From the IMG/VR virus record IMGVR_UViG_3300009537_000005: a DNA stretch of 64,000 nt; one strand, 5' to 3'. The notes beneath the pieces were generated by a model that searched no databases, was not told where the DNA came from, and saw nothing but the letters and a program-made list of their open reading frames with translations. The DNA comes from a virus. Below are positions 1-64,000 of the stretch, piece by piece; the first letter of the stretch is position 1, and every line of letters begins with the position of its first letter. A program made the position numbers and the translations under genes.

Positions 1-123
1 TGGTTTACTTGGCCCGTTGCGATGCTGATGATGATTTATCTATTCATCAATGCCTTTGTTGTATTGTTAATAGAGTGGGACAATGAGTAATTGGTACGAG
101 AAGTCCAGTTATGAAAGGCATGA

Positions 124-318
124 ATGATGATGTCAGAACGTGATACTGCGTTAGCCAATATAATCATCTATTGCTTTGAGGGTGATTATGTTAGCCCCAT
201 GATGTATCTTCAGGGCGGCTTGACCGAAGAGGAAATAAAGAAACTGATGAAAGCCTCCAAGCAACTCAGCGACCTCTGCTTGCAGGAGATACAAAAAAGG
301 AGAAATGCAGATGAGTAG
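124..318 (+). CDS. hypothetical small early protein
   Basis: ORF track; first of a co-oriented run of small ORFs. Confidence 0.3.
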   Translation: MMMSERDTALANIIIYCFEGDYVSPMMYLQGGLTEEEIKKLMKASKQLSDLCLQEIQKRRNADE

Positions 319-514
319 ACCCACATTTCCGCATTGTATTTTACCTGTTGCGTGTATTCGTGCCATTGTCGCCGAGCAAAAAGCTTATGACGACGATCCT
401 GAGGAATATGAAAGACAAGAACGGATTAGGCAGGAAGAAAGAGAATTAGAACAGCAAAGACAGTATGAAAGAAAGCAAATGGAGTGGCAGGAGATCAGGA
501 GGCGGGATGGATAA
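305..514 (+). CDS. hypothetical protein (E/R/Q-rich, helical)
   Basis: ORF track; overlaps the upstream ORF stop by 14 nt. Confidence 0.3.
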   Translation: MQMSRPTFPHCILPVACIRAIVAEQKAYDDDPEEYERQERIRQEERELEQQRQYERKQMEWQEIRRRDG

Positions 515-785
515 ATGTTATAGAATACGCAAAACTTGGTCGAATGGCAATGGAAATTCAAATTATGCCCATCATGCTGATGTAGTAGCACCTCATTGGG
601 CAACAGCATTGAAAGCCGCAAAAGAAGGACGAGTTAGGAACTGGCGATGGATTGATACATGGGATTCGTCTGACGAGGCCTACGAAGAATATGAATATCT
701 ATATCCAGTAGAGCCAGGAAATGCGCCTTGGCATCAGAACAAGATCGCCAAGCCTGTGGAGATCAAGCGAAGGAGGGAGAAGTGA
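465..785 (+). CDS. hypothetical protein; C-terminus EIKRRREK encoded by the 27-nt cassette
   Basis: ORF track; stop TGA 783-785 overlaps GTG 782-784 of the next gene (GTGA). Confidence 0.35.
   Translation: MKESKWSGRRSGGGMDKCYRIRKTWSNGNGNSNYAHHADVVAPHWATALKAAKEGRVRNWRWIDTWDSSDEAYEEYEYLYPVEPGNAPWHQNKIAKPVEIKRRREK
759..785 (+). repeat. 27-nt translational-coupling cassette, copy 1 (GAGATCAAGCGAAGGAGGGAGAAGTGA)
   Basis: Identical 27-mer also at 968-994 and 1185-1211; it encodes EIKRRREK-stop in one frame and SD plus GTG start in another. Confidence 0.7.
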
Positions 786-994
786 GATACTTTGATTATG
801 AGGTACTGGGTTATTGCGAGGCTGGTGTCCCAGCTCCTAGAACTCCAGAAGGTGTTGTCGATTGTCAAGAAAACGCAATGTATCGAATATGGTGGATGGG
901 TAAAGAAATAGATTCCATGCTGTTGTGTCCCGAACACTTCAAGAGTTTCTCAGAAGCAGAGGAAAGAGAGATCAAGCGAAGGAGGGAGAAGTGA
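782..994 (+). CDS. hypothetical protein; probable GTG start inside the repeat (ORF track lists 728..994)
   Basis: AGGAGGGAG SD 8 nt upstream of GTG 782; the same frame ends in a second EIKRRREK cassette. Confidence 0.35.
   Translation: MRYFDYEVLGYCEAGVPAPRTPEGVVDCQENAMYRIWWMGKEIDSMLLCPEHFKSFSEAEEREIKRRREK
968..994 (+). repeat. 27-nt translational-coupling cassette, copy 2
   Basis: Exact repeat. Confidence 0.7.
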
Positions 995-1170
995 CAAAGT
1001 TTGCAGAAATAAAATTAAATGTTGGAGCTACATATGTTCAGCCCTTCGATCAATTAGATGTACTTATTGACGAAATCAAGGAAGGGGAACCGGGGCATGA
1101 ATGGACTATCAAGATCGTTGAAATGACCGAAGAGGAATACGCTGCTTTGCCTGAATTTGAAGGGCACTGA
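991..1170 (+). CDS. hypothetical protein; probable GTG start inside the repeat (ORF track lists 925..1170)
   Basis: GTG 991 is preceded by the cassette SD; GTGA overlap with the upstream stop. Confidence 0.3.
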   Translation: MTKFAEIKLNVGATYVQPFDQLDVLIDEIKEGEPGHEWTIKIVEMTEEEYAALPEFEGH

Positions 1171-1184
1171 AAATCACGAAGATT

Positions 1185-1211
1185 GAGATCAAGCGAAGGA
1201 GGGAGAAGTGA
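1185..1211 (+). repeat. 27-nt translational-coupling cassette, copy 3
   Basis: Exact repeat; GTG 1208 is the start of ORF 1208..1471. Confidence 0.7.
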
Positions 1212-1471
1212 TGTTCGCACCTATATTTGAGAAGAATAGCGATAGATTTATTCTGCGTCTAGAAGATTACATTGCAGAAGATCATAATGGGGCATGGGAA
1301 ATCGGATGGGGAATTGCATTAGTTGAAGGAGTCATAATGGGCTTCAAGTTTACATCTGAAACCATTGAGATCGAAGGCGAAGTTCCTCATGTTCCGGCCA
1401 ATTTAGGCGGATGGCCTGTTGCTGTTTTGTCTGGCCCTACCTTTGATTGTAATGATAACGCCATCAAATAA
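1208..1471 (+). CDS. hypothetical protein
   Basis: GTG start at the identical position in the third copy of the 27-nt cassette. Confidence 0.4.
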   Translation: MMFAPIFEKNSDRFILRLEDYIAEDHNGAWEIGWGIALVEGVIMGFKFTSETIEIEGEVPHVPANLGGWPVAVLSGPTFDCNDNAIK

Positions 1472-1485
1472 GCGAAGGAGGCGGG

Positions 1486-1680
1486 ATGGGCGAAAGACGA
1501 CTTAAGACGACCAACCTAGACGAAGCGAGCGAATGGTTGCTCGATAACATATCAGGTCTGCGGGAGTTTGAACTACAAATAACGATTCGTAGTGAAGACT
1601 TGCTTCCGTTAGTGAAGTTTGTGACAGGTGGGGTTGTAGAAGATGCGTCCAATCAATTGTCACTTTGGACAGAAGAGTAA
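1486..1680 (+). CDS. hypothetical protein
   Basis: ATG preceded by AAGCGAAGGAGG, a partial fourth copy of the cassette. Confidence 0.35.
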   Translation: MGERRLKTTNLDEASEWLLDNISGLREFELQITIRSEDLLPLVKFVTGGVVEDASNQLSLWTEE

Positions 1681-1710
1681 ATTTTAAAATAGTCCCGCTT
1701 TTTAGAGAGG
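1679..1710 (+). promoter_or_regulatory. conserved upstream element AAATTTTAAAATAGTCCCGCTTTTTAGAGAGG (copy 1)
   Basis: Near-identical copies at 7464-7496 and 7737-7770, each 5-10 nt upstream of a small-ORF start. Confidence 0.4.
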
Positions 1711-1714
1711 CTTA

Positions 1715-1999
1715 ATGGTGGATGCACAACAATTTTTACAGATAATCGAAAAAATTTGGTGTCCAGACGGTGTAGCGAAGGGGCTTGGGCCGTGTCGAAA
1801 TTGCATGTTGAGAGCCGCGGTAACCATCCACCACATAACGCCCCGTAGCGTGGCTCCTGAACGTGTCTACGACATAGAAAATGTTCTTCCACTATGCCAT
1901 ATCTGCCACGAGTGGGCAGATACGGCGGGTAAAGCGGGACGAAACGAGTTGTACTTGATAGTGAAAAAAAGACTGGACAAGAAAGTGAGGAAACTATGA
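1715..1999 (+). CDS. HNH endonuclease-like protein
   Basis: Motifs HH-x-N ... PLCHICH (Cys/His HNH core); preceded by the conserved AAATTTTAAAATAGTC element. Confidence 0.55.
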   Translation: MVDAQQFLQIIEKIWCPDGVAKGLGPCRNCMLRAAVTIHHITPRSVAPERVYDIENVLPLCHICHEWADTAGKAGRNELYLIVKKRLDKKVRKL

Positions 2000-2274
2000 A
2001 CATAAAATACGACCGACTACCTGAGCACATGAGGCACGGAGCAAAGCTCTACATTGAACATGGCATTCGACCCGGTGGTTTTTTGACGGCGGTGTTGGAA
2101 AACAACCTTGTTCTCGCCTTTCAATTGGCGGACGGAATCAACCAAGGTTGTATGAAAGACTGGGCTGTGTGGCTAACGTGGGACATCCCCTCTCTTGCTT
2201 GGGGTTCTGCGGAGATGGTAGATATCTGGTCCAGAGCCGGCGGGATGGGACAGTTCGATGATATACCTGATTAG
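1996..2274 (+). CDS. hypothetical protein
   Basis: ORF track; ATGA overlap with the upstream gene. Confidence 0.35.
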   Translation: MNIKYDRLPEHMRHGAKLYIEHGIRPGGFLTAVLENNLVLAFQLADGINQGCMKDWAVWLTWDIPSLAWGSAEMVDIWSRAGGMGQFDDIPD

Positions 2275-2845
2275 CGACCAACACTGGGGACACAATAACA
2301 TACGCCATCTGTCCGTATGGAGAAACTTCGAAACGTTGCAGGATATGGACATCTACATGATTCGAGAATGGAATGGTCGAGTTTTGCCCGGCGATGATGT
2401 GTACCATTTAGGTGACATCTTCTGGAACATTGAGACCGCCCGGCGTGTACTACCCAGACTAAACGGGAACATCCGGCTCATCAAAGGAAATCACGATTGG
2501 TGGTTGGATCGAATGGAAGACGAAGACGAATGGATGTTCGACAAGATAGAGATTCTCGACCCCATACATCGTATCAATTTCAACAAGACGAAGATATGGA
2601 TGTCTCACTTCCCACTTCGAGTGTGGGAAGGTAGTTTTCAAGGTGCTATGCATGTTTATGGGCACTGTCATGGTACAATTGAAAAGGAACGGTTACCTCG
2701 GTCGATGGACATGAGTGTAGACGTGGCCGGCTACCAGCCTTGGACCGTGGAGGAGGTGTGGACTAAGCTGAACAAAGACCCCATTCGGCCGGAGGAACAG
2801 CGTATCTCTGGTGGCCTGAACTATTCAGAAAGGAAAGGACAATGA
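2258..2845 (+). CDS. metallophosphoesterase (calcineurin-like phosphatase fold)
   Basis: D-x-H-x-GH, GD-x-x-W and GNHD motifs in canonical order. Confidence 0.65.
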   Translation: MIYLISDQHWGHNNIRHLSVWRNFETLQDMDIYMIREWNGRVLPGDDVYHLGDIFWNIETARRVLPRLNGNIRLIKGNHDWWLDRMEDEDEWMFDKIEILDPIHRINFNKTKIWMSHFPLRVWEGSFQGAMHVYGHCHGTIEKERLPRSMDMSVDVAGYQPWTVEEVWTKLNKDPIRPEEQRISGGLNYSERKGQ

Positions 2846-3210
2846 ATGACGAAGAGCGAGCAGAAGAGATACAAAGACTCATTAAGAATGTGGACCTCGG
2901 TTCTCTGGATGAAAACAAGAAGAAACTCGTAAAACTAGTCCCAATTCTTTCGTGCAAAATACCCGACTGCCCGGAAGGACTCCATCGGTTCTTGCTTCAC
3001 ATTGATACGTTAGAGGGCACACCAATAGGAGTGAGTCTTGGTGTAGAAGATTGTGAAACGAGCGAAACAGAGGAAATCGTGTTGCTAATCCCTGACGTGT
3101 TGGAATTAATGGAAGCCGTTGGGAACATGATTCGTTTGCAATTGCTAAGACTAGCACTCAGTAGACTGGATTTTGACGACGATGCACCCGAAGATTTATT
3201 ACTTAGTTAG
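2842..3210 (+). CDS. hypothetical acidic protein
   Basis: ORF track; ATGA overlap. Confidence 0.4.
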   Translation: MNDEERAEEIQRLIKNVDLGSLDENKKKLVKLVPILSCKIPDCPEGLHRFLLHIDTLEGTPIGVSLGVEDCETSETEEIVLLIPDVLELMEAVGNMIRLQLLRLALSRLDFDDDAPEDLLLS

Positions 3211-3475
3211 AAAGCTAACGTGGCGAGAAAGCAAGCACTTTTGGCGGACGCAAAGGGCGGAAGTGTACGTTTCCTGTCGGGGGATATGTTGGTTGTGCGG
3301 ACATCGGGTATCCCTAAATGACCGTAAACCATTCTCCATAGACCATATTATCCCCCGTGTGTTGGGAGGTTCGGACAAGCTGTACAACTTGCGACTAACT
3401 CATGCTAGTTGTCATCAGAAGCACTCAAAGACGCAACAGGAGCGACTTGACAGATACGTCGTAAATACGCGATAA
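3173..3475 (+). CDS. HNH endonuclease
   Basis: C-x2-C ... DHIIP ... GG ... N-x-x-L-x-H-x-x-CH-x-x-H: a complete HNH motif. Confidence 0.6.
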   Translation: MTTMHPKIYYLVRKLTWRESKHFWRTQRAEVYVSCRGICWLCGHRVSLNDRKPFSIDHIIPRVLGGSDKLYNLRLTHASCHQKHSKTQQERLDRYVVNTR

Positions 3476-3479
3476 TATA

Positions 3480-3905
3480 GTGAGAGAAAAAATGTGGGAC
3501 GAAGACAGATTACAAGAAGGATGCGACCGATATCACCGTCTGAAAGAGGACGGTCACTTAAATAAAATTGGAGGAAGAATAATGCCAACCGTTTATGCAA
3601 AAGAAGAAGGAGTAATTATTTGGTCGGACTTAAATAGGGCACACAAAGCCGGACGAGTGCCACGGTATGAACCGCTGACTGTTCTTAATTCGTATAAGAA
3701 CTGGTATAGAATCTCTCGGCCGGATGACATCTCTCTGCCACCCGACCCGCTGTACGATGACTACTGGGTACACAACACGGACGTTCTGATGGGACTTCCC
3801 GACCCGATACTACCGGACCCAACACCAGACCCGGTGCCGGGAAATATCAGTATAGACGATGTAGCACAAGCCATTTTCGTAGTCTTGAGATGGTTAAAGC
3901 AGTAA
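3480..3905 (+). CDS. hypothetical protein
   Basis: ORF track. Confidence 0.4.
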   Translation: MREKMWDEDRLQEGCDRYHRLKEDGHLNKIGGRIMPTVYAKEEGVIIWSDLNRAHKAGRVPRYEPLTVLNSYKNWYRISRPDDISLPPDPLYDDYWVHNTDVLMGLPDPILPDPTPDPVPGNISIDDVAQAIFVVLRWLKQ

Positions 3906-3909
3906 GCGC

Positions 3910-4353
3910 TTGGAAGGACCAAGTCAGGCCACATGTATATGGTCTGTTAGCCGCCGTCGGGTGGCAACAAATGGCTCTATGGGCGCTGTTCAACTGGAAG
4001 TGGGAGTGGGGATTTGCCATTCTGTTCGGATTGTCTTGGTTGACAATCTTATTACCGATATATATGTACTGCTACGTAATCTGGCGTACATGGGAGGAGG
4101 TATGAATGAACTAGAACTGCAAACGTACCGATCACAATTCGATAAACATACGCTTCAGATGATGGTAGTGATGTACTTGTATGAATTGTACGACATGATG
4201 TTCGTGGTAGATAGACGAATCGCAAGACTAACACCAAATGGGCGGGAATTGGCTGAGGTTCTGTTAAAAGAGCCCGAATACAGGGATTTTGCTATTGAAA
4301 GGGTCGATTCTGTACGAAAAAACAGTTCAAAGTGGCAAGACTACGTAAATTAG
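3910..4353 (+). CDS. hypothetical protein (alternative overlapping ORF 3890..4105 encodes a TM peptide)
   Basis: ORF track; last ORF before the tRNA-array promoter. Confidence 0.3.
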   Translation: MEGPSQATCIWSVSRRRVATNGSMGAVQLEVGVGICHSVRIVLVDNLITDIYVLLRNLAYMGGGMNELELQTYRSQFDKHTLQMMVVMYLYELYDMMFVVDRRIARLTPNGRELAEVLLKEPEYRDFAIERVDSVRKNSSKWQDYVN

Positions 4354-4365
4354 CAAGTTTGGGGC

Positions 4366-4406
4366 TTGACAAATTTACATTTTGATCCCAAAATATATGT
4401 GCAGGG
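4366..4406 (+). promoter_or_regulatory. sigma70-like promoter of family TTGACAAA-N17-CAAAATATA; drives the tRNA/Y RNA array
   Basis: cTTGACAaatttacattttgaTCCCAAAATATAtg; the same 40-nt architecture recurs at 11665, 38232(-), 51676(-) and 58940(-). Confidence 0.6.
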
Positions 4407-4478
4407 GCTAAAACCCCGGTTTGCCCGATAAAAAATTGCCCGGCTACCTAAATGGATGAACGCAGGGCGGGGCAACTC

Positions 4479-4550
4479 GCAGGGCTGATCTAACTGGAAT
4501 GAGCATTGTCTCCAAAACAATGAATCCTCGTTCGAATCGAGGGCCCTGTG
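4479..4550 (+). tRNA. tRNA-Trp (anticodon CCA)
   Basis: Acceptor GCAGGGC/GCCCTGT, anticodon arm ATTGT-CTCCAAA-ACAAT, T-arm CCTCG-TTCGAAT-CGAGG; weak D-stem. Confidence 0.6.
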
Positions 4551-4555
4551 CTTAT

Positions 4556-4626
4556 AGGCGTGTCGTCTAATGGCAAGACGCGAAGCTGTTAACTTCGTTA
4601 TCTAGGTTCGAGTCCTAGCGTGCCTG
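4556..4626 (+). tRNA. tRNA-Asn (GTT)
   Basis: Acceptor AGGCGTG/CGTGCCT, anticodon arm CGAAG-CTGTTAA-CTTCG, T-arm CTAGG-TTCGAGT-CCTAG. Confidence 0.7.
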
Positions 4627-4632
4627 CCTAAT

Positions 4633-4755
4633 GTGAGCCGAAGGGTCGTGGGTTATCATATCAGAAACGTAAAAGTCGCCTCTCGGGGTGAACATACGAA
4701 GGCAGGAGCCGTGATGCCCGGCCATCTCCCATCCCATTCCTTGCTCGCATAACTT
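4633..4755 (+). ncRNA. Y RNA-like ncRNA A (Ro60-binding-type helix; 3' end abuts tRNA-Ala)
   Basis: 5' box GAGCCGAAGGGTCGTGGGTTATCAT pairs with 3' box CCTTGCTC to give GAGC-[C bulge]-GA / UU-GCUC; a pyrimidine tract CCATCTCCCATCCCATTCC precedes the 3' strand; compare human Y RNA 5' GGUCCGAAGGUAGUGAGUUAUC. Confidence 0.65.
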
Positions 4756-4827
4756 GGGGAATTCATATTAACGGGAGTATGCCTCGTTTGCACCGAGGTC
4801 GTGTGGGTTCGAGTCCCTCATTCTCCA
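4756..4827 (+). tRNA. tRNA-Ala (TGC)
   Basis: Acceptor GGGGAAT/ATTCTCC, anticodon arm CCTCG-TTTGCAC-CGAGG, T-loop TTCGAGT; atypical D-arm. Confidence 0.55.
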
Positions 4828-4947
4828 CCTAGCCCGAGTGACGACGGTCACGAGCATATGCCGGGCAAGGTATTCGTCTCTAGCCGCAAATCGAGACGCC
4901 GCTGCGGAAACTGACCTGCCCCGTAGACGCGGTTTGTTAAGGTCCAC

Positions 4948-5019
4948 GCCCCTCTGGTGAAATGGATATCACTCGTGGCTTCGAACCACGCGTTGCGCGT
5001 TCAAGTCGTGCGGGGGGTG
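4948..5019 (+). tRNA. tRNA-Arg (TCG)
   Basis: Acceptor GCCCCTC/GGGGGGT (G-U pairs), D GTGA-loop-TCAC, anticodon arm CGTGG-CTTCGAA-CCACG, T-loop TTCAAGT. Confidence 0.65.
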
Positions 5020-5087
5020 CCTAATCGGGTCGGGGACATAGCGTTACCTGGCTAAAGTCCGCTGTGTCACAAACTTATCCGAAACAT

Positions 5088-5159
5088 GCCGATATAGCTC
5101 AGATGTAGAGCAGTCGCCTTGTAAGCGACAGTGCGTGGACTCGAGAACCACTATCGGCC
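5088..5159 (+). tRNA. tRNA-Thr (TGT) with a non-canonical T-loop
   Basis: Acceptor GCCGATA/TATCGGC, D GCTC-AGATGTA-GAGC, anticodon arm GTCGC-CTTGTAA-GCGAC; T-loop reads CTCGAGA instead of TTCRAAT. Confidence 0.55.
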
Positions 5160-5162
5160 CCA

Positions 5163-5234
5163 GCGGGCTTGGTGTTAGCAGTAGCACGACGGCCTTCCAA
5201 GCCGCAAGGACGAGTGCGAATCTCGTAGCCCGCT
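5163..5234 (+). tRNA. tRNA-Gly (TCC)
   Basis: Perfect acceptor GCGGGCT/AGCCCGC, anticodon loop CTTCCAA, T-arm ACGAG-TGCGAAT-CTCGT. Confidence 0.7.
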
Positions 5235-5363
5235 CTTAAGCAGAATTAGTTTATCTTAGTAAAACGGAGCCTTGCCAAGGCTCAGTGCGGGGAGCATGGC
5301 CCCGATTCTGCTCCTAAGATACTGTCTGAACAGGAGGTTCGAACCCTCCCAGCAGTATCTCAG

Positions 5364-5434
5364 TGCCTCTTAGTCTAGCGGCAGGACTGCGGTCTTTGGA
5401 ACCGTAAGGCGTGGTTCGAATCCACGAGAGGCAT
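5364..5434 (+). tRNA. tRNA-Gln (TTG)
   Basis: U1-A72 acceptor TGCCTCT/AGAGGCA (bacterial Gln-like), anticodon arm GCGGT-CTTTGGA-ACCGT, T-arm CGTGG-TTCGAAT-CCACG. Confidence 0.75.
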
Positions 5435-5437
5435 CCT

Positions 5438-5566
5438 ATGGTTTGGAACAGTCCTTTTGGTACGATTTATATCTCGCCCGACGTATATTTCGTTCTACTC
5501 GTCGTATGGTTATCTTTGCTTGTATATGGTGGAATGTACATCATGGGAGTGTTCGAAGATAAATAA
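5438..5566 (+). CDS. hypothetical 42-aa hydrophobic peptide (MVWNSPFGTIYISPDVYFVLLVVWLSLLVYGGMYIMGVFEDK) between tRNAs
   Basis: Uninterrupted ATG..TAA frame filling the gap between the two tRNA-Gln genes; predicted single TM helix; below the ORF-track size cutoff. Confidence 0.25.
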   Translation: MVWNSPFGTIYISPDVYFVLLVVWLSLLVYGGMYIMGVFEDK

Positions 5567-5639
5567 TCAGGGACGGTGTAATAGGTTGCACGTCCGGCTC
5601 TGAACCGGAAGATTGCAGGTTCGATCCCTGCTCCCTGAT
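5567..5639 (+). tRNA. tRNA-Gln (CTG)
   Basis: U1-A72 acceptor TCAGGGA/TCCCTGA, anticodon arm TCCGG-CTCTGAA-CCGGA, T-arm GCAGG-TTCGATC-CCTGC. Confidence 0.75.
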
Positions 5640-5718
5640 CCTAGAGACACACAACGGACAAGGCTAGAGGCCGCCGAAGGCGGGTGGGTAGCGAGTGGTT
5701 GACCAGTGTCTCTAACAA

Positions 5719-5791
5719 GCCGCTGTAAGATAAAGGACAGTCGCCAATGCTTCTAACATTGGGAGTGGTGGTTCGAATCCATCCAGCGGTG
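5719..5791 (+). tRNA. tRNA-Arg (TCT)
   Basis: Acceptor GCCGCTG/CAGCGGT, anticodon arm CAATG-CTTCTAA-CATTG, T-arm GGTGG-TTCGAAT-CCATC. Confidence 0.65.
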
Positions 5792-5793
5792 CC

Positions 5794-6025
5794 TATATCG
5801 GGGATTGGGAAAGTCTAGCTAATCCGCTCGCCTTGGACGCGAGAGATCGCTGGGGCAGAGCCAGCATCCCCGACCTAGCCCCCACCGGTACCAGTGAGGG
5901 GTGAGCCTAGTTTCGAGGCCAACTATTCTGTGGCTCAACACAATGTTGGTCCCTGCCTTGAGCAAGTAGGCTAGGCAAATGAAACCCGCCCGGCTGTAGC
6001 GTATGCGAAATTCGCCGGGCAATAC
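5794..6025 (+). ncRNA. unassigned structured spacer in the tRNA array (candidate ncRNA)
   Basis: 232 nt with no tRNA fold; nested inverted repeats (GGGGAT..ATCCCC; GCCCGGC-19nt-GCCGGGC); the overlapping minus-strand ORF 5819..6037 has no support. Confidence 0.25.
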
Positions 6026-6107
6026 GGAAGCGCCCAAAGGAGCGGTACGCGGTCTTGAAAACCGTGAGATGTGAAAGCATGTGGGAGTTCGAGTCTCTCC
6101 GCTTCCG
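6026..6107 (+). tRNA. tRNA-Ser (TGA), class II
   Basis: Acceptor GGAAGCG/CGCTTCC, anticodon arm GCGGT-CTTGAAA-ACCGT, long variable arm (about 18 nt), T-arm GGGAG-TTCGAGT-CTCTC. Confidence 0.75.
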
Positions 6108-6256
6108 CCTAAAGGGTCTATCTGCCCCGGCCCCTAGCTATGGGCACATAGCATAAGAGGTCGCATTCTAGAGGGGCTTGGATTGATCCTAGCCCGCTTC
6201 AAGAGATTGCACCATGTCAGAAAGGACAGAGAGCAAACCATTGGCGGGCTAAACGT

Positions 6257-6328
6257 GGGGATTGTAGTTTATGGAGTAAAACCCTGTCTGTGGAACAGGC
6301 GTAAAGGGTGCGAATCCCTTCAATCCTC
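6257..6328 (+). tRNA. tRNA-His (GTG) with encoded G-1
   Basis: Extra 5' G pairs with C73; acceptor GGGATTG/CAATCCT, anticodon arm CCTGT-CTGTGGA-ACAGG, T-arm AAGGG-TGCGAAT-CCCTT. Confidence 0.75.
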
Positions 6329-6334
6329 CCTCAT

Positions 6335-6406
6335 GTGCTTGTAGCTGAGACAGTCTAGCACTCGGTTGAAGCCCGAGAGACACTGGTGCAATTCCAGTCG
6401 AGCACA
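6335..6406 (+). tRNA. tRNA-Phe (GAA)
   Basis: Acceptor GTGCTTG/CGAGCAC, anticodon arm CTCGG-TTGAAGC-CCGAG, T-arm ACTGG-TGCAATT-CCAGT. Confidence 0.75.
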
Positions 6407-6411
6407 CCTAA

Positions 6412-6484
6412 GTCTCTGATGCGAATGGCAAGCGGACCACCTGCAAAGTGGTTACTAACGTGGGTTCGAATCCCACCAGAGACT
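6412..6484 (+). tRNA. tRNA-Cys (GCA)
   Basis: Acceptor GTCTCTG/CAGAGAC, anticodon arm ACCAC-CTGCAAA-GTGGT, T-arm GTGGG-TTCGAAT-CCCAC; 7-nt variable loop. Confidence 0.65.
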
Positions 6485-6505
6485 CCTTAAAACAAACGAA
6501 GAATT

Positions 6506-6577
6506 GGGTTTGTGGCGAAGTGGCATCGCACCAGCCTCTTAAGCTGTGAGTCGGTAGTTCGAATCTACCCAAGCCCA
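6506..6577 (+). tRNA. tRNA-Lys (CTT)
   Basis: Acceptor GGGTTTG/CAAGCCC, D GCGA-AGTGGCAT-CGC, anticodon loop CTCTTAA, T-arm GGTAG-TTCGAAT-CTACC. Confidence 0.7.
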
Positions 6578-6582
6578 CCTAT

Positions 6583-6663
6583 GCAGTTGTGGTGGAACGG
6601 CATACACGCTGGCCTCAAACCCCAGTGGGGAAACCCGTGCAGGTTCGACTCCTGTCAACTGCA
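6583..6663 (+). tRNA. tRNA-Leu (CAA), class II
   Basis: Acceptor GCAGTTG/CAACTGC, D GTGG-AACGGCAT-ACAC, anticodon loop CTCAAAC, 13-nt variable arm, T-arm GCAGG-TTCGACT-CCTGT. Confidence 0.65.
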
Positions 6664-6667
6664 CTAT

Positions 6668-6741
6668 GCAAGCGTGAAGGGAATGGCATACCTCGGTCAT
6701 TTAAAATGACTGGCTTGGTGGTTCGAGTCCACCCGCTTGTA
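6668..6741 (+). tRNA. tRNA with anticodon TAA (Leu codons UUR) but a short class-I variable loop
   Basis: Acceptor GCAAGCG/CGCTTGT, anticodon arm GGTCA-TTTAAAA-TGACT, 5-nt variable loop, T-arm GGTGG-TTCGAGT-CCACC. Confidence 0.55.
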
Positions 6742-6746
6742 CCTAT

Positions 6747-6821
6747 GCCCTCGTAGGAGAATTGGCATATCCGCACGGTTTAGGCCCGTGGTCAATAGTG
6801 GTTCGAATCCACTCGGGGGTA
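6747..6821 (+). tRNA. tRNA with anticodon TAG (Leu codons CUN) but a short class-I variable loop
   Basis: Acceptor GCCCTCG/CGGGGGT, anticodon arm CACGG-TTTAGGC-CCGTG, 6-nt variable loop, T-arm AGTGG-TTCGAAT-CCACT. Confidence 0.55.
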
Positions 6822-6890
6822 CCTTGTGTAAAGTAGTTTAGATTTTTCTTAACTCAAATCCATTTGAGTATAGTTTTCTTTACTCAACGC

Positions 6891-6965
6891 GCGCCGGTAG
6901 CTCCAATCGGTTAGAGCAGGAGTCTTTTAAACTCAAGGCTGGGGGTTCGAATCCCTCGCGGCGCA
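6891..6965 (+). tRNA. tRNA-Lys (TTT)
   Basis: D GCTC-loop-GAGC, anticodon loop CTTTTAA, T-arm GGGGG-TTCGAAT-CCCTC, acceptor GCGCCGG/GCGGCGC (7-66 mismatch). Confidence 0.65.
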
Positions 6966-6970
6966 CTCCT

Positions 6971-7044
6971 GCCATCATAGTCTAGTGGAAGGACGCAAGC
7001 CTTTCAAGCTTGAGGGCGGGGGTCAGTACCCCGTGATGGTACCA
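6971..7044 (+). tRNA. tRNA-Glu (TTC), CCA encoded
   Basis: Glu-like D-arm GTCTAGTGGAAGGAC, anticodon arm CAAGC-CTTTCAA-GCTTG, T-loop GTCAGTA (non-canonical), 3' TGATGGT-A-CCA. Confidence 0.65.
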
Positions 7045-7045
7045 T

Positions 7046-7117
7046 GCTCTTGTAGTCTAGTGGACAGGACGCTACCCTCTCAAGGTAGAAGCCGGGGTTC
7101 AACTCCCCGTGAGAGCA
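7046..7117 (+). tRNA. tRNA-Glu (CTC)
   Basis: GTCTAGTGGACAGGAC D-arm, anticodon arm TACCC-TCTCAAG? read as CTCTCAA loop (CTC), T-arm CGGGG-TTCAACT-CCCCG, acceptor GCTCTTG/TGAGAGC. Confidence 0.6.
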
Positions 7118-7359
7118 CCTAGGCACGGACCAACGCGGCGAAAGCCGAGGAAGCTCGGGACTACATAGGGCAACTCAGTACAGCCACAGAGACGAGTAAA
7201 GTGAAACGGGCCACGGCTGAGAGTTAGCAATCCCAAGTCGTGCGACAGTGACCCGCTGAGAAGCACAGGTAGGGAGCAGTCACTCGTAAAGAGGGACCGT
7301 CACTTAGTGGCGAGACAGATGTTGGTCGATAACAGAATCCCGGCTATAGTGCCTAACAC
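7118..7359 (+). ncRNA. unassigned 242-nt purine-rich structured spacer (candidate ncRNA)
   Basis: No tRNA fold and no ORF; GAAA-containing motifs (GCGGCGAAAGCCGAGG, GAGTAAAGTGAAACGGGCC); flanked by tRNA-Glu and tRNA-Ser. Confidence 0.2.
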
Positions 7360-7443
7360 GGATGGTTGGCAGAGAGGCTAATTGCACTCGGTTGCTAACC
7401 GAGCGGGGTAACACCCACATAGGTTCGAATCCTATACCATCCG
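7360..7443 (+). tRNA. tRNA-Ser (GCT), class II
   Basis: Perfect acceptor GGATGGT/ACCATCC, anticodon arm ACTCGG-TTGCTAA-CCGAG, long variable arm, T-arm ATAGG-TTCGAAT-CCTAT. Confidence 0.75.
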
Positions 7444-7463
7444 CCTGCGTTATCAAAAAGGCT

Positions 7464-7496
7464 AAAATTTCAAAATAACTTCTCTTTTTGGAGATA
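7464..7496 (+). promoter_or_regulatory. conserved upstream element (copy 2)
   Basis: AAAATTTCAAAATAACTTCTCTTTTTGGAGATA. Confidence 0.4.
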
Positions 7497-7498
7497 TA

Positions 7499-7726
7499 AT
7501 GTATGAAGTAAATATGTTTTATCCGGGCAAAGTCAGAAGTAATCTAGAAAAAGAATTTGACGATAAGATATACGGCCGTTGGGCATCCGGCTATAGCTTT
7601 GAAGATAATATCAGAGACATAGCGTTTAGCATTGAAACTCTAGACCTGGTACGAGATTTGATGGCCTACTTACCCTGTGACGGCTGGATTACGGTACGAC
7701 TGAGAGACGGAGTGGTAGAAGCATAA
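7499..7726 (+). CDS. hypothetical small protein embedded in the tRNA array
   Basis: ORF track; preceded by the conserved AAAATTTCAAAATA...CTTTTTGGAGA element plus SD. Confidence 0.35.
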   Translation: MYEVNMFYPGKVRSNLEKEFDDKIYGRWASGYSFEDNIRDIAFSIETLDLVRDLMAYLPCDGWITVRLRDGVVEA

Positions 7727-7736
7727 ATTACTACCC

Positions 7737-7770
7737 TAAAATTTCAAAATAGTCTCGCTTTTTCGGAGAG
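7737..7770 (+). promoter_or_regulatory. conserved upstream element (copy 3)
   Basis: AAAATTTCAAAATAGTCTCGCTTTTTCGGAGAG. Confidence 0.4.
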
Positions 7771-7776
7771 ATTTCC

Positions 7777-7980
7777 ATGCACAAGCAGAATAATCGTTGG
7801 ACTTGGAAAGAGTTTGGTAAGCGGATCAGCCCACACGCTGGATGGTTTAGTAGATGGAGACGTGGTGACGGGAGACTATGGAAAAAGAAGTTAAGTAAGG
7901 CGCGGAGACGAGCGTGGAAAGACCCACACCAACGGGGATTACTAAGTGTCGAGCGGGAATGTAATTGGAAGACATGGTAA
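7777..7980 (+). CDS. hypothetical basic (R/K/W-rich) small protein
   Basis: ORF track; preceded by a second copy of the same conserved upstream element. Confidence 0.35.
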   Translation: MHKQNNRWTWKEFGKRISPHAGWFSRWRRGDGRLWKKKLSKARRRAWKDPHQRGLLSVERECNWKTW

Positions 7981-8195
7981 TGCGTGGATTAGCATACAGA
8001 CGATATCAAATGGATCGTATCAAGAAGAAACGGGCCCACTACTGGGGTGGACACGCTGGTAGTGATCCAAGACTGTTGGGAATAGTTGCTAAAACACCAC
8101 ACCCTTGTAGTGGCTGGTGTTGTGGCAATCCACGGAAGCATTTTGGCGAGAAGACTCGTCAAGAAATAACATGGACGGCTGGCGATCTCGGTTGA
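7965..8195 (+). CDS. hypothetical small protein; 3' end would overlap tRNA-Ile
   Basis: ORF track; overlaps the 5' part of the tRNA called at 8173, so the true extent is uncertain. Confidence 0.2.
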   Translation: MEDMVMRGLAYRRYQMDRIKKKRAHYWGGHAGSDPRLLGIVAKTPHPCSGWCCGNPRKHFGEKTRQEITWTAGDLG

Positions 8196-8247
8196 ACGCG
8201 CTACTCTGATAAGGTAGTATAGGCAGGTTCGAATCCTGCGCCGTCTA
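8173..8247 (+). tRNA. tRNA-Ile (GAT)
   Basis: Acceptor GGACGGC/GCCGTCT, anticodon arm CTACT-CTGATAA-GGTAG, T-arm GCAGG-TTCGAAT-CCTGC. Confidence 0.65.
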
Positions 8248-8252
8248 CTTCT

Positions 8253-8326
8253 GGACTGGAAGCCAATTGGATTGAGGCATCACTCTTATAAGGTGAGTAT
8301 AGCTGGTTCGACTCCAGCCCGGTCTA
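8253..8326 (+). tRNA. tRNA with anticodon TAT (would read the AUA Ile codon)
   Basis: Acceptor GGACTGG/CCGGTCT, anticodon arm TCACT-CTTATAA-GGTGA, T-arm GCTGG-TTCGACT-CCAGC. Confidence 0.55.
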
Positions 8327-8331
8327 CCTAC

Positions 8332-8405
8332 GGCTTGGTAGCTCAATTGGATAGAGCGCCACACTGTCGATGTGGTGGTTGCGGGTTCAAGTCCCGTCCG
8401 AGTCG
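8332..8405 (+). tRNA. tRNA-Asp (GTC)
   Basis: D GCTC-AATTGGAT-AGAGC, anticodon arm CCACA-CTGTCGA-TGTGG, T-arm GCGGG-TTCAAGT-CCCGT. Confidence 0.7.
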
Positions 8406-8411
8406 CCTTTA

Positions 8412-8492
8412 TAGGGCCGAAGAGTAAGTGGGTTATCATACAGTTGACGTATACCTTCGGGTACTCCCACCCTCACAACTTGCCCTATACAT
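8412..8492 (+). ncRNA. Y RNA-like ncRNA B (short form; compensatory variant of the Ro60-binding helix)
   Basis: 5' box GGGCCGAAGAGTAAGTGGGTTATCAT pairs with 3' box CTCACAACTTGCCC to give GGGC-[C]-GA / UU-GCCC. The A-to-G change on the 5' strand is matched by T-to-C on the 3' strand relative to copies A, C and D. Internal GTACC-TTCG-GGTAC tetraloop hairpin; 3' end abuts tRNA-Val. Confidence 0.65.
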
Positions 8493-8566
8493 GCAGGCTT
8501 AGCTCAGTTGGATAGAGCACTTCTTTTACACAGAAGGTGTCGGGAGTTCGAGTCTCTCAGCCTGTA
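8493..8566 (+). tRNA. tRNA-Val (TAC)
   Basis: Acceptor GCAGGCT/AGCCTGT, D GCTC-AGTTGGAT-AGAGC, anticodon arm CTTCT-TTTACAC-AGAAG, T-arm GGGAG-TTCGAGT-CTCTC. Confidence 0.75.
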
Positions 8567-8573
8567 CCTATAT

Positions 8574-8741
8574 GTGAGCCGACGGTAACAGGGTTCTCGT
8601 CCTTATCAGGAGGAATTCTGAATGCGGGTAACCTGCTATAGTGGTTAAAGTGATGACTAGATCGGGCCCTTATGCTGGTCCGACAACGAAAACATTGCGG
8701 GTCTTGGACCTTCCCCTGGCCACAACTTGCTCACACAACAT
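8574..8741 (+). ncRNA. Y RNA-like ncRNA C (long form, about 168 nt)
   Basis: 5' box GAGCCGACGGTAACAGGGTTCTCGTCCTTATC and 3' box CCTTCCCCTGGCCACAACTTGCTCACACAACAT pair as GAGC-[C]-GA / UU-GCUC; 3' end abuts tRNA-Met. Confidence 0.55.
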
Positions 8742-8815
8742 GCCGAATAGGCCAATTGGATAGGCACCCGTCTCATTAACGGGGTTGTGTGGTTCGATTC
8801 CACAATTCGGTACCA
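8742..8815 (+). tRNA. tRNA-Met or Ile2 (CAT), CCA encoded
   Basis: Acceptor GCCGAAT/ATTCGGT-A-CCA, anticodon arm CCCGT-CTCATTA-ACGGG, T-arm TGTGG-TTCGATT-CCACA; no initiator signature. Confidence 0.7.
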
Positions 8816-8886
8816 CGCGGGGTTGAGGAGCGGCTCCTCCGTAGGCTCATAACCTACTCACGTCGGTTCGAATCCGACCCCCGCTA
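8816..8886 (+). tRNA. second CAT-anticodon tRNA (Met/fMet/Ile2 undetermined); starts directly after the CCA of the previous tRNA
   Basis: D GAGG-AGCGGCT-CCTC, anticodon arm GTAGG-CTCATAA-CCTAC (initiator-like loop sequence), T-arm GTCGG-TTCGAAT-CCGAC, acceptor CGCGGGG/CCCCGCT with a 1-72 mismatch. Confidence 0.5.
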
Positions 8887-8892
8887 CTTAGT

Positions 8893-9044
8893 ACGAGCCG
8901 ACGAGTAAGTGGGTTATCTTCTATCAAAAGAGAGGTCGTGAGTTCGAATCTCACCCCGTCTACCATAGACGGGTAGCTCAGTGGCAGAGCGCTGGCGAAA
9001 GCCTTCCCACTCTCATAACTTGCTCGTACAACATAACTCACAAT
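8893..9044 (+). ncRNA. Y RNA-like ncRNA D with a permuted tRNA-like domain (YrlA-type)
   Basis: 5' box GAGCCGACGAGTAAGTGGGTTATCTT; internal T-arm GTGAG-TTCGAAT-CTCAC; then CCCGTCT-ACCAT-AGACGGG (acceptor stem closed as a hairpin over a CCA-containing loop); then TA-GCTC-AGTGGCA-GAGC D-arm; then 3' box CCTTCCCACTCTCATAACTTGCTCGTACAACAT; followed by tRNA-Tyr. Confidence 0.7.
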
Positions 9045-9125
9045 GGCGGTGCGCCCGTGTGGGAACGGGGTCGGTCTGTAGAACCGATGGCATGCGCATA
9101 GGAAGTTCGATTCTTCACGCCGCCA
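9045..9125 (+). tRNA. tRNA-Tyr (GTA), class II
   Basis: Acceptor GGCGGTG/CGCCGCC, D CCCG-TGTGGGAA-CGGG, anticodon arm TCGGT-CTGTAGA-ACCGA, 12-nt variable arm, T-loop TTCGATT. Confidence 0.7.
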
Positions 9126-9182
9126 CCTAGACCAATTCGGGTCTATTATCCGAGTGGTTTTCTCCTCGGAAAGGAGGATTCA

Positions 9183-10826
9183 GTGACTTACACAAGGCAC
9201 TATAACGTACGAAAGACGCCACAGAACCAACCAATTCCGGGTAAGAACATGGTCGCCAACAGCGCTGGCGGTTTTGCGTTCGCCGTTGACGACTGGGCAC
9301 GTCTAAGACGTTTCTTAATTCTTGGCGCAGAAGGTGGTACATACTACATTGGCGAGAAGGAGCTAACAATCGGGAATGCCGAGGCTGTACTGCGTTGCAT
9401 CAAGGAAGATGGTATTGGTGTTGTTGACACGATTGTTGATGTCAGTAAGGGTGGTAGAGCACCAAAGAACGACCCTGCTCTATTTGCTTTAGCTATGTGT
9501 GCCGGATTAGGAAACGAAAACACGAAGCGCCATGCTCTTAACGCACTGCCAGAAGTAGCACGAATTGGTACTCACCTATTCACTTTCGCAGAGTACGTAC
9601 AAGCGTTTCGTGGCTGGGGACGGTCACTGCGCCGAGCCGTTGGTGAGTGGTACACAACCAAGGAACCAAAGCAACTAGCATACCAGCTAGTGAAGTATCA
9701 ACAGCGGAACGGTTGGTCACACCGTGACTTACTGCGACTATCTCACCCTAAGTCAGATGAGCACAACGTTCTGTTCAATTGGGTGACACAAGGACCGGGC
9801 GAAGGTACACACTTTGATTTGCCGGTAAATGAAGCCACTAGGTTAATTTACGCTTTCGAGAGGGCCAAGACAGCGGACGAAGCAGAGACTATTGAGTTGA
9901 TTATAGACTACGGTCTAACTCGTGAAATGATCCAGACAAAGCACCTAAACAGTGCGGATGTTTGGTTCGCTTTGCTACAGAACATGCCTATGACAGCTAT
10001 GATCCGGAACCTAGGCAAGATGACTCAGGTTGGGCTACTAGGTGACGGCCGATGGGACTCTAACAAGATTGTGCAGGACCGACTGCGAGACTCAGTGCGG
10101 TTGGCCAAGGCAAGAATTCACCCGCTGAATGTTTTAGTAGCTCTGAGAACCTACGATAGCGGTGGCGGATACCGAGGTAAGTTAGTCTGGAATCCGTCGC
10201 GAGACATTGTGAGCGCACTGAATGACGCTTTCTACCTGGCGTTCGATGGAGTATACCCAACAGGCAGGCGGTTTGTGTTGGGCGTGGACGTGAGCAGTAG
10301 CATGAGTGCTACGATAGGCAACACAGTGTTGTCTGCGGCAGAAGCCGCTGTGGCAATGGCGATGGTAATTCGACGAACGGAAGACCAAGCTATAATCCGA
10401 GGATTCGCTGGTGGCGAACGCCGGTATAGCGATCCCTTACAAGGTCCGAACTACGATGGTTTCATGGACTTAGGCATCAGTAGAGAGACACGACTAGAGT
10501 CAGCAATGGAACGGACACGAAACAAGAACTTCGGTCGGACAGACTGTGCTCTGCCTATGTTGTGGGCACTAAAGAACGAGGTCGAAGCTGACGTATTTTG
10601 TATTTTCACTGACTCAGAAACATGGGTAGGAAAAATTCACCCAGTACAGGCGCTACAACAGTACCGAGAAAAGATGAACATCCCGGCTAAGTTGATTGTT
10701 GTGGCGATGACAAGTAATGGCTTCAGCATCGCTGACCCAAACGATGGGGGCATGCTAGACGTGGTGGGATTTGATACATCAATTCCGCAAGTGATGGCGG
10801 ACTTCATTGGGATATCAGGCCCCTAA
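9183..10826 (+). CDS. rsr: Ro60/Rsr orthologue (TROVE domain plus C-terminal vWA domain with a MIDAS motif)
   Basis: N-terminal WARLRRFLILGAEGGTYYIGEKELTIGNAEAVLRCIKEDG...PALFALAMCAG matches Ro60 (human ...[39 protein letters not shown]...PMLFALA); C-terminal VLGVDVSSSMSA is a DxSxS MIDAS motif; GTG start after GGAAAGGAGG. Confidence 0.9.
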   Translation: MTYTRHYNVRKTPQNQPIPGKNMVANSAGGFAFAVDDWARLRRFLILGAEGGTYYIGEKELTIGNAEAVLRCIKEDGIGVVDTIVDVSKGGRAPKNDPALFALAMCAGLGNENTKRHALNALPEVARIGTHLFTFAEYVQAFRGWGRSLRRAVGEWYTTKEPKQLAYQLVKYQQRNGWSHRDLLRLSHPKSDEHNVLFNWVTQGPGEGTHFDLPVNEATRLIYAFERAKTADEAETIELIIDYGLTREMIQTKHLNSADVWFALLQNMPMTAMIRNLGKMTQVGLLGDGRWDSNKIVQDRLRDSVRLAKARIHPLNVLVALRTYDSGGGYRGKLVWNPSRDIVSALNDAFYLAFDGVYPTGRRFVLGVDVSSSMSATIGNTVLSAAEAAVAMAMVIRRTEDQAIIRGFAGGERRYSDPLQGPNYDGFMDLGISRETRLESAMERTRNKNFGRTDCALPMLWALKNEVEADVFCIFTDSETWVGKIHPVQALQQYREKMNIPAKLIVVAMTSNGFSIADPNDGGMLDVVGFDTSIPQVMADFIGISGP

Positions 10827-10834
10827 ACAGTGAT

Positions 10835-10865
10835 CCCGGCACCCAGCCGGGGTCATTCTCTTTTG
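10835..10865 (+). terminator. candidate intrinsic terminator after rsr
   Basis: CCCGGC-ACCCA-GCCGGG hairpin followed by GTCATTCTCTTTTG. Confidence 0.35.
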
Positions 10866-10878
10866 AAAGGAGAGAACA

Positions 10879-11076
10879 ATGTCCAAGACAACCGTGTGTA
10901 TTAAAGCGACTATCTATATTGATGTAGATGTTCCTCACTCTATTGTGGAGGTTGCGACAACGCTTGGTGAATTTCCTGTAGATCAGAAGCTACGAGAAGT
11001 ACTAAAAGATTCACTGGTTCTAATTGTGGATTGGGAAGACGCAGAGGTCGTGGCCCTCTTGTCACAGGACGAATAG
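10879..11076 (+). CDS. hypothetical small protein
   Basis: ORF track; SD GAAAGGAGAGAA upstream. Confidence 0.3.
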   Translation: MSKTTVCIKATIYIDVDVPHSIVEVATTLGEFPVDQKLREVLKDSLVLIVDWEDAEVVALLSQDE

Positions 11077-11097
11077 AAAAATCCAAAGGAGTTAGTT

Positions 11098-11613
11098 ATG
11101 AGAACCGTCAGAGACATGGTGAAGAACGACGAGATGTGGACGCCGCCCGAAGCGACAAACCCATTGATACAGTATCTAGATAACAGTATGACAATTTGGG
11201 AAATGTGTCCTGGTTCTGGACAGATGGTAGATTACTTTGTAACCAGAGGCTACAATGTACTGTGGCACAGTGGGAAGGACGCTTTGCATTGGTCTCCGCC
11301 AGAGTGGTGGGACGTAGCCGTGACTAACCCACCGTGGAGCAAGAAACACTTATTCCTTGAGCGATGTATTAAGTTGGATGATCCCTTCGCATTGCTCCTA
11401 CCAGTCCGAACGCTGGGCGTACGGAGGTGTCAGATATGGCTCGATGACTGTGACTTTTTGTTTTTGCCCAAGAGAATAGATTATACAGGAGGGAACAGTC
11501 CCTATGAAGCAAGCCTTTGGGTTACTAGAAAACTATTACCAAATAGAGTTGTGTTCGCACCACCGGAGTCTATGAATGCCTATGTTCCGGCGGGCGTAAA
11601 ATTCGGGCCATGA
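11098..11613 (+). CDS. DNA N6-adenine methyltransferase (phage Dam-like)
   Basis: Motif I-like CPGSG and catalytic NPPW tetrapeptide; MWTPPE N-terminus typical of phage Dam-family MTases. Confidence 0.6.
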   Translation: MRTVRDMVKNDEMWTPPEATNPLIQYLDNSMTIWEMCPGSGQMVDYFVTRGYNVLWHSGKDALHWSPPEWWDVAVTNPPWSKKHLFLERCIKLDDPFALLLPVRTLGVRRCQIWLDDCDFLFLPKRIDYTGGNSPYEASLWVTRKLLPNRVVFAPPESMNAYVPAGVKFGP

Positions 11614-11664
11614 TGTAGCGAAGGGTACTAGAAGAGTGACTATCAGAGAAAATGGTTTTGGGAC

Positions 11665-11697
11665 TTGACAAATTGTAAATTTGGTCCCAAAATATAG
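11665..11697 (+). promoter_or_regulatory. promoter of the TTGACAAA-N17-CAAAATATA family upstream of the primase gene
   Basis: cTTGACAaattgtaaatttgGTCCCAAAATATAgg; the -10 ends only a few nt before the GTG/ATG, so the mRNA is nearly leaderless. Confidence 0.5.
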
Positions 11698-12600
11698 GTG
11701 ACGGACATGACCGACTTATACGACAAGATAACGGAGATTCTACCAAACTTTGACGAAGTGGGCAGGGGATACATACATACTTACTGTGTATTTCACGACG
11801 ACCGCCAAAAGTCGTTACTGATTTATCCCGACGCTCGCGGCTACACTCCCGGCTTTGTGTGCTTATCGGGCGAATGTAATCGTAGAGGTAGCCTACAAGA
11901 ATTGCTACGAGTTTTAGAGGGTGCACCCCCGCGACCTCGTCACAACTCGGAAAAGGAGAAACCCCCTTATCTTCCGACCGATCTGCATGATCTGATTAAT
12001 TTGACCAATGTGGCACATCGGGATATTCAAGACTCTGAACATCCAGAACGACGACATTATCTGAAACAGAGGGGCGTAGAGGACATGATTGTCCCTGCTC
12101 GTTTAGGATGGTACAAAGGATGGATTTTAACACCCATATATGCTCAGTCTCTAAAGAAACTGGTCGGTGTCTATGCGAGAGCTACTCCGGCGGAGTTCGG
12201 CCGGACTGGCCAGAGATTTCACCAACCCCTAGGCCAGAGGCCGATGTTGTACGTGCCGAACTGGGACATTTGCCTATCGTCCTCCCATGTGGTTGTCGTA
12301 TTTGGTATGATGGACGCTCTAACCTTGTCGCTTATGTTACAACCAGTTGTGACCACCACCGGGGGAAGCAACAGCTTCGACCCGGCATGGCTGTCACAAT
12401 TTCGTTTGCCGATAACGATCATACCGGACGCTAGCGGAGACAGTAAGGCGGCGATAAACTTAGCGGCACAGCTTGGGTGGAGAAGCAAAATACTAAGACT
12501 TCCATACGACGAACAAGTACAAGACCCGGCAGATTTTGCAGAATATGGCCGGTTGAACGAGTTGAAAGGGGTTCTAGATGAAATTGGTGCATTGTCCTGA
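11698..12600 (+). CDS. DNA primase (DnaG-like: CHC2 zinc finger plus TOPRIM)
   Basis: CVFHDDRQKS...C...C zinc-binding N-terminus; IIPDASGDSKAAINLA Toprim acidic motif; the start may be ATG 11707. Confidence 0.6.
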   Translation: MTDMTDLYDKITEILPNFDEVGRGYIHTYCVFHDDRQKSLLIYPDARGYTPGFVCLSGECNRRGSLQELLRVLEGAPPRPRHNSEKEKPPYLPTDLHDLINLTNVAHRDIQDSEHPERRHYLKQRGVEDMIVPARLGWYKGWILTPIYAQSLKKLVGVYARATPAEFGRTGQRFHQPLGQRPMLYVPNWDICLSSSHVVVVFGMMDALTLSLMLQPVVTTTGGSNSFDPAWLSQFRLPITIIPDASGDSKAAINLAAQLGWRSKILRLPYDEQVQDPADFAEYGRLNELKGVLDEIGALS

Positions 12601-12639
12601 CTGCAATGACTTAATCAAACGAGCGGAGGAGAATTAAAG

Positions 12640-12831
12640 ATGGATAAATATCCTTGGCATCCCCAACCGGGGAAGTTATGCCTTACATGCGGAGAGGAGG
12701 AATTACAATACAAATGGTTCGGGGTCGGAAAAGCCCACTGTATGCACTGTAAGGCATGTAAATCTGCGTGGTGGGCCAGAACAGAAAACGAGGCTAAACG
12801 TCAGTACAAAGATAGCCAAGGCGAGGAATAA
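12640..12831 (+). CDS. small zinc-ribbon protein
   Basis: CxxC...CxxC pairs (CLTCGEE / CMHCKAC). Confidence 0.35.
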   Translation: MDKYPWHPQPGKLCLTCGEEELQYKWFGVGKAHCMHCKACKSAWWARTENEAKRQYKDSQGEE

Positions 12832-12851
12832 AAATTTTAAAACGGGAGGAC

Positions 12852-14168
12852 ATGTATGTGTCGGAGCTAAGAAGACATAGAGACCTCAGTGAGACGGTCT
12901 TCGGCCTCGTGCTTGAGGAAAAAATAGAAGCTCAAGATGTGGATGGACAAATGCTTGTCTATCCGTACAATAGAGCGATTGGAGATTTACCCGACGCAGA
13001 CGCCGCAGAACTGAGTCTAAAGTATGGACACGAAGCAATACATGCGGCAATGGAAGCGGCAAAGAATACCAATGGTATTCCGCCCAACAAATGGGTCGAA
13101 CAGTTGGTAATTACGTTCCGAGATTATAAAGTCGTTAACTTAATGGGACGTGTGACCAAGAAAATAAATCAGGGAGAGGATGTAGATTGGGTTTCGGAAC
13201 TTGGTGCGCTGGAACAACTAACCGAGCCAGTCAGTACCGAGCCATTGTCGTGGGCAGACCTCCAAGGAGAATTCAGTCACGAGTGGATGTGGAACGGATG
13301 GATACCACGCAACGAAATGACGTTGTTAGTAGGATGGCAAGAAGCAGGTAAGTCGGCAGTAGCACTATCACTGGTAGATGCGTTTGTAAACGAATCGCCC
13401 CTACCAGACGGGTCATTTTGTCCGTGTCCTACCAACGTCCTTTGGATTGAGACGGAAGGGAGACACAGCGAAAACGTACACCGATCCAGAGAGTGGGAAA
13501 TTAGAGCGGATAAAATATTCTCGCCCACTGGTGATAGCAGAAAAGTTATAGACCTGACACAGCCAGACGATAAGGCAATCATTAGAGCACACGCAATGAA
13601 GCCAGAAATTGGACTGATTGTGATAGACAGCTTAGGCGGGTCATTGATGGACGAAAACGCCGGCGAAGCCAAGAAAATTTTACAGGAGACGGCGAAACTT
13701 GCGCAAGAAACCAGAACAACTATGCTTCTTATTCATCACTTGCGGAAACCGCAGGGAAAGGAGAAAGGAACGAGACCAACACTTCACATGGTTCGTGGAC
13801 ACAGTGGCATTACTCAGTTTGCGCCAAGTGTCATTGCAATTGAGCACGACCCTGACTTGCCTTATAGAACCCTGTTTTCTCTAAAAAACAACTTTATCGA
13901 GAAGCCAAGGGACATCGAGTTTACAATCGGCCCGTTGGGACCAGTATTCGGAGCCAACACAGCAAGTGCGGTTCAAAAGGCAATACGAGACGAGTTCGTA
14001 GACTGGCTAGAAACGATAGATCAACCAATACAATCTAAAGACCTAGTGCGGAAGGCACAGGCGGAGGGACACGAGAAAGAGACGATTAAGCTGGCGTTAA
14101 AGCACCCAAGAGTGCAAGTATCACGACATAACGGATTAACTTTCATATCGACTAAGGAGATAACATGA
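12852..14168 (+). CDS. RecA-fold replicative helicase (DnaB/RepA-like), primase-associated
   Basis: Walker A GWQEAGKSAVAL, Walker B LIVIDSLG, RKPQGKEKG arginine-finger region; sits next to the primase. Confidence 0.55.
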   Translation: MYVSELRRHRDLSETVFGLVLEEKIEAQDVDGQMLVYPYNRAIGDLPDADAAELSLKYGHEAIHAAMEAAKNTNGIPPNKWVEQLVITFRDYKVVNLMGRVTKKINQGEDVDWVSELGALEQLTEPVSTEPLSWADLQGEFSHEWMWNGWIPRNEMTLLVGWQEAGKSAVALSLVDAFVNESPLPDGSFCPCPTNVLWIETEGRHSENVHRSREWEIRADKIFSPTGDSRKVIDLTQPDDKAIIRAHAMKPEIGLIVIDSLGGSLMDENAGEAKKILQETAKLAQETRTTMLLIHHLRKPQGKEKGTRPTLHMVRGHSGITQFAPSVIAIEHDPDLPYRTLFSLKNNFIEKPRDIEFTIGPLGPVFGANTASAVQKAIRDEFVDWLETIDQPIQSKDLVRKAQAEGHEKETIKLALKHPRVQVSRHNGLTFISTKEIT

Positions 14169-14959
14169 CTAGGGTAATAGATAGCCCATCGGCAGGAACA
14201 AGAGGAGACGGAACGGTTAAGGTTGTGGACAATCATAACGTTCGAATTGTAATCGTAGACAAGGAAAAGAAGTCACACGAATTCAATCTGACTTACGACC
14301 AAGGCGTCAACATGGTAAGTATTGGCGACTGGCCTCTTCAGTCCATTGAGGATGTAAACATCAAGATGACGCCAGACTTGGACGACATTGAGACGATTAG
14401 TCCACGTAACGGAGTCTTCTACGTAGAGTTTGATGTGTTTGGCGCAGAGCCAGGCAAGCTCCCCACAATTAGGTACAAAGAAGAGGGCAAACCATTCCCA
14501 GCCGCCAAGTGGGAGAACCCGGAGCGTTACCTGAGCTATCCGCTGTACAAGATTTTGGCAGTCGGACCATACCCAGATGACAGTCCGTACATTGGTATGA
14601 CCATCATGGACTTCCTAACATACGAGTGGGAATGGGACGAGAACCTAGAAGAGTGGCTGATCGTTGGCAGTAAGCGCCGAAAGTGGCACGAACACTTACT
14701 ATCATTCCTGGATGTGTTTGGGTATGACCTACAACACGACACACTAGGGATGGGAGAAATGTACGATGCTGGCGGCCCCGCCGAAATTCCCAACATTCTG
14801 CCGGAACTGGAAGGTATTTTGCAAGAACGAGGACGACTAGCAATTGTAGAGATGGAGAATGGTTGGATACAGTCTGACTCAATTAAGCGAGCCCAGGCCG
14901 GAATGACAAAAGAAAGACTTCGGAGCATTGTTAGCGGCGACGAAGGCCAGCCAGAGTAA
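14165..14959 (+). CDS. hypothetical protein
   Basis: ORF track; ATGA overlap with the helicase. Confidence 0.45.
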   Translation: MTRVIDSPSAGTRGDGTVKVVDNHNVRIVIVDKEKKSHEFNLTYDQGVNMVSIGDWPLQSIEDVNIKMTPDLDDIETISPRNGVFYVEFDVFGAEPGKLPTIRYKEEGKPFPAAKWENPERYLSYPLYKILAVGPYPDDSPYIGMTIMDFLTYEWEWDENLEEWLIVGSKRRKWHEHLLSFLDVFGYDLQHDTLGMGEMYDAGGPAEIPNILPELEGILQERGRLAIVEMENGWIQSDSIKRAQAGMTKERLRSIVSGDEGQPE

Positions 14960-16616
14960 GGAAATGAGAGAGCTTCCACGCGAGGCGAAACCCAATGAAT
15001 TGGTCAGCATCGACATCGAAATGTTTGGAATGTCAAAACCACATCGAGCAGACGGAACATTCGCTTCGATGTCGATTGCGTACCCCAATGGTGACGCTTA
15101 TTTGGTTACTGACGAACAACGAATTCGACCCGCACTTGACCGGATCAATCCGGGCGTGTGGGTTATGCAAAATGCCTTATTCGACCTGCGTATACTGCGG
15201 CGCTATACAGAAGTTTCCCAACGATTCGTTCACGATACAATGGTGGTCGAGCAGGACCTCTTTGGCGGGTGGTATAGTAGGTTTGATTTACAAAATTTGG
15301 CTCGTCGCTGGCTTGGCCTTTATGTCGATAAAAACATCCGTAAAAAATTTGAAAAGACGTCTGTCCTAACACCAGAGATGAAACAGTATTCTTTGGACGA
15401 CGCCATCTATACTGTACGGGTGGCGCAAAAGCAAAGGGAATATATTTACAAAGTATATGACGGAGAAATACCGTGGTACACAGAGATTGACGAACCCGCA
15501 ATTTGGGCCATTCTGGATATGCAACCAATCCCAGTAGATGTAGACGGATGGATTGCTTATGCAAAGACCAAAACAGCCGAAGCACTTGAGAGACAAGAGG
15601 CAATTGGTTTTAACGTCAACTCCCACAAGATTGTTAAGATAGAAATAGAAACACTACTTGGACGTAGAATCAAGAACACGAACGAGAAGAAGACATTAAC
15701 ACCACTGTTAATGAAGTTAGACTCAGAACATCCGGCGGCACTGTTTATTCGAGAAGTCATAGCAGTGAGGAAATTACGAAAGGCTGCTGATACGTACGGT
15801 ATGTCGTGGTTAAAGGATGTAGAGGATGGTCTAGTCTATCCATCGTGGTGGATAACGGGCGCAGAAACGGGACGAATGGCGTGCTCTGATCCTAACATGC
15901 AGAATGTACCAGTGCGGACAGACCCAACGTATAGAACATTCTTCCCGGCCTTACCAGGCCACGTAGTGCAGGTATCAGATGTGTCTCAGCAAGAACCGGG
16001 GTTCAGTGCCCTATTGAGTGGAGACAGAGTGCTTCTAGACGAAATAGAGCGCGGAGTTAAGGGGCATCAAGTTACAGCCGAGCACTTCAATGTAGACTAT
16101 GATACCGGTAAGGCCATCAATCTTGCATTAAACTACGGAATGACGGGATATGGACTGTCTGCTACGGTTGGCATTTCAAAAGAAGCGGCCGAGGCCGGTA
16201 TTCTAAAAAGAGACCGCCACTATCGAACGATGACGGCGTGGCGCAAGAAGAAAATTAGCGAGGCTAGACGTACTTATCATGTACGCACAGTGACAGGACG
16301 ACCGGTATGGGTAAATCCCTACAATCAAAGTGGACAGTGGGAACGTAACGCACAAAATGGTCCTATTCAAGGGTCGGCGGCAGACCACACCAAGTTAGCT
16401 TTAGTAAATTTACATCAGAAGTGCAAGAAAGAAGGGTTACCATTCATGGTGACACACGTAGTACATGACGAGATAGTTCAGCAGGCACCGCTGCCGAAAG
16501 ACAAGTTGTATGCTAGTACGATGAAGGAAGCGTGGGACAAATCTAGTCAGAGACTAGCACCGGGAATAAACATCACCGCCAATATAGTACAAGGAGAAAC
16601 GTGGGGGGTGAAATGA
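14928..16616 (+). CDS. family A DNA polymerase (PolA-like) with an N-terminal 3'-5' exonuclease
   Basis: Exo I SIDIEMFG; Pol motif A RRWLGLYVDKN-like; motif B KAINLALNYGMTGYGLS; motif C VVHDEIV. Confidence 0.85.
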   Translation: MLAATKASQSKEMRELPREAKPNELVSIDIEMFGMSKPHRADGTFASMSIAYPNGDAYLVTDEQRIRPALDRINPGVWVMQNALFDLRILRRYTEVSQRFVHDTMVVEQDLFGGWYSRFDLQNLARRWLGLYVDKNIRKKFEKTSVLTPEMKQYSLDDAIYTVRVAQKQREYIYKVYDGEIPWYTEIDEPAIWAILDMQPIPVDVDGWIAYAKTKTAEALERQEAIGFNVNSHKIVKIEIETLLGRRIKNTNEKKTLTPLLMKLDSEHPAALFIREVIAVRKLRKAADTYGMSWLKDVEDGLVYPSWWITGAETGRMACSDPNMQNVPVRTDPTYRTFFPALPGHVVQVSDVSQQEPGFSALLSGDRVLLDEIERGVKGHQVTAEHFNVDYDTGKAINLALNYGMTGYGLSATVGISKEAAEAGILKRDRHYRTMTAWRKKKISEARRTYHVRTVTGRPVWVNPYNQSGQWERNAQNGPIQGSAADHTKLALVNLHQKCKKEGLPFMVTHVVHDEIVQQAPLPKDKLYASTMKEAWDKSSQRLAPGINITANIVQGETWGVK

Positions 16617-17113
16617 ACGAGTGCGCAGGCTGTGGACGATATATTCTAGAGCCAGAAGGTCCGCCGGATGCAGACATCTTAATCGTCGGTGATGCGCCCA
16701 ATCAATATGACTTACACGAAGGCAGACTGTGGACAGGAGATTTCGGCGATTTGTTGCGAAGTGAACTGCGAAAACAGGGGATAGTCTATAAAAATTGTAG
16801 GGTGACGAACATGTGGCGTCATCCCAAGAATAGTAACTGTGACTTTGAGAAATACCATATTAATTCGCTGCTTAGCGAGATGGAACACCGACCCGCTCTC
16901 TTACTACTCGGTGCGGAAACGGTTACTTATTTTACGGGCTATGGAGTTAGCGAGGTAAGCGGTTTGCGGGTAGATACTTTGCCCCAGAGGAAGTATCTCG
17001 TTCCGAAAAGTGCGGGTATGGTATTTGCCTTATTCAACCCAGCAATTGTTTTACATGAAAAACTAGGTGAAATAAGACACGGACTAACAAAATTTGCGGA
17101 AGCGATAAGATGA
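16601..17113 (+). CDS. uracil-DNA glycosylase family 4-like protein
   Basis: GPPDADILIVGDAPNQYDLHEGRLWTGDFGDLL matches the family-4 UDG GxGP...ExPG..ED..G.PF.G..G.LL signature; overlaps the polA 3' end. Confidence 0.65.
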   Translation: MGGEMNECAGCGRYILEPEGPPDADILIVGDAPNQYDLHEGRLWTGDFGDLLRSELRKQGIVYKNCRVTNMWRHPKNSNCDFEKYHINSLLSEMEHRPALLLLGAETVTYFTGYGVSEVSGLRVDTLPQRKYLVPKSAGMVFALFNPAIVLHEKLGEIRHGLTKFAEAIR

Positions 17114-17760
17114 CAGATATTGGGCATGCTCACGACCAAATAATGGTTGTGCCAGATAAATTCGTTCAGAAAATGAACGCCGAAATTGACGAAGTAATGA
17201 AAAGTGCCAAGGAGTCGGGCGATCCCACCCCAGCATTAGATTTTGCGGCGTCGCTGGCGGCCACTGGCTATTTGCGGGGGATTCAATTAGCCCGACTTCT
17301 GTATGAACTAGACGAGGCGTGGTCGGAATTTAGCACAGATGACGCTGTAGAAGATGCGGTGTTTAAGCACATGGGTATTGCGAATCAGACGTTTGGTAAG
17401 TATAGTAGGATGTATCGCTATGTGCTAAAGGACCGCCCACGTCTCGTTGGGAAACCCATTCGCGGTCTCATAGGACTAATAGCCGCCGCACGAGACGAGG
17501 AGTTTGACGACGATGATTGGGAAGACATATATGATGCTATCGACGTGGCCAGTATGCTGGCCGTTAGGAATAGAGTACGAGGCGTTCAAACGTCCGGTCA
17601 TTCTCGTATCGTTATTGAGCATGCTAGAGATGGCTACGTTAGAGCCCGTAGGGGAGACGAAACAGAAGAACTGGGGTTCTTAACACGTAAACCGAAGACA
17701 GACTTAGGGCGACGTGCGTTAGATCGTATACAACGCGGGTCGGGAATGGTGGAAAGATGA
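17110..17760 (+). CDS. hypothetical protein
   Basis: ORF track; ATGA overlap. Confidence 0.45.
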   Translation: MTDIGHAHDQIMVVPDKFVQKMNAEIDEVMKSAKESGDPTPALDFAASLAATGYLRGIQLARLLYELDEAWSEFSTDDAVEDAVFKHMGIANQTFGKYSRMYRYVLKDRPRLVGKPIRGLIGLIAAARDEEFDDDDWEDIYDAIDVASMLAVRNRVRGVQTSGHSRIVIEHARDGYVRARRGDETEELGFLTRKPKTDLGRRALDRIQRGSGMVER

Positions 17761-17898
17761 GCATAGTAATTTGTTCTGCGTGCGATAAGCGAATTGATTT
17801 AGACTTTGTTTCTGACATAATCTGGATAAGATACAGACCGTATCATTTTGATTGCGCCGACGAGTTGGGCCTGTTAAATGAAGATGGAGAACCCATAG

Positions 17899-18888
17899 AT
17901 GACGACGAAAGAGGTTAAACCCATTGATGAGATTGTGATTATCGGGGATACGTACCCCGTTGTGCGCTTACCTCTCGGTCTTTACTCGATTGATAAAGCG
18001 TTTGGATTTAAAGGCGTCGATGGACTACCACTACGTTCAGTTGTGGAACTCTATGGTCCAAGTCACTCCGGAAAAACTACATTCGCTCTCGACATAGCGG
18101 CGAAAGTAAACCCGGAAGGAGAAATTTGGTATGCCGATTTGGAAGGGACGCTTGACAAAGAATACGCCCGAGAGGTCGTTCACACAGCGGGTTTTCGGGG
18201 CACATTACGAATCACTGACTACACGGAGGAAAAGAAAGGTAAGATTGTTATGCGCTCGCATGAGATACAGGTTCAAGAGGCTATTGAGGCGATGGCAAGA
18301 CCGGAAGTCTCGGCGGGGATATTAGACAGCATCGGTGCTTTCTTTACTGTTGTGGAGGCTGGTAAAGATTTGGGCGAGCGAACGATGGGTCAGCGAGCCA
18401 AAACAATTGCGGATGCTTCTCGTTGGCTATCGGCTGGACTACGCGTTGTGGAAGACCCTAAGCTCTTCGTCTATATTAATCACACCCACCCAAATATCGG
18501 AGGCCGTGGATTTATCACTCCGGGCGGCGAAACTAAAACGTATATTGCGAACACTAGAGTGTGGATCAGAGTTGTGGACAGTGACCGCCCGACAGCCACA
18601 GGAAATTTTCTCGCAGAAGCCAAAGTCCAAAAACTAAAACACGGCGGAACGCATGCTGAACGCAAGGGATGGATATATTTTATACCTGGATATGGAGTGG
18701 CACGAGGCATGACTGCCGTGTTCGATTGTTACAAGTATGGATTGGCTGACTTGGGTAACGTAGTACGGCTCGACGGTGAAAGTCATGGACGAATGAGACA
18801 ACTCGTAGATGCAGAAGTAAACGGAGAGCGCGAAGTGTTTGAGCCATTTCACGCGGCTTTGAAAGGACTAGACAATGATAAAGATTAG
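17899..18888 (+). CDS. RecA-like recombinase (RecA/Sak4/UvsX fold)
   Basis: Walker A LYGPSHSGKTTFAL (compare RecA GPESSGKTT), Walker B-like ILDS. Confidence 0.65.
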   Translation: MTTKEVKPIDEIVIIGDTYPVVRLPLGLYSIDKAFGFKGVDGLPLRSVVELYGPSHSGKTTFALDIAAKVNPEGEIWYADLEGTLDKEYAREVVHTAGFRGTLRITDYTEEKKGKIVMRSHEIQVQEAIEAMARPEVSAGILDSIGAFFTVVEAGKDLGERTMGQRAKTIADASRWLSAGLRVVEDPKLFVYINHTHPNIGGRGFITPGGETKTYIANTRVWIRVVDSDRPTATGNFLAEAKVQKLKHGGTHAERKGWIYFIPGYGVARGMTAVFDCYKYGLADLGNVVRLDGESHGRMRQLVDAEVNGEREVFEPFHAALKGLDNDKD

Positions 18889-19594
18889 TAACTCGGCGCT
18901 GCAACAATTCCTATCGGGATGCCCCGGTCGGCTAAAATACTTTCAGGAGTATAAGTTGAAAGAGCAGTACCTACCGAGACACATGAAGTTTGGAATTGAA
19001 GTACACAGACTTGTGGAAGATGGCTTACCAGCACGAGCATATGAGCACGGTATAGACCCAGTGGCAGCTGACATTGCTCGTAAGATGATAAAGGTGCTGA
19101 AGAAGCAAGGTTACGAAATACTAGATCGAGAAGTGTGGCACCATGCTCCGTTGACTGACGAGATAGAAGTCGTGGGTGTAATAGATATTGTTGCTAGAAA
19201 CATAGATGGGATTCCAGTTTTGATAGACCTAAAAACTGGAGCTAGACAGTGGGTCAAACTAAAGCAAACGTCCGGAGAACTTCGTATACCAAAGGCGGAG
19301 ACGTTTCAAGCTCCCATTTATTTAACTGCTCCATATGAAGACCCATACTTCAACGGAGAATGGCCGCAACGATTGGACTATTTGATGGTTCCGAACGATG
19401 GACGAACAAAGATACATCCTTTCTATGAAAGCGACGACGCCAGAGACAACCTAATTCAGGCTTGTGAACTACTCAAAGCCTCAGAAGACGCCGGATATTT
19501 CGTTCTCAATAGGGGCTGGTTATGTGGAGATTGCGACTGGCGGCGACTGTGTTGGAAACAACCAAATTGGAAGAGATATTATGACGAAAGATAG
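18875..19594 (+). CDS. PD-(D/E)XK nuclease with a Cas4-like Cys cluster (RecB-family exonuclease)
   Basis: VIDIVA...LIDLKTG (D...D-x-K), QAPIYL (QxxxY), N-terminal Cys plus C-terminal CGDCDWRRLC (4-Cys Fe-S-type). Confidence 0.55.
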   Translation: MIKISNSALQQFLSGCPGRLKYFQEYKLKEQYLPRHMKFGIEVHRLVEDGLPARAYEHGIDPVAADIARKMIKVLKKQGYEILDREVWHHAPLTDEIEVVGVIDIVARNIDGIPVLIDLKTGARQWVKLKQTSGELRIPKAETFQAPIYLTAPYEDPYFNGEWPQRLDYLMVPNDGRTKIHPFYESDDARDNLIQACELLKASEDAGYFVLNRGWLCGDCDWRRLCWKQPNWKRYYDER

Positions 19595-19772
19595 AGCGAG
19601 ATGCGAAGGGTGTGGTTTCTTCCCGTTCGTAGAGGACTTAGAACTTGAAGACGCCGTGGAAATTTATCCTGAAACATGGGAAATGACTTATAGTCATTAT
19701 ATACAAATAGCGATAGATGATTTTCGACGCTGTGGGCCAGTTGTAATCTATGGAGAAGACGATGAACATTAA
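19581..19772 (+). CDS. hypothetical small protein (ORF track lists 19464..19772; ATG 19581 avoids the overlap)
   Basis: In-frame ATG giving an ATGA-type junction with the nuclease gene; CEGCG motif. Confidence 0.3.
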   Translation: MTKDRARCEGCGFFPFVEDLELEDAVEIYPETWEMTYSHYIQIAIDDFRRCGPVVIYGEDDEH

Positions 19773-20193
19773 TTGGCGCAAATGGTTATGTAGACTAGAC
19801 ATTCAGCACCGATGGGATCGGCATAGAGACATCCTTGGTCCACAGAGGGGAGCCACGAAAACTTGTTTGCGATGTGGACGAAGCGTAAAGTGGGTCTATG
19901 GGTGGGTCAATGGCAGGCAAGAGTTAGGAATGTACTGGTGCTCTGAAAAGGACGCTCCTTTAGTAGGTGGATGGATAGCAGGAAACATACTCTTCGCCAT
20001 GATACTTGGCACCATCTGTCATTTTACCAAGTTTATGCCCGAGACGTCGTGGTGGCAACATGTAGGTATGTTTATCTTGGCTCCAGTCATCCTGGTAGTC
20101 TTTTTTCTGGTCTTTACAGGACTCGCTCTGGGTGTAAGTTGTGTATTTAGTCAAGGGTGGAAGCGATTTAATGAATGGTTGAACAATGCCTGA
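19750..20193 (+). CDS. hypothetical membrane protein
   Basis: Two or three predicted TM helices (ILFAMILGTICHF; FILAPVILVVFFLVFTGLALGV). Confidence 0.4.
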   Translation: MEKTMNINWRKWLCRLDIQHRWDRHRDILGPQRGATKTCLRCGRSVKWVYGWVNGRQELGMYWCSEKDAPLVGGWIAGNILFAMILGTICHFTKFMPETSWWQHVGMFILAPVILVVFFLVFTGLALGVSCVFSQGWKRFNEWLNNA

Positions 20194-20217
20194 CCAAACG
20201 CACGTGGAGGTGGCAAG

Positions 20218-20544
20218 ATGAGCGACACTGTTTTTAAGGCATTCGAAAGATGGGTATGCAAAATATTCGGCGGAGAAAGGTGGTGGGAAGCCCCAGAAGA
20301 ATGTAAAGGTACTGATCCCTTCGCTCCAGAAGCAAAATATCGCAAACGTATACCCAATTGGTTAGAAGACATGGTGCTGCAAGCAGAGCGACAAGCTCGT
20401 GATGACCAATTGCCACTTGTAGTATTGGGGGAACGACAAAGAAAACGTATTGATAGTTTAGTAATAATCCGGCTAATCGACTTTATTGATTGGTACGTCG
20501 GTTGGCATACCGAACCAGAGGCCGTAGACTCTGACGACACATAA
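20218..20544 (+). CDS. hypothetical protein
   Basis: ORF track; SD GGAGGTGG. Confidence 0.4.
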   Translation: MSDTVFKAFERWVCKIFGGERWWEAPEECKGTDPFAPEAKYRKRIPNWLEDMVLQAERQARDDQLPLVVLGERQRKRIDSLVIIRLIDFIDWYVGWHTEPEAVDSDDT

Positions 20545-20560
20545 TAAAGGAGGAAAATCT

Positions 20561-20911
20561 ATGGACGGTTTCGTACCAGAGCTAGTCTTGGGTGGAGTGT
20601 CTGCAATCGTAGGAGTTATCCTACTTGTGGAGAGTCTCAAGCGGCTTGGCGTTGCCAAGAGCGACCCGAAAGAGGGGTGGTTAACATACCAGCGTGCGGC
20701 GCTGTTGTCTGGTGTGGTACTTGGTAGCTTTGCCCTTGTGGCTGACCCCGCGTTCCCTAACGGTCGAGCGGAAATGATTCAGACTATTGCCGAATACCTA
20801 TTCGGAGGCATAGCCTCTGGATTGGCTTACGACCTTGTTGGGGATGCGTTCTTCGCTCGCTTACAGCAGATCGTGGATGCCGTGCTAGGTCGAGTCGGCA
20901 CGGATTTCTAG
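20561..20911 (+). CDS. hypothetical membrane protein
   Basis: TM helices; SD AAAGGAGGAAAA. Confidence 0.4.
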   Translation: MDGFVPELVLGGVSAIVGVILLVESLKRLGVAKSDPKEGWLTYQRAALLSGVVLGSFALVADPAFPNGRAEMIQTIAEYLFGGIASGLAYDLVGDAFFARLQQIVDAVLGRVGTDF

Positions 20912-20966
20912 GCGGTAACATAGGAGCGGGGTTCTACGGCCCCGCCCCGACAACAAAGGAGACTGT

Positions 20967-21680
20967 ATGAGTAATTATTGGACTAAGCAGGAAGAACAAG
21001 AACTTTGGACGTATGTCAATGGACCAACACGACTTCAATATAAAACCGTTGCGCGTTACATGGACCGGTCGGTAGACGCCATTCGCAATAAGGTATTTCA
21101 AATGCGAAAGATGCACGGCAACGACTGGCTTCGTGAAGAAAGGATCGGGTTCTTCGACATCGAGGCGACACACCTAAAGGCAAACATTGGTCAAATGATT
21201 TCGTGGGCCATAAAACCTTTGGGAGAACCAGAGAAGTTCTTTGGTTGGACGCGACATGAAGCAATCCGGTGGGACAAAATGGATCGTCGTATCATGAAGG
21301 AACTAATCAGGGAACTAAAGAATTATGACTTGATTGTAACCTACTACGGAACCGGCTTCGACAACAAATTCATTCGAACCAGAGCCATGATCCTTGGACT
21401 ACCTGGTTTCCCGACGTTTGGACAGCTAAAACACTATGATGTGTACTACTCGGTGAAGAACAAGATGTCTCTACACAGTAATCGCTTGGCTGTAGCTACG
21501 CAAACACTAGGCATCGAGGGTAAAACACCATTACCACCTGAAATATGGGGACCAGGACGATTGGGTTATCCGGACGCCATGGCGTTGATTGAAGAGCACA
21601 ACCGAGAGGACGTAAAAATCCTAGAGGAACTGTACCTCGAGATAATTCCTTATGTCCAAGTTCAACGAAAGTCTATCTAA
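20967..21680 (+). CDS. DnaQ-like (RNase H-fold) 3'-5' exonuclease with an N-terminal HTH-like region
   Basis: Exo I FFDIEAT, YYGTGFDNKF, later HNRED acidic/His motif. Confidence 0.5.
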   Translation: MSNYWTKQEEQELWTYVNGPTRLQYKTVARYMDRSVDAIRNKVFQMRKMHGNDWLREERIGFFDIEATHLKANIGQMISWAIKPLGEPEKFFGWTRHEAIRWDKMDRRIMKELIRELKNYDLIVTYYGTGFDNKFIRTRAMILGLPGFPTFGQLKHYDVYYSVKNKMSLHSNRLAVATQTLGIEGKTPLPPEIWGPGRLGYPDAMALIEEHNREDVKILEELYLEIIPYVQVQRKSI

Positions 21681-21694
21681 GGAAAGGAGGAAAA

Positions 21695-21883
21695 ATGAAC
21701 GGTAAATCTTGGGCCACGGTGCTAACGTCCACGGGGATTGCGGCGCTTGCGCTGCTCGGGATAATCACTGTAGCAACACACCGTATCCCACGGTCATTCG
21801 TGAGTGTGTTATTGCTTACCGGCGGTATCACACTATTAGTCGCCGCTTGGTATAAGAGAGCGGAAGGAGAAGAAGGAGAATGA
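21695..21883 (+). CDS. small membrane protein
   Basis: Two TM helices; ATGA overlap with the next gene. Confidence 0.35.
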   Translation: MNGKSWATVLTSTGIAALALLGIITVATHRIPRSFVSVLLLTGGITLLVAAWYKRAEGEEGE

Positions 21884-22827
21884 AGTACGTTGTGTTACCA
21901 ATTATTGGGGTACTGGTATTGGTGGGGAACGTTGCGTTCTTTAGTTCCTGGAATCCCGTCGAGTACGGTACCGTCGAAGCTGTGACTGAGTACGGAGCGT
22001 TGACTGGAGAAGTATTCAAAGAGGGTTTGAATTGGAAAACACCGTTTATCCAAGGTACCAGAGAATACAGCGTCCTGACACGAACATACGAAACCAGCGA
22101 ACATCCGGAGGAGTCACAAGCTGACTTTACTGACTTTCCGGTGACGGCTCAAACGTCAGATGGACAGCAAATTGAAGTAACCTATACCGCGAAGTTCCGT
22201 ATTGATGAGAGCGATGTGTTGTATGTTCTTCGAAACTGGGGCGATATAAACGAGGTCGTAGAGAATGTAGTCAAAGCCGATAGCCGCTCGTGGTCACGAA
22301 AGTTAGCACAGAACTTCGAAGCCGAGGGGCTGTTCTCAGGTTCGGGTATTCAGGAATACGAAACAAACGTACGTGAAACTTTGACCAGGACCTTTAAGGG
22401 CGCTGGCGTAACGATGGTTGACTTCTTAGTCCGCAAGATTACGTTCGATCCCGACTACGTACAGGCCATCGAAAACCAACAAATTGAGCAAGAACGTATT
22501 CAGACCGCAGAGTTCACGGCGCAAGCCGCTGAGTTCGAGCGAGATGCACAAATCAGGGCGGCAGAGGCCGAGAAGCAACGGGACATTTTGTTGGCAGAAG
22601 CTAACGCCCAGAAGACACTTCTAAACGCCGAGGCTAACGCACAGGCCATTGTTTTAGAGGCCAATGCTCAAGCAGGTGCTATCAGAGTGCAAGGCGAAGC
22701 ACTGAGAAGTTTCAGCGAAATGATGCAGTGGACGTTCCTAGAGCAGTGGAACGGTGTACTGCCCATCTATATGACAGGTGAGTCAATCACCCCACTATTG
22801 CCGTTGGAAGAGATCGGAGGCAATTAA
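21880..22827 (+). CDS. SPFH/band-7 (prohibitin/HflC-like) domain protein
   Basis: N-terminal TM anchor, SPFH-like core and C-terminal Ala/Glu/Gln coiled coil (AQAAEFERDAQIRAAEAEKQR). Confidence 0.55.
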   Translation: MKYVVLPIIGVLVLVGNVAFFSSWNPVEYGTVEAVTEYGALTGEVFKEGLNWKTPFIQGTREYSVLTRTYETSEHPEESQADFTDFPVTAQTSDGQQIEVTYTAKFRIDESDVLYVLRNWGDINEVVENVVKADSRSWSRKLAQNFEAEGLFSGSGIQEYETNVRETLTRTFKGAGVTMVDFLVRKITFDPDYVQAIENQQIEQERIQTAEFTAQAAEFERDAQIRAAEAEKQRDILLAEANAQKTLLNAEANAQAIVLEANAQAGAIRVQGEALRSFSEMMQWTFLEQWNGVLPIYMTGESITPLLPLEEIGGN

Positions 22828-23013
22828 ATGGAGAAAGCTAGAAAGTACCTAGAACGACGAAAGGCTCTGGCCGCAGAGAGACTAGTACTGATTGCTCAGT
22901 ACCAAACAGAAGCAAGAGCCGAAATAGTAGACTTGGCTGATTTGGCTGATAGAATAAAGGACACTGTCCTAATGCTAAAGCGTGTCGTTGATGCAGACAT
23001 AGTTGATGTTTAG
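22828..23013 (+). CDS. hypothetical small protein
   Basis: ORF track; 4-nt convergent overlap with the minus-strand gene. Confidence 0.3.
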   Translation: MEKARKYLERRKALAAERLVLIAQYQTEARAEIVDLADLADRIKDTVLMLKRVVDADIVDV

Positions 23014-23276
23014 GCGAAGATAGTCCAACCTAATAGAGCCATAACTAAAGCAGATAGGGATGCGACGAGTCTCTCTAGTATCCCTATTCTCTTTCCATTT
23101 TCGGACTCCCGTTTCGCCAGCGTCGATATCATATCGGTGTTCTTGATGATACCTGCCAGCAGGATACGGTTGCTCACTCTCTGTGGCAAATCTCCTGCCG
23201 TTTCTAGGTCTCTGAGTTCTTGAAGTATTCCGTCGTTAAATGACATGATGTGCCTCTCTATCTTACGCCTCCACAT
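23010..23276 (-). CDS. lysis-associated membrane protein (holin or spanin candidate)
   Basis: C-terminal TM helix; immediately downstream of the endolysin gene on the same strand, with overlap. Confidence 0.35.
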   Translation of the reverse strand: MWRRKIERHIMSFNDGILQELRDLETAGDLPQRVSNRILLAGIIKNTDMISTLAKRESENGKRIGILERLVASLSALVMALLGWTIFA

Positions 23277-24153
23277 AAGACACGTTTTTTGCCCACTTGA
23301 CTAACTTTGCGATCTCGGCCTGATTGGCCTTAACCTGCTTTTCTAAGTCTCCATTCGGAGGAGGGGTTGGTGCGATGTTCATGATTTCGTGAAACTTGGC
23401 TACTGTCCACATCCATCGGTCGAGATCAATTCTAGTGCTCATCATACCAACCAATTTACCGTCGGCATGACTGGTAGTTTGATGAATCATAACTTGACTG
23501 ATGTCCACCGTATCCGGCAGTGCCGTAGGCCAAGGGTGCTCATCAGGCTGGTTAGGCCATAACCACTGTGCAATCCACCATACGATTTCAGAAAACCAAT
23601 CCTGCGTTTCCATGAACCCATCGGTGAACCACTTCGCTGAATAAACCCCCACGTCTACCCCAAGTTCGGCTTTTGTTAAGTTGAGGGCACCAATCGTTTG
23701 ATCTGAGATGTGCTTCTTGGAGTAATTATTGTGTACTTCGACGTCCCACCAAATCCACTTCGGAAGTGGGCCGCCCAACTTATTGATAATGTCTCTGAGC
23801 CTACCAACTTGTGATGGTACGTCATGGTTGGGAATGAGAACGTGATAGACCATCCAAGGGAAGTTGTTATTCTCGCACTTCTGAGCGCTGGCTATGAACT
23901 GTGTATCGTCATAGCTAACATTCTTACCTTGACCAGTACGAATAATGGCCGCTTTGAATTTCGGTGGGCCATAGACCATGTGCTTACCAATGTCCACGTC
24001 GCCCTGAAAGTGACTCCAGTCCGACATAAGTATCCTTGGGTCAGTTGCGGACGGTGGAAAAGGACTTGCGACTGCGGTGGCTACTGCGGCGAGAGCCCTT
24101 CTCGGAGCACTTGTTGGCGTCTTACCTACGTTTGCTGTAATAACCTTTGTCAT
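23263..24153 (-). CDS. endolysin, GH25-type muramidase candidate
   Basis: DWSHFQG motif close to the GH25 signature DVSxxQG; Ala-rich signal/linker at the N-terminus. Confidence 0.55.
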   Translation of the reverse strand: MTKVITANVGKTPTSAPRRALAAVATAVASPFPPSATDPRILMSDWSHFQGDVDIGKHMVYGPPKFKAAIIRTGQGKNVSYDDTQFIASAQKCENNNFPWMVYHVLIPNHDVPSQVGRLRDIINKLGGPLPKWIWWDVEVHNNYSKKHISDQTIGALNLTKAELGVDVGVYSAKWFTDGFMETQDWFSEIVWWIAQWLWPNQPDEHPWPTALPDTVDISQVMIHQTTSHADGKLVGMMSTRIDLDRWMWTVAKFHEIMNIAPTPPPNGDLEKQVKANQAEIAKLVKWAKNVSYVEA

Positions 24154-24210
24154 TAGTATAACCTCGTTTGTTTGTTGTGATAACCCCTGTCATTAATATT
24201 CTAATTGTAT

Positions 24211-24891
24211 TTATCCCATAGTAACAAAGAAAAATCCTTCTGCGGGCCCAGCACCTGGAAGCAAAGCCACCCCAACACTTACGAAAGAGTGTTGTGCGGA
24301 CGAAACGTTCCATGTGATTTGGCCCGCAGAAGATGGCTGATCTCCAAAAACAACGTCTGAATTTACCATGTCTAAACCCGCTCTGGGAACCATAGAACTG
24401 TTACCACTTGTGGGTAACGGGTGTGCCTGAAGAACAGTGGCCCCTGCTATTACCCATCCGCCCAATACTCCACCCGAAACCGTTGTTCCTATTTTAGTAC
24501 TTACTGACTGCGTCCAGGCACTTGTAAGGTCACCCACTTGAGTAGTTCCTAAATATGAGGCTACGACAAGACCCACGTCTTCCACTGTCGAGCCGAGGGT
24601 TACCTCGACGGCTTGTGGTCCCTCAGGCGGATGGCGAAATGAAAATAAAGCAATGTTAGCAATGCTTTGAGATTTTTGGACAAGCAGGGAGGCGCTAGAG
24701 CCGGCGTAAGTTACCGTGGGACTCAACGACGTAGAACCTCTCCAACCAACCAAAATCGTCACTAAACTATTTGAACTGCCTGCCGTGTGATTCACACTTA
24801 TAGTAGATACATTTGCACCTTTAGCAGTAGATATAGAATTTAATCCTATTGTCACAATGACCTCGTGCCCCAAAGAGACAACGCCGCCCAC
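24211..24891 (-). CDS. tail fibre / distal tail protein candidate (G/S/T/V-rich)
   Basis: Low-complexity beta-rich composition typical of fibres. Confidence 0.4.
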   Translation of the reverse strand: MGGVVSLGHEVIVTIGLNSISTAKGANVSTISVNHTAGSSNSLVTILVGWRGSTSLSPTVTYAGSSASLLVQKSQSIANIALFSFRHPPEGPQAVEVTLGSTVEDVGLVVASYLGTTQVGDLTSAWTQSVSTKIGTTVSGGVLGGWVIAGATVLQAHPLPTSGNSSMVPRAGLDMVNSDVVFGDQPSSAGQITWNVSSAQHSFVSVGVALLPGAGPAEGFFFVTMG

Positions 24892-25946
24892 GTAAGTGAA
24901 GATGAACCGGCCGTCACCTCGAAAGTTAAATAATCCCCCTCAGTCCATGTAGTTGTGGCGCTCGAACCGGCCGCACCAGAGGTTCGTTGAGCACCCGACA
25001 AAGTAAAGTCAGCGGACGAAATAGAATTGTTAGATGATGTAGGCGTAGATGATAAGTCGTCTATATATATCCCAATGCCAATATCTCCCGCTATATTCGA
25101 CACCATTTCAAAGCCATCCCACCCCACGCTCCATGGAATGCGAAAAGTGCCCCTTACGCCCTCGACAATTGTCGAGTTACCGCCGCTGAAAAAGGCCGTA
25201 AGACTCCATGGGACTGTGCCGCCGCCACTTGGTGTTCTCCACGCCGCCACACCGCCGGTCGTTTCCAGAACTTGTCCAGAAGTACCAACAGTAGACCCGA
25301 TTGTACCGGGAATTGTTGTAGAATTTCTCCACGCTAACGCTGAACCAGTTGTCTGTAAAACTTGCCCGGACGAACCTGCTCCAAGTACGGTCATAAATCC
25401 AGAAGAATCGCCGGTCCACAATTCTCCCATGTCAAGTCCCACCCAATTGGGTTTACCTCCATCCATGAACAACATTGTGCCTGATGATCCTAGACTCCAC
25501 AGTGGTCTAACTTGAGTTGTATCAAAAAATAAAACACTCGGAGAACCGGGTTTTGCCAACTCGGTCACTTCTCCCGATGAATTGCCATAAAACAAAGTTC
25601 CAGATGACATACCTACCCAAGTAGCTACACCGCCGGTTGACTGTAGAATTTGTCCGGAACTGCCAACTGTAGACCCAATTGAGCCAGGCAGAGACAGAGA
25701 CGCAGGATTTACCCATTTGGTCTCTCCGGCCGTTGTCTGAAGAACTTGACCAGCTTTTCCAGCCTTAATCCACTCCTCGTTGAGCCTAAATCGGTTATTG
25801 GGACCGAGAATACCAGCCATCTGAGCGCGTAGTTGTTTTATTTCTCCTTGGAGAACGCTCAGAGTAGCAACAATGTCTTCGACTTCTGTACTTTGTGCTG
25901 TTGGAAATACCATGATTACAGTCCCAAGATAATAGACATTACGCAC
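24852..25946 (-). CDS. tail fibre protein candidate
   Basis: N-terminal coiled coil (LQGEIKQLRAQMAGILG) then Gly/Ser/Thr-rich repeats. Confidence 0.45.
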   Translation of the reverse strand: MRNVYYLGTVIMVFPTAQSTEVEDIVATLSVLQGEIKQLRAQMAGILGPNNRFRLNEEWIKAGKAGQVLQTTAGETKWVNPASLSLPGSIGSTVGSSGQILQSTGGVATWVGMSSGTLFYGNSSGEVTELAKPGSPSVLFFDTTQVRPLWSLGSSGTMLFMDGGKPNWVGLDMGELWTGDSSGFMTVLGAGSSGQVLQTTGSALAWRNSTTIPGTIGSTVGTSGQVLETTGGVAAWRTPSGGGTVPWSLTAFFSGGNSTIVEGVRGTFRIPWSVGWDGFEMVSNIAGDIGIGIYIDDLSSTPTSSNNSISSADFTLSGAQRTSGAAGSSATTTWTEGDYLTFEVTAGSSSLTWAALSLWGTRSL

Positions 25947-26262
25947 TGGCTCCCGGTTTTAGAACGTGAATAACGATACCAGTTTTGTACGTTACTCCAC
26001 CTGACGCCATGGCAGGTTCGACCACAATCGTTAAACCACCGTATCCAGATGGAATAGTAATAAGGGGCACAGTCTGAACGTTCGAAATAACAGACGTGCT
26101 ACCGCTCAATATATTTGACGTGTCGTCTGACCCATTAACAAAGGCGGCGCATCCCGCCGTTGAAATTGTACTGAATTGGCTCCACGTCAGAGCGAAGGCT
26201 CTGCTTTCGCCTTCCCGCATGATCTGGTCGCCTTCGAGGATAAATGGTGTTTCCTGACTCAT
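25939..26262 (-). CDS. hypothetical structural protein
   Basis: ORF track; overlaps neighbours by 8 nt. Confidence 0.35.
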   Translation of the reverse strand: MSQETPFILEGDQIMREGESRAFALTWSQFSTISTAGCAAFVNGSDDTSNILSGSTSVISNVQTVPLITIPSGYGGLTIVVEPAMASGGVTYKTGIVIHVLKPGASA

Positions 26263-26367
26263 TACGAAACTCCTAAGTGGTTAGAAACGAATTTGACCCA
26301 TTCTATTCTTAGATTTCCGAAGCGCCGTCCGGTAATATCTTCAATTTTGTGGGTTTCTTGTGACATA

Positions 26368-27198
26368 TTATTCCTCTATAATAAAATGAATTAACAGGTT
26401 ATGAGCAGTTGCTTGGCGATATTGGTCTGTAAACAGTTCGTATTGTGGATCAAGCGTAAAGCCCGCTGCTACGTACGTTACACTTACCGGCACTGTACTA
26501 GGAACCCCTCCTCCATATACCACCTGCTCCCATGCTATTTTCTGTTCGGATGATCCGTGCCACCCACTACGAATAATTGTGTTGTGACTCGATTGTCCTA
26601 TTTCACTAATTCCATCTGCGTCCCACTGATAAAAAGACGAATTCTCTTTTGTTGTGGGGTACGTAAAGGTAAGAGGAGGATAAGCAGACGATACGGCCGC
26701 CCAACCTGTGTATCCAAGTGTCATAGAAAGGCCGGCTCCTGAAGATATTGATACGCCGGGATTTGTTGATGTCCCCGTCGATGTAACAATCGTTGCTGTG
26801 CTAACAAAGGTGGTGCCATAAAAACAGGCGACATTAACATAAATTTGAGACATAGTAGACGGAAAGGTAACAGAAACTTCTCCTATGTCCGCACCCGCCA
26901 CCGTTGTAGGTTCTACACTATACAAATGAAGATTTAGATAATGAGACGAATCTTCTTGAACGGTTCCGCTGGACAAGAGCGTGGCGGCTACTCCATCCCA
27001 AGTTACTGACGACGGGGCCGAATCCGCCCCTCTAGAAAATACACCAATGATTGCAATGCCGCCGGTTGTAACGCCGGGTGCCATAGTAAACGTCGTTCCG
27101 GCTGTACCACTGCTTGCTGGTTCATTATACGTCGTATTCAAAACACGAATCATGGTATTGCCAGAATTAATACCGACAGTTGATCTTGGTCCTGCCAT
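26368..27198 (-). CDS. tail fibre-like protein (S/T/G-rich)
   Basis: Composition; position in the tail module. Confidence 0.4.
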   Translation of the reverse strand: MAGPRSTVGINSGNTMIRVLNTTYNEPASSGTAGTTFTMAPGVTTGGIAIIGVFSRGADSAPSSVTWDGVAATLLSSGTVQEDSSHYLNLHLYSVEPTTVAGADIGEVSVTFPSTMSQIYVNVACFYGTTFVSTATIVTSTGTSTNPGVSISSGAGLSMTLGYTGWAAVSSAYPPLTFTYPTTKENSSFYQWDADGISEIGQSSHNTIIRSGWHGSSEQKIAWEQVVYGGGVPSTVPVSVTYVAAGFTLDPQYELFTDQYRQATAHNLLIHFIIEE

Positions 27199-27776
27199 TA
27201 TCCAAACAACTCCCGCACAATCCGTCGTGCGTCGTCTAGGTCTTCTGGGTGGTCAAACTCCAGACGAATGATTTCTTGAAGCCCACGATGCCGCAGAATT
27301 TCATTTAGAATTTGATCTCGTTCTCGGTCTGATTCCATTCTAGAAGAATGGCCGTGAATGAACCCCGCACCAGTCTCAACCGGAAATGGAATTCCCCCGT
27401 CGTACACAATAAAGTCGATGGTTCTTTCTTCGCCGGGCAGTTCGTATGCACTATGGACTTCGTATTGAAACACAAAATCTAGTCTGGCTTCGTTTAGTGC
27501 TATAGCAAATCGCTCTTCGAGCTTAGATGCCTCTTCGCCCCGCACGTAGCCCGTTAGAATTTCCGCTGCCTCCGCTACTGGCGTCACGAAATCGGGGTCT
27601 AGTCGTGCTTTACGGCTGGTCTTAAACTCGTATGGCCGGACGATCCCCGGAACTCGAACATCGGACTTCGATCTACGTCGCGTCTTTAAATTCGGGTCTC
27701 TGAAGATAGCCTTTGATCCCAATTTACCAATGGACATTATAATTCCCTGATGGCAAGTCTTAGAACACCGCCCCAT
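27198..27776 (-). CDS. hypothetical virion protein
   Basis: ORF track; ATGA-type overlap. Confidence 0.4.
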   Translation of the reverse strand: MGRCSKTCHQGIIMSIGKLGSKAIFRDPNLKTRRRSKSDVRVPGIVRPYEFKTSRKARLDPDFVTPVAEAAEILTGYVRGEEASKLEERFAIALNEARLDFVFQYEVHSAYELPGEERTIDFIVYDGGIPFPVETGAGFIHGHSSRMESDRERDQILNEILRHRGLQEIIRLEFDHPEDLDDARRIVRELFG

Positions 27777-30505
27777 TCCCCTTCAGGAGTTGTAAAGGTA
27801 CGATTAAGAATTGGATGTTCAGAAAATACATAGATATTGTCCATCGCTGACCACACAGACCGCATTAAAATAGGTTGGTTGCTCTCCGCCGCCTCTCGCA
27901 ACCAAGCATAAAACTTATCCGGATCAGAATCTCTAAGTCCCTGGCTATCTACTTGGAAGTCTCCAGCCTTGGCTTCGATATTCCACAGTCTTTTAACGGG
28001 CGTTCGGCCTACCGCCTTTAGTGTAGCGGCAAGTAGTTCTGATGGAACCGTGCTATTTTGCGTCACAGCCCGGAATCGGAATCGAATAGCGTGCTTGTCG
28101 CCCCGTCGAATAAACAATTCGTCCTGTGGCGACCGATAGAACTGACCCATGGGTGTCCACCGAGTTGATCGAATGTTGTCATCCAGCTGATACTCTACAT
28201 AGATACGAGAGATGCTTGACGCTAGGCTTTGGGTATGAGCATCCAGTCCGTAAAAGAGCTTCTTCAATTGTGTAGCGCCCATATCCACCGTGGCGGTTTC
28301 AAGCACACTTTCGTGTTGGTAGTGAATGTCCTTGTCGTTCCGAGGATTCAGCGTATCCTTCGGGAACGGCATAGAAATCAATTCGCCACCCTCACTGAAC
28401 CACATTCTAGGCCGAGCACCGGCGTTATTCTGGAAGTGCACTTCTTGCATCCTGTAACCAGTACTGTATGCTCGGTGAATTTCATGCCAGCCCTTCGTTC
28501 CGTCCCACGCCATTATGGCGCTCCGGCCAGTTGTGCCAGCATCAATAGAGTGGAAGCTCCACGCTATCACGGGCACAGACGCAGAGATTGGTCCTTGGTG
28601 GCCTGGCTTCAGACCGGCACCACGCCACGGCCCGATGTCGTCTAGTGTTCCTTGGTACAGTCGTTCCAAAGAGTGGCTCCACGATAGGTGAAGCAGTAGA
28701 TTTTGCGTGAAGAGACTCCGACCGTTATTACTACTTGGGAAGGCATCAAGACCGATGTTTACTTTCTCTGCTCTTTGGTCCTTAACTACCCACAAGCTAT
28801 CTTCTTTGGCGGCGTACAAAAATCCACCATAGTCTGTTAGGTTTGTGAACGGATAGTCGGACGATCCAACGGCACTCACAAGACTGCTGGCCGTGCTAAA
28901 TGCAATAGACGATCCCTTGGTTGTGGGAGATTTGCCATAATAAATATCTGCGTCACTGCTTATGGCACCATAAATTCTATTTTCACTTGAAACTTGGAAG
29001 TTGTGAAAATAGTCTGGTTTTATGGCAGTAGTGTTCTTTAGGTTCTCGTGGACGCTTGAGTTCCAGTAGAAAGTCCCAATGAAAGTAGAATTTCCGAACG
29101 CAAAGTAGGCAACGTCACCAGCCACCATTACGTCTTTGACAGCGGCGTCTCCAACAGCAGAACTGGCCACCACTGACTCCCAGTGGTTTGTGTCGTGAAT
29201 AACCATTTCGCTATCGGCAGAAGATGGCGCTTGATCCAAAGACACACTTAGTTTTGCTCCGCCGTCCGCTCCGGATGATGCCGCCACTGCTGTGATTGGA
29301 GCCTCAAGTCCGGAACCGGTTCCTTTAATAATTGCCAATGTAGCGCCCACAAGATATGACGCTTCGCTTGAAATGGTGTTGCAATGAAAAGCATCTGTTG
29401 TACCAGCAACCGCTGACGAGTGTTTTCCACGAACACCGTTGATTAGAAGTAAACTCGAACTACCATCTGCGTCCATGGACACAGCGTATGTAGCTCGTTC
29501 CATTTCAAATAACTTCCAACGACGACCACGTTTGGCAATCTTTGCGGGCGCTGTTCTAAAGTAGAAGTTGACCGTTGATGCGACCCGAGTTGATCCATTA
29601 CCCCTCGTAGCAGAACTGTTGCTTGCCGCAGATGTATTATATCCGATTTCCCAGTGATTTGCCACCGTGCCGGCTTGGGTTGTCCATAGATACACCCAAA
29701 TCGCCTTTGTGGTAGAGCCATCTTGTGCTACCGCCGAAGTAAGCGTTGCATTCCACACTACACTTTCGAGTGCTTCTATTCCAGTTGATCCTAATGTCGT
29801 AAGATTAGATGACGCAGAAGATATTCCCGTCGTTGATGCGTCCGTTGTGGCTAGTACTCTCAGTGGAGCAGGGGGCACTCCAAATCGACGAATCCATGTT
29901 TGAACTCGTTTGATGTCATAAGCACCGCTACTTTGTGTAAAACTACGGCCGTAAATGACGTCTCCAGATGATGCGACAGTTGACGCAGTAAAGGACTGCC
30001 AACTCATAGATCGACCAACGTCGAATCTATTTGCGCCCGGCATTAGTACATCGCCGGTCAGTGTAGACATCTCGCCCCAACTCCATTGTGGGGCTTGGTG
30101 CCATACACCCGGTGTTAAGGTCCAACCATATCCATCGTAATACTGGGTCGGGTCGTTAGAAAAGAACTCACTGCCGCGACCACCCGACCAATCCCGCATC
30201 TCGATGTGGGCAAATGACGGATCAAAGTCACCGAACCTCTTGCCACCACCGCCGCCTTTCTCAATGTTGGACGGAGTAAGGGCACTCTCAACGATAGATC
30301 GAGCGCCTCTTTTTAGTTTTACGCCCCAGATGCGACCACCACCCTGTAAGGATATATGGTGAGTGGCCCCAGGCGACTCGGGCCTCACATATACACTCAT
30401 TAAGATGTTACTCCTGTAGATGGCGCTGGGATTCGAGTACCTATCAGTGAACCATAGCCGGGGATCATTAATTTGGGCTTTCGTTTCGGTTGTGGTATAG
30501 GCCAC
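27737..30505 (-). CDS. large tail protein (922 aa; host-specificity/baseplate candidate)
   Basis: Size and position; S/T/G/A-rich repetitive regions. Confidence 0.45.
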   Translation of the reverse strand: MAYTTTETKAQINDPRLWFTDRYSNPSAIYRSNILMSVYVRPESPGATHHISLQGGGRIWGVKLKRGARSIVESALTPSNIEKGGGGGKRFGDFDPSFAHIEMRDWSGGRGSEFFSNDPTQYYDGYGWTLTPGVWHQAPQWSWGEMSTLTGDVLMPGANRFDVGRSMSWQSFTASTVASSGDVIYGRSFTQSSGAYDIKRVQTWIRRFGVPPAPLRVLATTDASTTGISSASSNLTTLGSTGIEALESVVWNATLTSAVAQDGSTTKAIWVYLWTTQAGTVANHWEIGYNTSAASNSSATRGNGSTRVASTVNFYFRTAPAKIAKRGRRWKLFEMERATYAVSMDADGSSSLLLINGVRGKHSSAVAGTTDAFHCNTISSEASYLVGATLAIIKGTGSGLEAPITAVAASSGADGGAKLSVSLDQAPSSADSEMVIHDTNHWESVVASSAVGDAAVKDVMVAGDVAYFAFGNSTFIGTFYWNSSVHENLKNTTAIKPDYFHNFQVSSENRIYGAISSDADIYYGKSPTTKGSSIAFSTASSLVSAVGSSDYPFTNLTDYGGFLYAAKEDSLWVVKDQRAEKVNIGLDAFPSSNNGRSLFTQNLLLHLSWSHSLERLYQGTLDDIGPWRGAGLKPGHQGPISASVPVIAWSFHSIDAGTTGRSAIMAWDGTKGWHEIHRAYSTGYRMQEVHFQNNAGARPRMWFSEGGELISMPFPKDTLNPRNDKDIHYQHESVLETATVDMGATQLKKLFYGLDAHTQSLASSISRIYVEYQLDDNIRSTRWTPMGQFYRSPQDELFIRRGDKHAIRFRFRAVTQNSTVPSELLAATLKAVGRTPVKRLWNIEAKAGDFQVDSQGLRDSDPDKFYAWLREAAESNQPILMRSVWSAMDNIYVFSEHPILNRTFTTPEGEWGGVLRLAIREL

Positions 30506-31302
30506 CTTACTCGCGCTTCTGCTACCTGTTGTTTAGCATCATTCCACCGTTGAATATCAAACTCTTCGGCTCCACGAGCCCGTGAGTTTCTATATTCATA
30601 CATTTTCTCAACAAGTAATAGCGTCGCCAGTTCTGGGTGGACTGCTTCGTCAATAAGCGCTGTTGACACATCTACCCGTTGATGATGATCTTGGAACCAA
30701 ACCTGAATATCTCGACCGCTAGGAAGATAGTCCCCCAAAACTAGCTGGTTCTGTGCCCCGGCTGTGGATGGTATAATGTCATATTGGCCTTCATACAAAT
30801 CAATCCAGTTTGGATCGGTAGCAGAAGAACCAGTCTGTCCTTCAAATCGAACCCTGAACGGCCGTCCGTACTTGGCCGCCAAAGGTAGGTTATAGACCAG
30901 CTGGCTGGCCGACGACTGCATGCTTCTATCTGTGCGTACAATGGGCCCAGCGGCTCGTAGGGCATCATTGGCTAGTTCGACCATAACTTCAAAGCCGAAC
31001 TCTGGCGTTGTGTATCCAAAGGAAATAGCAGATAGAGTTGTAGAAAGCTGGGCCGTAGATACCGATACAGTTGACCACGACCACTGTCCGGAAGAAGCGT
31101 CATAGTCTGTGATGCGCGCAAAGTAGCTCAATGTCGAGAAGAACAAAGTACCGTTGTTGTACACATCATCGGCCGTAGCCGACGACTTAAGTTGTGAATT
31201 AATTATTCCAGCCGACGAGTCTATATTACTCGATGTCTCGAATTGTATAGTCCCCACTTTCAGGTGGGCTGACTTCATCATATCAAAAAGTGCAAAGGTC
31301 AT
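30400..31302 (-). CDS. tail/baseplate protein candidate
   Basis: ORF track; position. Confidence 0.4.
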   Translation of the reverse strand: MTFALFDMMKSAHLKVGTIQFETSSNIDSSAGIINSQLKSSATADDVYNNGTLFFSTLSYFARITDYDASSGQWSWSTVSVSTAQLSTTLSAISFGYTTPEFGFEVMVELANDALRAAGPIVRTDRSMQSSASQLVYNLPLAAKYGRPFRVRFEGQTGSSATDPNWIDLYEGQYDIIPSTAGAQNQLVLGDYLPSGRDIQVWFQDHHQRVDVSTALIDEAVHPELATLLLVEKMYEYRNSRARGAEEFDIQRWNDAKQQVAEARVRWPIPQPKRKPKLMIPGYGSLIGTRIPAPSTGVTS

Positions 31303-31374
31303 TAAAGTTCCTCACAGACACATGATCGCCAATGGCTTCTTTGTCTTGTGTTAGAAGCCCCGTTTGTATAACAT

Positions 31375-32193
31375 TTATTTGTCTGTAAATTCCGAATCTG
31401 GTAAATTCCCGAATTCAGAGCTAAAATGGACGTCATTATCTTCCTCCGTTTCTTCTACAGACGTAAGACTCTCCACTACAACTGGTTCAATATGGGAAAC
31501 ATCCGATTCTGTGTCTGAAATTTCTTCTTTTACTTCTATTGTCGGAAGATCGGGCTGTTGTAGACCGTGTTCAAGGACTGACCTTTCATGTACCGGACCG
31601 CTCTGTAGTGGTTGTTTAACCACCGGTAGATCATCAAGTTTGATGTCGTCTGGGATTGGATTGAACGTCGGCTTTTCTACGTCGTGTGGTTTCACCGGTC
31701 CAAGAGGAACTGGTTCTACCTCTATTCTAGCGCCCATGTCTTCTCTCAAAGCATTAAACACTTTTACACACCGAACTAGAAATTCGCGAGACAAATTTGT
31801 TCCGCTGGCACCTTCTCTTGGGTCTAGGTCTTCTGCCCAGTCCACCAGTTCTCGAATCATTCTGTCTCGAACTCGAAATAGGGCACTTGAACGGGCCTTA
31901 AATTCTCCTTCCGAAATTTCACTAGATACTGTCTTTAAATATAGAGCAGTTCTTTGTTCCTCAATGAACTGTCGCACGGCTTGGTTCTGCTTTGTTCTCA
32001 GACCGGCGTTTACTTTGAAGTGAGTTTCCGCTTTCCCGCCTGTAAATGCTTCTGCCGCTTCCTTAAACGACTTATTTGGTGTTAGGGGCTTACCCGCTGG
32101 ATTACCCTTAGTGGGCATGTGTCCGAACTGTCCGCCGATGAACTTTGGTCTCTTTTGAGTCATTCTATTCTCCCAGCTTTCGGGCGGGCGCAA
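31375..32193 (-). CDS. hypothetical structural protein (basic N-terminus, acidic C-terminus)
   Basis: ORF track. Confidence 0.4.
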   Translation of the reverse strand: MRPPESWENRMTQKRPKFIGGQFGHMPTKGNPAGKPLTPNKSFKEAAEAFTGGKAETHFKVNAGLRTKQNQAVRQFIEEQRTALYLKTVSSEISEGEFKARSSALFRVRDRMIRELVDWAEDLDPREGASGTNLSREFLVRCVKVFNALREDMGARIEVEPVPLGPVKPHDVEKPTFNPIPDDIKLDDLPVVKQPLQSGPVHERSVLEHGLQQPDLPTIEVKEEISDTESDVSHIEPVVVESLTSVEETEEDNDVHFSSEFGNLPDSEFTDK

Positions 32194-32373
32194 AGCGATC
32201 CTTCTGATCTTGCTTCAATGCCCGCAGAAGCCTTAAGTATGGTGATTCCGGTTTGGGAGGAGGAGGGGAATCGGGATGAATCCCCATCAGAAACCTTTGA
32301 CTGTGCGGCAGTAGTTCCTCCCACGATTTACGCCGCATTTCTTCTTCGAGGTCTACAAAACTTAGTTGTTCCA

Positions 32374-32619
32374 CTATTTTCTGTTTTTCTTGCCGAAGAT
32401 CAATTCATGAACTAGATCATTGAACGACGGTCTTAGGACACTCACCAAATCCTGCGGTGGCTGTACGGTATCTATCTGCCCATCTGCTCGTTTCTGCAAT
32501 GGAAGATTCTTTCCGGCGACTCCGCCCATAACTGAACCCGCCATTGGTCTCGCAGTTAGAACTTTAGCCTTCTTCTCGCTCTTCGGTTTGATTTTTACTT
32601 TTGCTTGTCTACGCGCCAT
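32374..32619 (-). CDS. hypothetical small basic protein
   Basis: ORF track. Confidence 0.3.
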   Translation of the reverse strand: MARRQAKVKIKPKSEKKAKVLTARPMAGSVMGGVAGKNLPLQKRADGQIDTVQPPQDLVSVLRPSFNDLVHELIFGKKNRK

Positions 32620-32993
32620 TATGAAATCCTCTTACCATCTTCGTCAAACTCAGGCCAGCCCCTTGTTGGTGGTCCAAAGTGATACCGATGGATTCTGTTG
32701 TCATTATATCGGCTCCGCACAACTCTGTATACTTGATCCGGGTGAGTCGCGTATTCCCGCAGTTCGGCTTCAATCTCGTCGGCTTGGCCGTCATTAGGAA
32801 GAACAGCCATGCTGTCTTCGAACTGTATGTCCCCTGCTTCTGTCTTGATACGAGCGTCACCGATTCCCTGTACGTTTAACAACGAATGTTGTTTATTTCG
32901 AAAGTGACGATTGGTTTTGTCTTTTAAAGACTGATTGACTGGTTTCTCTGTCGCTAGAATTTTGGTGACTTCATCATAAATTTTACCGCTCAT
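32619..32993 (-). CDS. hypothetical protein
   Basis: ORF track. Confidence 0.4.
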   Translation of the reverse strand: MSGKIYDEVTKILATEKPVNQSLKDKTNRHFRNKQHSLLNVQGIGDARIKTEAGDIQFEDSMAVLPNDGQADEIEAELREYATHPDQVYRVVRSRYNDNRIHRYHFGPPTRGWPEFDEDGKRIS

Positions 32994-33002
32994 CTTCTCT
33001 CC

Positions 33003-33839
33003 TTAATGTTCTTGTAATAGGGTTACGGCCCCATGAGACCACCCGGCAGTTATAATTTTACCGCCTCCACCGATGTAATAGGCCCGAAATCCTACTTCCT
33101 GTCCTGCGCTTAAATCTGCTATCGTAAGGACACTATGTGTATTTCCAAAAGCCGATCCGCCGGTAGCGGCTATTTTATATTTTAGCGCAAGCCATTTGTT
33201 ATTTGTATAATCCCTTATTCCCATAGACATATTAGAAATCGGGATTTGGATGTAAAGGTGTCCGGTTATCAAATAGAGCCCAGCCGTGCCTATTGTTACT
33301 ACGGAACTTCCGGTGCTAAACATATTTCCGTAGTCATAGTGTTCGCTATCGAAGTTTACGGCAAGGTCTGCGCCTGTCGAAAAACTCTGATTTGATGAGT
33401 GTTTGCAAGACACTGCATCTTTAGTTAGGTCATAATCAGCTAATGATGCGGCGAACCAAGTTTCGAATTCACCAGAACCAATAGCCAGAGTCGACGCAGC
33501 TAACACCTCCAGTTCAACCGTGTCCCCGGCACTAGCGTAATAAAATCCAAGTACAGCATTTTTACCTGTTCCGCTATTTGGATTCATCGTACCGCCAGCA
33601 ATCTCTACTGTACTGTTCACTAAGAGACGCATATGATATGTATAATTAACACCAGCAAGGTTTTGCATCTGTGCCGCGATTGCATATAGTCCGTCTTGTG
33701 GAAGACTTAAACGATTGTTAGCATTGTCCGCAACAGAACTGTAGTCCCAATCATCTGTATCGAAAGCAATGGTCTGCCACGATCCAGTTGTTCCTACGTT
33801 TTGAGTGCTGGCCGCGTAAATTCTACCGCCTACAGACAT
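33003..33839 (-). CDS. tail tube/sheath-module protein candidate
   Basis: ORF track; beta-rich. Confidence 0.4.
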   Translation of the reverse strand: MSVGGRIYAASTQNVGTTGSWQTIAFDTDDWDYSSVADNANNRLSLPQDGLYAIAAQMQNLAGVNYTYHMRLLVNSTVEIAGGTMNPNSGTGKNAVLGFYYASAGDTVELEVLAASTLAIGSGEFETWFAASLADYDLTKDAVSCKHSSNQSFSTGADLAVNFDSEHYDYGNMFSTGSSVVTIGTAGLYLITGHLYIQIPISNMSMGIRDYTNNKWLALKYKIAATGGSAFGNTHSVLTIADLSAGQEVGFRAYYIGGGGKIITAGWSHGAVTLLQEH

Positions 33840-34345
33840 TATACACCCCTCAACAAAGCACCGCTTAGGGTTGCCTTAACTTTTTTATTGTAAACCAAAG
33901 CGCCAGCGGCACTTTGACGTACCCATACCGCGACCGTATCTCCGGCAGAAAGCTCTAAGGTGGCCGCTCCGTTAAACCATCCTCTACCATTAGAAAGATA
34001 CACGGTGGCAGGAGCATAAGCAATGCCGTTAATCATCAAATAAACATACCATCCTGCTCCACCGTCTTGTCCGCCGGGATCGCCTCCAGTAAATGAAATT
34101 GCCCACACACCGCCATATCCAGTTGGAATTGTGACAATGGTGTCGTCTACTCCAGAAGAGAAGAACGAAGATCCCGCCGGTTGTTCGTAAATAATGTTTT
34201 CAAAGGAAACCGAAGTGGTATTGTCAACGTTTACTGTGTAGCTACTATCGCGTTGTACCATAAAGCCAGCGAAATCGAGGCCGCTCCCACCACCACTCAG
34301 AGACTTTCCTCCGTGATGTCCCAATCCCAATAGAAGGAGACCCAT
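33839..34345 (-). CDS. tail module protein
   Basis: ORF track; ATGA overlap. Confidence 0.4.
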   Translation of the reverse strand: MGLLLLGLGHHGGKSLSGGGSGLDFAGFMVQRDSSYTVNVDNTTSVSFENIIYEQPAGSSFFSSGVDDTIVTIPTGYGGVWAISFTGGDPGGQDGGAGWYVYLMINGIAYAPATVYLSNGRGWFNGAATLELSAGDTVAVWVRQSAAGALVYNKKVKATLSGALLRGV

Positions 34346-34770
34346 TAGTCACCCCACAACAGTCCAGTTAGTCCACCGTCGGCGTGCGCCACCGTGCTTC
34401 TAATAGAAAAGTAACCCGCTTCGATACCCATTATGTTTGCCGCTCCGAGCATTCCTGCTCCGGGTTCAGCACATAAAAAGATCGTCGTTAGAGTAGCACC
34501 AGAGCTTCTACCATAGTTTAGCTTGATAGGAACCGTGCTGATTGCCACAGCAGTTGACCCGCTGATAGCAAAGCCACGAAGTCGAAAGGTAGGAAGGGAA
34601 CCGTAGTGTGGAGTTTGACTTGACAAAGATGAAACATACCCACTCATAGGATTCCATTCGACTATAAGACCCGCCGCGGTCGAATGACCACTAGCGAACC
34701 ACGGTCGATTTTGATTTGCCATATTTTCCTCTAATAAAGATAAAGCCGGGGGACCGAGCCCCCGGCCCAT
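34345..34770 (-). CDS. head-tail joining protein candidate
   Basis: ORF track. Confidence 0.35.
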   Translation of the reverse strand: MGRGLGPPALSLLEENMANQNRPWFASGHSTAAGLIVEWNPMSGYVSSLSSQTPHYGSLPTFRLRGFAISGSTAVAISTVPIKLNYGRSSGATLTTIFLCAEPGAGMLGAANIMGIEAGYFSIRSTVAHADGGLTGLLWGD

Positions 34771-34794
34771 AGTTCAGACCATTGCTGATCTAGG

Positions 34795-35217
34795 TTAGGT
34801 TGTTACACCATCCCACGAAACGGTTGAGTTTGATGTCTTGGCGTTCAGTCCTCGGCTACCCGGAATTGCCAGATATCGGTTGTCGTTGAGACCAACGAAC
34901 TCGATAGTCTGTCCATCTTCCGACGTAGAGTTAAACTGCGCCCATACGTATGTTGTACCGTCTAGGATGATATCAAACGCAGTGCTCGGACCGATTAAGG
35001 TACCGGAGCTAACAGCGTCCGCCGTGAACGCAAATCTAAATGACAATCCAAATTCAGGAGTTGGCAATTGGATTCGCTGGGCAGATGACTGACCGCCTAC
35101 CAATAACAGCCGACCGGCGTCTTCTGAGGCAACCGTAGTTGCGGTAGACGCTGTAGACAGTTTTTTAGGCAGTCCATGTCGTGCGCCTAACCCCATGTAT
35201 GAAGGAACTCTACTCAT
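34795..35217 (-). CDS. head-tail joining protein candidate
   Basis: ORF track. Confidence 0.35.
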   Translation of the reverse strand: MSRVPSYMGLGARHGLPKKLSTASTATTVASEDAGRLLLVGGQSSAQRIQLPTPEFGLSFRFAFTADAVSSGTLIGPSTAFDIILDGTTYVWAQFNSTSEDGQTIEFVGLNDNRYLAIPGSRGLNAKTSNSTVSWDGVTT

Positions 35218-35238
35218 AGTTTTTCTCCTGGGTTAGGT

Positions 35239-35964
35239 TTACGCAGTTGTTCCTGCTGCTATTTGGAATAGCTGGGCAGTTGAGTTAGTTGCGTTGTTCA
35301 ACACGTTCTGAAGGCCCCAGATCGGGCCCGCTGTTGAGATGCAGATGAACTTGAACCAGTTCGGTCCAGATGATACGTGCGTCACGGCTCCGGTTGAAAT
35401 CACTGTGTTAGTGCTGTCGATATGAGCCCAAATCTCTCCACCAGCATTGGCACCTGTAGTCATGAAGTGATATTGGTCGCCCGCCGTTGTGTTTAGAATG
35501 AAATCGAACTCCATACCAACGGCCAGATTGCCCGATGATGGTAAGTGATAGAAGCAGCTTGATGCCCCCACCGTGCTGATGACGTGTAGCTTTCCGGCAT
35601 TTGACGACAGTACCGTGTACTGTGTCGTAGCGCCAGCTAGAGCTACCTGTCCTTTCTTACCGGCAGAGTCAAGAATCTGAGCGCCGCCAGCGAACAAACC
35701 AGAAGAGTTCATTTCCATCTTGACTGATGATCCAGATAGTGCTAGGAAACCACCATCAGCGTCAAGTGCCGCAACGTCATTACCTGCGATTGTTGAGCCT
35801 TCTGGTACATAGTCTCGGAATGTGAAGAATCGTCCAGTGTTTGCAGTTGAGTGAGTAAACGTTAGCATAGTTCGAGATGAATCGAACTGTCGCATTTCGG
35901 ACTCGCCCCTGCTTGGTAGTGCTAGGCCGTTATAAAAATTACGACCTAAAGGTGTCTTAGGCAT
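35239..35964 (-). CDS. virion protein (Ig-like/decoration candidate)
   Basis: ORF track; immediately downstream of the capsid gene. Confidence 0.4.
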   Translation of the reverse strand: MPKTPLGRNFYNGLALPSRGESEMRQFDSSRTMLTFTHSTANTGRFFTFRDYVPEGSTIAGNDVAALDADGGFLALSGSSVKMEMNSSGLFAGGAQILDSAGKKGQVALAGATTQYTVLSSNAGKLHVISTVGASSCFYHLPSSGNLAVGMEFDFILNTTAGDQYHFMTTGANAGGEIWAHIDSTNTVISTGAVTHVSSGPNWFKFICISTAGPIWGLQNVLNNATNSTAQLFQIAAGTTA

Positions 35965-36048
35965 GTTATTTCCTTCCCTTGTTTGATATAAGGAGGGCTA
36001 AACCGTGGTCAGGGAAAACCTTTAGCTTTAGCCCCCCGTAATTTCCGA

Positions 36049-37278
36049 TTAGATGCCGATCACTTGTCGCTCTGCACCAACTTCCAGACGGAACAATCTA
36101 TTCTCGGCTGGTCGGCCGAAGCCGATGATGTGTCGCCAACCCAAGGTTCGGAACTGCTTCAGTGTACCGGTGTCATCCGGAGGGATGATCCGACCAAATT
36201 CACCTTCAGCGCCGTCATACACCTTGGCTAGAGAGTTAGCACCGAAGACTACAACGGCGTGTGCTTGGTTGTAGCTTTCTACGATGGCACCAGAACTGTA
36301 AGCGTAGTTTAGTCCGCCGTTGGGTCCGGAACCGATGACGTTCATGCTTGTTGTCGTACCGTCTACTACGTAGAAGGTCTCGACTTCTGCATTTTCGCCA
36401 AGTGCTGTGGTTTCTCTGTTACCAATTGTGAAGTATGAGTTACTTGCAGATGAAATTGATGTGTTTAGATTGATAGATGTTGAGCCTGCGCTCACATCTG
36501 CGGATAGAGAAGCGCTCGTCGGACCTCGGCTTGATCCGCCGCCCATGAAGATTTTCGCGTTGTTGCTTTGAACGATCTTCACACCGGACATAGTCATGCC
36601 GATTTCGCCGTTTAGAACCACTTCTGGTCCGGCATCTCGATACTGTCCGATCAGGATAACTCCTGTATCTTCAGCCAAATCCATTACCACAACATCTCGC
36701 ATAACTGCCGCGAGACCTGCACCAACGCCCGCACCAACAGATGGAATCTTAGGTGCCGCCGACAAGAATGCCGCCGCGTTGTATAGCAGGGCAGGTGTCA
36801 GTTGGTGAGATGATAATCCGGATCGGGCTGTACCAGTACCATATGCAACAGCAGAGCCCGCTATAGCCGCACTTCGTGCGACGAAGTCGATTGTCTGTGC
36901 TGCGTTGTCAGCCACCAATTCTGCCGCCGCCTGCTCTATCGGAACCTGTGATTGAGCCCGAGTTAGAAGACCAAGTTGTACGGCATTACCGTAGAAACTT
37001 GGGCTTACGTCGAAGCTCTGGTCAGCCAGCTGCACAGGAGAGATATCTACATACTCTGACCGTGCTGTGTTAGCTGGCGCTAGTGGGCTGAAGAACGGAA
37101 GTCGCAGACTTGAAAATCTGTTGCCGTCTTGTAGCACACCCTTCTCAGGAACGTAAGAGATAGGCGCTTGGGCATAAACATATTGTAGTGGCTGGCGCAA
37201 TTCATAGTTTCTTTGTAAGATGACAATAAGTGAGTCACCAAGTTCTGATTGGCCTGTAACAGCCATGTTTGCCTCCAA
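36049..37278 (-). CDS. major capsid protein candidate
   Basis: 409 aa directly downstream of the scaffold-like gene, followed by a hairpin; composition consistent with an HK97-fold capsid protein. Confidence 0.5.
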   Translation of the reverse strand: MEANMAVTGQSELGDSLIVILQRNYELRQPLQYVYAQAPISYVPEKGVLQDGNRFSSLRLPFFSPLAPANTARSEYVDISPVQLADQSFDVSPSFYGNAVQLGLLTRAQSQVPIEQAAAELVADNAAQTIDFVARSAAIAGSAVAYGTGTARSGLSSHQLTPALLYNAAAFLSAAPKIPSVGAGVGAGLAAVMRDVVVMDLAEDTGVILIGQYRDAGPEVVLNGEIGMTMSGVKIVQSNNAKIFMGGGSSRGPTSASLSADVSAGSTSINLNTSISSASNSYFTIGNRETTALGENAEVETFYVVDGTTTSMNVIGSGPNGGLNYAYSSGAIVESYNQAHAVVVFGANSLAKVYDGAEGEFGRIIPPDDTGTLKQFRTLGWRHIIGFGRPAENRLFRLEVGAERQVIGI

Positions 37279-37295
37279 TTATTTACGAGGCGGTA

Positions 37296-38174
37296 TTATG
37301 CTCCTTGATAGTATTTGACATTAGGGTCTTGTGGTTTGTATTTAATGTCGTGCTCTTCATACGAAGTTGCCAACAGTTTGTCTACCTCCGCCTTGGCCGC
37401 TCTGGCCGCGTCGGAACCAGCACCCTTAGTTCGAATAGCATCTTGTAGGGCTTTCATCACCGCGTCGTAGTTTTCGCTTGTTGGGGGTGTTACGTCATTG
37501 GAGGGTGGCGGGGTTCCTCCCCCACCTTCAGGTAGTGCCGCCGCCACAGGGATTTCGGCCCCAGTCCTGATAGCAATGTACAAATCGTTGAGTGCGGTGT
37601 AAGCGTCGATCTTTGTATCATAGCGTCCAGACTGAACCTGAGCTAGAGCGTCTGCTGGTATCTCTAACTCGTCCTTTGTGGCACGATCTTGGATATTCTG
37701 CACGGCTTGTGCCCACTCCATTTCCCACTCAGCTTTTCTCTGAGCTGTTCGTCCCGCTTCGTCCGGAGCGGGTTGGATTGAAGTTAGAGCTTCTTGTATT
37801 TTAGCGTCCAGCGCTGATTCGAGATTCTGCGTTGCTTCTGCTCGTTCGATCTGCGCTAAAATATCATCCCAATTGCCGTCCGCTTCTTCGACTCGAGACT
37901 TGATGTTCAAAAGCTCGTCAAGTTTAGTTTCAAATCGACCATAGCGACGGTCATGTTTGGATTGGACTTCTCGCTCGGCTAATTGTTCCAACAGTTCCTT
38001 TTGGGCGTCGGAAAATGATGCCAGCTTCTCGTCCAAAAGCTCTGACACACGCTCCTCAGTAATCCCACTCGGAACCGAAGGTTGCTGTCCCTCTGCGACG
38101 CTTGAAACTTCTCCCACGGACGGTGCGATAGGTTCCGCGACGCTAGAGGCGCTCTCTAGTTCTTTGTCGGTCAT
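37296..38174 (-). CDS. scaffolding protein candidate
   Basis: Acidic, highly helical/coiled-coil 292-aa protein immediately upstream of the capsid gene; own promoter at 38232-38267. Confidence 0.5.
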   Translation of the reverse strand: MTDKELESASSVAEPIAPSVGEVSSVAEGQQPSVPSGITEERVSELLDEKLASFSDAQKELLEQLAEREVQSKHDRRYGRFETKLDELLNIKSRVEEADGNWDDILAQIERAEATQNLESALDAKIQEALTSIQPAPDEAGRTAQRKAEWEMEWAQAVQNIQDRATKDELEIPADALAQVQSGRYDTKIDAYTALNDLYIAIRTGAEIPVAAALPEGGGGTPPPSNDVTPPTSENYDAVMKALQDAIRTKGAGSDAARAAKAEVDKLLATSYEEHDIKYKPQDPNVKYYQGA

Positions 38175-38231
38175 CTAAGATGCCTCCATTTAATTGTTCG
38201 GTAGTTAAGTGAAAAAGCTAAACTACCGTCT

Positions 38232-38267
38232 ATGTATATTTTGGGACCATTTCATTCGTTTGTCAAG
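38232..38267 (-). promoter_or_regulatory. minus-strand promoter of the TTGACAAA family (scaffold/capsid operon)
   Basis: Reverse complement reads gtcTTGACAaacgaatgaaatgGTCCCAAAATATAcatag. Confidence 0.55.
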
Positions 38268-38289
38268 ACATTTGTGCCAATTTGTGCAT

Positions 38290-38320
38290 TACCAACACAT
38301 AAAACGGTCCTAAAATATAC
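38290..38320 (+). promoter_or_regulatory. divergent plus-strand variant promoter pointing into the 3' end of the giant minus-strand gene
   Basis: TTACCA-N16-TAAAATATAcATG; shares the GGTCCTAAAATATA core; would give an antisense or leaderless transcript over ORF 38321..38578. Confidence 0.3.
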
Positions 38321-38477
38321 ATGGGAGACGTTTATCGACTGGGGAAGATATTGATTTTGCCCATCCAACCCAAATTCAGATGGGTTAGTAATTATCATCC
38401 CAGATGCGAGGGTAATCTGATAGATTATGCTTCCCGCTGTAAGCGGGGCTGTTGGCCCCTGAATTATTCTCATAAGA

Positions 38478-41400
38478 TTATCTACCGCCTAAAAGCTCCC
38501 ATAAATGCGGCGGTAACCCATCTGGGTCGTTCAGAAGTCGTTTTAACGGCCCCGGAGCCAAATTTTCGAATGCTGTAGGCGATTGTCCTTGTACACCCAT
38601 TTGTTCCAATTCCGACTGATATCTCGCCGCCGATGCTTCAAGTTCGCCTTCTCGGGCCAGAGCAATCCGTAAAATACGATCAAACTCCCACCGAACTCTG
38701 GTTTCTAGTTCGGCGTTTTCTTGTAGCATAGACGCGGCACCATTCGGATTGCTGTTTACAATCTTGTAATATCGTCTCGCAGATTGCTTTGTAGACGGCC
38801 ACAATGAATCTGCCTGCGCTCGAATGTGGTCTACCACATCGGCTTGGGTACGATTGTTGGCCGACTGTCCCTGTGCGTAGGACATCACTTGGTCACTAAT
38901 CCATCTTTGTTGTTCATCTACATTGAATGATTGTATCTCAACATTGGGATCAATCACGTTTTCTTCGCCTCTAAAGAATGGGCCCTGCCGTTCTTCTATG
39001 GTGTCTCCCAATTCCAGTACCTTCTGGTCTATGATTGGTAGCATCTCGTCTCGCATAACCAAATAGCCCTTCAATTCTGGGTTGTCCTTGAAGTATTTGT
39101 TAGCAGCTTTGGTTTCTCCCATATCTTTTAGTTCGTGATATACAGACCACTTGTCCCAGATGTTATCCCCAAAGACTTGTTCTACTGTTTGGTAGAACTG
39201 ACCCTTATAGAACTTCTCCAGCTTTTCTACACTGCCGTAGTATGTCATAAGAGACGGACTACCGTTAATTGTCATTTGTTTGAAGTCCAGAGCTTCCTGT
39301 ACGATTGGGTTCGCTTTTAGGAAATTTCGCATGGCGTCTTGGTTAGACTCGTCGAACGATGCGTAATATAAATCCACTTTTTGCCAGATATCCTCGCCAA
39401 AAACCTTTTCGCCGTGTGCCATCATGTCTGAATATTCTTGAGAAGCCCTATCCCAATCTCGTCGAGTTGCGTCCGGAGGTACGTCCAACAAAGCCCCCAG
39501 TTGCATCACGCCGCCCATAAAGTCCAAACGTTGTGCTTCTGATAGCTCCGATAGGTCGCCCTTGTTCGATCTAAATTGTGTAATGGTGTCATAATCCATA
39601 TTAGCCACTTTTGCCATTTCAAACGACATGCCTGGTGGGATACGATTTAGTACGTTCCATGCCAGAGCTTCGTCTCGTTCTAGGCCACCCTTTTTCGCCA
39701 GTAGAATAGTGTCTAAAAACGGATACGCCTCTCGAAGCATGTTCCATCCCTTTGCGTAGTTTTCCTCTGACACGTCTGGTCGGTGAGCTATTAGGTTACG
39801 CATTTCCTTATACATAGTGTCAATTTGAATGTCACCTTCTGGTCGTGGCTTTGCTCCCACACCAAACATAAACTGTCCGGCAATGAGACCCCAATGGCTG
39901 GCACGGTCATGAATTGCCCGCGCTCTGGCCACGTCCCAAATCTCACCTTCCTGTCGATAGGCGGCTTCTATAATTTCGGCCTCAGTCCACTTACCCTCAT
40001 TAACCATCAAACCTAACTGACGACCAACTCTACCGCGTTCGTAGGCTTCTACGCCTACCTTTGAGCCAGTGAATGCCAAAGGATCACCACCGCCCCACAG
40101 GTGAACGGCCGGGTCAATCTCGATTCCCAGACCTTGTGGGTCAACCAGTGCTGTAATGTCTCTGATTGCCTTACTTTGTGGAAGTAGACGACCTGCCCAT
40201 CGCGCGGCGGCTTCTTCTTCTCCCTGTAAGCTGTAGTACGCCGCTAGTCCATAGGTAAATGGCGTCCACACAGACGGTCCCATTTTTTGTATGTCTTCCA
40301 TGGCACCGCCCCACCAGTCCTTTCGTCTTTGTGGGTCAGTGAAGTCAACATTCGTTAGGCCGTGAAGTGGATTAATCATGGCTTCTAGGTTGAAGTACAG
40401 GGGATTTTCTGCGTCCAGACCAAATAGATCGTTAGTGTTCATTTGGTATTTCCACCAGTCCGGTAGACCAGCGTGTTTCTTTTCTAGAAAGCGCCGGTAC
40501 TGTAAGTAGTGAGTCAGGATGGCGGGTGTTTGTACCATTCTTTTCATCCACTTAGCATATGATCGGCTGTACCAGAACTGGTATGGAAAAATTAGACCAG
40601 CGACCATGTCGAACCCGTACCGCTTGCCATAGTTATGCAGAGCAAAGTCCCGCTCTTTTACCGCTACCTGTCCTGCCATGGTTCTTACTTCATTAATTTT
40701 TTCTTGAATACCACTCGCGCCTTCTCGTAGACGAGCCCATTCTTCGTTACTGTAGGCAGCTCTGTGAGGAGAAAGCTGAGGGGAGTCGTCAAGAGTATTT
40801 AGGTGCGCCAACACTTCGTCGATACTTTTCTTTACTTGAGGGAAGGTTGCGTAGTCTGAACGTGCCACTGTAGGTGTGGCATCATCCATGGCCGCTATAA
40901 TAGGAGTAGAAAATCGTTCTGGGGGATCAGTTCTAGGTGTGTATAAATAACGACGACCACCTTCCGCTTCATCAATTATCAAGCCATCAATCTGATCGTA
41001 GAACCTATGTAGGTCTTTTGTATCAGGCTGTATGCCCATTTCTAGTTTGAACTCGTCGGACAATTTCTTCATTTCGTCCATGAATTTGGTTCCTACGCCA
41101 CGTCCTCGTTGTGCTTCCGGAACCACGAACTTACCCGGACGCCATCCCATCCCTTTATTAGTCTTAAATTGCGGCTGAAACAGAGCGTAATCACCATCAC
41201 CCAAATCTATTCTGTAGATGTCCTCGGTGAAGAAGAACTCGTCTTGCATAGACTGTGGTAAATCGGCCTCGTTAACCTTTACATATCGTTCTGCTATTGC
41301 GGATCGAATGGCCGTTTGTTCGACATCCAGGCCGTCTTGAATCGCTTTAATTCGTCTATCAATTTCTGCTATCTCGGCCTGTCTCACTTCTTCTAATTGC

Positions 41401-44400
41401 TCAGGAGCAGTCTTCAGTCTCTTCTCCATCCTGTTCATTCTAGCCGACAATTCGTTATACCTATTGGCATTCTCTGCAACGTCGTCTGGAATTGATATCT
41501 GTGATCGCTTAACACTTCTTCTACCAAGTGGTGTGTTGACATAGATTTTGTCTTGTCCGCCCGGTGTAGTGTATGGTAAACTATCCACGCTAACGCGGAG
41601 CGGCTTGTCTCCGAATCCTGTAACCAGAACTTCACTACCTTCTCGCAGTTCGCCCCAATCTCCAGCCGGATTATTCAGCATATTAATCTCAGTCTGAAGT
41701 TCTCTCATTTGGAACTTGATGCTGTCCCGAGTCTGTCCGCCAAGAAAGATAGTAGTCTTTTCTTCTTCAAGAAGTCTAATTGTCAACGCACTGTCTGGTT
41801 CCTTTCCAGCCAGAATTCTCAACATTTCTTCCGCTCTAGCCTCAGAACCGGCCACGTCTTTGATGGCCTCGCCTAACACGTCGTCTAGAAGACCCATAGT
41901 CTCTTTCGGATCGAATGTTCCGTCCTGCGCTTGTGTGCGTATATTGTGTATGAACCGACGGACGGTTTCGGCAGTTGCTTCTAGCCCCTCTGGTTCTAGG
42001 GCCTTCGATGCCGCCTTTCGAATCATCCATGTGTCGATTAACAAGTCCTCTAGTTCGTTTGCCCCCACTCTTAAAATAGCATTGCCATTTCCGTCCATAA
42101 CCGTTCGGTGCATAGCATCTGCCAGAGAGTGCTTTCGTCGAACCCTCTCAAGCATTGGCTCAATCAGCTTGCTAATTTCTCCTGTACCTTCTGGATCAAG
42201 GACATGTTTGAACTTCTCGATCCCATCCATGTAGTGATTCATTTGCCCAAGAAAGCCTTCCCAATATTCTCGGGTGGCTTTTTCTGTATATCCTCTCCAC
42301 AAAGAATTCTTGAACATTCTATTTAAATCTGCTTTAGGAAGTTCCTCCGCAAATTCCGGAACTGGTCCCATCCAACCTCTTTGCTTGTGCCACAGGTCTA
42401 AAATGGAAATATGTTGCATTTCTGTTACTTCGTCGTTCCACTTCCAAACTTGTGTCCGGAAGTTGAGCATTGTGCGACGTACCCCAGTTTCACCGGCCAT
42501 TACCGAGTCCGCCTTCTTCTTTGATTCTTGAATTACATTGAACATGAAGTCCTTGGCTTTTCGACCCATTGACTTCGCTTCGTCAACACTTCTGGCTCCA
42601 CGCGTAAAATGATTATGTACGGCATCTCCGACCATTCTCAGTGTATCGTCTAGAGCGGCACTGGCCTCGTCAACCATTACTTGAGCAGTGTGAACTTTTC
42701 GTTCGAATAAGTCGCCCAAACGGTTACCTCGTATACCACCCATCCCCTTTTCAATGTCCGCAATCTCTTCTATATAACGTGGGTCTCGACGAATAACTCC
42801 TTCCCCAGAGGCGAGGAAGCCCCGTCCTTGATGCTGATTTACTATTTCATTTAAACGTGTGGCTTGTTCCTGCCTAGAAAGACTTGGGTTTAGCGCTTTC
42901 CGAACGGCGTCGTCAAGGTGTAGTTTCTCTAGAATGGCCAATTGACGGTCATTTAGAAATAGGAGGTTAGACAAATTGTCTACTCCCCGTGCGTCAGCAA
43001 ATTCTACAAGTGCCTTATTCACATCCCCGTAATGCTTCTTAATTAGTCGCTGTAATACCTTCACATCTCCGGGGTTTTTTACAAGCTGATCTAGTCCCTG
43101 CAACGCATATTTCGGCGTAAGAAATCTATTCATGAATCGCTTGACCGACCGAGCCATAACATGCGTACCAGCAATTACTTCGTCTTCTGATGCCTTTGTA
43201 GCGAAGTAATTGAACTTACCTTTCATCCAGTCTCCAGCATCAAACGACGCCGCCGCTCCGCCACCAATACCACGACGTTCTGCGGCTGGAGCAAAGCCAC
43301 CAAGATAATCATTCAAAGTATTTCTAGCCCACTTCCGACTCCAAGGGTTCTCGAAAAACGATTCGGCGGCGGCCTTAGGACTCACGTCCACAAAAAGCAC
43401 AGCGAAGTTACCCATTCTGTTTCTCATACGATATGCTGGGTTAAGTCCCATGAACAAAGTTCCTTGGGCTTTTCCTGCCGCTCTATACGCAGGTCGAACT
43501 TTACTGTATATCTGATGAAGCGTTTGATGTAGCTGGTTGGGTGCATTCGCCGCCCATGGTTTTGTTTCTAGAATCTTATTTGCTTTTGCCACGTCCTCGG
43601 CTTTACCAGACTTTAGCAATTCTGTGTACTTTCCATGTTCTTCAATTCGTCTTCCGATTGTAGGAAAAATATCATTTGTAATTCTCTTTAATTCGTCAGC
43701 TAGGAGTTGGTTTGTTTTCACTATGTCGCCACCGGCTTCGTCTAACAACTCCACGATCCTCTTACCGTTATTATCTCCCATTAATCTACGCCATACGTGT
43801 GCCGTTCGCTGTGCATTTTCTCCGAACAATAAGTTCTTCGGAATGTTGGTGCCCTTTATGGCATTCTGTACGTTTTCAAGCGCTTCCAATCTAGCCACGT
43901 CCTCTAGGTTGCTGTCCAATAACTTAGACAAATCATTCATAAGACGAACGGCGTCGTCTGGTCCTTCCGTCAGAGATACCAATTGGTGAATTGTATCTGA
44001 CATATTTTCTGTTAGTGTATTTTGTAAGGAATCTGCGGTTTCTGTCAGAAGTCCTCGCAGTCCTCCAAGGTCTTCGGCCCTACGAGCATCGCCAGCAATA
44101 TCATCTACAGCTCGCCGTGCTCCGTCGTTTATCCACTGTAACAATTCTGCTGTAGCCTTCTGGATTTTTCCAACGTCTCCTCCTTCTGCCGCAACGTCAA
44201 TCGCCCGCATAAGTCTTTTGCCGTCTCGGGCAACCTTAACGCCATCACCAAATGCGCCTAGATCGGCGGCGAGCGGAAGGAGTTTCTTTGCGCCAAGAGA
44301 AATTAGGTTAAGGGGATCAAATAAGAACTCTCCCATAAGTTCTTCTAGGGGGTCTTCCAATTCCATAGCCAGCAAACGGGGGTCTTCACCAGCGGCTACT

Positions 44401-45290
44401 CTCCGCAGGAATTCTTCTTTAACGGCAATGTCTTTCCATGCCGTATATCCAAGTTCGGATGCAAGCTCATTTCGATCTTTCGTAACTTCGTCTAGCGAAG
44501 TTGCGCCTGTAATTTGGTGTATAGCTTCCTTGAAGAAAACCGGAAATGCCTTGAGTGGACCTACGTATCCCCTCCATCTCTCTAGTTCTTCGTCGGTAAC
44601 TAATTTATCCTGTTGTAGAGAAGCAATTGAGTTTAGATACGCAGGACCAGTAACGTCAACTTTCCACCATCTGTCTAATTCTTGGGCTCCTAGTCCTATA
44701 AAGGAAACGAACGAACCAACTGCCCGAGGGATAACGTTAAGAACACTTAGCTTGTCGCCACCAACAGATTCGGCACCTTCCCAGCCTGCTCTAATCCCCT
44801 CGGCGGCAATACCCAATAGTGCCATGAAGGACTGTCCGTATTTCTTCCCTGCTGTGGCATTGCCGGCTTCTGCCTCAGTGTCCCAATAATCGTATACGTC
44901 CTTTACCTGGCCCAACGATGCCTTTAGGGCAGGATTATCGTCCGGCAGTTCAGTCCTGTCTTCTGTGAATTTGTAGGAGATTCGTGCCCAAATGCCCTTC
45001 AAACCGGGACCAAAATCGGGCTTTCCGTTGAACTGCCAACCACGAGCGGTTTCCGGCAGTTCTTCTCCATTCGGACCAAAAATGGCCGTCTTGTAGTCCC
45101 AATCAGTGGGCATTCCTCGATCATCGTACTCTCGCGCGACGCCGGGAAAAGGACTGTTGATAGAGTTTAATTGAGCTCGCCAATCTTCGGGACTTTCGTA
45201 ATTGTACGTGAACGATGCTTTAATCGACTCAGTTTGTGGCACCGTGCCTGCCGTTGCGCCAAATGCTCCTTTTGCTTTTCGTCTTGCCAT
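38478..45290 (-). CDS. giant 2270-aa virion-associated protein (function unknown)
   Basis: Single uninterrupted ORF between the LysM protein gene and the scaffold promoter; mixed helical and globular segments; no motif I can assign. Confidence 0.6.
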   Translation of the reverse strand: MARRKAKGAFGATAGTVPQTESIKASFTYNYESPEDWRAQLNSINSPFPGVAREYDDRGMPTDWDYKTAIFGPNGEELPETARGWQFNGKPDFGPGLKGIWARISYKFTEDRTELPDDNPALKASLGQVKDVYDYWDTEAEAGNATAGKKYGQSFMALLGIAAEGIRAGWEGAESVGGDKLSVLNVIPRAVGSFVSFIGLGAQELDRWWKVDVTGPAYLNSIASLQQDKLVTDEELERWRGYVGPLKAFPVFFKEAIHQITGATSLDEVTKDRNELASELGYTAWKDIAVKEEFLRRVAAGEDPRLLAMELEDPLEELMGEFLFDPLNLISLGAKKLLPLAADLGAFGDGVKVARDGKRLMRAIDVAAEGGDVGKIQKATAELLQWINDGARRAVDDIAGDARRAEDLGGLRGLLTETADSLQNTLTENMSDTIHQLVSLTEGPDDAVRLMNDLSKLLDSNLEDVARLEALENVQNAIKGTNIPKNLLFGENAQRTAHVWRRLMGDNNGKRIVELLDEAGGDIVKTNQLLADELKRITNDIFPTIGRRIEEHGKYTELLKSGKAEDVAKANKILETKPWAANAPNQLHQTLHQIYSKVRPAYRAAGKAQGTLFMGLNPAYRMRNRMGNFAVLFVDVSPKAAAESFFENPWSRKWARNTLNDYLGGFAPAAERRGIGGGAAASFDAGDWMKGKFNYFATKASEDEVIAGTHVMARSVKRFMNRFLTPKYALQGLDQLVKNPGDVKVLQRLIKKHYGDVNKALVEFADARGVDNLSNLLFLNDRQLAILEKLHLDDAVRKALNPSLSRQEQATRLNEIVNQHQGRGFLASGEGVIRRDPRYIEEIADIEKGMGGIRGNRLGDLFERKVHTAQVMVDEASAALDDTLRMVGDAVHNHFTRGARSVDEAKSMGRKAKDFMFNVIQESKKKADSVMAGETGVRRTMLNFRTQVWKWNDEVTEMQHISILDLWHKQRGWMGPVPEFAEELPKADLNRMFKNSLWRGYTEKATREYWEGFLGQMNHYMDGIEKFKHVLDPEGTGEISKLIEPMLERVRRKHSLADAMHRTVMDGNGNAILRVGANELEDLLIDTWMIRKAASKALEPEGLEATAETVRRFIHNIRTQAQDGTFDPKETMGLLDDVLGEAIKDVAGSEARAEEMLRILAGKEPDSALTIRLLEEEKTTIFLGGQTRDSIKFQMRELQTEINMLNNPAGDWGELREGSEVLVTGFGDKPLRVSVDSLPYTTPGGQDKIYVNTPLGRRSVKRSQISIPDDVAENANRYNELSARMNRMEKRLKTAPEQLEEVRQAEIAEIDRRIKAIQDGLDVEQTAIRSAIAERYVKVNEADLPQSMQDEFFFTEDIYRIDLGDGDYALFQPQFKTNKGMGWRPGKFVVPEAQRGRGVGTKFMDEMKKLSDEFKLEMGIQPDTKDLHRFYDQIDGLIIDEAEGGRRYLYTPRTDPPERFSTPIIAAMDDATPTVARSDYATFPQVKKSIDEVLAHLNTLDDSPQLSPHRAAYSNEEWARLREGASGIQEKINEVRTMAGQVAVKERDFALHNYGKRYGFDMVAGLIFPYQFWYSRSYAKWMKRMVQTPAILTHYLQYRRFLEKKHAGLPDWWKYQMNTNDLFGLDAENPLYFNLEAMINPLHGLTNVDFTDPQRRKDWWGGAMEDIQKMGPSVWTPFTYGLAAYYSLQGEEEAAARWAGRLLPQSKAIRDITALVDPQGLGIEIDPAVHLWGGGDPLAFTGSKVGVEAYERGRVGRQLGLMVNEGKWTEAEIIEAAYRQEGEIWDVARARAIHDRASHWGLIAGQFMFGVGAKPRPEGDIQIDTMYKEMRNLIAHRPDVSEENYAKGWNMLREAYPFLDTILLAKKGGLERDEALAWNVLNRIPPGMSFEMAKVANMDYDTITQFRSNKGDLSELSEAQRLDFMGGVMQLGALLDVPPDATRRDWDRASQEYSDMMAHGEKVFGEDIWQKVDLYYASFDESNQDAMRNFLKANPIVQEALDFKQMTINGSPSLMTYYGSVEKLEKFYKGQFYQTVEQVFGDNIWDKWSVYHELKDMGETKAANKYFKDNPELKGYLVMRDEMLPIIDQKVLELGDTIEERQGPFFRGEENVIDPNVEIQSFNVDEQQRWISDQVMSYAQGQSANNRTQADVVDHIRAQADSLWPSTKQSARRYYKIVNSNPNGAASMLQENAELETRVRWEFDRILRIALAREGELEASAARYQSELEQMGVQGQSPTAFENLAPGPLKRLLNDPDGLPPHLWELLGGR

Positions 45291-47143
45291 TATCCTACCG
45301 CCGGTGCGCCGATGCGCCAGTTGTATAGAGTGGTTCCTTGTCCACCACCGAATCCGCCTCTGGTACCACCTCCGCCTCCAGTAGGAATGGTGTTAAAGAC
45401 AGAACCAATGCCCAGAAGAGAAGAAACACCACTATTTGTTGGACTAGAAAGTAACTGTCTGTTAATCCAAATGTCTCCAACATTACGTTCCCAACCTTGT
45501 TCTGTCAAAAAGTCCTCTACTTCTTTCTTTGTAGTGATATCACTAAATTCACGAAGGGCATCGGGATCAGTATTCATAAGGCCCAGAAGCCGCATTAGAT
45601 TGTCGCTCTGAACACCAGAAATTCTCGGATCGTGTAGAGCTTTTTCTATAATAGACATAGCCCACAATTCTCCGTCGGCTAGCGCTCCTAAAAAGGCTAT
45701 TCCGTCCTTTACTTGCTCTCCAATTTCGTCAGGTCGTAGCATTCCTTCAGACATTAGAGTACCCGCTGTGATTGCCACATTCATATCCCAGTTTTGTTGC
45801 ATACCCAAAAGCACGTCTGGCCGCTGGGCTGAGTTTTGAAGAGTAAATTTTTTCTCTCCCAATGTGATAGGATTATTCCATCGGTGAATCATTTCGTCTG
45901 TCGTTACTTCTGCCGGTTCTGTATTTACGCGCGCATCAATGGCCTCCGGACTACTTGTTGATGTCGCCTTAAATCCAGTCATGTGTACTGCTCTTTGTAT
46001 AGCTTGGTCAGGCTCCATTCCTCTTTCTATAAGTGATAGCATGTAGTTCACTTGTCGTTGTGTCATACTAGTAGGTAGATACCGAGTAGTAATCTGATCC
46101 ATTATTTCTTGGGCTTGAACAGACTTCGGGTGAGTAGGGTCTGGCTCACCGCCTAATGCAGTGTAGATTTGACCGGCCACCATATTTTGGCGAACTTTTG
46201 TAAAGTCAATAATAGTTCCAATTTCAAACGGACCTTTCTCAGTTCCGAACGCCAGTCGAACTGCCTCGTCGAACGGTACTCCATTACTAACCATTTCCCC
46301 AACGATTGCTTCTCGCTCGGCATTGGTCATGTCTGGCGAGAATCGACTGAGAGGCACACCACCAACCACTTCTGGTTGACCTTCACCTTCTTGTCGGATA
46401 CCTCTAGCCTCTCGTAACTTTCTTATCGCTTCTATGTCGAGGGGTATATCCGCTTTGTCCACAACGCGGCCGGTTCTGATTTGAGGACCGCCCTCTGCTA
46501 TAGGCTGTCTTGGGATTAGTTTGTCTCCGCGCCTTCTAGCGCCCCGAATCACGCCGAATCGTTCTGATCTTGGTCTTTTTCTTAGTCTATCCATGACATC
46601 TTTGGGTAAAATGTCCTCTAGTCCAACGGTACCACTTTCTAGTTGCGCCTGAAATTCTGGGCTTATGGCAGGTGTAATCTGTGCATCTCGTCCGGCCTGT
46701 GCAAAGTTTGCTAGTTGTGTAGCCGAAAATTCTAATTTTGTTAGTTGTGGGGCTTCTCCCGTCGCCGGTTCAACAAGATCGCTAACAAACGGCGCTCCTC
46801 CGTCCTGTTCGAAAAGCCCTTGGAGATTTAGCCCCTGTGCCGCCGCTCCGTATCCTCCTCCGGGACCTCTATAAAATTCTCCTATTTCTCTTAGTCCCTC
46901 TCCCGGAACGCCAGTAACAGAAAACGTCCCGGCAGAATATGATCCGCTAGCAATTCGTTCCGCGGCGACATTTCGCTGTTGAGCGCCAAAGCTTTTGGTA
47001 GGAAGCTGAATTCTTTGTCCGGGCATAATTAAATCAGGATCACGAAGTCTTGGATTGGCGGCCACTAAATCCAAAAGATTAATGCCGGCCCGCCGGGCAA
47101 TTTTTGCTAAACTGTCTCCACTTCTTATTGTGTATGATGGCAT
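45290..47143 (-). CDS. LysM domain-containing 617-aa protein (minor head / MuF-like or peptidoglycan-binding ejection protein candidate)
   Basis: N-terminal YTIRSGDSLAKIARRAGINLLDLVAANP...PGQRIQLP is a canonical LysM motif; immediately downstream of portal; C-terminal Gly-rich tail. Confidence 0.55.
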   Translation of the reverse strand: MPSYTIRSGDSLAKIARRAGINLLDLVAANPRLRDPDLIMPGQRIQLPTKSFGAQQRNVAAERIASGSYSAGTFSVTGVPGEGLREIGEFYRGPGGGYGAAAQGLNLQGLFEQDGGAPFVSDLVEPATGEAPQLTKLEFSATQLANFAQAGRDAQITPAISPEFQAQLESGTVGLEDILPKDVMDRLRKRPRSERFGVIRGARRRGDKLIPRQPIAEGGPQIRTGRVVDKADIPLDIEAIRKLREARGIRQEGEGQPEVVGGVPLSRFSPDMTNAEREAIVGEMVSNGVPFDEAVRLAFGTEKGPFEIGTIIDFTKVRQNMVAGQIYTALGGEPDPTHPKSVQAQEIMDQITTRYLPTSMTQRQVNYMLSLIERGMEPDQAIQRAVHMTGFKATSTSSPEAIDARVNTEPAEVTTDEMIHRWNNPITLGEKKFTLQNSAQRPDVLLGMQQNWDMNVAITAGTLMSEGMLRPDEIGEQVKDGIAFLGALADGELWAMSIIEKALHDPRISGVQSDNLMRLLGLMNTDPDALREFSDITTKKEVEDFLTEQGWERNVGDIWINRQLLSSPTNSGVSSLLGIGSVFNTIPTGGGGGTRGGFGGGQGTTLYNWRIGAPAVG

Positions 47144-47343
47144 TATACTTCCTCTTCAAGAGGCGGAAGAATTTGAGACGGTGGTCTATCTCGTAGTTCT
47201 AGCGCTTCTTGTGGCGTCATGCGCTTTAGACGGTTTTCCGGCATCCGTCCTTCCATGGTCGCCTCTACCCACTCCTGAAACCATCGTTGTACTCGTAGCT
47301 GAGATTCTAGCTCCGCGATGTCCCATTCTCTTTGTGTAAGCAT
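47143..47343 (-). CDS. hypothetical small protein
   Basis: ORF track; tight coupling on both sides. Confidence 0.3.
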   Translation of the reverse strand: MLTQREWDIAELESQLRVQRWFQEWVEATMEGRMPENRLKRMTPQEALELRDRPPSQILPPLEEEV

Positions 47344-49205
47344 TATTCTAATCCGCCGCCCACTGGGTTACCGGCTTCGTCTACTCCGGTTGCCTGGGCG
47401 GGCGATGTCTGACCCGGAGCGAACTGGTCGCTCGGCAGACCACCTTGATTGGTATCAAATCCCGGTCCTTCAAGTCCCGCTTCTGCTCCGGCCGGTGTGC
47501 CTTGCCGTTGTGCCCCAACCTGTTGTTGTGCCAAAGCCTGTTGTTGCATAGCGGCGGCCATTTCGGCTTGTGCTTGTTGTTGAACCTGTTGAATAATTTG
47601 TTGGATTGTGTTGGCCGAGTCGAATTGTATCTTCTGAAGGACGCCCTGTAAATAAGCCATATCAAATTGTTCGAATGTCCACATCTTGATTTTTTCGTCT
47701 GGATTTGTTTCGCCCAGTTGCTCAAGTACGTCTCTAGTTGGGAGTTTCAAATGTTGGCTGATTTGGATTGCGGTTTGTACTCTCTGCTGCCGATCAATGG
47801 GAACGTCTTGTTGTAGCTCAACACTCATATAAATTCGTTTTGGATCAATGTCATCGGCTGGGATTTCATATTCAAAGTTGTTTTCGTCGTAGCCTTTTAT
47901 TCCTTTCTTTGATACCTTACCCCAGTTTAGCATAGTTCGATATGCTTCTTCGAACCAACGTTCGCCTAGGAACTTGTAAGGCATAAGAGATGCCATCGCC
48001 TGCTGCACTCGCAAGTTAAACCCAGAGAATGTTTCCTCGGGTCCGGCTTCGGCGTTAATCAGCACTCGGGGAAGTGTGCTTTGATTCATTTCAAATATGA
48101 ATCTATCATACGCTTCTCTAAGTGCCGGGTCTAGCCCTTGTTGAGGCATAGCTTCTACGTCGTGCCCAGCGGGTACGTCCCACGTGCCCCCCGGCTCGCC
48201 ATAATCGGCCGTTACGGTATCTGGTCGAATACCGGTCCGCTTTACTTTCGGACCGGCCGCTTCGGCAATCGCTTCTGAAATTTGCAACGATCCAATAATA
48301 TTCGTATTTACAAATTGGTCAGCTTTCCAAATTCCGTATAACAGTGGGAACCGACTGTGGTGCGGTTCTACTTCTAGCTGGCTTCCGCCAACCACACATG
48401 CCCACGGTAGGAACTCATACTCCCAGTTTTCGTTCATAAGCATAATTGCTTCGTCTGTCTTACCTGGGTCTGTCAGAGCGTCTAACGTTAAGCCGGGCAC
48501 AATAAACACTGTGTGTTGATTGTAATCCGACCAGTCGAAGAAAAGCCAATCTTTCGACGCCTCATCCTTGTCTATAAGTGCCTGAAGTTCTGGGTTATTC
48601 CAAAAGATTTGAATGTCGTTGACTTTCTTGTTGGTAACATACAATACCGACTCTAACATGTAGTCAGAGTATCTAGTATAAACGTTCTTGGGGTTTCGAA
48701 GATTAATTACAAAGTCACCATAGCGAAGTGCGGCTCTCTGTCGATTTGAATTCCCGCCTAGTTTCTCAATCGCCTTAATTTGTGTAGGTAAGTGGACGAT
48801 TTGTCCTACGATTTCATCGTACATAACCGCAGAACGCACAACATCCTGGCGCAAAACCGCCCGTCGTCTGACTGCTTTGTCCATCTGCCACTTTAGTGCC
48901 ATTTCCCATTGATTTGCGATGTCTCTGGAGAATTCTCCAAAATTGCCGGGAATAGTAAATGGATCAATCTTGATGCGTTCGTCTAAACCTGATAATACTC
49001 GAACTGCGGCCTTGATTGCATCATTAGGAGCAGTGGTCTTTACTTCTCGAATCCACTCAGCATCCATGCCGCTTGGTAGTGACCATTCGAGTCTAGCAAT
49101 TTGGTCTGTTTGTATCTGCATCTTTCGCAGGTCTGCGTACTCGTTTATGAGGTCACGCGCAATCTCGATGTAAAAGTCTACTCTTTCTTCTTTTGGCTTG
49201 GTCAT
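47343..49205 (-). CDS. portal protein candidate
   Basis: 620 aa directly downstream of the large terminase; Q-rich C-terminal tail. Confidence 0.5.
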   Translation of the reverse strand: MTKPKEERVDFYIEIARDLINEYADLRKMQIQTDQIARLEWSLPSGMDAEWIREVKTTAPNDAIKAAVRVLSGLDERIKIDPFTIPGNFGEFSRDIANQWEMALKWQMDKAVRRRAVLRQDVVRSAVMYDEIVGQIVHLPTQIKAIEKLGGNSNRQRAALRYGDFVINLRNPKNVYTRYSDYMLESVLYVTNKKVNDIQIFWNNPELQALIDKDEASKDWLFFDWSDYNQHTVFIVPGLTLDALTDPGKTDEAIMLMNENWEYEFLPWACVVGGSQLEVEPHHSRFPLLYGIWKADQFVNTNIIGSLQISEAIAEAAGPKVKRTGIRPDTVTADYGEPGGTWDVPAGHDVEAMPQQGLDPALREAYDRFIFEMNQSTLPRVLINAEAGPEETFSGFNLRVQQAMASLMPYKFLGERWFEEAYRTMLNWGKVSKKGIKGYDENNFEYEIPADDIDPKRIYMSVELQQDVPIDRQQRVQTAIQISQHLKLPTRDVLEQLGETNPDEKIKMWTFEQFDMAYLQGVLQKIQFDSANTIQQIIQQVQQQAQAEMAAAMQQQALAQQQVGAQRQGTPAGAEAGLEGPGFDTNQGGLPSDQFAPGQTSPAQATGVDEAGNPVGGGLE

Positions 49206-49274
49206 ACTTTACCCTATAATTTTGTATCTAAATTTGTCGGATTTGTCCGCGGCGAAGACATTTAACTTTTCTTA

Positions 49275-50996
49275 TTATAGACGCGTCTCAACAAAACCAT
49301 GAAAAGGATTTTTCTTTTTGGACCTCTGTCCTAGTTGTCGTACTGGGTCAGCAAATGAGATCAAAGCGTGGTAAATAGCATAGTAAATGGCGTCTAAGAT
49401 ATCTGCTGCCTTATCACCGCGTTTACGAATATCAGGATATCGTTTCAAGACCTTTTCTACTTCCGCCAAGAAAATGGCCTGTTGCTGATCTCCGACATGG
49501 TCTTTGTCTAAAAGCACGACTCGTTCGCCTGCAAACATGGGTTCGAGATTCATTTCCCATCGCCGTTCTTTGCTTTCACTTCCGGGTGTAACTCCCCAGA
49601 TAGGCATAGATTGATGAGTTGTTCGGGCTAAGATGTGCATAAACTCTTTACCGCCGGCCGCTTCTTCAATTTGTACTGCTTCCATATTGTTGTACTTCGT
49701 CCAGTATTCGAGAGTTAATCGCTCCGCCTGTGATTGTGTTACCCGCGCAACTACTCCATCAATGATGATCCATGTTCCGCTTTCTGGATGTTGAGCAATC
49801 ACAACCAGCGCAAAGTAGCTTCGTTCTGACCCCGTTCCTTCTCCAGCCGCGTAGTCACAACCAATTCTGTGAAACCAATAATCTTTGTGTATTTGAACTA
49901 CTCTAAACGTAAAGTGCTTATCGAACTCGCCTACTAGCTTTAGTAAACGATTTTTCATAAATTCCCGCTTGCCTGGCGATGTGTCGGCATCATAAATTGC
50001 TTGAATAGCCTCAACAGGAAATACCTCAGGACAAGTTGGTGTTCCCGGCCACGTTCCTTCAAGAGTAATCGGGGTTTCAATCTTTATATATTGTGGACTC
50101 TCTGGAAGCGTCTGCGTTAGGTCGTCGTCGTTCCAAGGTGTCCCAATCATACCCAGACGGCTTGTGGGCTGACGTGTGGGCTCCACTTCTGATATGAAGC
50201 GAGTTTTGATCGTCTCTGTTTCGTTCAGCGTTTCGCCGGCCCGGTGGAGGTCGTCCGCCAGCATTAAATTCGAAGTTCTGGAACCAAGAACACCGGCACC
50301 TCCAATACCAAACTTCGAGATGGTCGGTGACGTCCTTGATGCCTCCATCAACGCCCACTCGTCTTCAGGAACGGTTGTATCAATAACACTGTAACCCGTT
50401 CCGGCGCTCCATTCGCCTCCCGCTTGGCCTGGCCGCGACTTCGGTACAACCTTCGGAAACCACAGCTTCCATGCTGGGTTGTTAACGATGATATTTGCTA
50501 TCCCTTCTGCCGCTTTGCGAGCCGGAGCATCTGCCACTCGTATAATCAAATTTTCAAGGTGGGGATACAGGCCAGTTCCATAAACCATTAGGTTCCTCAT
50601 GAAAATTGATTTTCCAAATCCACGACTAGCAATAATTACCGGTGAAACTCGTTTTGACCAACATTGCCAACAGTGATCTGCCCACTTTTGTTGGTGGGAT
50701 AACAAAGGAAGGGTAGTCGCCGTAAGAAAAAACAATGCGAACCCCTCTGGACTGTCGGCTTTAATTTCTGGGTTAGGAATGGGATTTGATCCATAAGTTG
50801 GGAGTAGTTTCCATTGTTTGGGCGATAATGCGCCCTCGGGAGCTTCTATATACCAGTCGTGTTCTACTTGTCTGAAGAATTGGAAGAAGTCTCGCCCAAT
50901 TGCTTCGCTTATACGCTTTACTTCATTTTCTATTGCTTCGGGAGATACGATTGCTCCTTGCAGGGCATTATCCAATAAAAGCCTAATTTGGATCAT
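49275..50996 (-). CDS. terminase large subunit
   Basis: Walker A ASRGFGKS, Walker B LMLADDL, C-terminal RNase H-like nuclease region; 573 aa. Confidence 0.75.
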   Translation of the reverse strand: MIQIRLLLDNALQGAIVSPEAIENEVKRISEAIGRDFFQFFRQVEHDWYIEAPEGALSPKQWKLLPTYGSNPIPNPEIKADSPEGFALFFLTATTLPLLSHQQKWADHCWQCWSKRVSPVIIASRGFGKSIFMRNLMVYGTGLYPHLENLIIRVADAPARKAAEGIANIIVNNPAWKLWFPKVVPKSRPGQAGGEWSAGTGYSVIDTTVPEDEWALMEASRTSPTISKFGIGGAGVLGSRTSNLMLADDLHRAGETLNETETIKTRFISEVEPTRQPTSRLGMIGTPWNDDDLTQTLPESPQYIKIETPITLEGTWPGTPTCPEVFPVEAIQAIYDADTSPGKREFMKNRLLKLVGEFDKHFTFRVVQIHKDYWFHRIGCDYAAGEGTGSERSYFALVVIAQHPESGTWIIIDGVVARVTQSQAERLTLEYWTKYNNMEAVQIEEAAGGKEFMHILARTTHQSMPIWGVTPGSESKERRWEMNLEPMFAGERVVLLDKDHVGDQQQAIFLAEVEKVLKRYPDIRKRGDKAADILDAIYYAIYHALISFADPVRQLGQRSKKKNPFHGFVETRL

Positions 50997-51570
50997 TTAG
51001 CGGAACCTCGATTATAATAACCTCGTCTTCCGCCATTTCCCAATTCATCTGAGAATCAACCAATGAAGCCACGTCCTCGTTTCCTTGTGCCCGCTGGTCT
51101 TCAATATATGCCTTTGCCTGTGGTGGGGTAAAACGGAAGTTCATAAGTTTTACTTGTCGATTGTCTATAAGTACTTTAGCATCCGCGCCGTCTGGTATTT
51201 CGTTCATAAGTTGCAAAAGCAGTTTGGCAGAAGCGGCTTTGCCCTTAAGTGCTTGCCTGAACTGGGGATAAAGTATCGTGTAAGCCAGCGCTTGGTCGTA
51301 CGAGACATCTTCACCCAATTCTTCTGAGACAAACGCAATTAAAGCTTCGCGATTGCGAGCTTCTTGTTTTTCCCATCTTTTTAAGGCCGCTTGCCGACCC
51401 GACTCTGGATTAAACAACGGATGTGCTCCAGGAGGTCTTTTAGTAAAGCGTCCCTCATTTCTTTCCTCGACAGTGTTATTTTCGGGTTTGTTCTGTCCAT
51501 TCTGGATCACTCTTTCTTCGCTCCGCAATCGCTTGTTTTCCCAAAGCAGAAACGCGCTTGTGCTCATCAA
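50983..51570 (-). CDS. terminase small subunit candidate
   Basis: 195-aa basic/helical protein immediately upstream of TerL, behind the promoter at 51676-51710. Confidence 0.35.
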   Translation of the reverse strand: MMSTSAFLLWENKRLRSEERVIQNGQNKPENNTVEERNEGRFTKRPPGAHPLFNPESGRQAALKRWEKQEARNREALIAFVSEELGEDVSYDQALAYTILYPQFRQALKGKAASAKLLLQLMNEIPDGADAKVLIDNRQVKLMNFRFTPPQAKAYIEDQRAQGNEDVASLVDSQMNWEMAEDEVIIIEVPLNDPN

Positions 51571-51675
51571 GATTTGGGTCTTTTCAATTGTGTTTCGAAT
51601 TACAACTGATGTGACTAATGAAATGCCGACGAAGCGCCTATCGTCTCGTTTTTCTTCGGGCGTGGCGCTCCTCTA

Positions 51676-51710
51676 AGTATATTTTGGGATCATAAGGACG
51701 TTTTGTCAAG
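51676..51710 (-). promoter_or_regulatory. minus-strand promoter of the TTGACAAA family (packaging operon)
   Basis: Reverse complement reads gttcTTGACAaaacgtccttatgaTCCCAAAATATActtag. Confidence 0.55.
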
Positions 51711-51969
51711 AACTTCCCTTAAATTCGGGGTCATTTATCGCAAAATTCGCTCCCAAAGCGGCCAAAAGTTGTAAAATATCTGTTCTAGTGATCGCCGGAT
51801 CAGTTATTGATAGTCTTGTGTACACTTCTTCTACCAAAGTTCGCATTTTCGAGCGCTCAGAGCGTTCCATTTTCATTAGAGCGCTCGAAAACACTTTTCG
51901 GCCGGTGTATTGAAGTTCGGCGGCGAGTTTACTTGTTGTACTTCCCATTTTCTTGCTCCATAAGCTCAT
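51706..51969 (-). CDS. hypothetical small protein
   Basis: ORF track. Confidence 0.3.
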   Translation of the reverse strand: MSLWSKKMGSTTSKLAAELQYTGRKVFSSALMKMERSERSKMRTLVEEVYTRLSITDPAITRTDILQLLAALGANFAINDPEFKGSS

Positions 51970-53161
51970 CTAATAGCGCCGTCGTTTCTTCAAAGTCCTC
52001 CAGCCAATTCGTTCGGATAACAAAATCTATCAAATGTTTATTTCCTTGTTGAACAAATGACTTATACGGCAAATCTTCCCACGTACCAACCAGATTTTCT
52101 TCGACCGGGTCTTCTCCAAGCGGTTCTCCTCTGGCTTGTGCTTCCTCTTTACTCGGGCTGGCATATCCATACGTCATGTAGCCATGGTAATTTTCTAGTC
52201 TTCCAGGCATAACGTTCTGTGCATAAGCAATAAACGTATCTTGAGGGAAATAAACCTCAATTCCATGCGCCGCGCATTGTCCTAACCACCATTCCATACC
52301 CGGTCGTTGTTGAAAATATTCTGTTTCTACCTGCTCTAGTTCGCACCCATAAATTTCAATACGTTCCCAATCCTTCACACCAGTTAATTTTTCATAAATT
52401 ACCAATGCAAGCATATAACTGAATGTCGAAGCGAAATACTGGTGTACATAACCAGCGCCTCGTGGTAATTTATCACCAATCAAAAGCTCACAGACCTCTC
52501 TCAAAGGAAATTTTACACTATTCGGAACGTCCGCAAAGTGCCTCTGCATGTAAATTTGAGGTACTTTGCTCTCTTGTAGCCATTTCCAATGGTCTTCTGC
52601 GTATCGAGTTCGTCGTCTAGTGAATCTCCAGCGATGGTGAAGCTGGAACCAGCGATCAAATAACGATATTTTTTCTTTAAAGATGACAGCGGAGTCATTC
52701 AAACCCCACCATTCGTCGATGCCAGTCTCGTTCCATGGTGCCAAAGGTCCACTTCGGCTGTGTGTACCCATCATCACAACAGTTTTCTTGTCCTTTCGTT
52801 GTTTCATTCGTTCTCGAATTGTGATCGGATGTGCCCTAGCAACGTAATCATATGCCATTTTCTTTTCTCTCGATGACGAGGGGCGCTCTGTCGACGGTAT
52901 GTTGAAGTTTGCTTCGCCGTCTTCGTTCACAGTAAGCGCCGTATGATTGTTGCACATCGGACAATTTATCGGATGAGTTCCAACCGGCATCATCGGGATA
53001 CTTACATTGAAGTTAAGTTCATCTCCACGAACCGGTGCCATTGGATTTGCTTGTCCATGCGCGCTTCTTTTGTGATTTCGTAGCGCCGCCACAGACCCAA
53101 ACTCCTTTTCGCATAGTGGACATTTCTTCTTTTGTTTTCTAGGTCTATTTCTTTTCGTCAT
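51929..53161 (-). CDS. hypothetical protein with an N-terminal C2H2-type zinc finger
   Basis: CPLCEKEFGSVAALRNHKRSAH. Confidence 0.4.
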   Translation of the reverse strand: MTKRNRPRKQKKKCPLCEKEFGSVAALRNHKRSAHGQANPMAPVRGDELNFNVSIPMMPVGTHPINCPMCNNHTALTVNEDGEANFNIPSTERPSSSREKKMAYDYVARAHPITIRERMKQRKDKKTVVMMGTHSRSGPLAPWNETGIDEWWGLNDSAVIFKEKISLFDRWFQLHHRWRFTRRRTRYAEDHWKWLQESKVPQIYMQRHFADVPNSVKFPLREVCELLIGDKLPRGAGYVHQYFASTFSYMLALVIYEKLTGVKDWERIEIYGCELEQVETEYFQQRPGMEWWLGQCAAHGIEVYFPQDTFIAYAQNVMPGRLENYHGYMTYGYASPSKEEAQARGEPLGEDPVEENLVGTWEDLPYKSFVQQGNKHLIDFVIRTNWLEDFEETTALLDELMEQENGKYNK

Positions 53162-53913
53162 TAGAATGCCGTCACTGGGGCAATGGGCCCGAACTTTCTC
53201 GATGGTAGTCTACGACGAAGTGATAGAAAGATTCCATTCTTGTAAAATATCGACCAGTCCTCGTTTTCGTGGATGATCTTATTCACGCCGTGAAATACAT
53301 CTGGATAGCCTTCTTCGTAGTTGTCGAAACCGATATAATCTGATGTCCGCTTGCTTACATTCTCGAAGTCTTTATACGGCATATCTCGCATATGATCGCC
53401 ATCAATGTAAGCAGTAACAAAATTATTTTCTTCCAATTCTTCCGGCCATGGATCGGAGTACTTCTGAATTAAATTTAACTTCACGTCAAACAGCTTGGCG
53501 TTCTTTCTCAACTCCTCTGGGGTAGCGACAAGCAGACTTTGATCTTCTTTTGGTTGACCGGTAGTGGGGTCTATAATTCTAATGTCCTCCTCCCTTTTTT
53601 CAGCGTCGTACGGATCAATACAATATACTTCTCCTTCTAATCCCAACTTTCGTTTTACAAGAGCCACGGCGATGGCGCTTGCTCCAAACAAAGTCCCAAT
53701 CTCTACGTGGTCTCCGTCGCCGGCGTTGGCAACCATGCTCATCAGGAAAACCAAACTCGCTCCGCCATCGGCAATTCTGCCTGTAAATTCCTTATCTTTC
53801 ATGCTCTGATTAAGTTCTTGCATAACTTTAAATACTTCTGGGTAAATCCTCATTACTTGGCCTCCGGTAATTTCGCCGCGCCTTGGGCGACAGCAATTTC
53901 TGCCAATTCCCAC
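53161..53913 (-). CDS. class I SAM-dependent methyltransferase (TylF/MycF-like O-methyltransferase)
   Basis: GDGDHVEIGTLFGASA Rossmann SAM-binding segment and YIDGDH metal/substrate motif. Confidence 0.45.
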   Translation of the reverse strand: MGIGRNCCRPRRGEITGGQVMRIYPEVFKVMQELNQSMKDKEFTGRIADGGASLVFLMSMVANAGDGDHVEIGTLFGASAIAVALVKRKLGLEGEVYCIDPYDAEKREEDIRIIDPTTGQPKEDQSLLVATPEELRKNAKLFDVKLNLIQKYSDPWPEELEENNFVTAYIDGDHMRDMPYKDFENVSKRTSDYIGFDNYEEGYPDVFHGVNKIIHENEDWSIFYKNGIFLSLRRRLPSRKFGPIAPVTAF

Positions 53914-54599
53914 TCTTCACGGGTATTGATGTCGAACCCTTCCCATTCGTCCACAACAAACGGAACGATGATTGATCCAGCTATGCTCCGTGTTTCGTAA
54001 ACGGTTTTCGTTCTGGCAAATTCCATACCAGCAGTTTGGACGTAGACATCAAACAGAGATTGAGTTGGTGAACTGTGCCACGGTTGAAATTCTGGCCCCA
54101 TAGGAAACAAGGGCAATAGTAGATTGTCTCGAATAACCCACATCTTGCCTGGGTGTTCTGATGCTCGTCGTACAGTTCTTAAAGAATCCGCCTCTTGGCG
54201 AAAATAGAATTCTGACGCTGCCGCCGAAATTAGACTTGCGCTTCGGAATGGACTTGTTACTCTTAAAATAGCAAATACATCTGCTGGATCGCCATCTTCA
54301 TCAAGTTTTTGTAGCGCCCACTGTACCCATTCGATATCCGGCGAATTGTCCTGTACTGTGTAATTTGGACGTTTCCACGGAACTGATGCTCCGTAGTCCT
54401 TGGCTATTTCGGCGTGCACGTCGCTCTTCACAACCGCTATAACTCGATCAAAAACACCACTGTTGATGGCCGCTCGAATTGTGTACGCCATAAGCGGATG
54501 TCCAGCCAAAAGTGCCTGTTCTTTATCCAGTCCGTCAATTAGACCTACTCTACTCCCACCTGCCCGAAGTGGAATAAACGCTACCGTATTTGTTCGCAT
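53853..54599 (-). CDS. cytidylyltransferase of the CMP-nonulosonic acid synthetase (NeuA/CMP-Kdo synthetase) family
   Basis: N-terminal AFIPLRAGGSRVGL (compare NeuA IPARGGSKGL) and FDRVIAVVKSD. Confidence 0.55.
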   Translation of the reverse strand: MRTNTVAFIPLRAGGSRVGLIDGLDKEQALLAGHPLMAYTIRAAINSGVFDRVIAVVKSDVHAEIAKDYGASVPWKRPNYTVQDNSPDIEWVQWALQKLDEDGDPADVFAILRVTSPFRSASLISAAASEFYFRQEADSLRTVRRASEHPGKMWVIRDNLLLPLFPMGPEFQPWHSSPTQSLFDVYVQTAGMEFARTKTVYETRSIAGSIIVPFVVDEWEGFDINTREEWELAEIAVAQGAAKLPEAK

Positions 54600-55591
54600 T
54601 GAAGTAATTCTCCTTTTTTCACGTCTCTATCCAACCGATGACGCACAAATTTTGCTACATTTAACTTGGTTGGATACAAACCCCCCGGTTTCATGGGAGA
54701 CTGTATCGCTATATGATATTCTTTTATTTTCGTTCCTTTTTTCAAATCCCTTCCCCAATAGAGACTATGTGCCATTTTTTGAATCGGCGCAATTTCGGAC
54801 TTCATTGGTTGGTCTCGCCATTCTAACGCCCTGGCTGTGCGGTTTAGGTACTTAACGTACTGTTGGAGCCCGAAAAACTCCAAAGAGAACCTGTGGTCGG
54901 TTCCTTTTGCGTTGTGATCCAAGGTTATGTGCTTTTCAAAGACTCTGGCTCCAAGAGCATATGCCGCCGCCCCAAGCTCAATCCCATCCTGGTGGTCTGA
55001 CAAACCAATTGGAATGTACGGGAATGTTTCCTGAAGAACCGAAATCCTTCGAAGATTCATCATATCAGGTGGACAGGGATACGCTGCTACGCAGTGGAGG
55101 ATTGTTAGAGGATAATCCACAGGAAAAAGCGATACAGTTCTTATTATCGAATTTACAGACTGTCCTCCTACTGACATAATTGTCGGTTTGCCTGTTTTTA
55201 CAATTTCGCAAACTAAAAGATGATTTGTAACGTGGGCCGACGCGATTTTGTACTTACTAACATCTAATTTCTCTAAAAACTTTACGGATGGAATATCAAA
55301 CGGAGTAACGAAAAATTCTAGACCTTTTGATTCCGCGTATTGCTTTAGGGTCTCAAATTCGCTGGTTCCGAACTCTAGGGCTTCTCTGTGAGCCCCATAA
55401 GTCGGTCCGTAGCCATCATATGGCCTATTAAACATTTCGTCCGTATATAAACTTCGATTGTCCCGCTTTTGAAATTTTACGGCGTCTGTACCAGCTAGAT
55501 GTGCCATATCAATCAGCTTGTGAGCATCTTGAAGACTGCCATTGTGATTACCGCCAATTTCTGCTATGATGTAGGGGCTATTGTTGTCCAT
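54581..55591 (-). CDS. NeuB-family nonulosonic acid synthase (sialic/pseudaminic/legionaminic acid synthase)
   Basis: YIIAEIGGNHNGSLQDAHKLIDMAHLAGTDAVKFQKR is the classic NeuB signature; C-terminal SAF-like segment. Confidence 0.8.
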   Translation of the reverse strand: MDNNSPYIIAEIGGNHNGSLQDAHKLIDMAHLAGTDAVKFQKRDNRSLYTDEMFNRPYDGYGPTYGAHREALEFGTSEFETLKQYAESKGLEFFVTPFDIPSVKFLEKLDVSKYKIASAHVTNHLLVCEIVKTGKPTIMSVGGQSVNSIIRTVSLFPVDYPLTILHCVAAYPCPPDMMNLRRISVLQETFPYIPIGLSDHQDGIELGAAAYALGARVFEKHITLDHNAKGTDHRFSLEFFGLQQYVKYLNRTARALEWRDQPMKSEIAPIQKMAHSLYWGRDLKKGTKIKEYHIAIQSPMKPGGLYPTKLNVAKFVRHRLDRDVKKGELLQCEQIR

Positions 55592-55802
55592 AAAGTATTA
55601 ATCCTAGTATTCCTAGTACTACAAGAGAAGTTATTGATACAGCAATCCACGCTAAAAATAACTCCACATAGGTATCGCCAAAATAATCGTCTGGCTGTCC
55701 GTCGTTGTCTTTGTCTTGCCAAGGCCACTTCACTATAAACCTCCTGTTGAAAATCCACCGTCGCCGTTCCATAGTGATGTAGTAGTAAGAACGCCGTTCC
55801 AT
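55578..55802 (-). CDS. small membrane protein
   Basis: ORF track; one TM helix. Confidence 0.3.
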   Translation of the reverse strand: MERRSYYYITMERRRWIFNRRFIVKWPWQDKDNDGQPDDYFGDTYVELFLAWIAVSITSLVVLGILGLILYGQQ

Positions 55803-55984
55803 GGTGATGTAGTAGGGAAAACCAAACCACCCGACCGAAAGTCTGGTGTACCGTTGGAACTGGCGACATATTTCGATAGTTCTGGCAGTCTACTTGCCGG
55901 TAGTCCCGCTCCACATCCCGAACATTGCAACTGGGTTTCCCCGTCGTTCGCCTGGTTGCAATATTCACATTTTATTCTTCTCAT
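55733..55984 (-). CDS. small zinc-ribbon protein
   Basis: CEYC...CSGC. Confidence 0.3.
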   Translation of the reverse strand: MRRIKCEYCNQANDGETQLQCSGCGAGLPASRLPELSKYVASSNGTPDFRSGGLVFPTTSPWNGVLTTTSLWNGDGGFSTGGL

Positions 55985-56130
55985 AATTTATTCCCCTTTC
56001 CATTCAAAGGTTGTAACATATAGAATTCCTACGAAGCATTTGAATATAGAAAATCCAAATGATCGTGCATCTTTCCACTCTGTCGGTTCATTCCACGTAA
56101 AAGCAATTGGTAAAGTGGGAAACGGTTGAA

Positions 56131-56904
56131 TTACCATGCGCAGTAACCTCCGTCGATCAAAACCTGCTGGCCAGCAAACTCTGGACACTCTATTGCGAAT
56201 CTGAGGGCGGCTCGCCAACTTTGTTCGCTAATTGCTCTACCCAACGGAACGTTTTTAAAAAACTTTTCTTTGAATTCATCGGGAAGTCCCTTATCCAGCG
56301 GTCCGAAAGCAATGGTAACGGACCGAATATTGTGGCTTCCGTACTGTACGGTAATTGACCTTGATAATTGAATAAGTGCCGCTTTCGAGAGGTTGTAGGC
56401 AACTGGTTTTTCAAATCCCTCGTCATAGTTCCTCCAATCGGCACCAATGTTACCCATGATGCTACCAATGTTGATTATTACTCCTCCTCCGATGGCCTTC
56501 ATCCCCGGAATAAATGCCTTTGCGACATTAGCCGACCCGACAAGGTTCACATTGAGTATTTTTTCCATGTCTCCGAAAAAAGTGGCTCCAGAGCCGGGTG
56601 GATTGTCAATCGCCGCGTTGTTAACCACAACAGATGGTATTATGCCCTCTTCAAACAAATCGGCGGCATAGGCTCGCAACAAATCGGGGTTTGTTACATC
56701 ATATAGAGGCAAATCATAGCTAAAGACCTCATAACCCATCCGTGTTAGTTCGTCTATCCAGATTGGCCCCACCCGTCCGCTTCCGCCCGTTACTACTGCG
56801 TACTTCACGTACGTCGGTGGGGATGCCAATGAGGCCAAGCTTCTTTCCCAGTCAAAGTTAAAGTATTCTCCTACTTTCCAGTTGACCATTGTGTCTTGTT
56901 TCAT
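56131..56904 (-). CDS. short-chain dehydrogenase/reductase (SDR)
   Basis: TGGSGRVG Rossmann motif, NNAA, catalytic YNLSK (YxxxK). Confidence 0.7.
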   Translation of the reverse strand: MKQDTMVNWKVGEYFNFDWERSLASLASPPTYVKYAVVTGGSGRVGPIWIDELTRMGYEVFSYDLPLYDVTNPDLLRAYAADLFEEGIIPSVVVNNAAIDNPPGSGATFFGDMEKILNVNLVGSANVAKAFIPGMKAIGGGVIINIGSIMGNIGADWRNYDEGFEKPVAYNLSKAALIQLSRSITVQYGSHNIRSVTIAFGPLDKGLPDEFKEKFFKNVPLGRAISEQSWRAALRFAIECPEFAGQQVLIDGGYCAW

Positions 56905-58166
56905 GCCGATATCCTCACATACGTTGGTTCGCTTTTCTTTAACGCTGTTTTGAGGGTCGTATATATTTCATCAGGCGCTGGTTGGATTACATCCATTAAA
57001 TTTCCGATATACTCGGCGTCGTCAAGGCTTTGATGACTGATACCCGGCCCGGATGGGTCTAGAGGCCCCGCCATAGTTCCAATGTACACTACAGCTGTTC
57101 CTTCAGTAAGCTGGTTGTAAATTTGTTCGAATGCCCGGCGAATGAAACAAGCATAGGTAGCAAAAATCGGCTTTTGTCCCATCAAGGCGCGGGCCGAGGC
57201 AAAGGAGACTGCGTTTTGCTCCGCAATACCAAAGTCAAATACTCTATCAGGAAATTTTTCGCGAAGGTCGTATAAATGGAGGTCTCGCGCAGTATCGGCC
57301 GTAACCAAAATAACATCCTCATCGTTTTCCATAATCTTCTTGACCGATAGGCCCAGGGCTTTCATCTTTGAATTTTCTGGAAGCTCCGCTCCGGGCGCTC
57401 CGAAATGTGATTCTACTGTTCCTTCAAATTCCGTTCCCTTTCCTTTTGTTGTTATAAGAACAACCAGCCACGGGCCGCTCTCGCGATGCTCCTCTACCGT
57501 ATCTAAAATAAGATTAATCTCATCTAGGTCGTTTCCGTTCTCTGTACCTGCTACACTCCATCCAGCACCAACAAACATTTTTACAATTCGGTCTGTTGTG
57601 AGTTCAGTGGGCCCGTCTTGACTGAATTGGTTATAGTCGACGATAGCAACAATATTATTGACTTCATAATTTGCTGCCGCCAAGGCCGCCTCCCAATTCT
57701 GTCCCTCCATCATCTCCCCGTCGCCTAGAAGGACGTAAACCATTCTATCTTGGTCGAGGGCAAATCCAAGGGCTTTGGAAAGCCCCATTCCCAACGAACC
57801 GGTATTCGCCTCGATTCCGGGTATGTCCACGGTGGGATGACCGGGCAGGCCACCGTTGTTTCTGAAAGTATCCAACCGTCCCACATCAAGAATCCCACTC
57901 TCGGCCAGTACGGCATACTGTGCCAATGCGTCGTGTCCTTTTGAGGAGATAAATATGTCATCTTCATCCATCCTGTCCCTGATCGCTACGATAGCATCCA
58001 GCGACGATAAGGACGTTCCTAGGTGCCCCTTGCCCGCTTTCTCGACGATTTCAATAATTCGGGCTCGTAGCCGCTCGATCATTTCTTTACGTTCTTCTTT
58101 AGTGCCGCTAAGTGCTTCGTCGTCTTTTGTACTGTCGGGTGTGTCTTCTTTTCTTTTATAGGGCAT
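56901..58166 (-). CDS. transketolase-like thiamine-diphosphate enzyme (TPP-binding and Pyr domains in one 421-aa chain)
   Basis: GH...GSLGMGLS TPP-binding region and FGIAEQNAVSFASA pyrimidine-binding region. Confidence 0.65.
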   Translation of the reverse strand: MPYKRKEDTPDSTKDDEALSGTKEERKEMIERLRARIIEIVEKAGKGHLGTSLSSLDAIVAIRDRMDEDDIFISSKGHDALAQYAVLAESGILDVGRLDTFRNNGGLPGHPTVDIPGIEANTGSLGMGLSKALGFALDQDRMVYVLLGDGEMMEGQNWEAALAAANYEVNNIVAIVDYNQFSQDGPTELTTDRIVKMFVGAGWSVAGTENGNDLDEINLILDTVEEHRESGPWLVVLITTKGKGTEFEGTVESHFGAPGAELPENSKMKALGLSVKKIMENDEDVILVTADTARDLHLYDLREKFPDRVFDFGIAEQNAVSFASARALMGQKPIFATYACFIRRAFEQIYNQLTEGTAVVYIGTMAGPLDPSGPGISHQSLDDAEYIGNLMDVIQPAPDEIYTTLKTALKKSEPTYVRISA

Positions 58167-58177
58167 TGTTTGTCTCC

Positions 58178-58486
58178 TTACCTTAATTCCTTTATTTTAA
58201 CAACAGCTTTACGTGGAATAATCATCATTGCATCTCCGTCTCTCGGCTGTTGATTTTCTTCTTCTCCTTTAGAACATCCAGTCCACGCAAAACTTTGTAG
58301 AAGTCCAATTCGATCTTTTTCGTCTATAAGTAAATAGCCAATGGTTCTGCATTGTAGAGATACATTACGCCCACCACTTTCGTAGTTCTCTAATTCAAGC
58401 CAACCGGTGCGTAAATGACTGTCAACCCACGTAACTTCAACTTTTTGATTTTTTCTCATTGTTCTCTCCCAACCGTTGACTTCCAT
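58178..58486 (-). CDS. hypothetical protein
   Basis: ORF track. Confidence 0.35.
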   Translation of the reverse strand: MEVNGWERTMRKNQKVEVTWVDSHLRTGWLELENYESGGRNVSLQCRTIGYLLIDEKDRIGLLQSFAWTGCSKGEEENQQPRDGDAMMIIPRKAVVKIKELR

Positions 58487-58737
58487 AAGGGGTCAACATA
58501 ATCTTCTTCCTTTCGATTTTTTTCCCACCAGTCCTTCTTATCCCCGTCTAGGTCTCCAACCTCTCGCAAGATATACCAACTGAGAAATACCTCCAGCATT
58601 TGGCCGACAAAAGTTAGGCCCGCTAAAATAAGAATTGCCCACTCCATTACCATAGCTCCGTAATTCGTAATGCCACCAAAATTAGAATGGTACCCATCGT
58701 TTATTCCTCCCCCGGTTTTTGTTCGGGCGGGTTCCAT
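58456..58737 (-). CDS. hypothetical membrane protein
   Basis: ORF track; TM helix; first gene after the promoter at 58940-58972. Confidence 0.35.
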   Translation of the reverse strand: MEPARTKTGGGINDGYHSNFGGITNYGAMVMEWAILILAGLTFVGQMLEVFLSWYILREVGDLDGDKKDWWEKNRKEEDYVDPLWKSTVGREQ

Positions 58738-58939
58738 AGGTCTTCTCGTATAAATATGCCGTTACAATCGCCATGAGGCCGTGCTATAACGTCCGGCGGT
58801 GTGATGTCGAGCGGTACTTCCAATTCCCACTGGGCGTCACAAAACTGGCAATCATAGGTATAAATCCAGGTTCCGTCCAATTAAGTTCTCCTGCTTAATT
58901 TACTCTAGGTTAAGTGAAAAGGCTTAACTCCCCTTCACC

Positions 58940-58972
58940 TATATATTGGGACCAAAACCTCGTTTTGTCAAC
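58940..58972 (-). promoter_or_regulatory. minus-strand promoter of the TTGACAAA family (sugar-cluster operon)
   Basis: Reverse complement reads ggggTTGACAaaacgaggttttgGTCCCAATATATAggtg. Confidence 0.55.
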
Positions 58973-59039
58973 CCCCAAATTCCTAGGTGATGCCTAATTT
59001 ATACCAAGGTGAATTAAAAAGTACTCTCCGCAACTTTTG

Positions 59040-59440
59040 ACGGGTAACGCGGGAATAAGGAGAGATGTAGACCTACTAGGGGGGTACCCTTCCAACCGAC
59101 CTAGGACGCAAATTCTGTGTGTGTGTACAAGCATAATAGCCCCACGGGGTGTATGGGAGTGGGGGTAGAGTACCGCTATATGTGGGGGATAGGGGTGAAA
59201 ATGGGCTAACCGGGCGGGGGTGGGGCGGATTCAGCACGTAGAACAAAGAAGAATCACGTAGGAGAAGGAGGAATCACGTAGGGATCGGTACAGTAGGGGG
59301 TCTAAGAACGATTCTAAGGGGTAGTTATGGGGTCTGTGTATGGTGGAAAGCCAATTCGCACCCCGCATGCTGTTAGGATGATAGTGGGGGGAATCAAAAC
59401 ACCCCATCCAGTTAGTAGAATGGGGTGTTTATGGGGGATC
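59040..59440. repeat. G-tract-rich noncoding island (C-rich on the transcribed minus strand)
   Basis: At least 12 runs of G4-G6 on the + strand within 400 nt; GT dinucleotide repeat; direct repeat GAATCACGTAGG x2 (59253, 59273); no ORF on either strand. Confidence 0.6.
59397..59435 (-). terminator. intrinsic terminator of the minus-strand gene 59448-60119
   Basis: ACACCCCA-N14-TGGGGTGT hairpin, followed on the minus strand by TTTTGATT. Confidence 0.5.
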
Positions 59441-59447
59441 GTGTGGA

Positions 59448-60119
59448 CTAAGCTAAACCTTGTATCCACCTAACTACGAACAGCACGCTAGACCACAAGG
59501 TCATGGGATACTCTTTAGTCAACTGAACGTCTCCATAGGGTTGTATCACCAAGGGGCGAAGATATCCGCCGTTGACCCTAGGGGTGGGGAGAGCAGGATC
59601 ACCGTCTAACAACGTTGGCACGTTGGTATTCGCACGGGGTCTAAACTCCCATGGCTTACCAGTAGGGCGACGTCCACTTTGAATAAGGACATCTAGCTCA
59701 CGCTCCAAGTCGTCATGAGCTAGATTGACCAGGTAACTTTCGTGCACAGCAAGTAGACTTGTGATCTTGTGATAGTTATCCATTATCTTATCCCCCTTAT
59801 CACGTAGGTCCTTAGCTTGCCGAATACTCGGTAAGTACACGTACTTTTTACCATGACGTTGGGCGTACTCTCTCTCACGTCGTCGTTGTCTAGCACTTTC
59901 CCTTTGTTCTTCGGTTTGCCTTGCGCGATACTCACGCATATATGCCGCTCGTTTGTCCTTATCTTCTCGTGTCTTATCAGACTTTTCATGCTTTCGTTTA
60001 GGTTCAGGTTCAGTATGTTTTACAATCCCCGTCCTTGCGCCCATGGCAGTAGTGGATTGCAATTCTATTGCCTTGCGCAATATCCTATTTTGTAGCTTAC
60101 GCTTTACTTTCGTACTCAT
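59448..60119 (-). CDS. hypothetical basic protein (R/K/E-rich)
   Basis: ORF track. Confidence 0.45.
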   Translation of the reverse strand: MSTKVKRKLQNRILRKAIELQSTTAMGARTGIVKHTEPEPKRKHEKSDKTREDKDKRAAYMREYRARQTEEQRESARQRRREREYAQRHGKKYVYLPSIRQAKDLRDKGDKIMDNYHKITSLLAVHESYLVNLAHDDLERELDVLIQSGRRPTGKPWEFRPRANTNVPTLLDGDPALPTPRVNGGYLRPLVIQPYGDVQLTKEYPMTLWSSVLFVVRWIQGLA

Positions 60120-60266
60120 TACCTATCCTTTCATTGCAATGTCAGTCTACTCAACTGCACATAAATTGTATCACAGGTGTCAAATTACTCTAGGGATTTT
60201 AGGACTGTGTGGACAATCTGCTCTGCTATATAAAGGAAAGCTCAAAACAGCACGTATGAATGGTCT

Positions 60267-60300
60267 TTGACTCAGACGTCGTAAAAATGGTAAACTATAT
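60267..60300 (+). promoter_or_regulatory. promoter/operator repeat copy 1 (TTGACT-N18-TAAACT)
   Basis: TTGACTcagacgtcgtaaaaatggTAAACTatat, a degenerate copy of the CACGTCGTAAACGTG palindrome. Confidence 0.5.
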
Positions 60301-60360
60301 CGTAAGGATCAGTCGGTTGATTGCCTGATCCTTACAATCAAATAAGAAAGGACGTCGATA

Positions 60361-60624
60361 ATGGCAACCTTTGACTTTGACAACGGATATCAAACAAACA
60401 CAGGAAAGCAGTCAACTAAACGTAGACGAATAAAAACAAACCGAGTGTATGGTGCACCATGTGATTGTTTTGACCTAGGTCTAACCTGTCCACATACTAC
60501 AAAGGAAAAAACAACCAACATACCAGACTCGATTGTTCTAGACAGTACGGACAAACGTCCAGATTGGCAAAAACACTTTGTGGTCGAAAGGAGTCAGAAC
60601 ACACAACGTTATAAGGCAGGATAG
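60361..60624 (+). CDS. hypothetical small protein
   Basis: ORF track; downstream of promoter copy 1. Confidence 0.4.
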   Translation: MATFDFDNGYQTNTGKQSTKRRRIKTNRVYGAPCDCFDLGLTCPHTTKEKTTNIPDSIVLDSTDKRPDWQKHFVVERSQNTQRYKAG

Positions 60625-60661
60625 GCCAACGAAAAAGCAGTACAGATGAAGTAACGTTTAC

Positions 60662-60696
60662 TTGACTCGCACGTCGTAAACGTGGTAAACTAGATT
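60662..60696 (+). promoter_or_regulatory. promoter/operator repeat copy 2
   Basis: TTGACTcgCACGTcgtaaACGTGgTAAACTagatt. Confidence 0.55.
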
Positions 60697-60781
60697 GTAG
60701 GGCAGTGCGGATTGCAATTGACTACGGTCGATTGCAGTGCGGGCGACCCTACGCTCAAATACAATTTGAAAGGATGATACA

Positions 60782-61006
60782 ATGGCAACAAACGTGGTAC
60801 AGAGTCGCGAAGACGCTCAGTTAAAGGCGTCAAAGCGAATCAATACAGCACTAGACAAGTTTAGACAAATTGGTAACACGGTCAATTGGGCCTTGACTAC
60901 CGAGGATCGACTTGCCATGGCAGATGCAATAGAGCAAGGGGCGGTCGAACTGGTCGAAAAACTGCGCGGTTCGAGCGCTAGTGGATCAACCGAATTTTCG
61001 TTCTAA
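60782..61006 (+). CDS. hypothetical small protein
   Basis: ORF track. Confidence 0.4.
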   Translation: MATNVVQSREDAQLKASKRINTALDKFRQIGNTVNWALTTEDRLAMADAIEQGAVELVEKLRGSSASGSTEFSF

Positions 61007-61105
61007 GATGTAGTGTTTCACAAGGCGACTAACTGGGTCAAAATCTAACACATCGCCGTAGTTAGTCGCCGTAGAAACCCAACATCACATTATAAGGGAG
61101 TTGAA

Positions 61106-61345
61106 ATGGTGACAATACTTGACTTAGATAGACGCGATCCTCTGGTAGTGTCCAGCACAATCTGGCAAGGAAGTGAACGTGTGGATATTCGGACCCACTA
61201 CTATGCGAAAGAATCCGACGAACTAAGCCCTACCAAGAAGGGAGTCAGCCTCAAGATCGACGAAGTACCAATTGTAGTACAGGCTGTTCTTGACGCCTAC
61301 AACCAAATGACGGGACAAAATCTAAGCTTGACTCACACGTCGTAA
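61106..61345 (+). CDS. hypothetical small protein
   Basis: ORF track; SD AAGGGAG. Confidence 0.4.
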   Translation: MVTILDLDRRDPLVVSSTIWQGSERVDIRTHYYAKESDELSPTKKGVSLKIDEVPIVVQAVLDAYNQMTGQNLSLTHTS

Positions 61346-61362
61346 ACGTGGTAAACTATATT
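61328..61362 (+). promoter_or_regulatory. promoter/operator repeat copy 3
   Basis: TTGACTcaCACGTcgtaaACGTGgTAAACTatatt. Confidence 0.55.
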
Positions 61363-61648
61363 GAAGGGAGACGACATGATTACAGTACTACCAAGAAACC
61401 AAGATGGCACGCTATCCAGCTTCGCATGGCCGGGGGGATATCGACTCTGGTATTATGGATGGGAAAACGACGAATGGGTAACACTTTGCCCCGAGTGTGC
61501 AAATGATTACAGTCGAGACACCGAGCGAATGGAGACCTTCGAATTTGACTGCGCTTATCCAGTGTGGGAGGGCGACCCAACTTTATGCGACGAATGTCAA
61601 GCCGAGTATCCGAGCGAATATGGTAATCCATACGCACCAGAGGACTAG
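61361..61648 (+). CDS. hypothetical Cys-rich protein (CPEC...CDEC)
   Basis: ORF track; zinc-ribbon-like Cys pairs. Confidence 0.4.
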   Translation: MKGDDMITVLPRNQDGTLSSFAWPGGYRLWYYGWENDEWVTLCPECANDYSRDTERMETFEFDCAYPVWEGDPTLCDECQAEYPSEYGNPYAPED

Positions 61649-61775
61649 ACATGAATCCCCCACCAATCGACCGGCTTGTATACGGAGTCATTTCGTGGTA
61701 TAAGATGGGGGAGATTTTAGTCGTGATGATAGGACTATGTTGTCTACTATCACAGTGGGCAATCTTGGAGGGTGA

Positions 61776-62009
61776 ATGATGCACCACAAAATGTCTGTAA
61801 AGGTCAACCTACGAAATCATCTAATTCGAACTGCGAAAGACAATGCGAAAGCACGAGGACATATATTAGGAACGTTTGACCTATACGGATTAAACCGTGC
61901 CTATGCAAACTGTCTTTGCTGTAATTGTTGGATACAGATAAATACAAACCCTTCGGTAAATGAAATTGACATTGCCGGAACTGCTATAGCTTTGCAATGC
62001 GAGGAGTAA
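61776..62009 (+). CDS. hypothetical small protein
   Basis: ORF track. Confidence 0.35.
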   Translation: MMHHKMSVKVNLRNHLIRTAKDNAKARGHILGTFDLYGLNRAYANCLCCNCWIQINTNPSVNEIDIAGTAIALQCEE

Positions 62010-62012
62010 ACG

Positions 62013-62348
62013 ATGTGCGATTGCACCCCCGATAGCGGACTGCCTAATTGTCTTTGTAGGAATTGTGGAGAACCTTCTTTCTCCCTTGATAACTATCCAT
62101 GGGGCGACTGGACCGCGCGTGATTGGTCCGAACCTCAAGAATTATCCAACTGGACGATTGATGACGAGGGGAGGGAGATAATTCCCACGGCAAGTATAAA
62201 ATATAACGAGAAGGGACTTTCACTTTCAAGTCTATGGCAAGGTAGGAACATAGTCGCATGTTGGGACAACGAGGGCAACCAATTCAGTCTACATCACGCC
62301 TATAGTCTTATGTTTGACCTAGCACGCAACCTAGGATTGTTTGACTGA
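62013..62348 (+). CDS. hypothetical Cys-rich protein
   Basis: ORF track. Confidence 0.4.
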   Translation: MCDCTPDSGLPNCLCRNCGEPSFSLDNYPWGDWTARDWSEPQELSNWTIDDEGREIIPTASIKYNEKGLSLSSLWQGRNIVACWDNEGNQFSLHHAYSLMFDLARNLGLFD

Positions 62349-62349
62349 C

Positions 62350-62384
62350 TTGACTCGCACGTCGTAAACGTGGTAAACTAGATT
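62350..62384 (+). promoter_or_regulatory. promoter/operator repeat copy 4
   Basis: TTGACTcgCACGTcgtaaACGTGgTAAACTagatt; additional TTGACT at 62341. Confidence 0.55.
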
Positions 62385-62398
62385 ATGGAGACAACAAA

Positions 62399-62584
62399 AT
62401 GGAACACTTAGAATTACAAATTACATTCGTTGCCAAATGTGAAAAAGACATGGAACATTTACGGGAAATTTTATACGAGCTAAAATGGTTTATAGTGGGC
62501 TGTAACATTGACGACGAAAATGAAGGTATTAAGTTTTTGGGGTTTACTGAAAACGAATGGTATGCAGATAGTCCGTTCGAATAA
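62399..62584 (+). CDS. hypothetical small protein
   Basis: ORF track. Confidence 0.35.
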   Translation: MEHLELQITFVAKCEKDMEHLREILYELKWFIVGCNIDDENEGIKFLGFTENEWYADSPFE

Positions 62585-62595
62585 CCCCAACAAAT

Positions 62596-62668
62596 GTCCT
62601 CTTAGTCTAGAGGTCTAGGACACCGACTTCTCAGGTCGGGAACGTAGGTTCGAATCCTACAGAGGACA
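62596..62668 (+). tRNA. tRNA-Glu (CTC), isolated copy
   Basis: GTCCTCT-TA-GTCTAGAGGTCTAGGAC D-arm closely resembles bacterial tRNA-Glu; anticodon arm CCGAC-TTCTCAG-GTCGG; T-arm GTAGG-TTCGAAT-CCTAC. Confidence 0.65.
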
Positions 62669-62783
62669 CCTAGCCGTCCCGTCGGCCAGTGGCCCTACGC
62701 TGGCAGAAGTAGGCAGAAGCTAAATACCCAGTCAACCACGGGAGAAGACTGGTTTCTTCTCACTACGTCTGAAAGGAAAGAAC

Positions 62784-63857
62784 ATGAAGCTCAAGAAACA
62801 CGAAATAGTCGAATGCAAATCAAACACTGACGTAACAACACTATCACAAGTAGGAAGAGACGAAATTAGGAGGTTCTTGGGTATTGCTACCACCGGACGT
62901 TTTTGTTTTGGTAGGTGTTGTCCCATGCCGTTTAGTTGGTCTATAGAACAAAATGCAGACGACATACAACAAGGGTACCGAGGAAAGCTAACAACTAGAA
63001 TCTCTGCCTACGTATTTAAAACCACCGGTATGTCTTTATCTCCCCCGGAAAAACAACACATCGGTAACATTATCTATCAACATACAATACAGCCAGAAAA
63101 CTACCTGTTGAAAATGGACGACAACATCATAGGAATGGAAGAAGACAGGTTTGGGGACGGAGGGTCATGTTTCTATGGTGACAACGAGGGAGCGAGAGAA
63201 TTAATGCAAGATAATGGATTCCTCGTGGCGAAAATATACACAGAAGATGGGCATCCCAAAGCACGGGCATGGGCATACGAGCTCGCAAATCACGGTCTTA
63301 TACTGTTCAATGGGTACGGATTTGATGGCAAGTCTACGATTGAACACGCCAAAATAATATCATCCGTACTAGACGAACCGTATTCAAATGTAGAACTATG
63401 GAATTATGGTCAACGCTCTGGCCTTTTGTACCTAAATAACGGATCGGGTTATTTAGTAGGAGAATCAGACCTAACAGAATTCGACTTTCGCATAGACGAG
63501 GAGCCATATCAAAGAGGAGAAAGGTGTTATAGCTGCGGCGAGAGGGGCGCTTCATATTGGCATTGGGTAGATTATGAACAATACTGTGACCCGTGCTACG
63601 AAGACAACTTCTATGAGTGTAGCCAATGTGATGAGCCTGTTTCTATAGAATATGCCGAAAGGATCAACAATGGTGCATACCACCTTGAGTGCGCCTATGA
63701 TAAAGGATACACAAGATGTGAAAGTTGTGATGACTGGGCTTATAGACCAAGCGGACGGTATGATGATGATGGATACGAGATTCCCGTGTGTAATAGTTGT
63801 TCTCCTGATTTTAACACCTTAGAAGACTTGGAAGAGAAAGGAATACAACCCAGATGA
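62784..63857 (+). CDS. hypothetical 357-aa Cys-rich protein (multiple CxxC zinc-ribbon motifs)
   Basis: ORF track; SD GAAAGGAAAG; CYSCGERG, CDPC, CSQCDEP, CESCDDW, CNSC. Confidence 0.45.
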   Translation: MKLKKHEIVECKSNTDVTTLSQVGRDEIRRFLGIATTGRFCFGRCCPMPFSWSIEQNADDIQQGYRGKLTTRISAYVFKTTGMSLSPPEKQHIGNIIYQHTIQPENYLLKMDDNIIGMEEDRFGDGGSCFYGDNEGARELMQDNGFLVAKIYTEDGHPKARAWAYELANHGLILFNGYGFDGKSTIEHAKIISSVLDEPYSNVELWNYGQRSGLLYLNNGSGYLVGESDLTEFDFRIDEEPYQRGERCYSCGERGASYWHWVDYEQYCDPCYEDNFYECSQCDEPVSIEYAERINNGAYHLECAYDKGYTRCESCDDWAYRPSGRYDDDGYEIPVCNSCSPDFNTLEDLEEKGIQPR

Positions 63858-64000
63858 ACATAAAACAGCTTCAGCACAGATGTCACCAAAAAATTAAAGA
63901 CTTCCATGATTTAGGCGAAGTGAATCACCCCGTGGGAGGAGAATACATCTACATAGACAGAGGCACGAACATTTTGGGAGTCGCTCATTTGGACACATGG

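What the first reader, a model, noticed from the sequence alone, without database searches (positions are those of the whole stretch)
4740..9050. Each Y RNA-like module ends exactly at the 5' end of a tRNA (Ala, Val, Met, Tyr): probable RNase P co-processing
The 3' box ...AACTTGCTC(N6-8)CAT runs directly into mature tRNA position +1 in all four cases: 4755/4756, 8492/8493, 8741/8742 and (with a 10-nt insert) 9044/9045. This fixed junction implies the Y RNA 3' end is generated by RNase P cleavage of the downstream tRNA. Y RNA biogenesis is thereby tied to tRNA maturation, and the stoichiometry of the two RNA classes is coupled.
Basis: inference. Interest (0 to 1): 0.6.

Follow-up and report, generated by a model that had tools for sequence, protein, structure and literature searches.

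The report
Y RNAs wedged between phage tRNAs
In this phage, small Ro60-partner RNAs (Y RNAs) exactly fill the gaps between tRNA genes just upstream of the Ro60 gene, so the enzymes that trim tRNAs probably also cut the Y RNAs free; the same layout, which I found described nowhere, recurs in other phages, including a cultured one.

Summary
The junction coordinates are correct. tRNA +1 lies at 4756 (Ala), 8493 (Val), 8742 (Met) and 9045 (Tyr), directly after four Y RNA-like modules upstream of a Ro60 gene (9183-10826).

- Its "N6-8" is the 3' strand of each module's closing helix.
- The helices end 3-15 nt before tRNA +1.
- "CAT" is the leader consensus of the whole tRNA array, not part of the Y RNA.
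- Each module also starts 2-4 nt after an upstream tRNA.
- A fifth mini-module (5025-5082) precedes tRNA-Thr.

The gaps leave 5-18 nt beyond the helices, too little for a promoter or terminator. Co-transcription, with release by RNase P on the 3' side and by tRNA 3'-end processing on the 5' side, is therefore the best inference. It is untested, and further 3' trimming is likely.

The design recurs in seven other loci, including cultured Gordonia phage Sixama. Most phage Y RNA arrays have no tRNAs, so the link is optional. The claim of coupled stoichiometry is weak.

The array also holds a 240-nt reduced RNase P RNA-like gene (7120-7359).

Verdict: a new variant of a known kind, of moderate interest.

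The parts
4366..4394 (+). Candidate sigma-70-type promoter of the tRNA/ncRNA array (TTGACA-17-CAAAAT)
   Evidence: 10 of 12 consensus matches. It is the only good plus-strand site in 4000-11200, lying 85 nt upstream of the first tRNA (4479). A consensus match only.
4556..4628 (+). tRNA-Asn(GUU), upstream neighbour of Y module A
   Evidence: It ends in N73-CC, and 2 nt (TA) separate it from the Y-A helix.
4631..4750 (+). Y RNA-like module A (closing helix AUGUGAGC/GCUCGCAU, motif GCCGAAGG at 4637-4644); 5-nt tail AACUU at 4751-4755
   Evidence: The GNCGAAN0-1G motif of Chen et al. 2014 (PMC4201824) matches exactly. No tRNA-like domain.
4756..4829 (+). tRNA-Ala(UGC) with a G3:U70 pair; its +1 defines the first junction
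   Evidence: 45.5 bits. The G3:U70 pair was read from the sequence.
5025..5082 (+). Fifth, minimal Y-like module E (helix UCGGGU/AUCCGA, CGG variant of the motif, 3' ACAAACUU); tail AACAU at 5083-5087; lies between tRNA-Arg(UCG) 4948-5021 and tRNA-Thr(UGU) 5088-5159
   Evidence: The downstream tRNA was found by Rfam only (53.1 bits). This is the weakest of the five assignments.
7120..7359 (+). Reduced bacterial type-A RNase P RNA-like gene that exactly fills the gap between tRNA-Glu(CUC) and tRNA-Ser(GCU)
   Evidence: RF00010, 49.4 bits, E 1e-14 to 2.5e-13, full model span 1-367 in 240 nt. This is below the gathering score of 100. The P4 strands, AUAGGGCA, GCCACAGA, GGUAGG and ACAGAA are retained.
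8332..8407 (+). tRNA-Asp(GUC), upstream neighbour of module B
   Evidence: 64.8 bits. A 2-nt spacer (UU) precedes the Y-B helix.
8410..8489 (+). Y RNA-like module B (helix UAUAGGGC/GCCCUAUA, GCCGAAGAG at 8416-8424); 3-nt tail CAU at 8490-8492
   Evidence: Weak sbRNA (nematode Y RNA) hit at 8408-8490. In the predicted minimum-energy structure, the Asp-B-Val transcript forms three separate domains.
8493..8568 (+). tRNA-Val(UAC)
   Evidence: 62.4 bits.
8573..8735 (+). Y RNA-like module C (helix UGUGAGC/GCUCACA, GCCGACGG at 8578-8585, large internal domain); 6-nt tail CAACAU at 8736-8741
   Evidence: One mismatch to the GNCGAA motif.
8742..8887 (+). Two abutting tRNA-Met(CAU) genes with no spacer: 8742-8815 with an encoded CCA, and 8816-8887 with a C1xU72 mismatch (initiator-like)
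   Evidence: The acceptor-stem reading is from the sequence.
8891..9029 (+). Y RNA-like module D, YrlA type (helix GUACGAGC/GCUCGUAC, GCCGACGAG at 8897-8905). Internal tRNA-like domain: T arm 8938-8954, acceptor-like hairpin 8955-8973, D arm 8976-8990. 15-nt tail at 9030-9044.
   Evidence: (RF02553, 43.4 bits, full model).
9045..9127 (+). tRNA-Tyr(GUA), last gene of the array
   Evidence: Rfam scores it best as a long-variable-arm tRNA.
9183..10826 (+). Ro60/Rsr orthologue (TROVE plus Ro60 vWA domains), with a Shine-Dalgarno sequence AAGGAGG at 9171
   Evidence: (PF05731 at 1.8e-49; PF25045 at 3.6e-64).
10829..10857 (+). Strong intrinsic-terminator-like hairpin that closes the array-rsr unit
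   Evidence: 12-bp stem followed by a T-rich tail.

Best explanation
The region 4479-10826 is a tRNA-punctuated operon of non-coding RNAs in a phage of an undescribed lineage. It holds about 30 tRNAs, five Y RNA-like genes, a reduced RNase P RNA-like gene and several unknown structured RNAs, and it ends in the Ro60 (rsr) gene. All are on one strand.

Proposed pathway:
1. Each Y RNA is transcribed as part of a tRNA-Y-tRNA precursor. This is inferred from the geometry.
2. RNase P cuts at +1 of the downstream tRNA and leaves the Y RNA with a 3'-OH tail of 3-15 nt. This follows from the universal specificity of RNase P once co-transcription is accepted.
3. A second endonuclease cuts in the 2-4 nt, A/U-only spacer after the upstream tRNA's N73-CC and frees the Y RNA 5' end. 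RNase Z or RNase E type is my guess.
4. 3'-to-5' exonucleases may trim the tail back towards the closing helix, where Ro60 binding would protect the RNA. This step is inferred.
5. Module D has a further probable RNase P site inside its tRNA-like domain. It has a 7-bp acceptor stem followed by ACCA and then a U before +1, like Mycobacterium smegmatis YrlA.

The coupling to tRNAs is an optional architecture for Y RNAs, not a general requirement. It recurs in several phage lineages.
For: tRNA boundaries: agreed by two independent methods.

Helix-defined Y RNAs fill their gaps:
- 5' spacers are 2, 3, 2, 4 and 3 nt; 3' tails are 5, 5, 3, 6 and 15 nt.
- No plus-strand terminator-like site lies inside the array.
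- No plus-strand promoter-like site lies next to any Y module. The only one inside the array is a weak 9-of-12 match at 7580-7609, within a small ORF. The best site is upstream at 4366-4394.
- None of the window's tails is T-rich, whereas 48 of 150 Y-like candidates elsewhere end in T-rich, terminator-like tails.

Leaders: the leaders before the Y-flanked tRNAs match the array-wide consensus of A at -2, U at -1 and little G.

The same design occurs elsewhere (unless stated):
- L064: Y-Gly-Y-Pro-Y-Met-Y-Ro60.
- L114: Trp-Y-Leu.
- L119: Met-Y-Leu.
- L048 and L040: tRNA-YrlA-Ile inside an array of 22 (L048) or 25 (L040) tRNAs.
- L013 and L029: Y followed by tRNA-Met.
- Cultured Gordonia phage Sixama: Y-Arg-Y-Gln-YrlA-Ile-Y-Met-Met.
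- Tails are 3-8 nt in 16 of the 17 modules.

Identity as Y RNAs:
- The closing helices all differ in sequence yet stay complementary.
- The GNCGAA motif, the YrlA hit and the sbRNA hits are present.
- The Ro60 gene lies 56 nt after the last tRNA.

Precedents:
- M. smegmatis YrlA and YrlB come from one precursor, and YrlA is cut by RNase P (PMC4201824).
- Phage T4 RNAs C and D are transcribed from its tRNA region (PMC3014915).
- The array carries its own RNase P RNA-like gene.
Against: - There are no expression or end-mapping data of any kind.
- The host, and therefore its RNase P type and nuclease set, is unknown. There is no megablast match to any phage, and the terminase is at most 25% identical to known ones.
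- The promoter scan covers sigma-70-type sites only. AT-rich gaps at 5437-5566 and 6824-6890, and the 727-nt gap that contains small ORFs (7446-8172), could hold internal promoters. These would still lie upstream of whole tRNA-Y blocks.
- In module B the closing helix ends only 3 nt from the cleavage site, which may be a poor context for the RNase P protein subunit.
- Most Y-like modules in related loci have no adjacent tRNA, as do the cultured phages ET08, Phosso and Cashline. Other routes to Y RNA 3' ends clearly exist and could also operate here.
- Minimum-energy folding of the long precursors gave clean three-domain structures only for B and E (largely for A), not for C or D.
Confidence: 0.65

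Rival explanations
1. The RNAs are co-transcribed, but RNase P does not release the Y RNAs. Another endonuclease (RNase E/G, RNase III, or RNase Y/J, depending on the host) cuts the short single-stranded tails first, or exonucleases set the mature 3' end at the base of the helix. RNase P would then mature only the tRNA, and the junction would simply reflect tight packing.
For: Every long gap in the array, whatever it holds, ends at a tRNA, so abutment alone says nothing specific about Y RNAs. The 5' side of each Y RNA needs a non-RNase P cut anyway, and its spacers contain only A and U. Tandem Y arrays without tRNAs (L003, L006, L093, L116) show that such processing exists.
Against: The tails are A/C-rich and only 3-6 nt long in four of the five modules, leaving little target for another endonuclease. 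RNase P must cut at +1 in any case. Tail lengths stay within a narrow 3-8 nt range across independent lineages, which suggests selection on the leader geometry.
Confidence: 0.17
2. The Y-like modules act in cis rather than as free Y RNAs. They would be structured leaders or trailers that recruit Ro60 (and with it exonucleases such as PNPase) to phage tRNA precursors for quality control, or that pace tRNA processing. Stable Y-tRNA chimeras or processing intermediates would then be the functional species.
For: Ro60 is known to bind misfolded non-coding RNAs, and Y RNAs tether it to PNPase (PMC4201824). The modules touch tRNAs on both sides. Module D's 10-nt tail insert AACUCAC is complementary to its own T-arm 5' strand GUGAGUU (read), which hints at a precursor-specific alternative pairing.
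Against: There is no direct evidence. The same Y RNA architecture works without tRNAs in most loci. RNase P normally cleaves efficiently, so chimeras should be short-lived.
Confidence: 0.08
3. The modules are not functional Y RNAs. They would be decayed tRNA or Y RNA pseudogenes, or spacer hairpins of the array.
For: No module reaches an Rfam gathering score. C and D deviate from GNCGAA by one base, and E has CGG.
Against: Five modules keep a complementary closing helix although the helix sequences differ. The motif sits at a fixed place in each. The Ro60 gene is adjacent. Equivalent modules occur in many Ro60 loci and are enriched on the Ro60 strand (150 against 46 hits). D aligns over the full YrlA model.
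Confidence: 0.05
4. Y RNAs and tRNAs are independent transcription units, each with its own promoter or terminator at the junction.
For: Phage-specific promoters are not covered by the scan.
Against: Only 3-15 nt separate each Y helix from tRNA +1, and only 2-4 nt separate each upstream tRNA from the Y helix. That is too short for any known promoter or intrinsic terminator. The tails are not T-rich.
Confidence: 0.03

Closest known systems
Bacterial and phage Y RNAs of the YrlA/YrlB class encoded next to Ro60/Rsr (Chen et al. 2014, PMC4201824; Rfam RF02553)
   Same: Closing helix with a GNCGAA-type Ro60-binding motif. Same strand as Ro60 and close to it. Several Y RNAs per locus. One member (module D) has T arm, acceptor-like hairpin and D arm. 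M. smegmatis YrlA and YrlB are processed from a single precursor.
   Different: In the described cases the Y RNAs lie side by side upstream of rsr with no tRNA genes between them. Here each is sandwiched between genuine tRNA genes inside an array of about 30 tRNAs. All modules score below the Rfam threshold.
RNase P cleavage of Mycobacterium smegmatis YrlA (Chen et al. 2014)
   Same: RNase P acts on a Y RNA. Module D likewise has a 7-bp acceptor-like stem, the feature the authors call decisive, and here it is followed by an encoded ACCA.
   Different: In M. smegmatis the cut is inside the Y RNA's tRNA-like domain and splits it into two halves.
Small stable RNAs C and D of the bacteriophage T4 tRNA gene cluster (PMC3014915 for their existence; their processing with the tRNAs is from my own knowledge of the older T4 literature)
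   Same: Non-tRNA small RNAs embedded in a phage tRNA cluster and made from the same region.
   Different: The T4 RNAs have no known function or protein partner. Here the embedded RNAs belong to a recognisable family, and the partner protein is encoded next door.
tRNA punctuation and RNase P-made 3' ends: mitochondrial polycistronic transcripts, and MALAT1/mascRNA (own knowledge, not tested here)
   Same: Cleavage at the 5' end of a tRNA or tRNA-like structure creates the 3' end of the upstream RNA. tRNAs serve as processing signals on both sides.
   Different: Those are eukaryotic or organellar systems. Here the context is a bacteriophage operon, and the released RNAs are Y RNAs.
Thermus phage phiLo Ro60 with Yrl1 and Yrl2 (PMC12135203)
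   Same: A phage-encoded Ro60 with two or more Y-like RNAs upstream carrying the CGAA motif.
   Different: No tRNA flanking is reported for phiLo (the paper mentions tRNA only twice).

Membership tests
Bacterial Y RNA, YrlA/YrlB class (Chen et al. 2014; Rfam RF02553) | Helix formed by the 5' and 3' ends, with the GNCGAAN0-1G motif in the 5' strand | tested here: met
   A has GCCGAAGG and B has GCCGAAGAG, both exact. C has GCCGACGG and D has GCCGACGAG, one mismatch each. E has the CGG variant. Closing helices are 6-8 bp in all five.
Bacterial Y RNA, YrlA/YrlB class (Chen et al. 2014; Rfam RF02553) | Encoded on the same strand as a Ro60 orthologue and within about 4 kb of it | tested here: met
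   Ro60 is at 9183-10826. B, C and D lie 154-773 nt upstream. E and A lie 4.1 and 4.4 kb upstream, just beyond the 4-kb criterion but in the same array and on the same strand.
Bacterial Y RNA, YrlA/YrlB class (Chen et al. 2014; Rfam RF02553) | tRNA-like domain (T arm, acceptor-like stem-loop, D arm) in at least one Y RNA of the locus | tested here: met
   Module D has a T arm at 8938-8954, an acceptor-like hairpin at 8955-8973 and a D arm at 8976-8990, aligned over the full YrlA model. A, B, C and E lack the domain, like YrlB.
Bacterial Y RNA, YrlA/YrlB class (Chen et al. 2014; Rfam RF02553) | Score at or above the Rfam gathering threshold (69 bits) | tested here: not met
   Best hit is 43.4 bits for D (E 2e-7). 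The other modules are not detected by RF02553. Relatives score similarly: Sixama 46.8 bits, L048 35.9 bits.
Bacterial Y RNA, YrlA/YrlB class (Chen et al. 2014; Rfam RF02553) | Binding to the Ro60/Rsr protein | not testable with these tools
   Needs a gel-shift assay or immunoprecipitation.
tRNA-punctuated polycistronic precursor released by RNase P | The non-tRNA RNA abuts the 5' end of a genuine tRNA on the same strand | tested here: met
   Tails of 3-15 nt before tRNA +1 in five of five window modules, and 3-8 nt in twelve modules from seven other loci.
tRNA-punctuated polycistronic precursor released by RNase P | No independent promoter or terminator between the units (co-transcription) | tested here: inconclusive
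   The geometry leaves no room, and the scan finds no plus-strand terminator in the array and no plus-strand promoter site next to any Y module. Transcription itself was not observed, and non-sigma-70 promoters are not covered by the scan.
tRNA-punctuated polycistronic precursor released by RNase P | RNase P-dependent formation of the upstream RNA's 3' end | not testable with these tools
   Needs end mapping with and without RNase P activity.
Bacterial RNase P RNA, type A (Rfam RF00010), for the element at 7120-7359 | Conserved catalytic-core sequences and the P4 helix | tested here: met
   The alignment spans model positions 1-367. GAGGAA..UC.GG and ACAGAAUCCCGGCUA can form P4 with a bulged U (my reading). 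AUAGGGCA, GCCACAGA and GGUAGG are retained.
Bacterial RNase P RNA, type A (Rfam RF00010), for the element at 7120-7359 | Score at or above the gathering threshold (100 bits) and a full set of helices | tested here: not met
   49.4 bits. Large deletions (model segments of 30, 81 and 23 nt are replaced by 0, 13 and 32 nt) and a shortened P3. By contrast, L144 carries a 295-nt copy scoring 156 bits inside a 43-tRNA viral array.

The most novel reading that the evidence does not exclude
The phage carries a self-contained small-RNA maturation and surveillance module. It would comprise a tRNA array that acts as punctuation, the phage's own minimal RNase P ribozyme (7120-7359), possibly matched to the CC encoded after the discriminator of most of the phage's tRNAs, and Ro60 with five Y RNAs released by that same punctuation. 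The Ro60-Y particles would then act on the array's own products, for example by checking the quality of phage tRNAs or shielding them from host anticodon nucleases or exonucleases. Y RNA and tRNA biogenesis would be linked functionally, not merely placed side by side.
Probability: 0.15. Interest if true: 0.8.

Novelty: new variant of a known kind. Interest (0 to 1): 0.5.

Why it matters
- How bacterial and phage Y RNAs acquire their ends is largely unknown. A tRNA-punctuated design makes a concrete, testable prediction: the ends depend on RNase P and on tRNA 3'-end processing. It also adds to the existing links between Y RNAs and tRNA biology (tRNA mimicry, RNase P cleavage of YrlA, CCA addition).
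- The architecture recurs in several phage lineages, including the cultured Gordonia phage Sixama, where neither the Y RNAs nor a tmRNA are annotated. The idea can therefore be tested in the laboratory, and genome annotation of phage tRNA arrays can be improved.
- The array shows that the long "spacers" in phage tRNA clusters are packed with structured RNAs, including an apparent RNase P RNA. That changes how such arrays should be read.

Tried and rejected
- **Close relatives of the phage.** Megablast of 8300-11000 against 50,697 phage records found no match. A terminase search gave only hits of at most 25% identity. Ro60 searches of viral and metagenome contigs gave at most 54% identity over the full length (up to 58% on a partial match), so no close relative was available for base-by-base conservation of the junctions.
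- **Rfam at gathering thresholds.** Only tRNAs were reported. The Y RNA and RNase P signals appear only below threshold.
- **RNase P RNA in other Y/tRNA arrays.** None was found in L006, L048, L093, L064 or L119.
- **Folding of tRNA-Y-tRNA precursors.** Minimum-energy folding gave clean domain separation for B and E and largely for A, but the flanking tRNAs misfolded for C and D (the Y-D helix itself is kept). I treat this as uninformative.
- **My Y RNA descriptor.** It is noisy (46 minus-strand hits against 150 plus-strand hits). It misses variants such as L029 and all the Sixama modules, which I found by eye. The fraction of Y RNAs with flanking tRNAs is therefore only approximate.
- **Formal covariation count on the closing helices.** Not run, because my selection of the helices would bias it.
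- **Literature.** I found no paper describing Y RNAs interleaved with tRNAs or a phage-encoded RNase P RNA. The 2020 Annual Review on bacterial Ro60 is not held, so a prior mention there cannot be excluded.
- **Rejected explanations.** Independent transcription units are ruled out by geometry. Pseudogenes or spacer hairpins are unlikely given the conserved design next to Ro60.

Full report
**1. What is in the window**

The stretch 4479-9127 (+ strand) is a dense tRNA array.
- ARAGORN finds 26 tRNAs there.
- Rfam adds three more: 5088-5159, 5163-5234 and a long-arm tRNA at 6026-6106.
- A GTG-initiated ORF starts 56 nt after the last tRNA (9183-10826). It encodes a Ro60/Rsr orthologue with TROVE and Ro60-vWA domains (Pfam E 1.8e-49 and 3.6e-64).
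- A strong terminator-like hairpin follows it at 10829-10857.

The rest of the window encodes phage proteins: DNA polymerase A, a RecA-like protein, a helicase-type ATPase and a terminase. There is no nucleotide match to any deposited phage, and the terminase is at most 25% identical to known ones. This is a phage of an undescribed lineage, and its host is unknown.

**2. Checking the observation**

The four junction coordinates are correct. tRNA +1 lies at 4756 (Ala), 8493 (Val), 8742 (Met) and 9045 (Tyr) by two independent methods.

The sequences upstream really are Y RNA-like.
- Each begins with a strand that ends in GCCGAAG or GCCGACG. This is the GNCGAAN0-1G Ro60-binding motif of Chen et al. 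2014 (PMC4201824).
- In A, B and D that strand is followed by GUGGGUUAUC (C has GGGUUCUC).
- Each ends with (A/C)CUUGC(U/C)C.
- The first and last bases pair into a 7-8 bp closing helix.
- Module D aligns over the whole Rfam YrlA model (43.4 bits, E 2e-7, below the gathering score of 69). It has a T arm, an acceptor-like hairpin and a D arm.
- B and D also give weak hits to the nematode Y RNA (sbRNA) model, aligned through the closing stem.

Five corrections are needed.
1. The consensus AACTTGCTC(N6-8)CAT holds literally only for C, and for D with its insert. A and B deviate.
2. The "N6-8" is the 3' strand of the closing helix. The structurally defined Y RNAs end at 4750, 8489, 8735 and 9029, followed by single-stranded tails of 5, 3, 6 and 15 nt.
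3. The terminal "CAT" is the leader consensus of the whole array. Among 29 tRNA leaders, -2 is A in 20, -1 is T in 15, and G is nearly absent from -5 to -1. AACAT-like leaders also precede tRNAs that follow non-Y gaps.
4. Each module also begins only 2-4 nt after an upstream tRNA (Asn, Asp, Val, initiator-like Met). The Y RNAs are sandwiched between tRNAs, not merely followed by them.
5. A fifth, minimal module (5025-5082; UCGGGU-CGG...ACAAACUU-AUCCGA, tail AACAU) lies between tRNA-Arg and tRNA-Thr.

The informative fact is that helix-defined Y RNAs fill their inter-tRNA gaps to within 5-18 nt.

**3. The array as a whole**

Gaps between tRNAs are either 0-4 nt (one is 19 nt) or long, from 49 to 727 nt. 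Most long gaps fold into a structure. They comprise:
- the five Y modules;
- a 240-nt element that matches the full bacterial type-A RNase P RNA model (7120-7359; 49.4 bits, E about 1e-14, below the gathering score of 100). It keeps the P4 strands and other core motifs, has large peripheral deletions, and exactly fills the gap between tRNA-Glu and tRNA-Ser;
- a minihelix made of an acceptor stem and a T arm (5315-5363);
- a probable tRNA-Pro(UGG) that both tRNA finders missed (about 5798-5873);
- several unknown structured RNAs;
- two AT-rich gaps (5437-5566 and 6824-6890);
- one gap with three small ORFs (7446-8172).

Abutting a tRNA is therefore a property of every element in this array, not a special feature of a Y RNA 3' box.

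**4. Co-transcription**

- The only good sigma-70-like plus-strand site in 4000-11200 is TTGACA-17-CAAAAT at 4366-4394, upstream of the first tRNA.
- No plus-strand terminator-like site lies inside the array.
- A weak terminator-like site follows tRNA-Tyr, and a strong one follows rsr.
- The 2-4 nt and 3-15 nt that flank each Y helix cannot hold a promoter or an intrinsic terminator.
- None of the window's tails is T-rich.

Internal promoters elsewhere in the array remain possible, for example in the AT-rich gaps or the ORF-containing gap.

**5. Comparative evidence**

I collected 110 loci that encode Ro60 relatives of 35-58% identity, from viral and metagenome contigs. A motif search added 19 more viral loci. 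I also looked at four cultured phages.

A simple descriptor (closing helix anchored at GNCG(A/G), with (A/C/T)TT before the 3' strand) gives 150 non-redundant hits on the Ro60 strand against 46 on the opposite strand. Most of the excess lies in tandem sets just upstream of Ro60, for example five in L003, five in L093 and five in L116.
- Only 8 candidates have a same-strand tRNA within 25 nt downstream, and 10 have one within 25 nt upstream.
- 48 end in T-rich tails. L013's second Y RNA, for example, ends in a stem followed by UUUUUU.
- ET08, the mycobacteriophage used by Chen et al., and also Phosso and Cashline, have no tRNA near their Ro gene.

Y RNA biogenesis is therefore not generally tied to tRNAs.

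The sandwich design nevertheless recurs in independent lineages (unless stated):
- L064: a promoter-like site, then Y, tRNA-Gly, Y, tRNA-Pro, Y, tRNA-Met, a YrlA-like Y, then Ro60.
- L114: Trp-Y-Leu.
- L119: Met-Y-Leu.
- L048 and L040: tRNA-YrlA-tRNA-Ile inside an array of 22 (L048) or 25 (L040) tRNAs; L048 also carries a tmRNA.
- L013 and L029: Y followed by tRNA-Met.
- Cultured Gordonia phage Sixama (MN484601): downstream of Ro come tRNA-Asn, an unannotated tmRNA, then Y-tRNA-Arg-Y-tRNA-Gln-YrlA (46.8 bits)-tRNA-Ile-Y-tRNA-Met-tRNA-Met.

Across 17 such modules in 8 loci, the tail between helix and tRNA +1 is 3-8 nt in 16 cases and 15 nt in window D. Twelve modules also have a tRNA 0-4 nt upstream. 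The closing helices all differ in sequence but remain complementary.

The identity of the downstream tRNA varies (Ala, Thr, Val, Met, Tyr, Arg, Gln, Ile, Gly, Pro, Leu). What is conserved is the geometry, not one particular gene pair. Y followed by Met is the most frequent pairing.

**6. Most likely mechanism**

- *Shown by sequence:* the Y RNAs are sandwiched between genuine tRNAs, on one strand, with no room for transcription signals.
- *Follows from the established specificity of RNase P:* if the units are co-transcribed, cleavage at +1 of each downstream tRNA releases the upstream Y RNA with a 3'-OH tail of 3-15 nt.
- *Inferred:* a second endonuclease must cut the 2-4 nt, A/U-only spacer after the upstream tRNA's N73-CC. 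Otherwise exonucleolytic maturation of that tRNA's 3' end would have to consume the Y RNA. RNase Z or RNase E type is my guess, and it depends on the host.
- *Inferred:* the tail may then be trimmed, with Ro60 binding protecting the closing helix.
- *Additional link to RNase P:* module D reads CCCGUCU-A-CCA-U-AGACGGG (8955-8973). That is a 7-bp acceptor stem, a discriminator, an encoded CCA and a U at -1. Chen et al. identified the 7-bp stem as the reason M. smegmatis YrlA is cut by RNase P and then receives CCA. An internal cut of D is therefore plausible.
- *Speculative:* most tRNAs in the array (about 20 of 29) encode N73-CC followed by T, and two encode full CCA. The RNase P-like RNA retains a GGU in the region that aligns to L15, which could pair with that CC.

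Co-transcription equalises synthesis, not steady-state levels.

**7. Comparison with known systems**

Already known:
- Y RNAs next to Ro60 in bacteria and phages, more than one per locus, polycistronic precursors, tRNA mimicry, and RNase P cleavage inside one YrlA (PMC4201824).
- Phage Ro60 with two upstream Y-like RNAs in Thermus phage phiLo (PMC12135203).
- Small non-tRNA RNAs in the phage T4 tRNA region (PMC3014915).
- RNase P making the 3' end of an upstream RNA, which is textbook for mitochondrial tRNA punctuation and for MALAT1/mascRNA (my own knowledge).

What I could not find described is the interleaving of Y RNAs with genuine tRNAs, so that tRNA processing sets both Y RNA ends. The key 2020 review is not held, so a prior mention there cannot be excluded.

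I classify this as a new variant of a known kind. The window is its most extreme example: all five modules are sandwiched, and an RNase P RNA-like gene sits in the same array.

**8. Verdict**

- Observation: partly confirmed. The coordinates are exact, but the motif description and its meaning needed correcting.
- Interpretation: partly supported. Co-transcription and RNase P release are the best inference, at about 0.65 confidence.
- Interest: 0.5. The mechanism is unsurprising, but the architecture is recurrent, apparently unreported, and directly testable in a cultured phage.

The phage-borne RNase P RNA genes lie outside the finding I was given but may deserve their own follow-up. One is in the window. 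A second, scoring 156 bits, lies in the 43-tRNA viral array L144.

Noticed in passing
window 7120-7359 (+): A 240-nt reduced bacterial type-A RNase P RNA-like gene exactly fills the gap between tRNA-Glu(CUC) and tRNA-Ser(GCU). It scores 49.4 bits on RF00010 (E about 1e-14, below the gathering score of 100), and the core motifs and the P4 pairing are retained. My literature searches found no report of a phage-encoded RNase P RNA.
   Followed up: partly
L144 7338-7632 (-), contig IMGVR_UViG_3300031576_000015 (94 kb): A 295-nt RNase P RNA that passes the Rfam threshold (RF00010, 156 bits) lies inside a 43-tRNA array on a viral contig. It ends 9 nt upstream of the 5' end of tRNA-Arg(CCU). This is a second case of an RNase P RNA gene within a viral tRNA array.
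   Followed up: partly
window 8955-8973 (+), inside Y module D: The acceptor-like hairpin reads CCCGUCU-A-CCA-U-AGACGGG: a 7-bp stem, a discriminator A, an encoded CCA and a U at -1. It looks like an internal RNase P substrate of the kind shown experimentally for M. smegmatis YrlA. Cleavage would split D into two halves, the 5' half ending in CCA(U).
   Followed up: partly
window 9035-9041 versus 8938-8944 (+): The 10-nt 'insert' in module D's tail contains AACUCAC, which is perfectly complementary to GUGAGUU (the 5' strand of D's own T arm plus two loop bases). It could be a precursor-only alternative pairing, a remnant of a T-arm duplication, or chance (roughly 3% by my estimate).
   Followed up: no
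window 4479-9127 (+), tRNA 3' ends: About 20 of the 29 tRNAs encode N73-CC followed by T (usually TA or TT), not CCA. Only tRNA-Glu(UUC) 6971-7044 and tRNA-Met 8742-8815 encode a full CCA. This suggests A76 is added after transcription, and perhaps that the CC is kept for recognition by RNase P.
   Followed up: partly
window 4830-4947, 5315-5363, 5642-5718, 5798-5873, 5876-6025, 6109-6257 (+): Other long gaps in the array hold structured RNAs of unknown identity. They include a minihelix made of an acceptor stem and a T arm (5315-5363), a hairpin containing GCCGAAGGCGGGUGGGUA (5642-5718), and a probable tRNA-Pro(UGG) with an unusual T loop that both ARAGORN and Rfam missed (5798-5873).
   Followed up: no
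window 7462-7477 and 7736-7751 (+): The exact 16-nt repeat CTAAAATTTCAAAATA occurs about 25 nt upstream of the start codons of two small ORFs (7499-7726 and 7777-7980) that interrupt the tRNA array. It may be a phage promoter or a regulatory site.
   Followed up: no
L147 (Gordonia phage Sixama MN484601) 4995-5416 and 5520-6162: The GenBank record annotates only tRNAs and CDS here. Rfam finds a tmRNA (88 bits) and a YrlA-like RNA (46.8 bits). Four Y-like modules sit between the tRNAs, and one or two more lie upstream of the Ro gene.
   Followed up: partly
L006 2894-2974 (+): A permuted tRNA-like module (T arm, acceptor hairpin, D arm) with no recognisable Ro60-binding stem fills the gap between tRNA-Phe and tRNA-His in another phage tRNA array. 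In that array the genuine Y RNAs lie in tandem after the tRNAs, behind their own promoter-like site.
   Followed up: no
window 62596-62670 (+) and 56901-58166 (-): A second tRNA-Glu(CUC) lies alone 53 kb from the array. The phage also encodes a transketolase-like protein, an unusual auxiliary metabolic gene.
   Followed up: no

Follow-up and report, generated by a model that had tools for sequence, protein, structure and literature searches.

The third of three long spacers in a phage tRNA array encodes, judging from its sequence and predicted fold, a miniature bacterial type-A RNase P RNA of 236 nt (7120-7355, + strand). The array belongs to a 64,000-nt stretch of viral DNA (IMG/VR record IMGVR_UViG_3300009537_000005; hereafter the window), identified as phage by the terminase large subunit, major head protein and primase/helicase that it encodes. 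The tRNA genes occupy 4479-9127 on the + strand. A promoter-like site (TTGACA-17-CAAAAT, 4366-4394, +) lies upstream and a terminator-like hairpin with a T-run (9135-9155, +) follows the last tRNA, both being consensus matches only; no promoters or terminators were found inside the spacers. The three long gaps pointed out in an earlier note on this DNA (5794-6025, 6108-6256 and 7118-7359) were confirmed on the + strand, with lengths of 232, 149 and 242 nt. They are mutually unrelated and represent three different things, all non-coding. In the joint reading that we consider likely, spacer 3 is a type-A-derived RNase P RNA that probably processes the array, spacer 1 contains a remodelled tRNA-Pro and, after it, one flank of an insertion, and spacer 2 is the other flank followed by a conserved hairpin.

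The earlier note had proposed an Rfam/Infernal scan with RNase P among the models, and this was the right check, as it identified spacer 3 as an RNase P RNA homologue. The bacterial type-A model RF00010 was matched end to end (49.4 bits, model positions 1-367, E 1.4e-14 to 3.2e-12) and was the best-scoring family of its Rfam clan for this spacer. The RNase P-like RNA fills the entire spacer between tRNA-Glu(CUC) with its CC and tRNA-Ser(GCU), which has an ACAC leader. The RF00010 gathering score of 100 bits was reached neither by the window RNA nor by a homologue from contig L162 (66.2 bits), and the model reported no match in L148, L151 or LR756501 even at E<=0.1 to 1.

The elements retained are P1-P3, the P4 pseudoknot with its bulged U, the P6 pseudoknot, P15-P17 with the GGU, and P18, all on the + strand. 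In the constrained fold, the 5' strands of P1 (7120-7126) and P2 (7128-7134) precede the P3 hairpin (7136-7139/7144-7147, GAAA loop; the segment spans 7120-7147), and their partner strands lie at 7349-7355 and 7321-7327, respectively. The GAAA-containing purine-rich motifs that had been noticed at 7140-7200 are indeed present, at 7140-7207. CR-I (7148-7173) consists of AGGA, the 5' strand of P4 (7152-7154, bulged U7155, 7156-7160), CUACA and the 5' strand of P6 (G7168-G7170), as supported by the RF00010 consensus GAGGAAAGUCCGGGCUCCAUAGGGCA and the P4/P6 pairing tables. The opposite side of P4 is found at 7313-7348, which comprises J18/2 AGACAGAU, the 3' strand of P2, and CR-V with ACAGAA and the P4 3' strand (7338-7345); P4, formed by CR-I and CR-V, pairs AGC-U-CGGGA with UCCCG-GCU and has the conserved bulged U. 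Between them, 7222-7275 contains J5/15 AGUUAGCAA, P15 (7231-7234/7272-7275), P16 (7240-7243/7263-7266), P17 (7246-7249/7255-7258) and the 3' strand of P6 (C7252-C7254). The P6 pseudoknot, GGG/CCC in the window, joins J5/7 with the P17 loop, which is the arrangement of type A and not of type B. The L15 GGU (7268-7270) lies within AGGUAGGGA at 7267-7275, and such a GGU in the P15 internal loop is typical of type A. P18 (7279-7285/7291-7297, loop GUAAA) is followed by a second hairpin (7298-7303/7307-7312), the two spanning 7279-7312; both occur with different sequences in L148 and L151, and are missing from the L162 and L181-type RNAs. The core sequences J3/4 GAGGAA, J5/15 GCAA and CR-V ACAGAA..GGCUA are present in the Rfam alignment and form invariant columns in the hand alignment described below.

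The specificity domain has shrunk from about 150 nt to 48 nt, with 30 and 81 model positions deleted in the Rfam alignment. In place of a complete domain (P7-P14 with CR-II/CR-III), a single stem CUCAG/CUGAG (7174-7178/7217-7221) remains around 38 nt, the remnant as a whole occupying 7174-7221 (+). This stem covaries, and its interior, which ranges from 19 to about 150 nt among relatives, holds in the window an ACAGAGA that resembles J11/12 of type A.

A search model (R1) made from the single spacer 3 sequence was used to find homologues. It located them just upstream of tRNA-Ser(GCU), in the syntenic array position, in the relatives L148 and L151, which had been found independently via their Rsr protein homologues (73% and 64% identity). 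Further homologues were detected in L162, L168, L177, L181 and at least 14 other IMG/VR contigs of 50-476 kb. The viral homologues are 180-340 nt in size and extend to more than 20 further contigs, many of them in or beside tRNA arrays on the same strand; one version of about 190 nt lies in L355 at 9913-10101. R1 also scored 40 bits in the GenBank huge phage LR756501 (735 kb), and the 635-kb phage LR745206 was matched by BLAST. No RNase P-like RNA was seen at the other Rsr-anchored loci from IMG/VR (30) and JGI metagenomes (80), where Rsr identity was <=54%. A canonical CR-I pattern applied to IMG/VR retrieved RNase P RNAs of ordinary length; many sat at the ends of contigs and probably belong to host flanks. 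Like cellular RNase P RNAs, they had a size of about 340 nt (267-353 nt when counted from CR-I to CR-V) and not the mini form. Similarly, among the first 100 loci listed for a 'mini' pattern in GTDB genomes, every RNase P RNA was cellular and about 340 nt long. We found no published account of a phage RNase P RNA in open-access papers or bioRxiv. The phage itself is uncultured.

Two alignments were examined for covariation. The first contained 7 sequences and was built by hand with the structure in mind, N-padded and with inserts trimmed, as MAFFT misaligned the core helices; the second contained 22 sequences fitted by the model. Both therefore lean towards the structure. In the hand alignment 94.7% of cells pair (31-39% with slid partners), with both-side changes in 44 of 66 pairs (4-10 when slid). 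In the model alignment 91.8% of cells pair (37-43% slid), with both-side changes in 49 of 54 pairs (18-22 slid). None of 500 shuffles reached the observed values in either case. P1, P2 and P3 show both-side changes at most positions among relatives. In the table of P4, P6 and GGU, which covers 21 of the 22 sequences (L330 was left out), P4 with its invariant bulged U pairs in 21/21 sequences despite at least 10 strand variants. The GGU is likewise kept in 21/21, while P15 covaries. P6 changes on both strands as well, the variants in relatives including CAACC/GGUUG, CCGCC/GGCGG, CUGCU/AGCAG, GAACC/GGUUC and AAACC/GGUUU.

This conservation pattern contradicts the idea that spacer 3 is merely a functionless, decaying fragment of a host rnpB picked up by chance. 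The sub-threshold Rfam score and the large deletions relative to cellular RNase P RNAs would fit such a fragment. However, homologues occur in at least 20 divergent phage contigs and hold a syntenic position in relatives, compensatory changes preserve pairing in every helix and both pseudoknots, and the normal-sized CR-I matches and cellular RNAs do not have this form. We thus regard a chance fragment as very improbable.

As for function, we infer that the spacer 3 RNA is co-transcribed with the roughly 30 phage tRNAs as one unit and would be released by tRNA processing at both borders, in which case its own 3' end would be generated when RNase P cuts at the 5' end of tRNA-Ser(GCU). It would most likely be the catalytic subunit that frees the tRNA-array transcript of its 5' leaders, and perhaps the Y RNAs nearby have their tRNA-like modules trimmed in the same way. 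The L15 GGU is predicted to pair with C74/C75 of tRNA precursors. CC directly follows the discriminator in 20 of the 27 Rfam-detected tRNA genes, and in two more it follows once an offset of the Rfam end is considered; such CC-encoding genes fit a GGU-dependent enzyme. Because no RnpA is detectable in the phage, the protein partner is probably the host RnpA. A phmmer search of all 779 window ORFs with E. coli and B. subtilis RnpA as queries gave a best E of 0.96. The small ORFs that adjoin the RNase P-like RNA, as possible protein cofactors, had no Pfam match; those after the RNA differ between the window and L148 and match no family.

P8, P9, P13 and P14 are absent and the specificity domain, which normally recognises the tRNA elbow, is nearly gone; hence activity cannot be assumed. 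The same loss, together with that of several tertiary-contact helices, would suit a catalytically dead decoy that retains RnpA- and tRNA-binding surfaces, sequesters host RnpA or pre-tRNAs and skews host tRNA maturation. The failure to find a phage RnpA among the window ORFs points in this direction too, and there is a viral precedent of an expressed RNase P-like RNA without detectable activity (PMC3001073). Yet the strictest conservation falls on the catalytic elements, namely the P4 bulged U, J3/4 AGGAA, ACAGAA, J5/15 GCAA and the L15 GGU, and the recurrent location within phage tRNA arrays suits a processing enzyme better than a host inhibitor. Moreover, archaeal type-T RNase P RNAs lacking the S-domain are active. 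A decoy therefore seems unlikely to us, and we incline, if only slightly, to the view that large and huge phages carry an unrecognised family of working RNase P ribozymes of about 180-240 nt, which would be nearly S-domain-free and the smallest natural ones of bacterial type.

Compared with known type-A RNase P RNA (E. coli M1 RNA; RF00010), the phage RNA shares P1-P2-P3, P4 with the bulged U, P6 with P16/P17, the P15 GGU, J5/15 GCAA, J18/2 and P18. Unlike it, the phage RNA has 236 nt instead of about 350-400 nt, a P3 of only 4 bp, P10-P12 shrunk to one stem with a 38-nt interior in addition to the missing helices, and an extra hairpin after P18; it is also phage-encoded within a tRNA array and scores 49 bits against the gathering score of 100. 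The archaeal type-T RNAs (Pyrobaculum/Thermoproteaceae, about 200 nt) have retained the catalytic domain but almost nothing of the specificity domain. Phage RNAs of 180-230 nt may be seen as their bacterial-type parallel, but differ in ancestry, which is archaeal type A for type T and bacterial type A for the phage RNA. In addition, the P15 GGU loop of bacteria, kept in the phage RNA, is missing from type T, whose partners are archaeal proteins.

Thermoproteaceae are mentioned in PMC8172020, where reduced RNase P RNAs of CPR bacteria and Mycoplasma fermentans, which have small genomes, are described with sub-threshold Rfam scores and loss of P12, P13, P14 and P18. The phage RNA resembles these in being sub-threshold in Rfam, but they are the sole enzyme of their cells, and the phage RNAs are shorter and located in viral tRNA arrays. 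The CCA-binding motif is absent in two-thirds of the CPR RNAs (PMC8172020), while the GGU is always kept in the phage RNAs. Another virus-encoded example is the RNase P-like RNA of camelpox and other orthopoxviruses, which shows a loose structural likeness and no activity and for which a sequestering or skewing role was proposed (PMC3001073). In contrast, homology to RNase P RNA is clear for the phage RNAs in both sequence and structure, and their catalytic core is conserved. The T4 tRNA cluster encodes species 1 and 2, small non-tRNA RNAs that are released by tRNA processing and have no assigned function. The spacer 3 RNA is likewise a small non-tRNA RNA encoded in a phage tRNA cluster, but the T4 species do not resemble RNase P, and a GenBank phage BLAST revealed no sequence relation. 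The analogy to T4 small stable RNAs drawn in the earlier note holds for position only. YrlA-type Y RNAs share the array, with YrlA-like elements at about 8408-9044 and 4629-4755 and Rsr at 9183-10826, and YrlA of M. smegmatis is a substrate of RNase P (PMC4201824). The three spacers lack the YrlA features (a Ro-binding stem and a tRNA-like module); RF02553 matched only 8907-9015 and, weakly, 8300-8357, and none of the spacers, in line with the earlier remark that they have no Y RNA boxes.

Spacer 1 begins with a predicted, structurally remodelled tRNA-Pro(UGG) at 5799-5875 (+), which was detected by the mitochondrial mode of ARAGORN alone and could be aligned to its canonical counterpart in L148. 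It has four stems and a UGG anticodon loop; the D arm is remodelled, but the acceptor, anticodon and T stems are unimpaired. In the T loop, GGCAGAG takes the place of UUCGAAU, and there is no GG in the D loop; because the D-loop GG and the T-loop UUC are both missing, the canonical cloverleaf elbow cannot form. This impossible elbow, together with the failure of the Rfam tRNA model (RF00005, no match even at E<=10) and of default ARAGORN to detect the gene, is what a tRNA-Pro pseudogene would show. On the other side, all four stems pair, the anticodon loop is preserved, compensatory changes distinguish the anticodon and D stems from those of L148, and 5799-5875 is the sole tRNA-Pro candidate in an otherwise nearly complete tRNA set. 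A pseudogene is accordingly a real possibility, though we think it the less probable one, and a working, if atypical, tRNA-Pro is preferred.

The tRNA which the earlier note placed at 6026-6107 (+) lies between what is left of spacer 1 and the initial 80 nt of spacer 2. This tRNA is real: Rfam and relaxed ARAGORN identified it as tRNA-Ser(UGA) with a long variable arm, which default ARAGORN missed. It lies within a block of about 314 nt bounded by CCTAGCCC at 5874-5881 and 6188-6195, a sequence present as a single copy in L148. An insertion of this block would have brought tRNA-Ser(UGA) to its present position, with 5876-6025 and 6110-6187 (both +) as its upstream and downstream flanks. The upstream flank contains three ordinary hairpins (z=-1.9) and gave no Rfam match at E<=10; the downstream flank is equally unremarkable (z=-1.55 for 6107-6190). 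Neither flank is conserved in L148, the single relative on which all calls of conservation in spacers 1 and 2 rest.

The 3' end of spacer 2 is a strongly conserved hairpin (6188-6257, +) with its stem at 6191-6197/6244-6250, a GAAA-type apex and two internal loops that contain ACCA. It ends 6 nt ahead of G-1 (6257) of tRNA-His. The segment 6190-6253 folds with z=-5.06, and 0 of 200 shuffles fold as well. It is 87% identical to L148 5171-5240, with two compensatory pairs. Other copies were found neither by a model (R2) in 1.5 Mb of fetched loci nor by an exact-pattern scan of IMG/VR. The ACCA loops and the GNRA apex suggested an SRP-like RNA, a reading that was rejected since there was no Rfam SRP match. 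The hairpin, of about 60 nt, forms the leader of tRNA-His and may serve in processing or in binding a protein.

The earlier note had regarded each spacer as a candidate additional ncRNA, either a stable RNA like those of T4-type tRNA clusters or an intron or homing-endonuclease remnant. For spacer 3 and the 3' 60 nt of spacer 2 the ncRNA proposal stands. It fails for the first third of spacer 1, which is the overlooked atypical tRNA-Pro, and for the two flanks, which are not conserved in the closest relative and not unusually stable. The location of the spacers inside the tRNA transcription unit, their hairpins and their freedom from ORFs would agree with stable RNAs throughout, and a second conserved hairpin at 5642-5718 (z=-3.75) shows that such elements exist in the array. 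Nevertheless, 5876-6025 and 6107-6190 have no similarity in L148 and ordinary folding scores, and they are better explained as the flanks of a relocated tRNA-Ser cassette with CCTAGCCC boundary repeats. No Rfam intron or other family matched the non-tRNA sequence of spacers 1 and 2 at E<=10 (5790-6262). The spacers hold only short mechanical ORFs, as had been claimed, without Pfam matches at E<=1 on either strand, HNH, GIY-YIG and LAGLIDADG included. Intron or homing-endonuclease remnants are thus unsupported, and that all three spacers are of either kind is improbable in our judgement. A GenBank phage BLAST with 5700-7460 returned tRNA matches only. Signals for a tmRNA, whether one-piece or two-piece, in the first two spacers were low-threshold ARAGORN noise with no Rfam match. 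The inverted repeats reported in the earlier note are present with coordinates one base off, at 5988-5994/6014-6020 (GCCCGGC/GCCGGGC) and 6191-6197/6244-6250 (AGCCCGC/GCGGGCT), and structure beyond chance was borne out for 6190-6253 but not for the flanks. Nor do gaps of 3-25 nt prevail along the whole array: at least 8 other spacers exceed 60 nt, and these contain Y-RNA-like elements, small ORFs and the additional conserved hairpin.

RNase P counts as a universal ribozyme of cells, and tRNA-bearing phages have been assumed to depend on the host copy. Standard Rfam thresholds miss the phage RNAs, which would explain why even the 735-kb phage genome was published with no such annotation, and surveys have consequently reported huge phages with 'only tRNAs and tmRNA'. 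If our reading is true, a ribozyme would join the known phage translation genes (tRNAs, tmRNA, aminoacyl-tRNA synthetases and ribosomal proteins), and maturation of the tRNA array would be independent of, or additive to, the host ribozyme. The phage RNAs would also be a natural test of the minimal size of bacterial-type RNase P, with P4, P6, P15 and the GGU kept and the S-domain almost gone. As they are short, their synthesis is feasible, and the standard M1 RNA cleavage and rnpB complementation assays are applicable. Since similar RNAs occur in many large phages, some phages seem to carry their own tRNA-processing ribozyme.

An Rfam/Infernal scan, as suggested in the earlier note, matched 7120-7359 of the + strand, within a long spacer of the tRNA array (spacer 3, 7118-7359), to the whole model (positions 1-367) of bacterial type-A RNase P RNA, RF00010. 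The score of 49.4 bits falls below the curated threshold of 100 bits, with E=1.4e-14 in the local search and 3.2e-12 over the whole 64-kb window. In the Rfam alignment CR-I reads GAGGAAGCUCGGGACUACAUAGGGCA (consensus GAGGAAAGUCCGGGCUCCAUAGGGCA) and CR-V reads ACAGAAUCCCGGCUA, and J5/15 GCAA, the L15 motif GGUAGGG and J18/2 are also present. A constrained fold gave P1 (7120-7126/7349-7355), P2 (7128-7134/7321-7327), P3 (4 bp with a GAAA loop), P15, P16, P17, and P18 plus an extra hairpin, all on the + strand. P4 is formed by AGC-U-CGGGA and UCCCG-GCU, its bulged uridine occupying the same position as in E. coli. Of the specificity domain, the RNA lacks about 110 model positions and keeps a 48-nt stem-loop (7174-7221). 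The RNA fills the spacer exactly, since it begins right after the CC trailing tRNA-Glu(CUC) and ends 4 nt upstream of tRNA-Ser(GCU). It should be mentioned that a second, isolated tRNA-Glu(CUC) lies at 62596-62670, 53 kb from the array.

Relatives were sought through the Rsr protein, whose homologues in a large protein collection (73% and 64% identity) led to two phage contigs, L148 (73.7 kb, ENA, with the same gene order as the window) and L151. R1, a covariance model built from the window's RNase P RNA alone, matched both at the syntenic site, directly 5' of tRNA-Ser(GCU). The L148 RNA reaches about 414 nt because of a P3 insert of about 110-120 nt; in L151, a hairpin inserted between P2 and CR-V brings the RNA to about 316 nt. 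The P3 insert (L148 6899-7008), with its acceptor-like stem and canonical T arm CGGGGUUCAAAUCCCCG, is a predicted tRNA-like module inside the ribozyme.

Further relatives came from scanning IMG/VR by pattern and then applying R1. A 75-kb contig (L162) carries an RNase P RNA scoring 66 bits against RF00010, and its array also holds a 280-nt tmRNA (1678-1957). At L162 4271-4474, the place of the specificity domain is taken by about 150 nt, within which lies a 67-aa ORF that has a Shine-Dalgarno sequence and a zinc-ribbon-like, Cys-rich motif. RNAs of about 190 nt were found in contigs of 476, 40 and 385 kb (L168, L177 and L181, respectively), and at least 14 more, of 182-231 nt, in contigs of 50-210 kb, several of them inside or adjoining same-strand tRNA arrays. 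With two relatives as queries, BLAST uncovered copies lacking annotation in huge-phage genomes, LR756501/LR756503 (735 kb) and LR745206 (635 kb). The 223-nt LR756501 copy (6002-6224 of L376, i.e. LR756501.1 175316-187535) scored 40 bits with R1, had no RF00010 match even at E<=1, and has a same-strand tRNA array 4.3 kb upstream; the GenBank record of this 735-kb genome is without any annotation. As controls, IMG/VR matches to the canonical CR-I motif were normal-size RNase P RNAs, many at contig ends, with a CR-I to CR-V distance of 267-353 nt versus 184 nt in the window, and bacterial and archaeal matches to the 'mini' pattern were, among those listed, RNase P RNAs of the ordinary kind, about 340 nt long.

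Conservation of the structure was evaluated in two alignments. In the hand-made alignment of seven sequences (inserts trimmed, both pseudoknots included), 94.7% of cells were paired versus 31-39% when partners were slid, and 44 of 66 pairs had changed on both sides versus 4-10. The automatic R1 alignment of 22 sequences gave 91.8% versus 37-43%, and 49 of 54 pairs versus 18-22. In each case 0/500 shuffles reached the observed value. Because one alignment was hand-built and the other fitted by R1, both are biased towards structure, a bias limited by the slid-partner controls and by sequence anchors flanking each helix. P4 pairs in 21/21 tabulated sequences with an invariant bulged U and at least 10 different strand sequences. 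In nearly all of them the 5-mers of the P6 pseudoknot complement each other (for example CAACC/GGUUG, CCGCC/GGCGG, CUGCU/AGCAG, GAACC/GGUUC and AAACC/GGUUU), and GGU is present in every one. Spacer 3 holds a conserved, miniaturised, phage-borne RNase P RNA, one of a wider family that lacks annotation. Full-text searches of open-access papers and bioRxiv turned up no account of an RNase P RNA encoded by a phage. The closest prior descriptions are the reduced RNase P RNAs of CPR bacteria (PMC8172020), in a study that by Rfam saw megaphages with only tRNAs and a tmRNA, the RNase P-like RNA of camelpox (PMC3001073), and Y RNAs bearing tRNA-like modules cleavable by RNase P (PMC4201824).

The window encodes a large terminase, a major head protein, a primase/helicase, a family-A DNA polymerase and a RecA-like protein and is a phage genome fragment, with no DNA-level similarity to GenBank phages outside the tRNAs. 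Its array of about 30 tRNA genes (4479-9127, + strand) ends just 5' of the Rsr/Ro60 gene (9183-10826), which directly follows. By consensus match only, the upstream border carries a promoter-like site at 4366-4394 and the downstream border a terminator-like site at 9135-9155, and the same search found neither within the three long spacers. Default ARAGORN missed tRNA-Thr(UGU) (5088-5159), tRNA-Gly(UCC) (5163-5234) and tRNA-Ser(UGA) (6026-6107), which were recovered by Rfam or relaxed ARAGORN, the last by both.

Several other elements were observed in the array. Four Y-RNA-like elements (4629-4755, 8408-8492, 8569-8741 and 8888-9044) lie near the Rsr/Ro60 gene and share 5' GUGAGCCGA..GGGUUAUC and 3' ..CUUGCUC; only 8907-9015 matched Rfam YrlA, at 43 bits, below threshold. 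The spacer between tRNA-Gln(CUG) and tRNA-Arg(UCU) (5642-5718) is a second conserved structured spacer (fold z=-3.75), with segments 86-91% identical to L148 4791-4911. Other spacers of 66-118 nt lie at 4830-4947, 5022-5087 and 6824-6890, the last AT-rich with a direct repeat TTACTCAA/TTAACTCAA. A 28-nt motif, CTAAAATTTCAAAATA..CT.TTTTT, occurs at 7462-7489 and 7736-7763, each copy 5' of GGAGA and the start codon of a small ORF (two ORFs), and may be a phage promoter or translation signal.

The earlier note had taken spacer 3 and two others, spacer 1 (5794-6025) and spacer 2 (6108-6256), for candidate additional ncRNAs. All three are present as described, as is the tRNA separating the first two, tRNA-Ser(UGA). 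They hold no plausible ORF, only short mechanical ORFs overlapping them with no Pfam match at E<=1. The quoted inverted repeats exist one base away, at 5988-5994/6014-6020 and 6191-6197/6244-6250. In spacer 1, the ARAGORN mitochondrial model called a tRNA-Pro(UGG) at 5799-5875 whose alignment to the canonical L148 tRNA-Pro runs base for base: little or nothing differs in the acceptor and T stems, and the anticodon stem shows compensatory changes. Its D arm is rebuilt, its T loop reads GGCAGAG versus UGCGAAU, and the Rfam tRNA model gave no match even at E<=10, so that it may be a pseudogene. As it is the sole proline tRNA candidate in the array, we lean towards an unusual yet functional tRNA-Pro.

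The remaining 150 nt of spacer 1 (5876-6025; three unexceptional hairpins, z=-1.9, without an Rfam match) and the first ~80 nt of spacer 2 (6110-6187; unremarkable fold, z=-1.55) found no counterpart in L148, where tRNA-Pro is directly followed by CCTAGCCCG... and the hairpin 5' of tRNA-His. The window has two copies of CCTAGCCC (5874-5881 and 6188-6195), which bracket 5876-6025, tRNA-Ser(UGA) and 6110-6187; the two segments are best read as flanks of a putative relocated tRNA-Ser cassette of ~314 nt. The last 70 nt (6188-6257) form a hairpin (z=-5.06; 0/200 shuffles fold as well) with a GAAA-type apex and two ACCA-containing internal loops, ending 6 nt upstream of G-1 of tRNA-His. It is 87% identical to L148 5171-5240 (adjacent tRNA-His/Phe region, ~74%), with compensatory change at two stem positions. 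Neither R2, a model of this hairpin run on 1.5 Mb of retrieved loci, nor a search of IMG/VR for its exact pattern turned up a further copy. A role in tRNA-His leader processing or protein binding is speculation. The observation is confirmed and its interpretation partly supported: an RNase P RNA is conserved in related phages and one hairpin in L148, and the rest reads as a remodelled tRNA and insertion flanks.

As for the protein partner, an RNR-motif search for RnpA gave nothing in a real ORF, and phmmer reached a best E=0.96 among all 779 window ORFs when queried with the RnpA sequences of E. coli and B. subtilis. Because no RnpA homologue was found in the window, host RnpA is the likely partner. 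Just 3' of the RNase P RNA and tRNA-Ser lie two small, very basic ORFs, 7777-7980 (67 aa, pI 11.8) and 7974-8183 (69 aa, pI 10.3, CxxWCC motif), with no family match, including in a Pfam search of the small neighbouring ORFs, and no conservation or counterpart in L148.

CC directly follows the discriminator in 20/27 Rfam-detected tRNAs of the window, and in two more after an offset of the Rfam end. The usual trailer is CCU(A), most often CCUA. Because CC and then U(A) trails most genes, they encode CC but leave out the terminal A of CCA; CCUA serves as punctuation between array tRNAs. CC at tRNA positions 74-75 is the pairing target of the GGU loop. A dead decoy titrating RnpA or pre-tRNA is possible, and the inactive viral RNase P-like RNA of camelpox offers a precedent (PMC3001073). 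Conservation is strictest in features needed for catalysis and tRNA 3'-end binding; since, in addition, most of the tRNA genes encode CC, we think that the RNase P RNA probably serves as an active catalytic subunit in maturing the transcript of the phage's own array, in which cleavage at tRNA-Ser(GCU) would also create the RNA's own 3' end.
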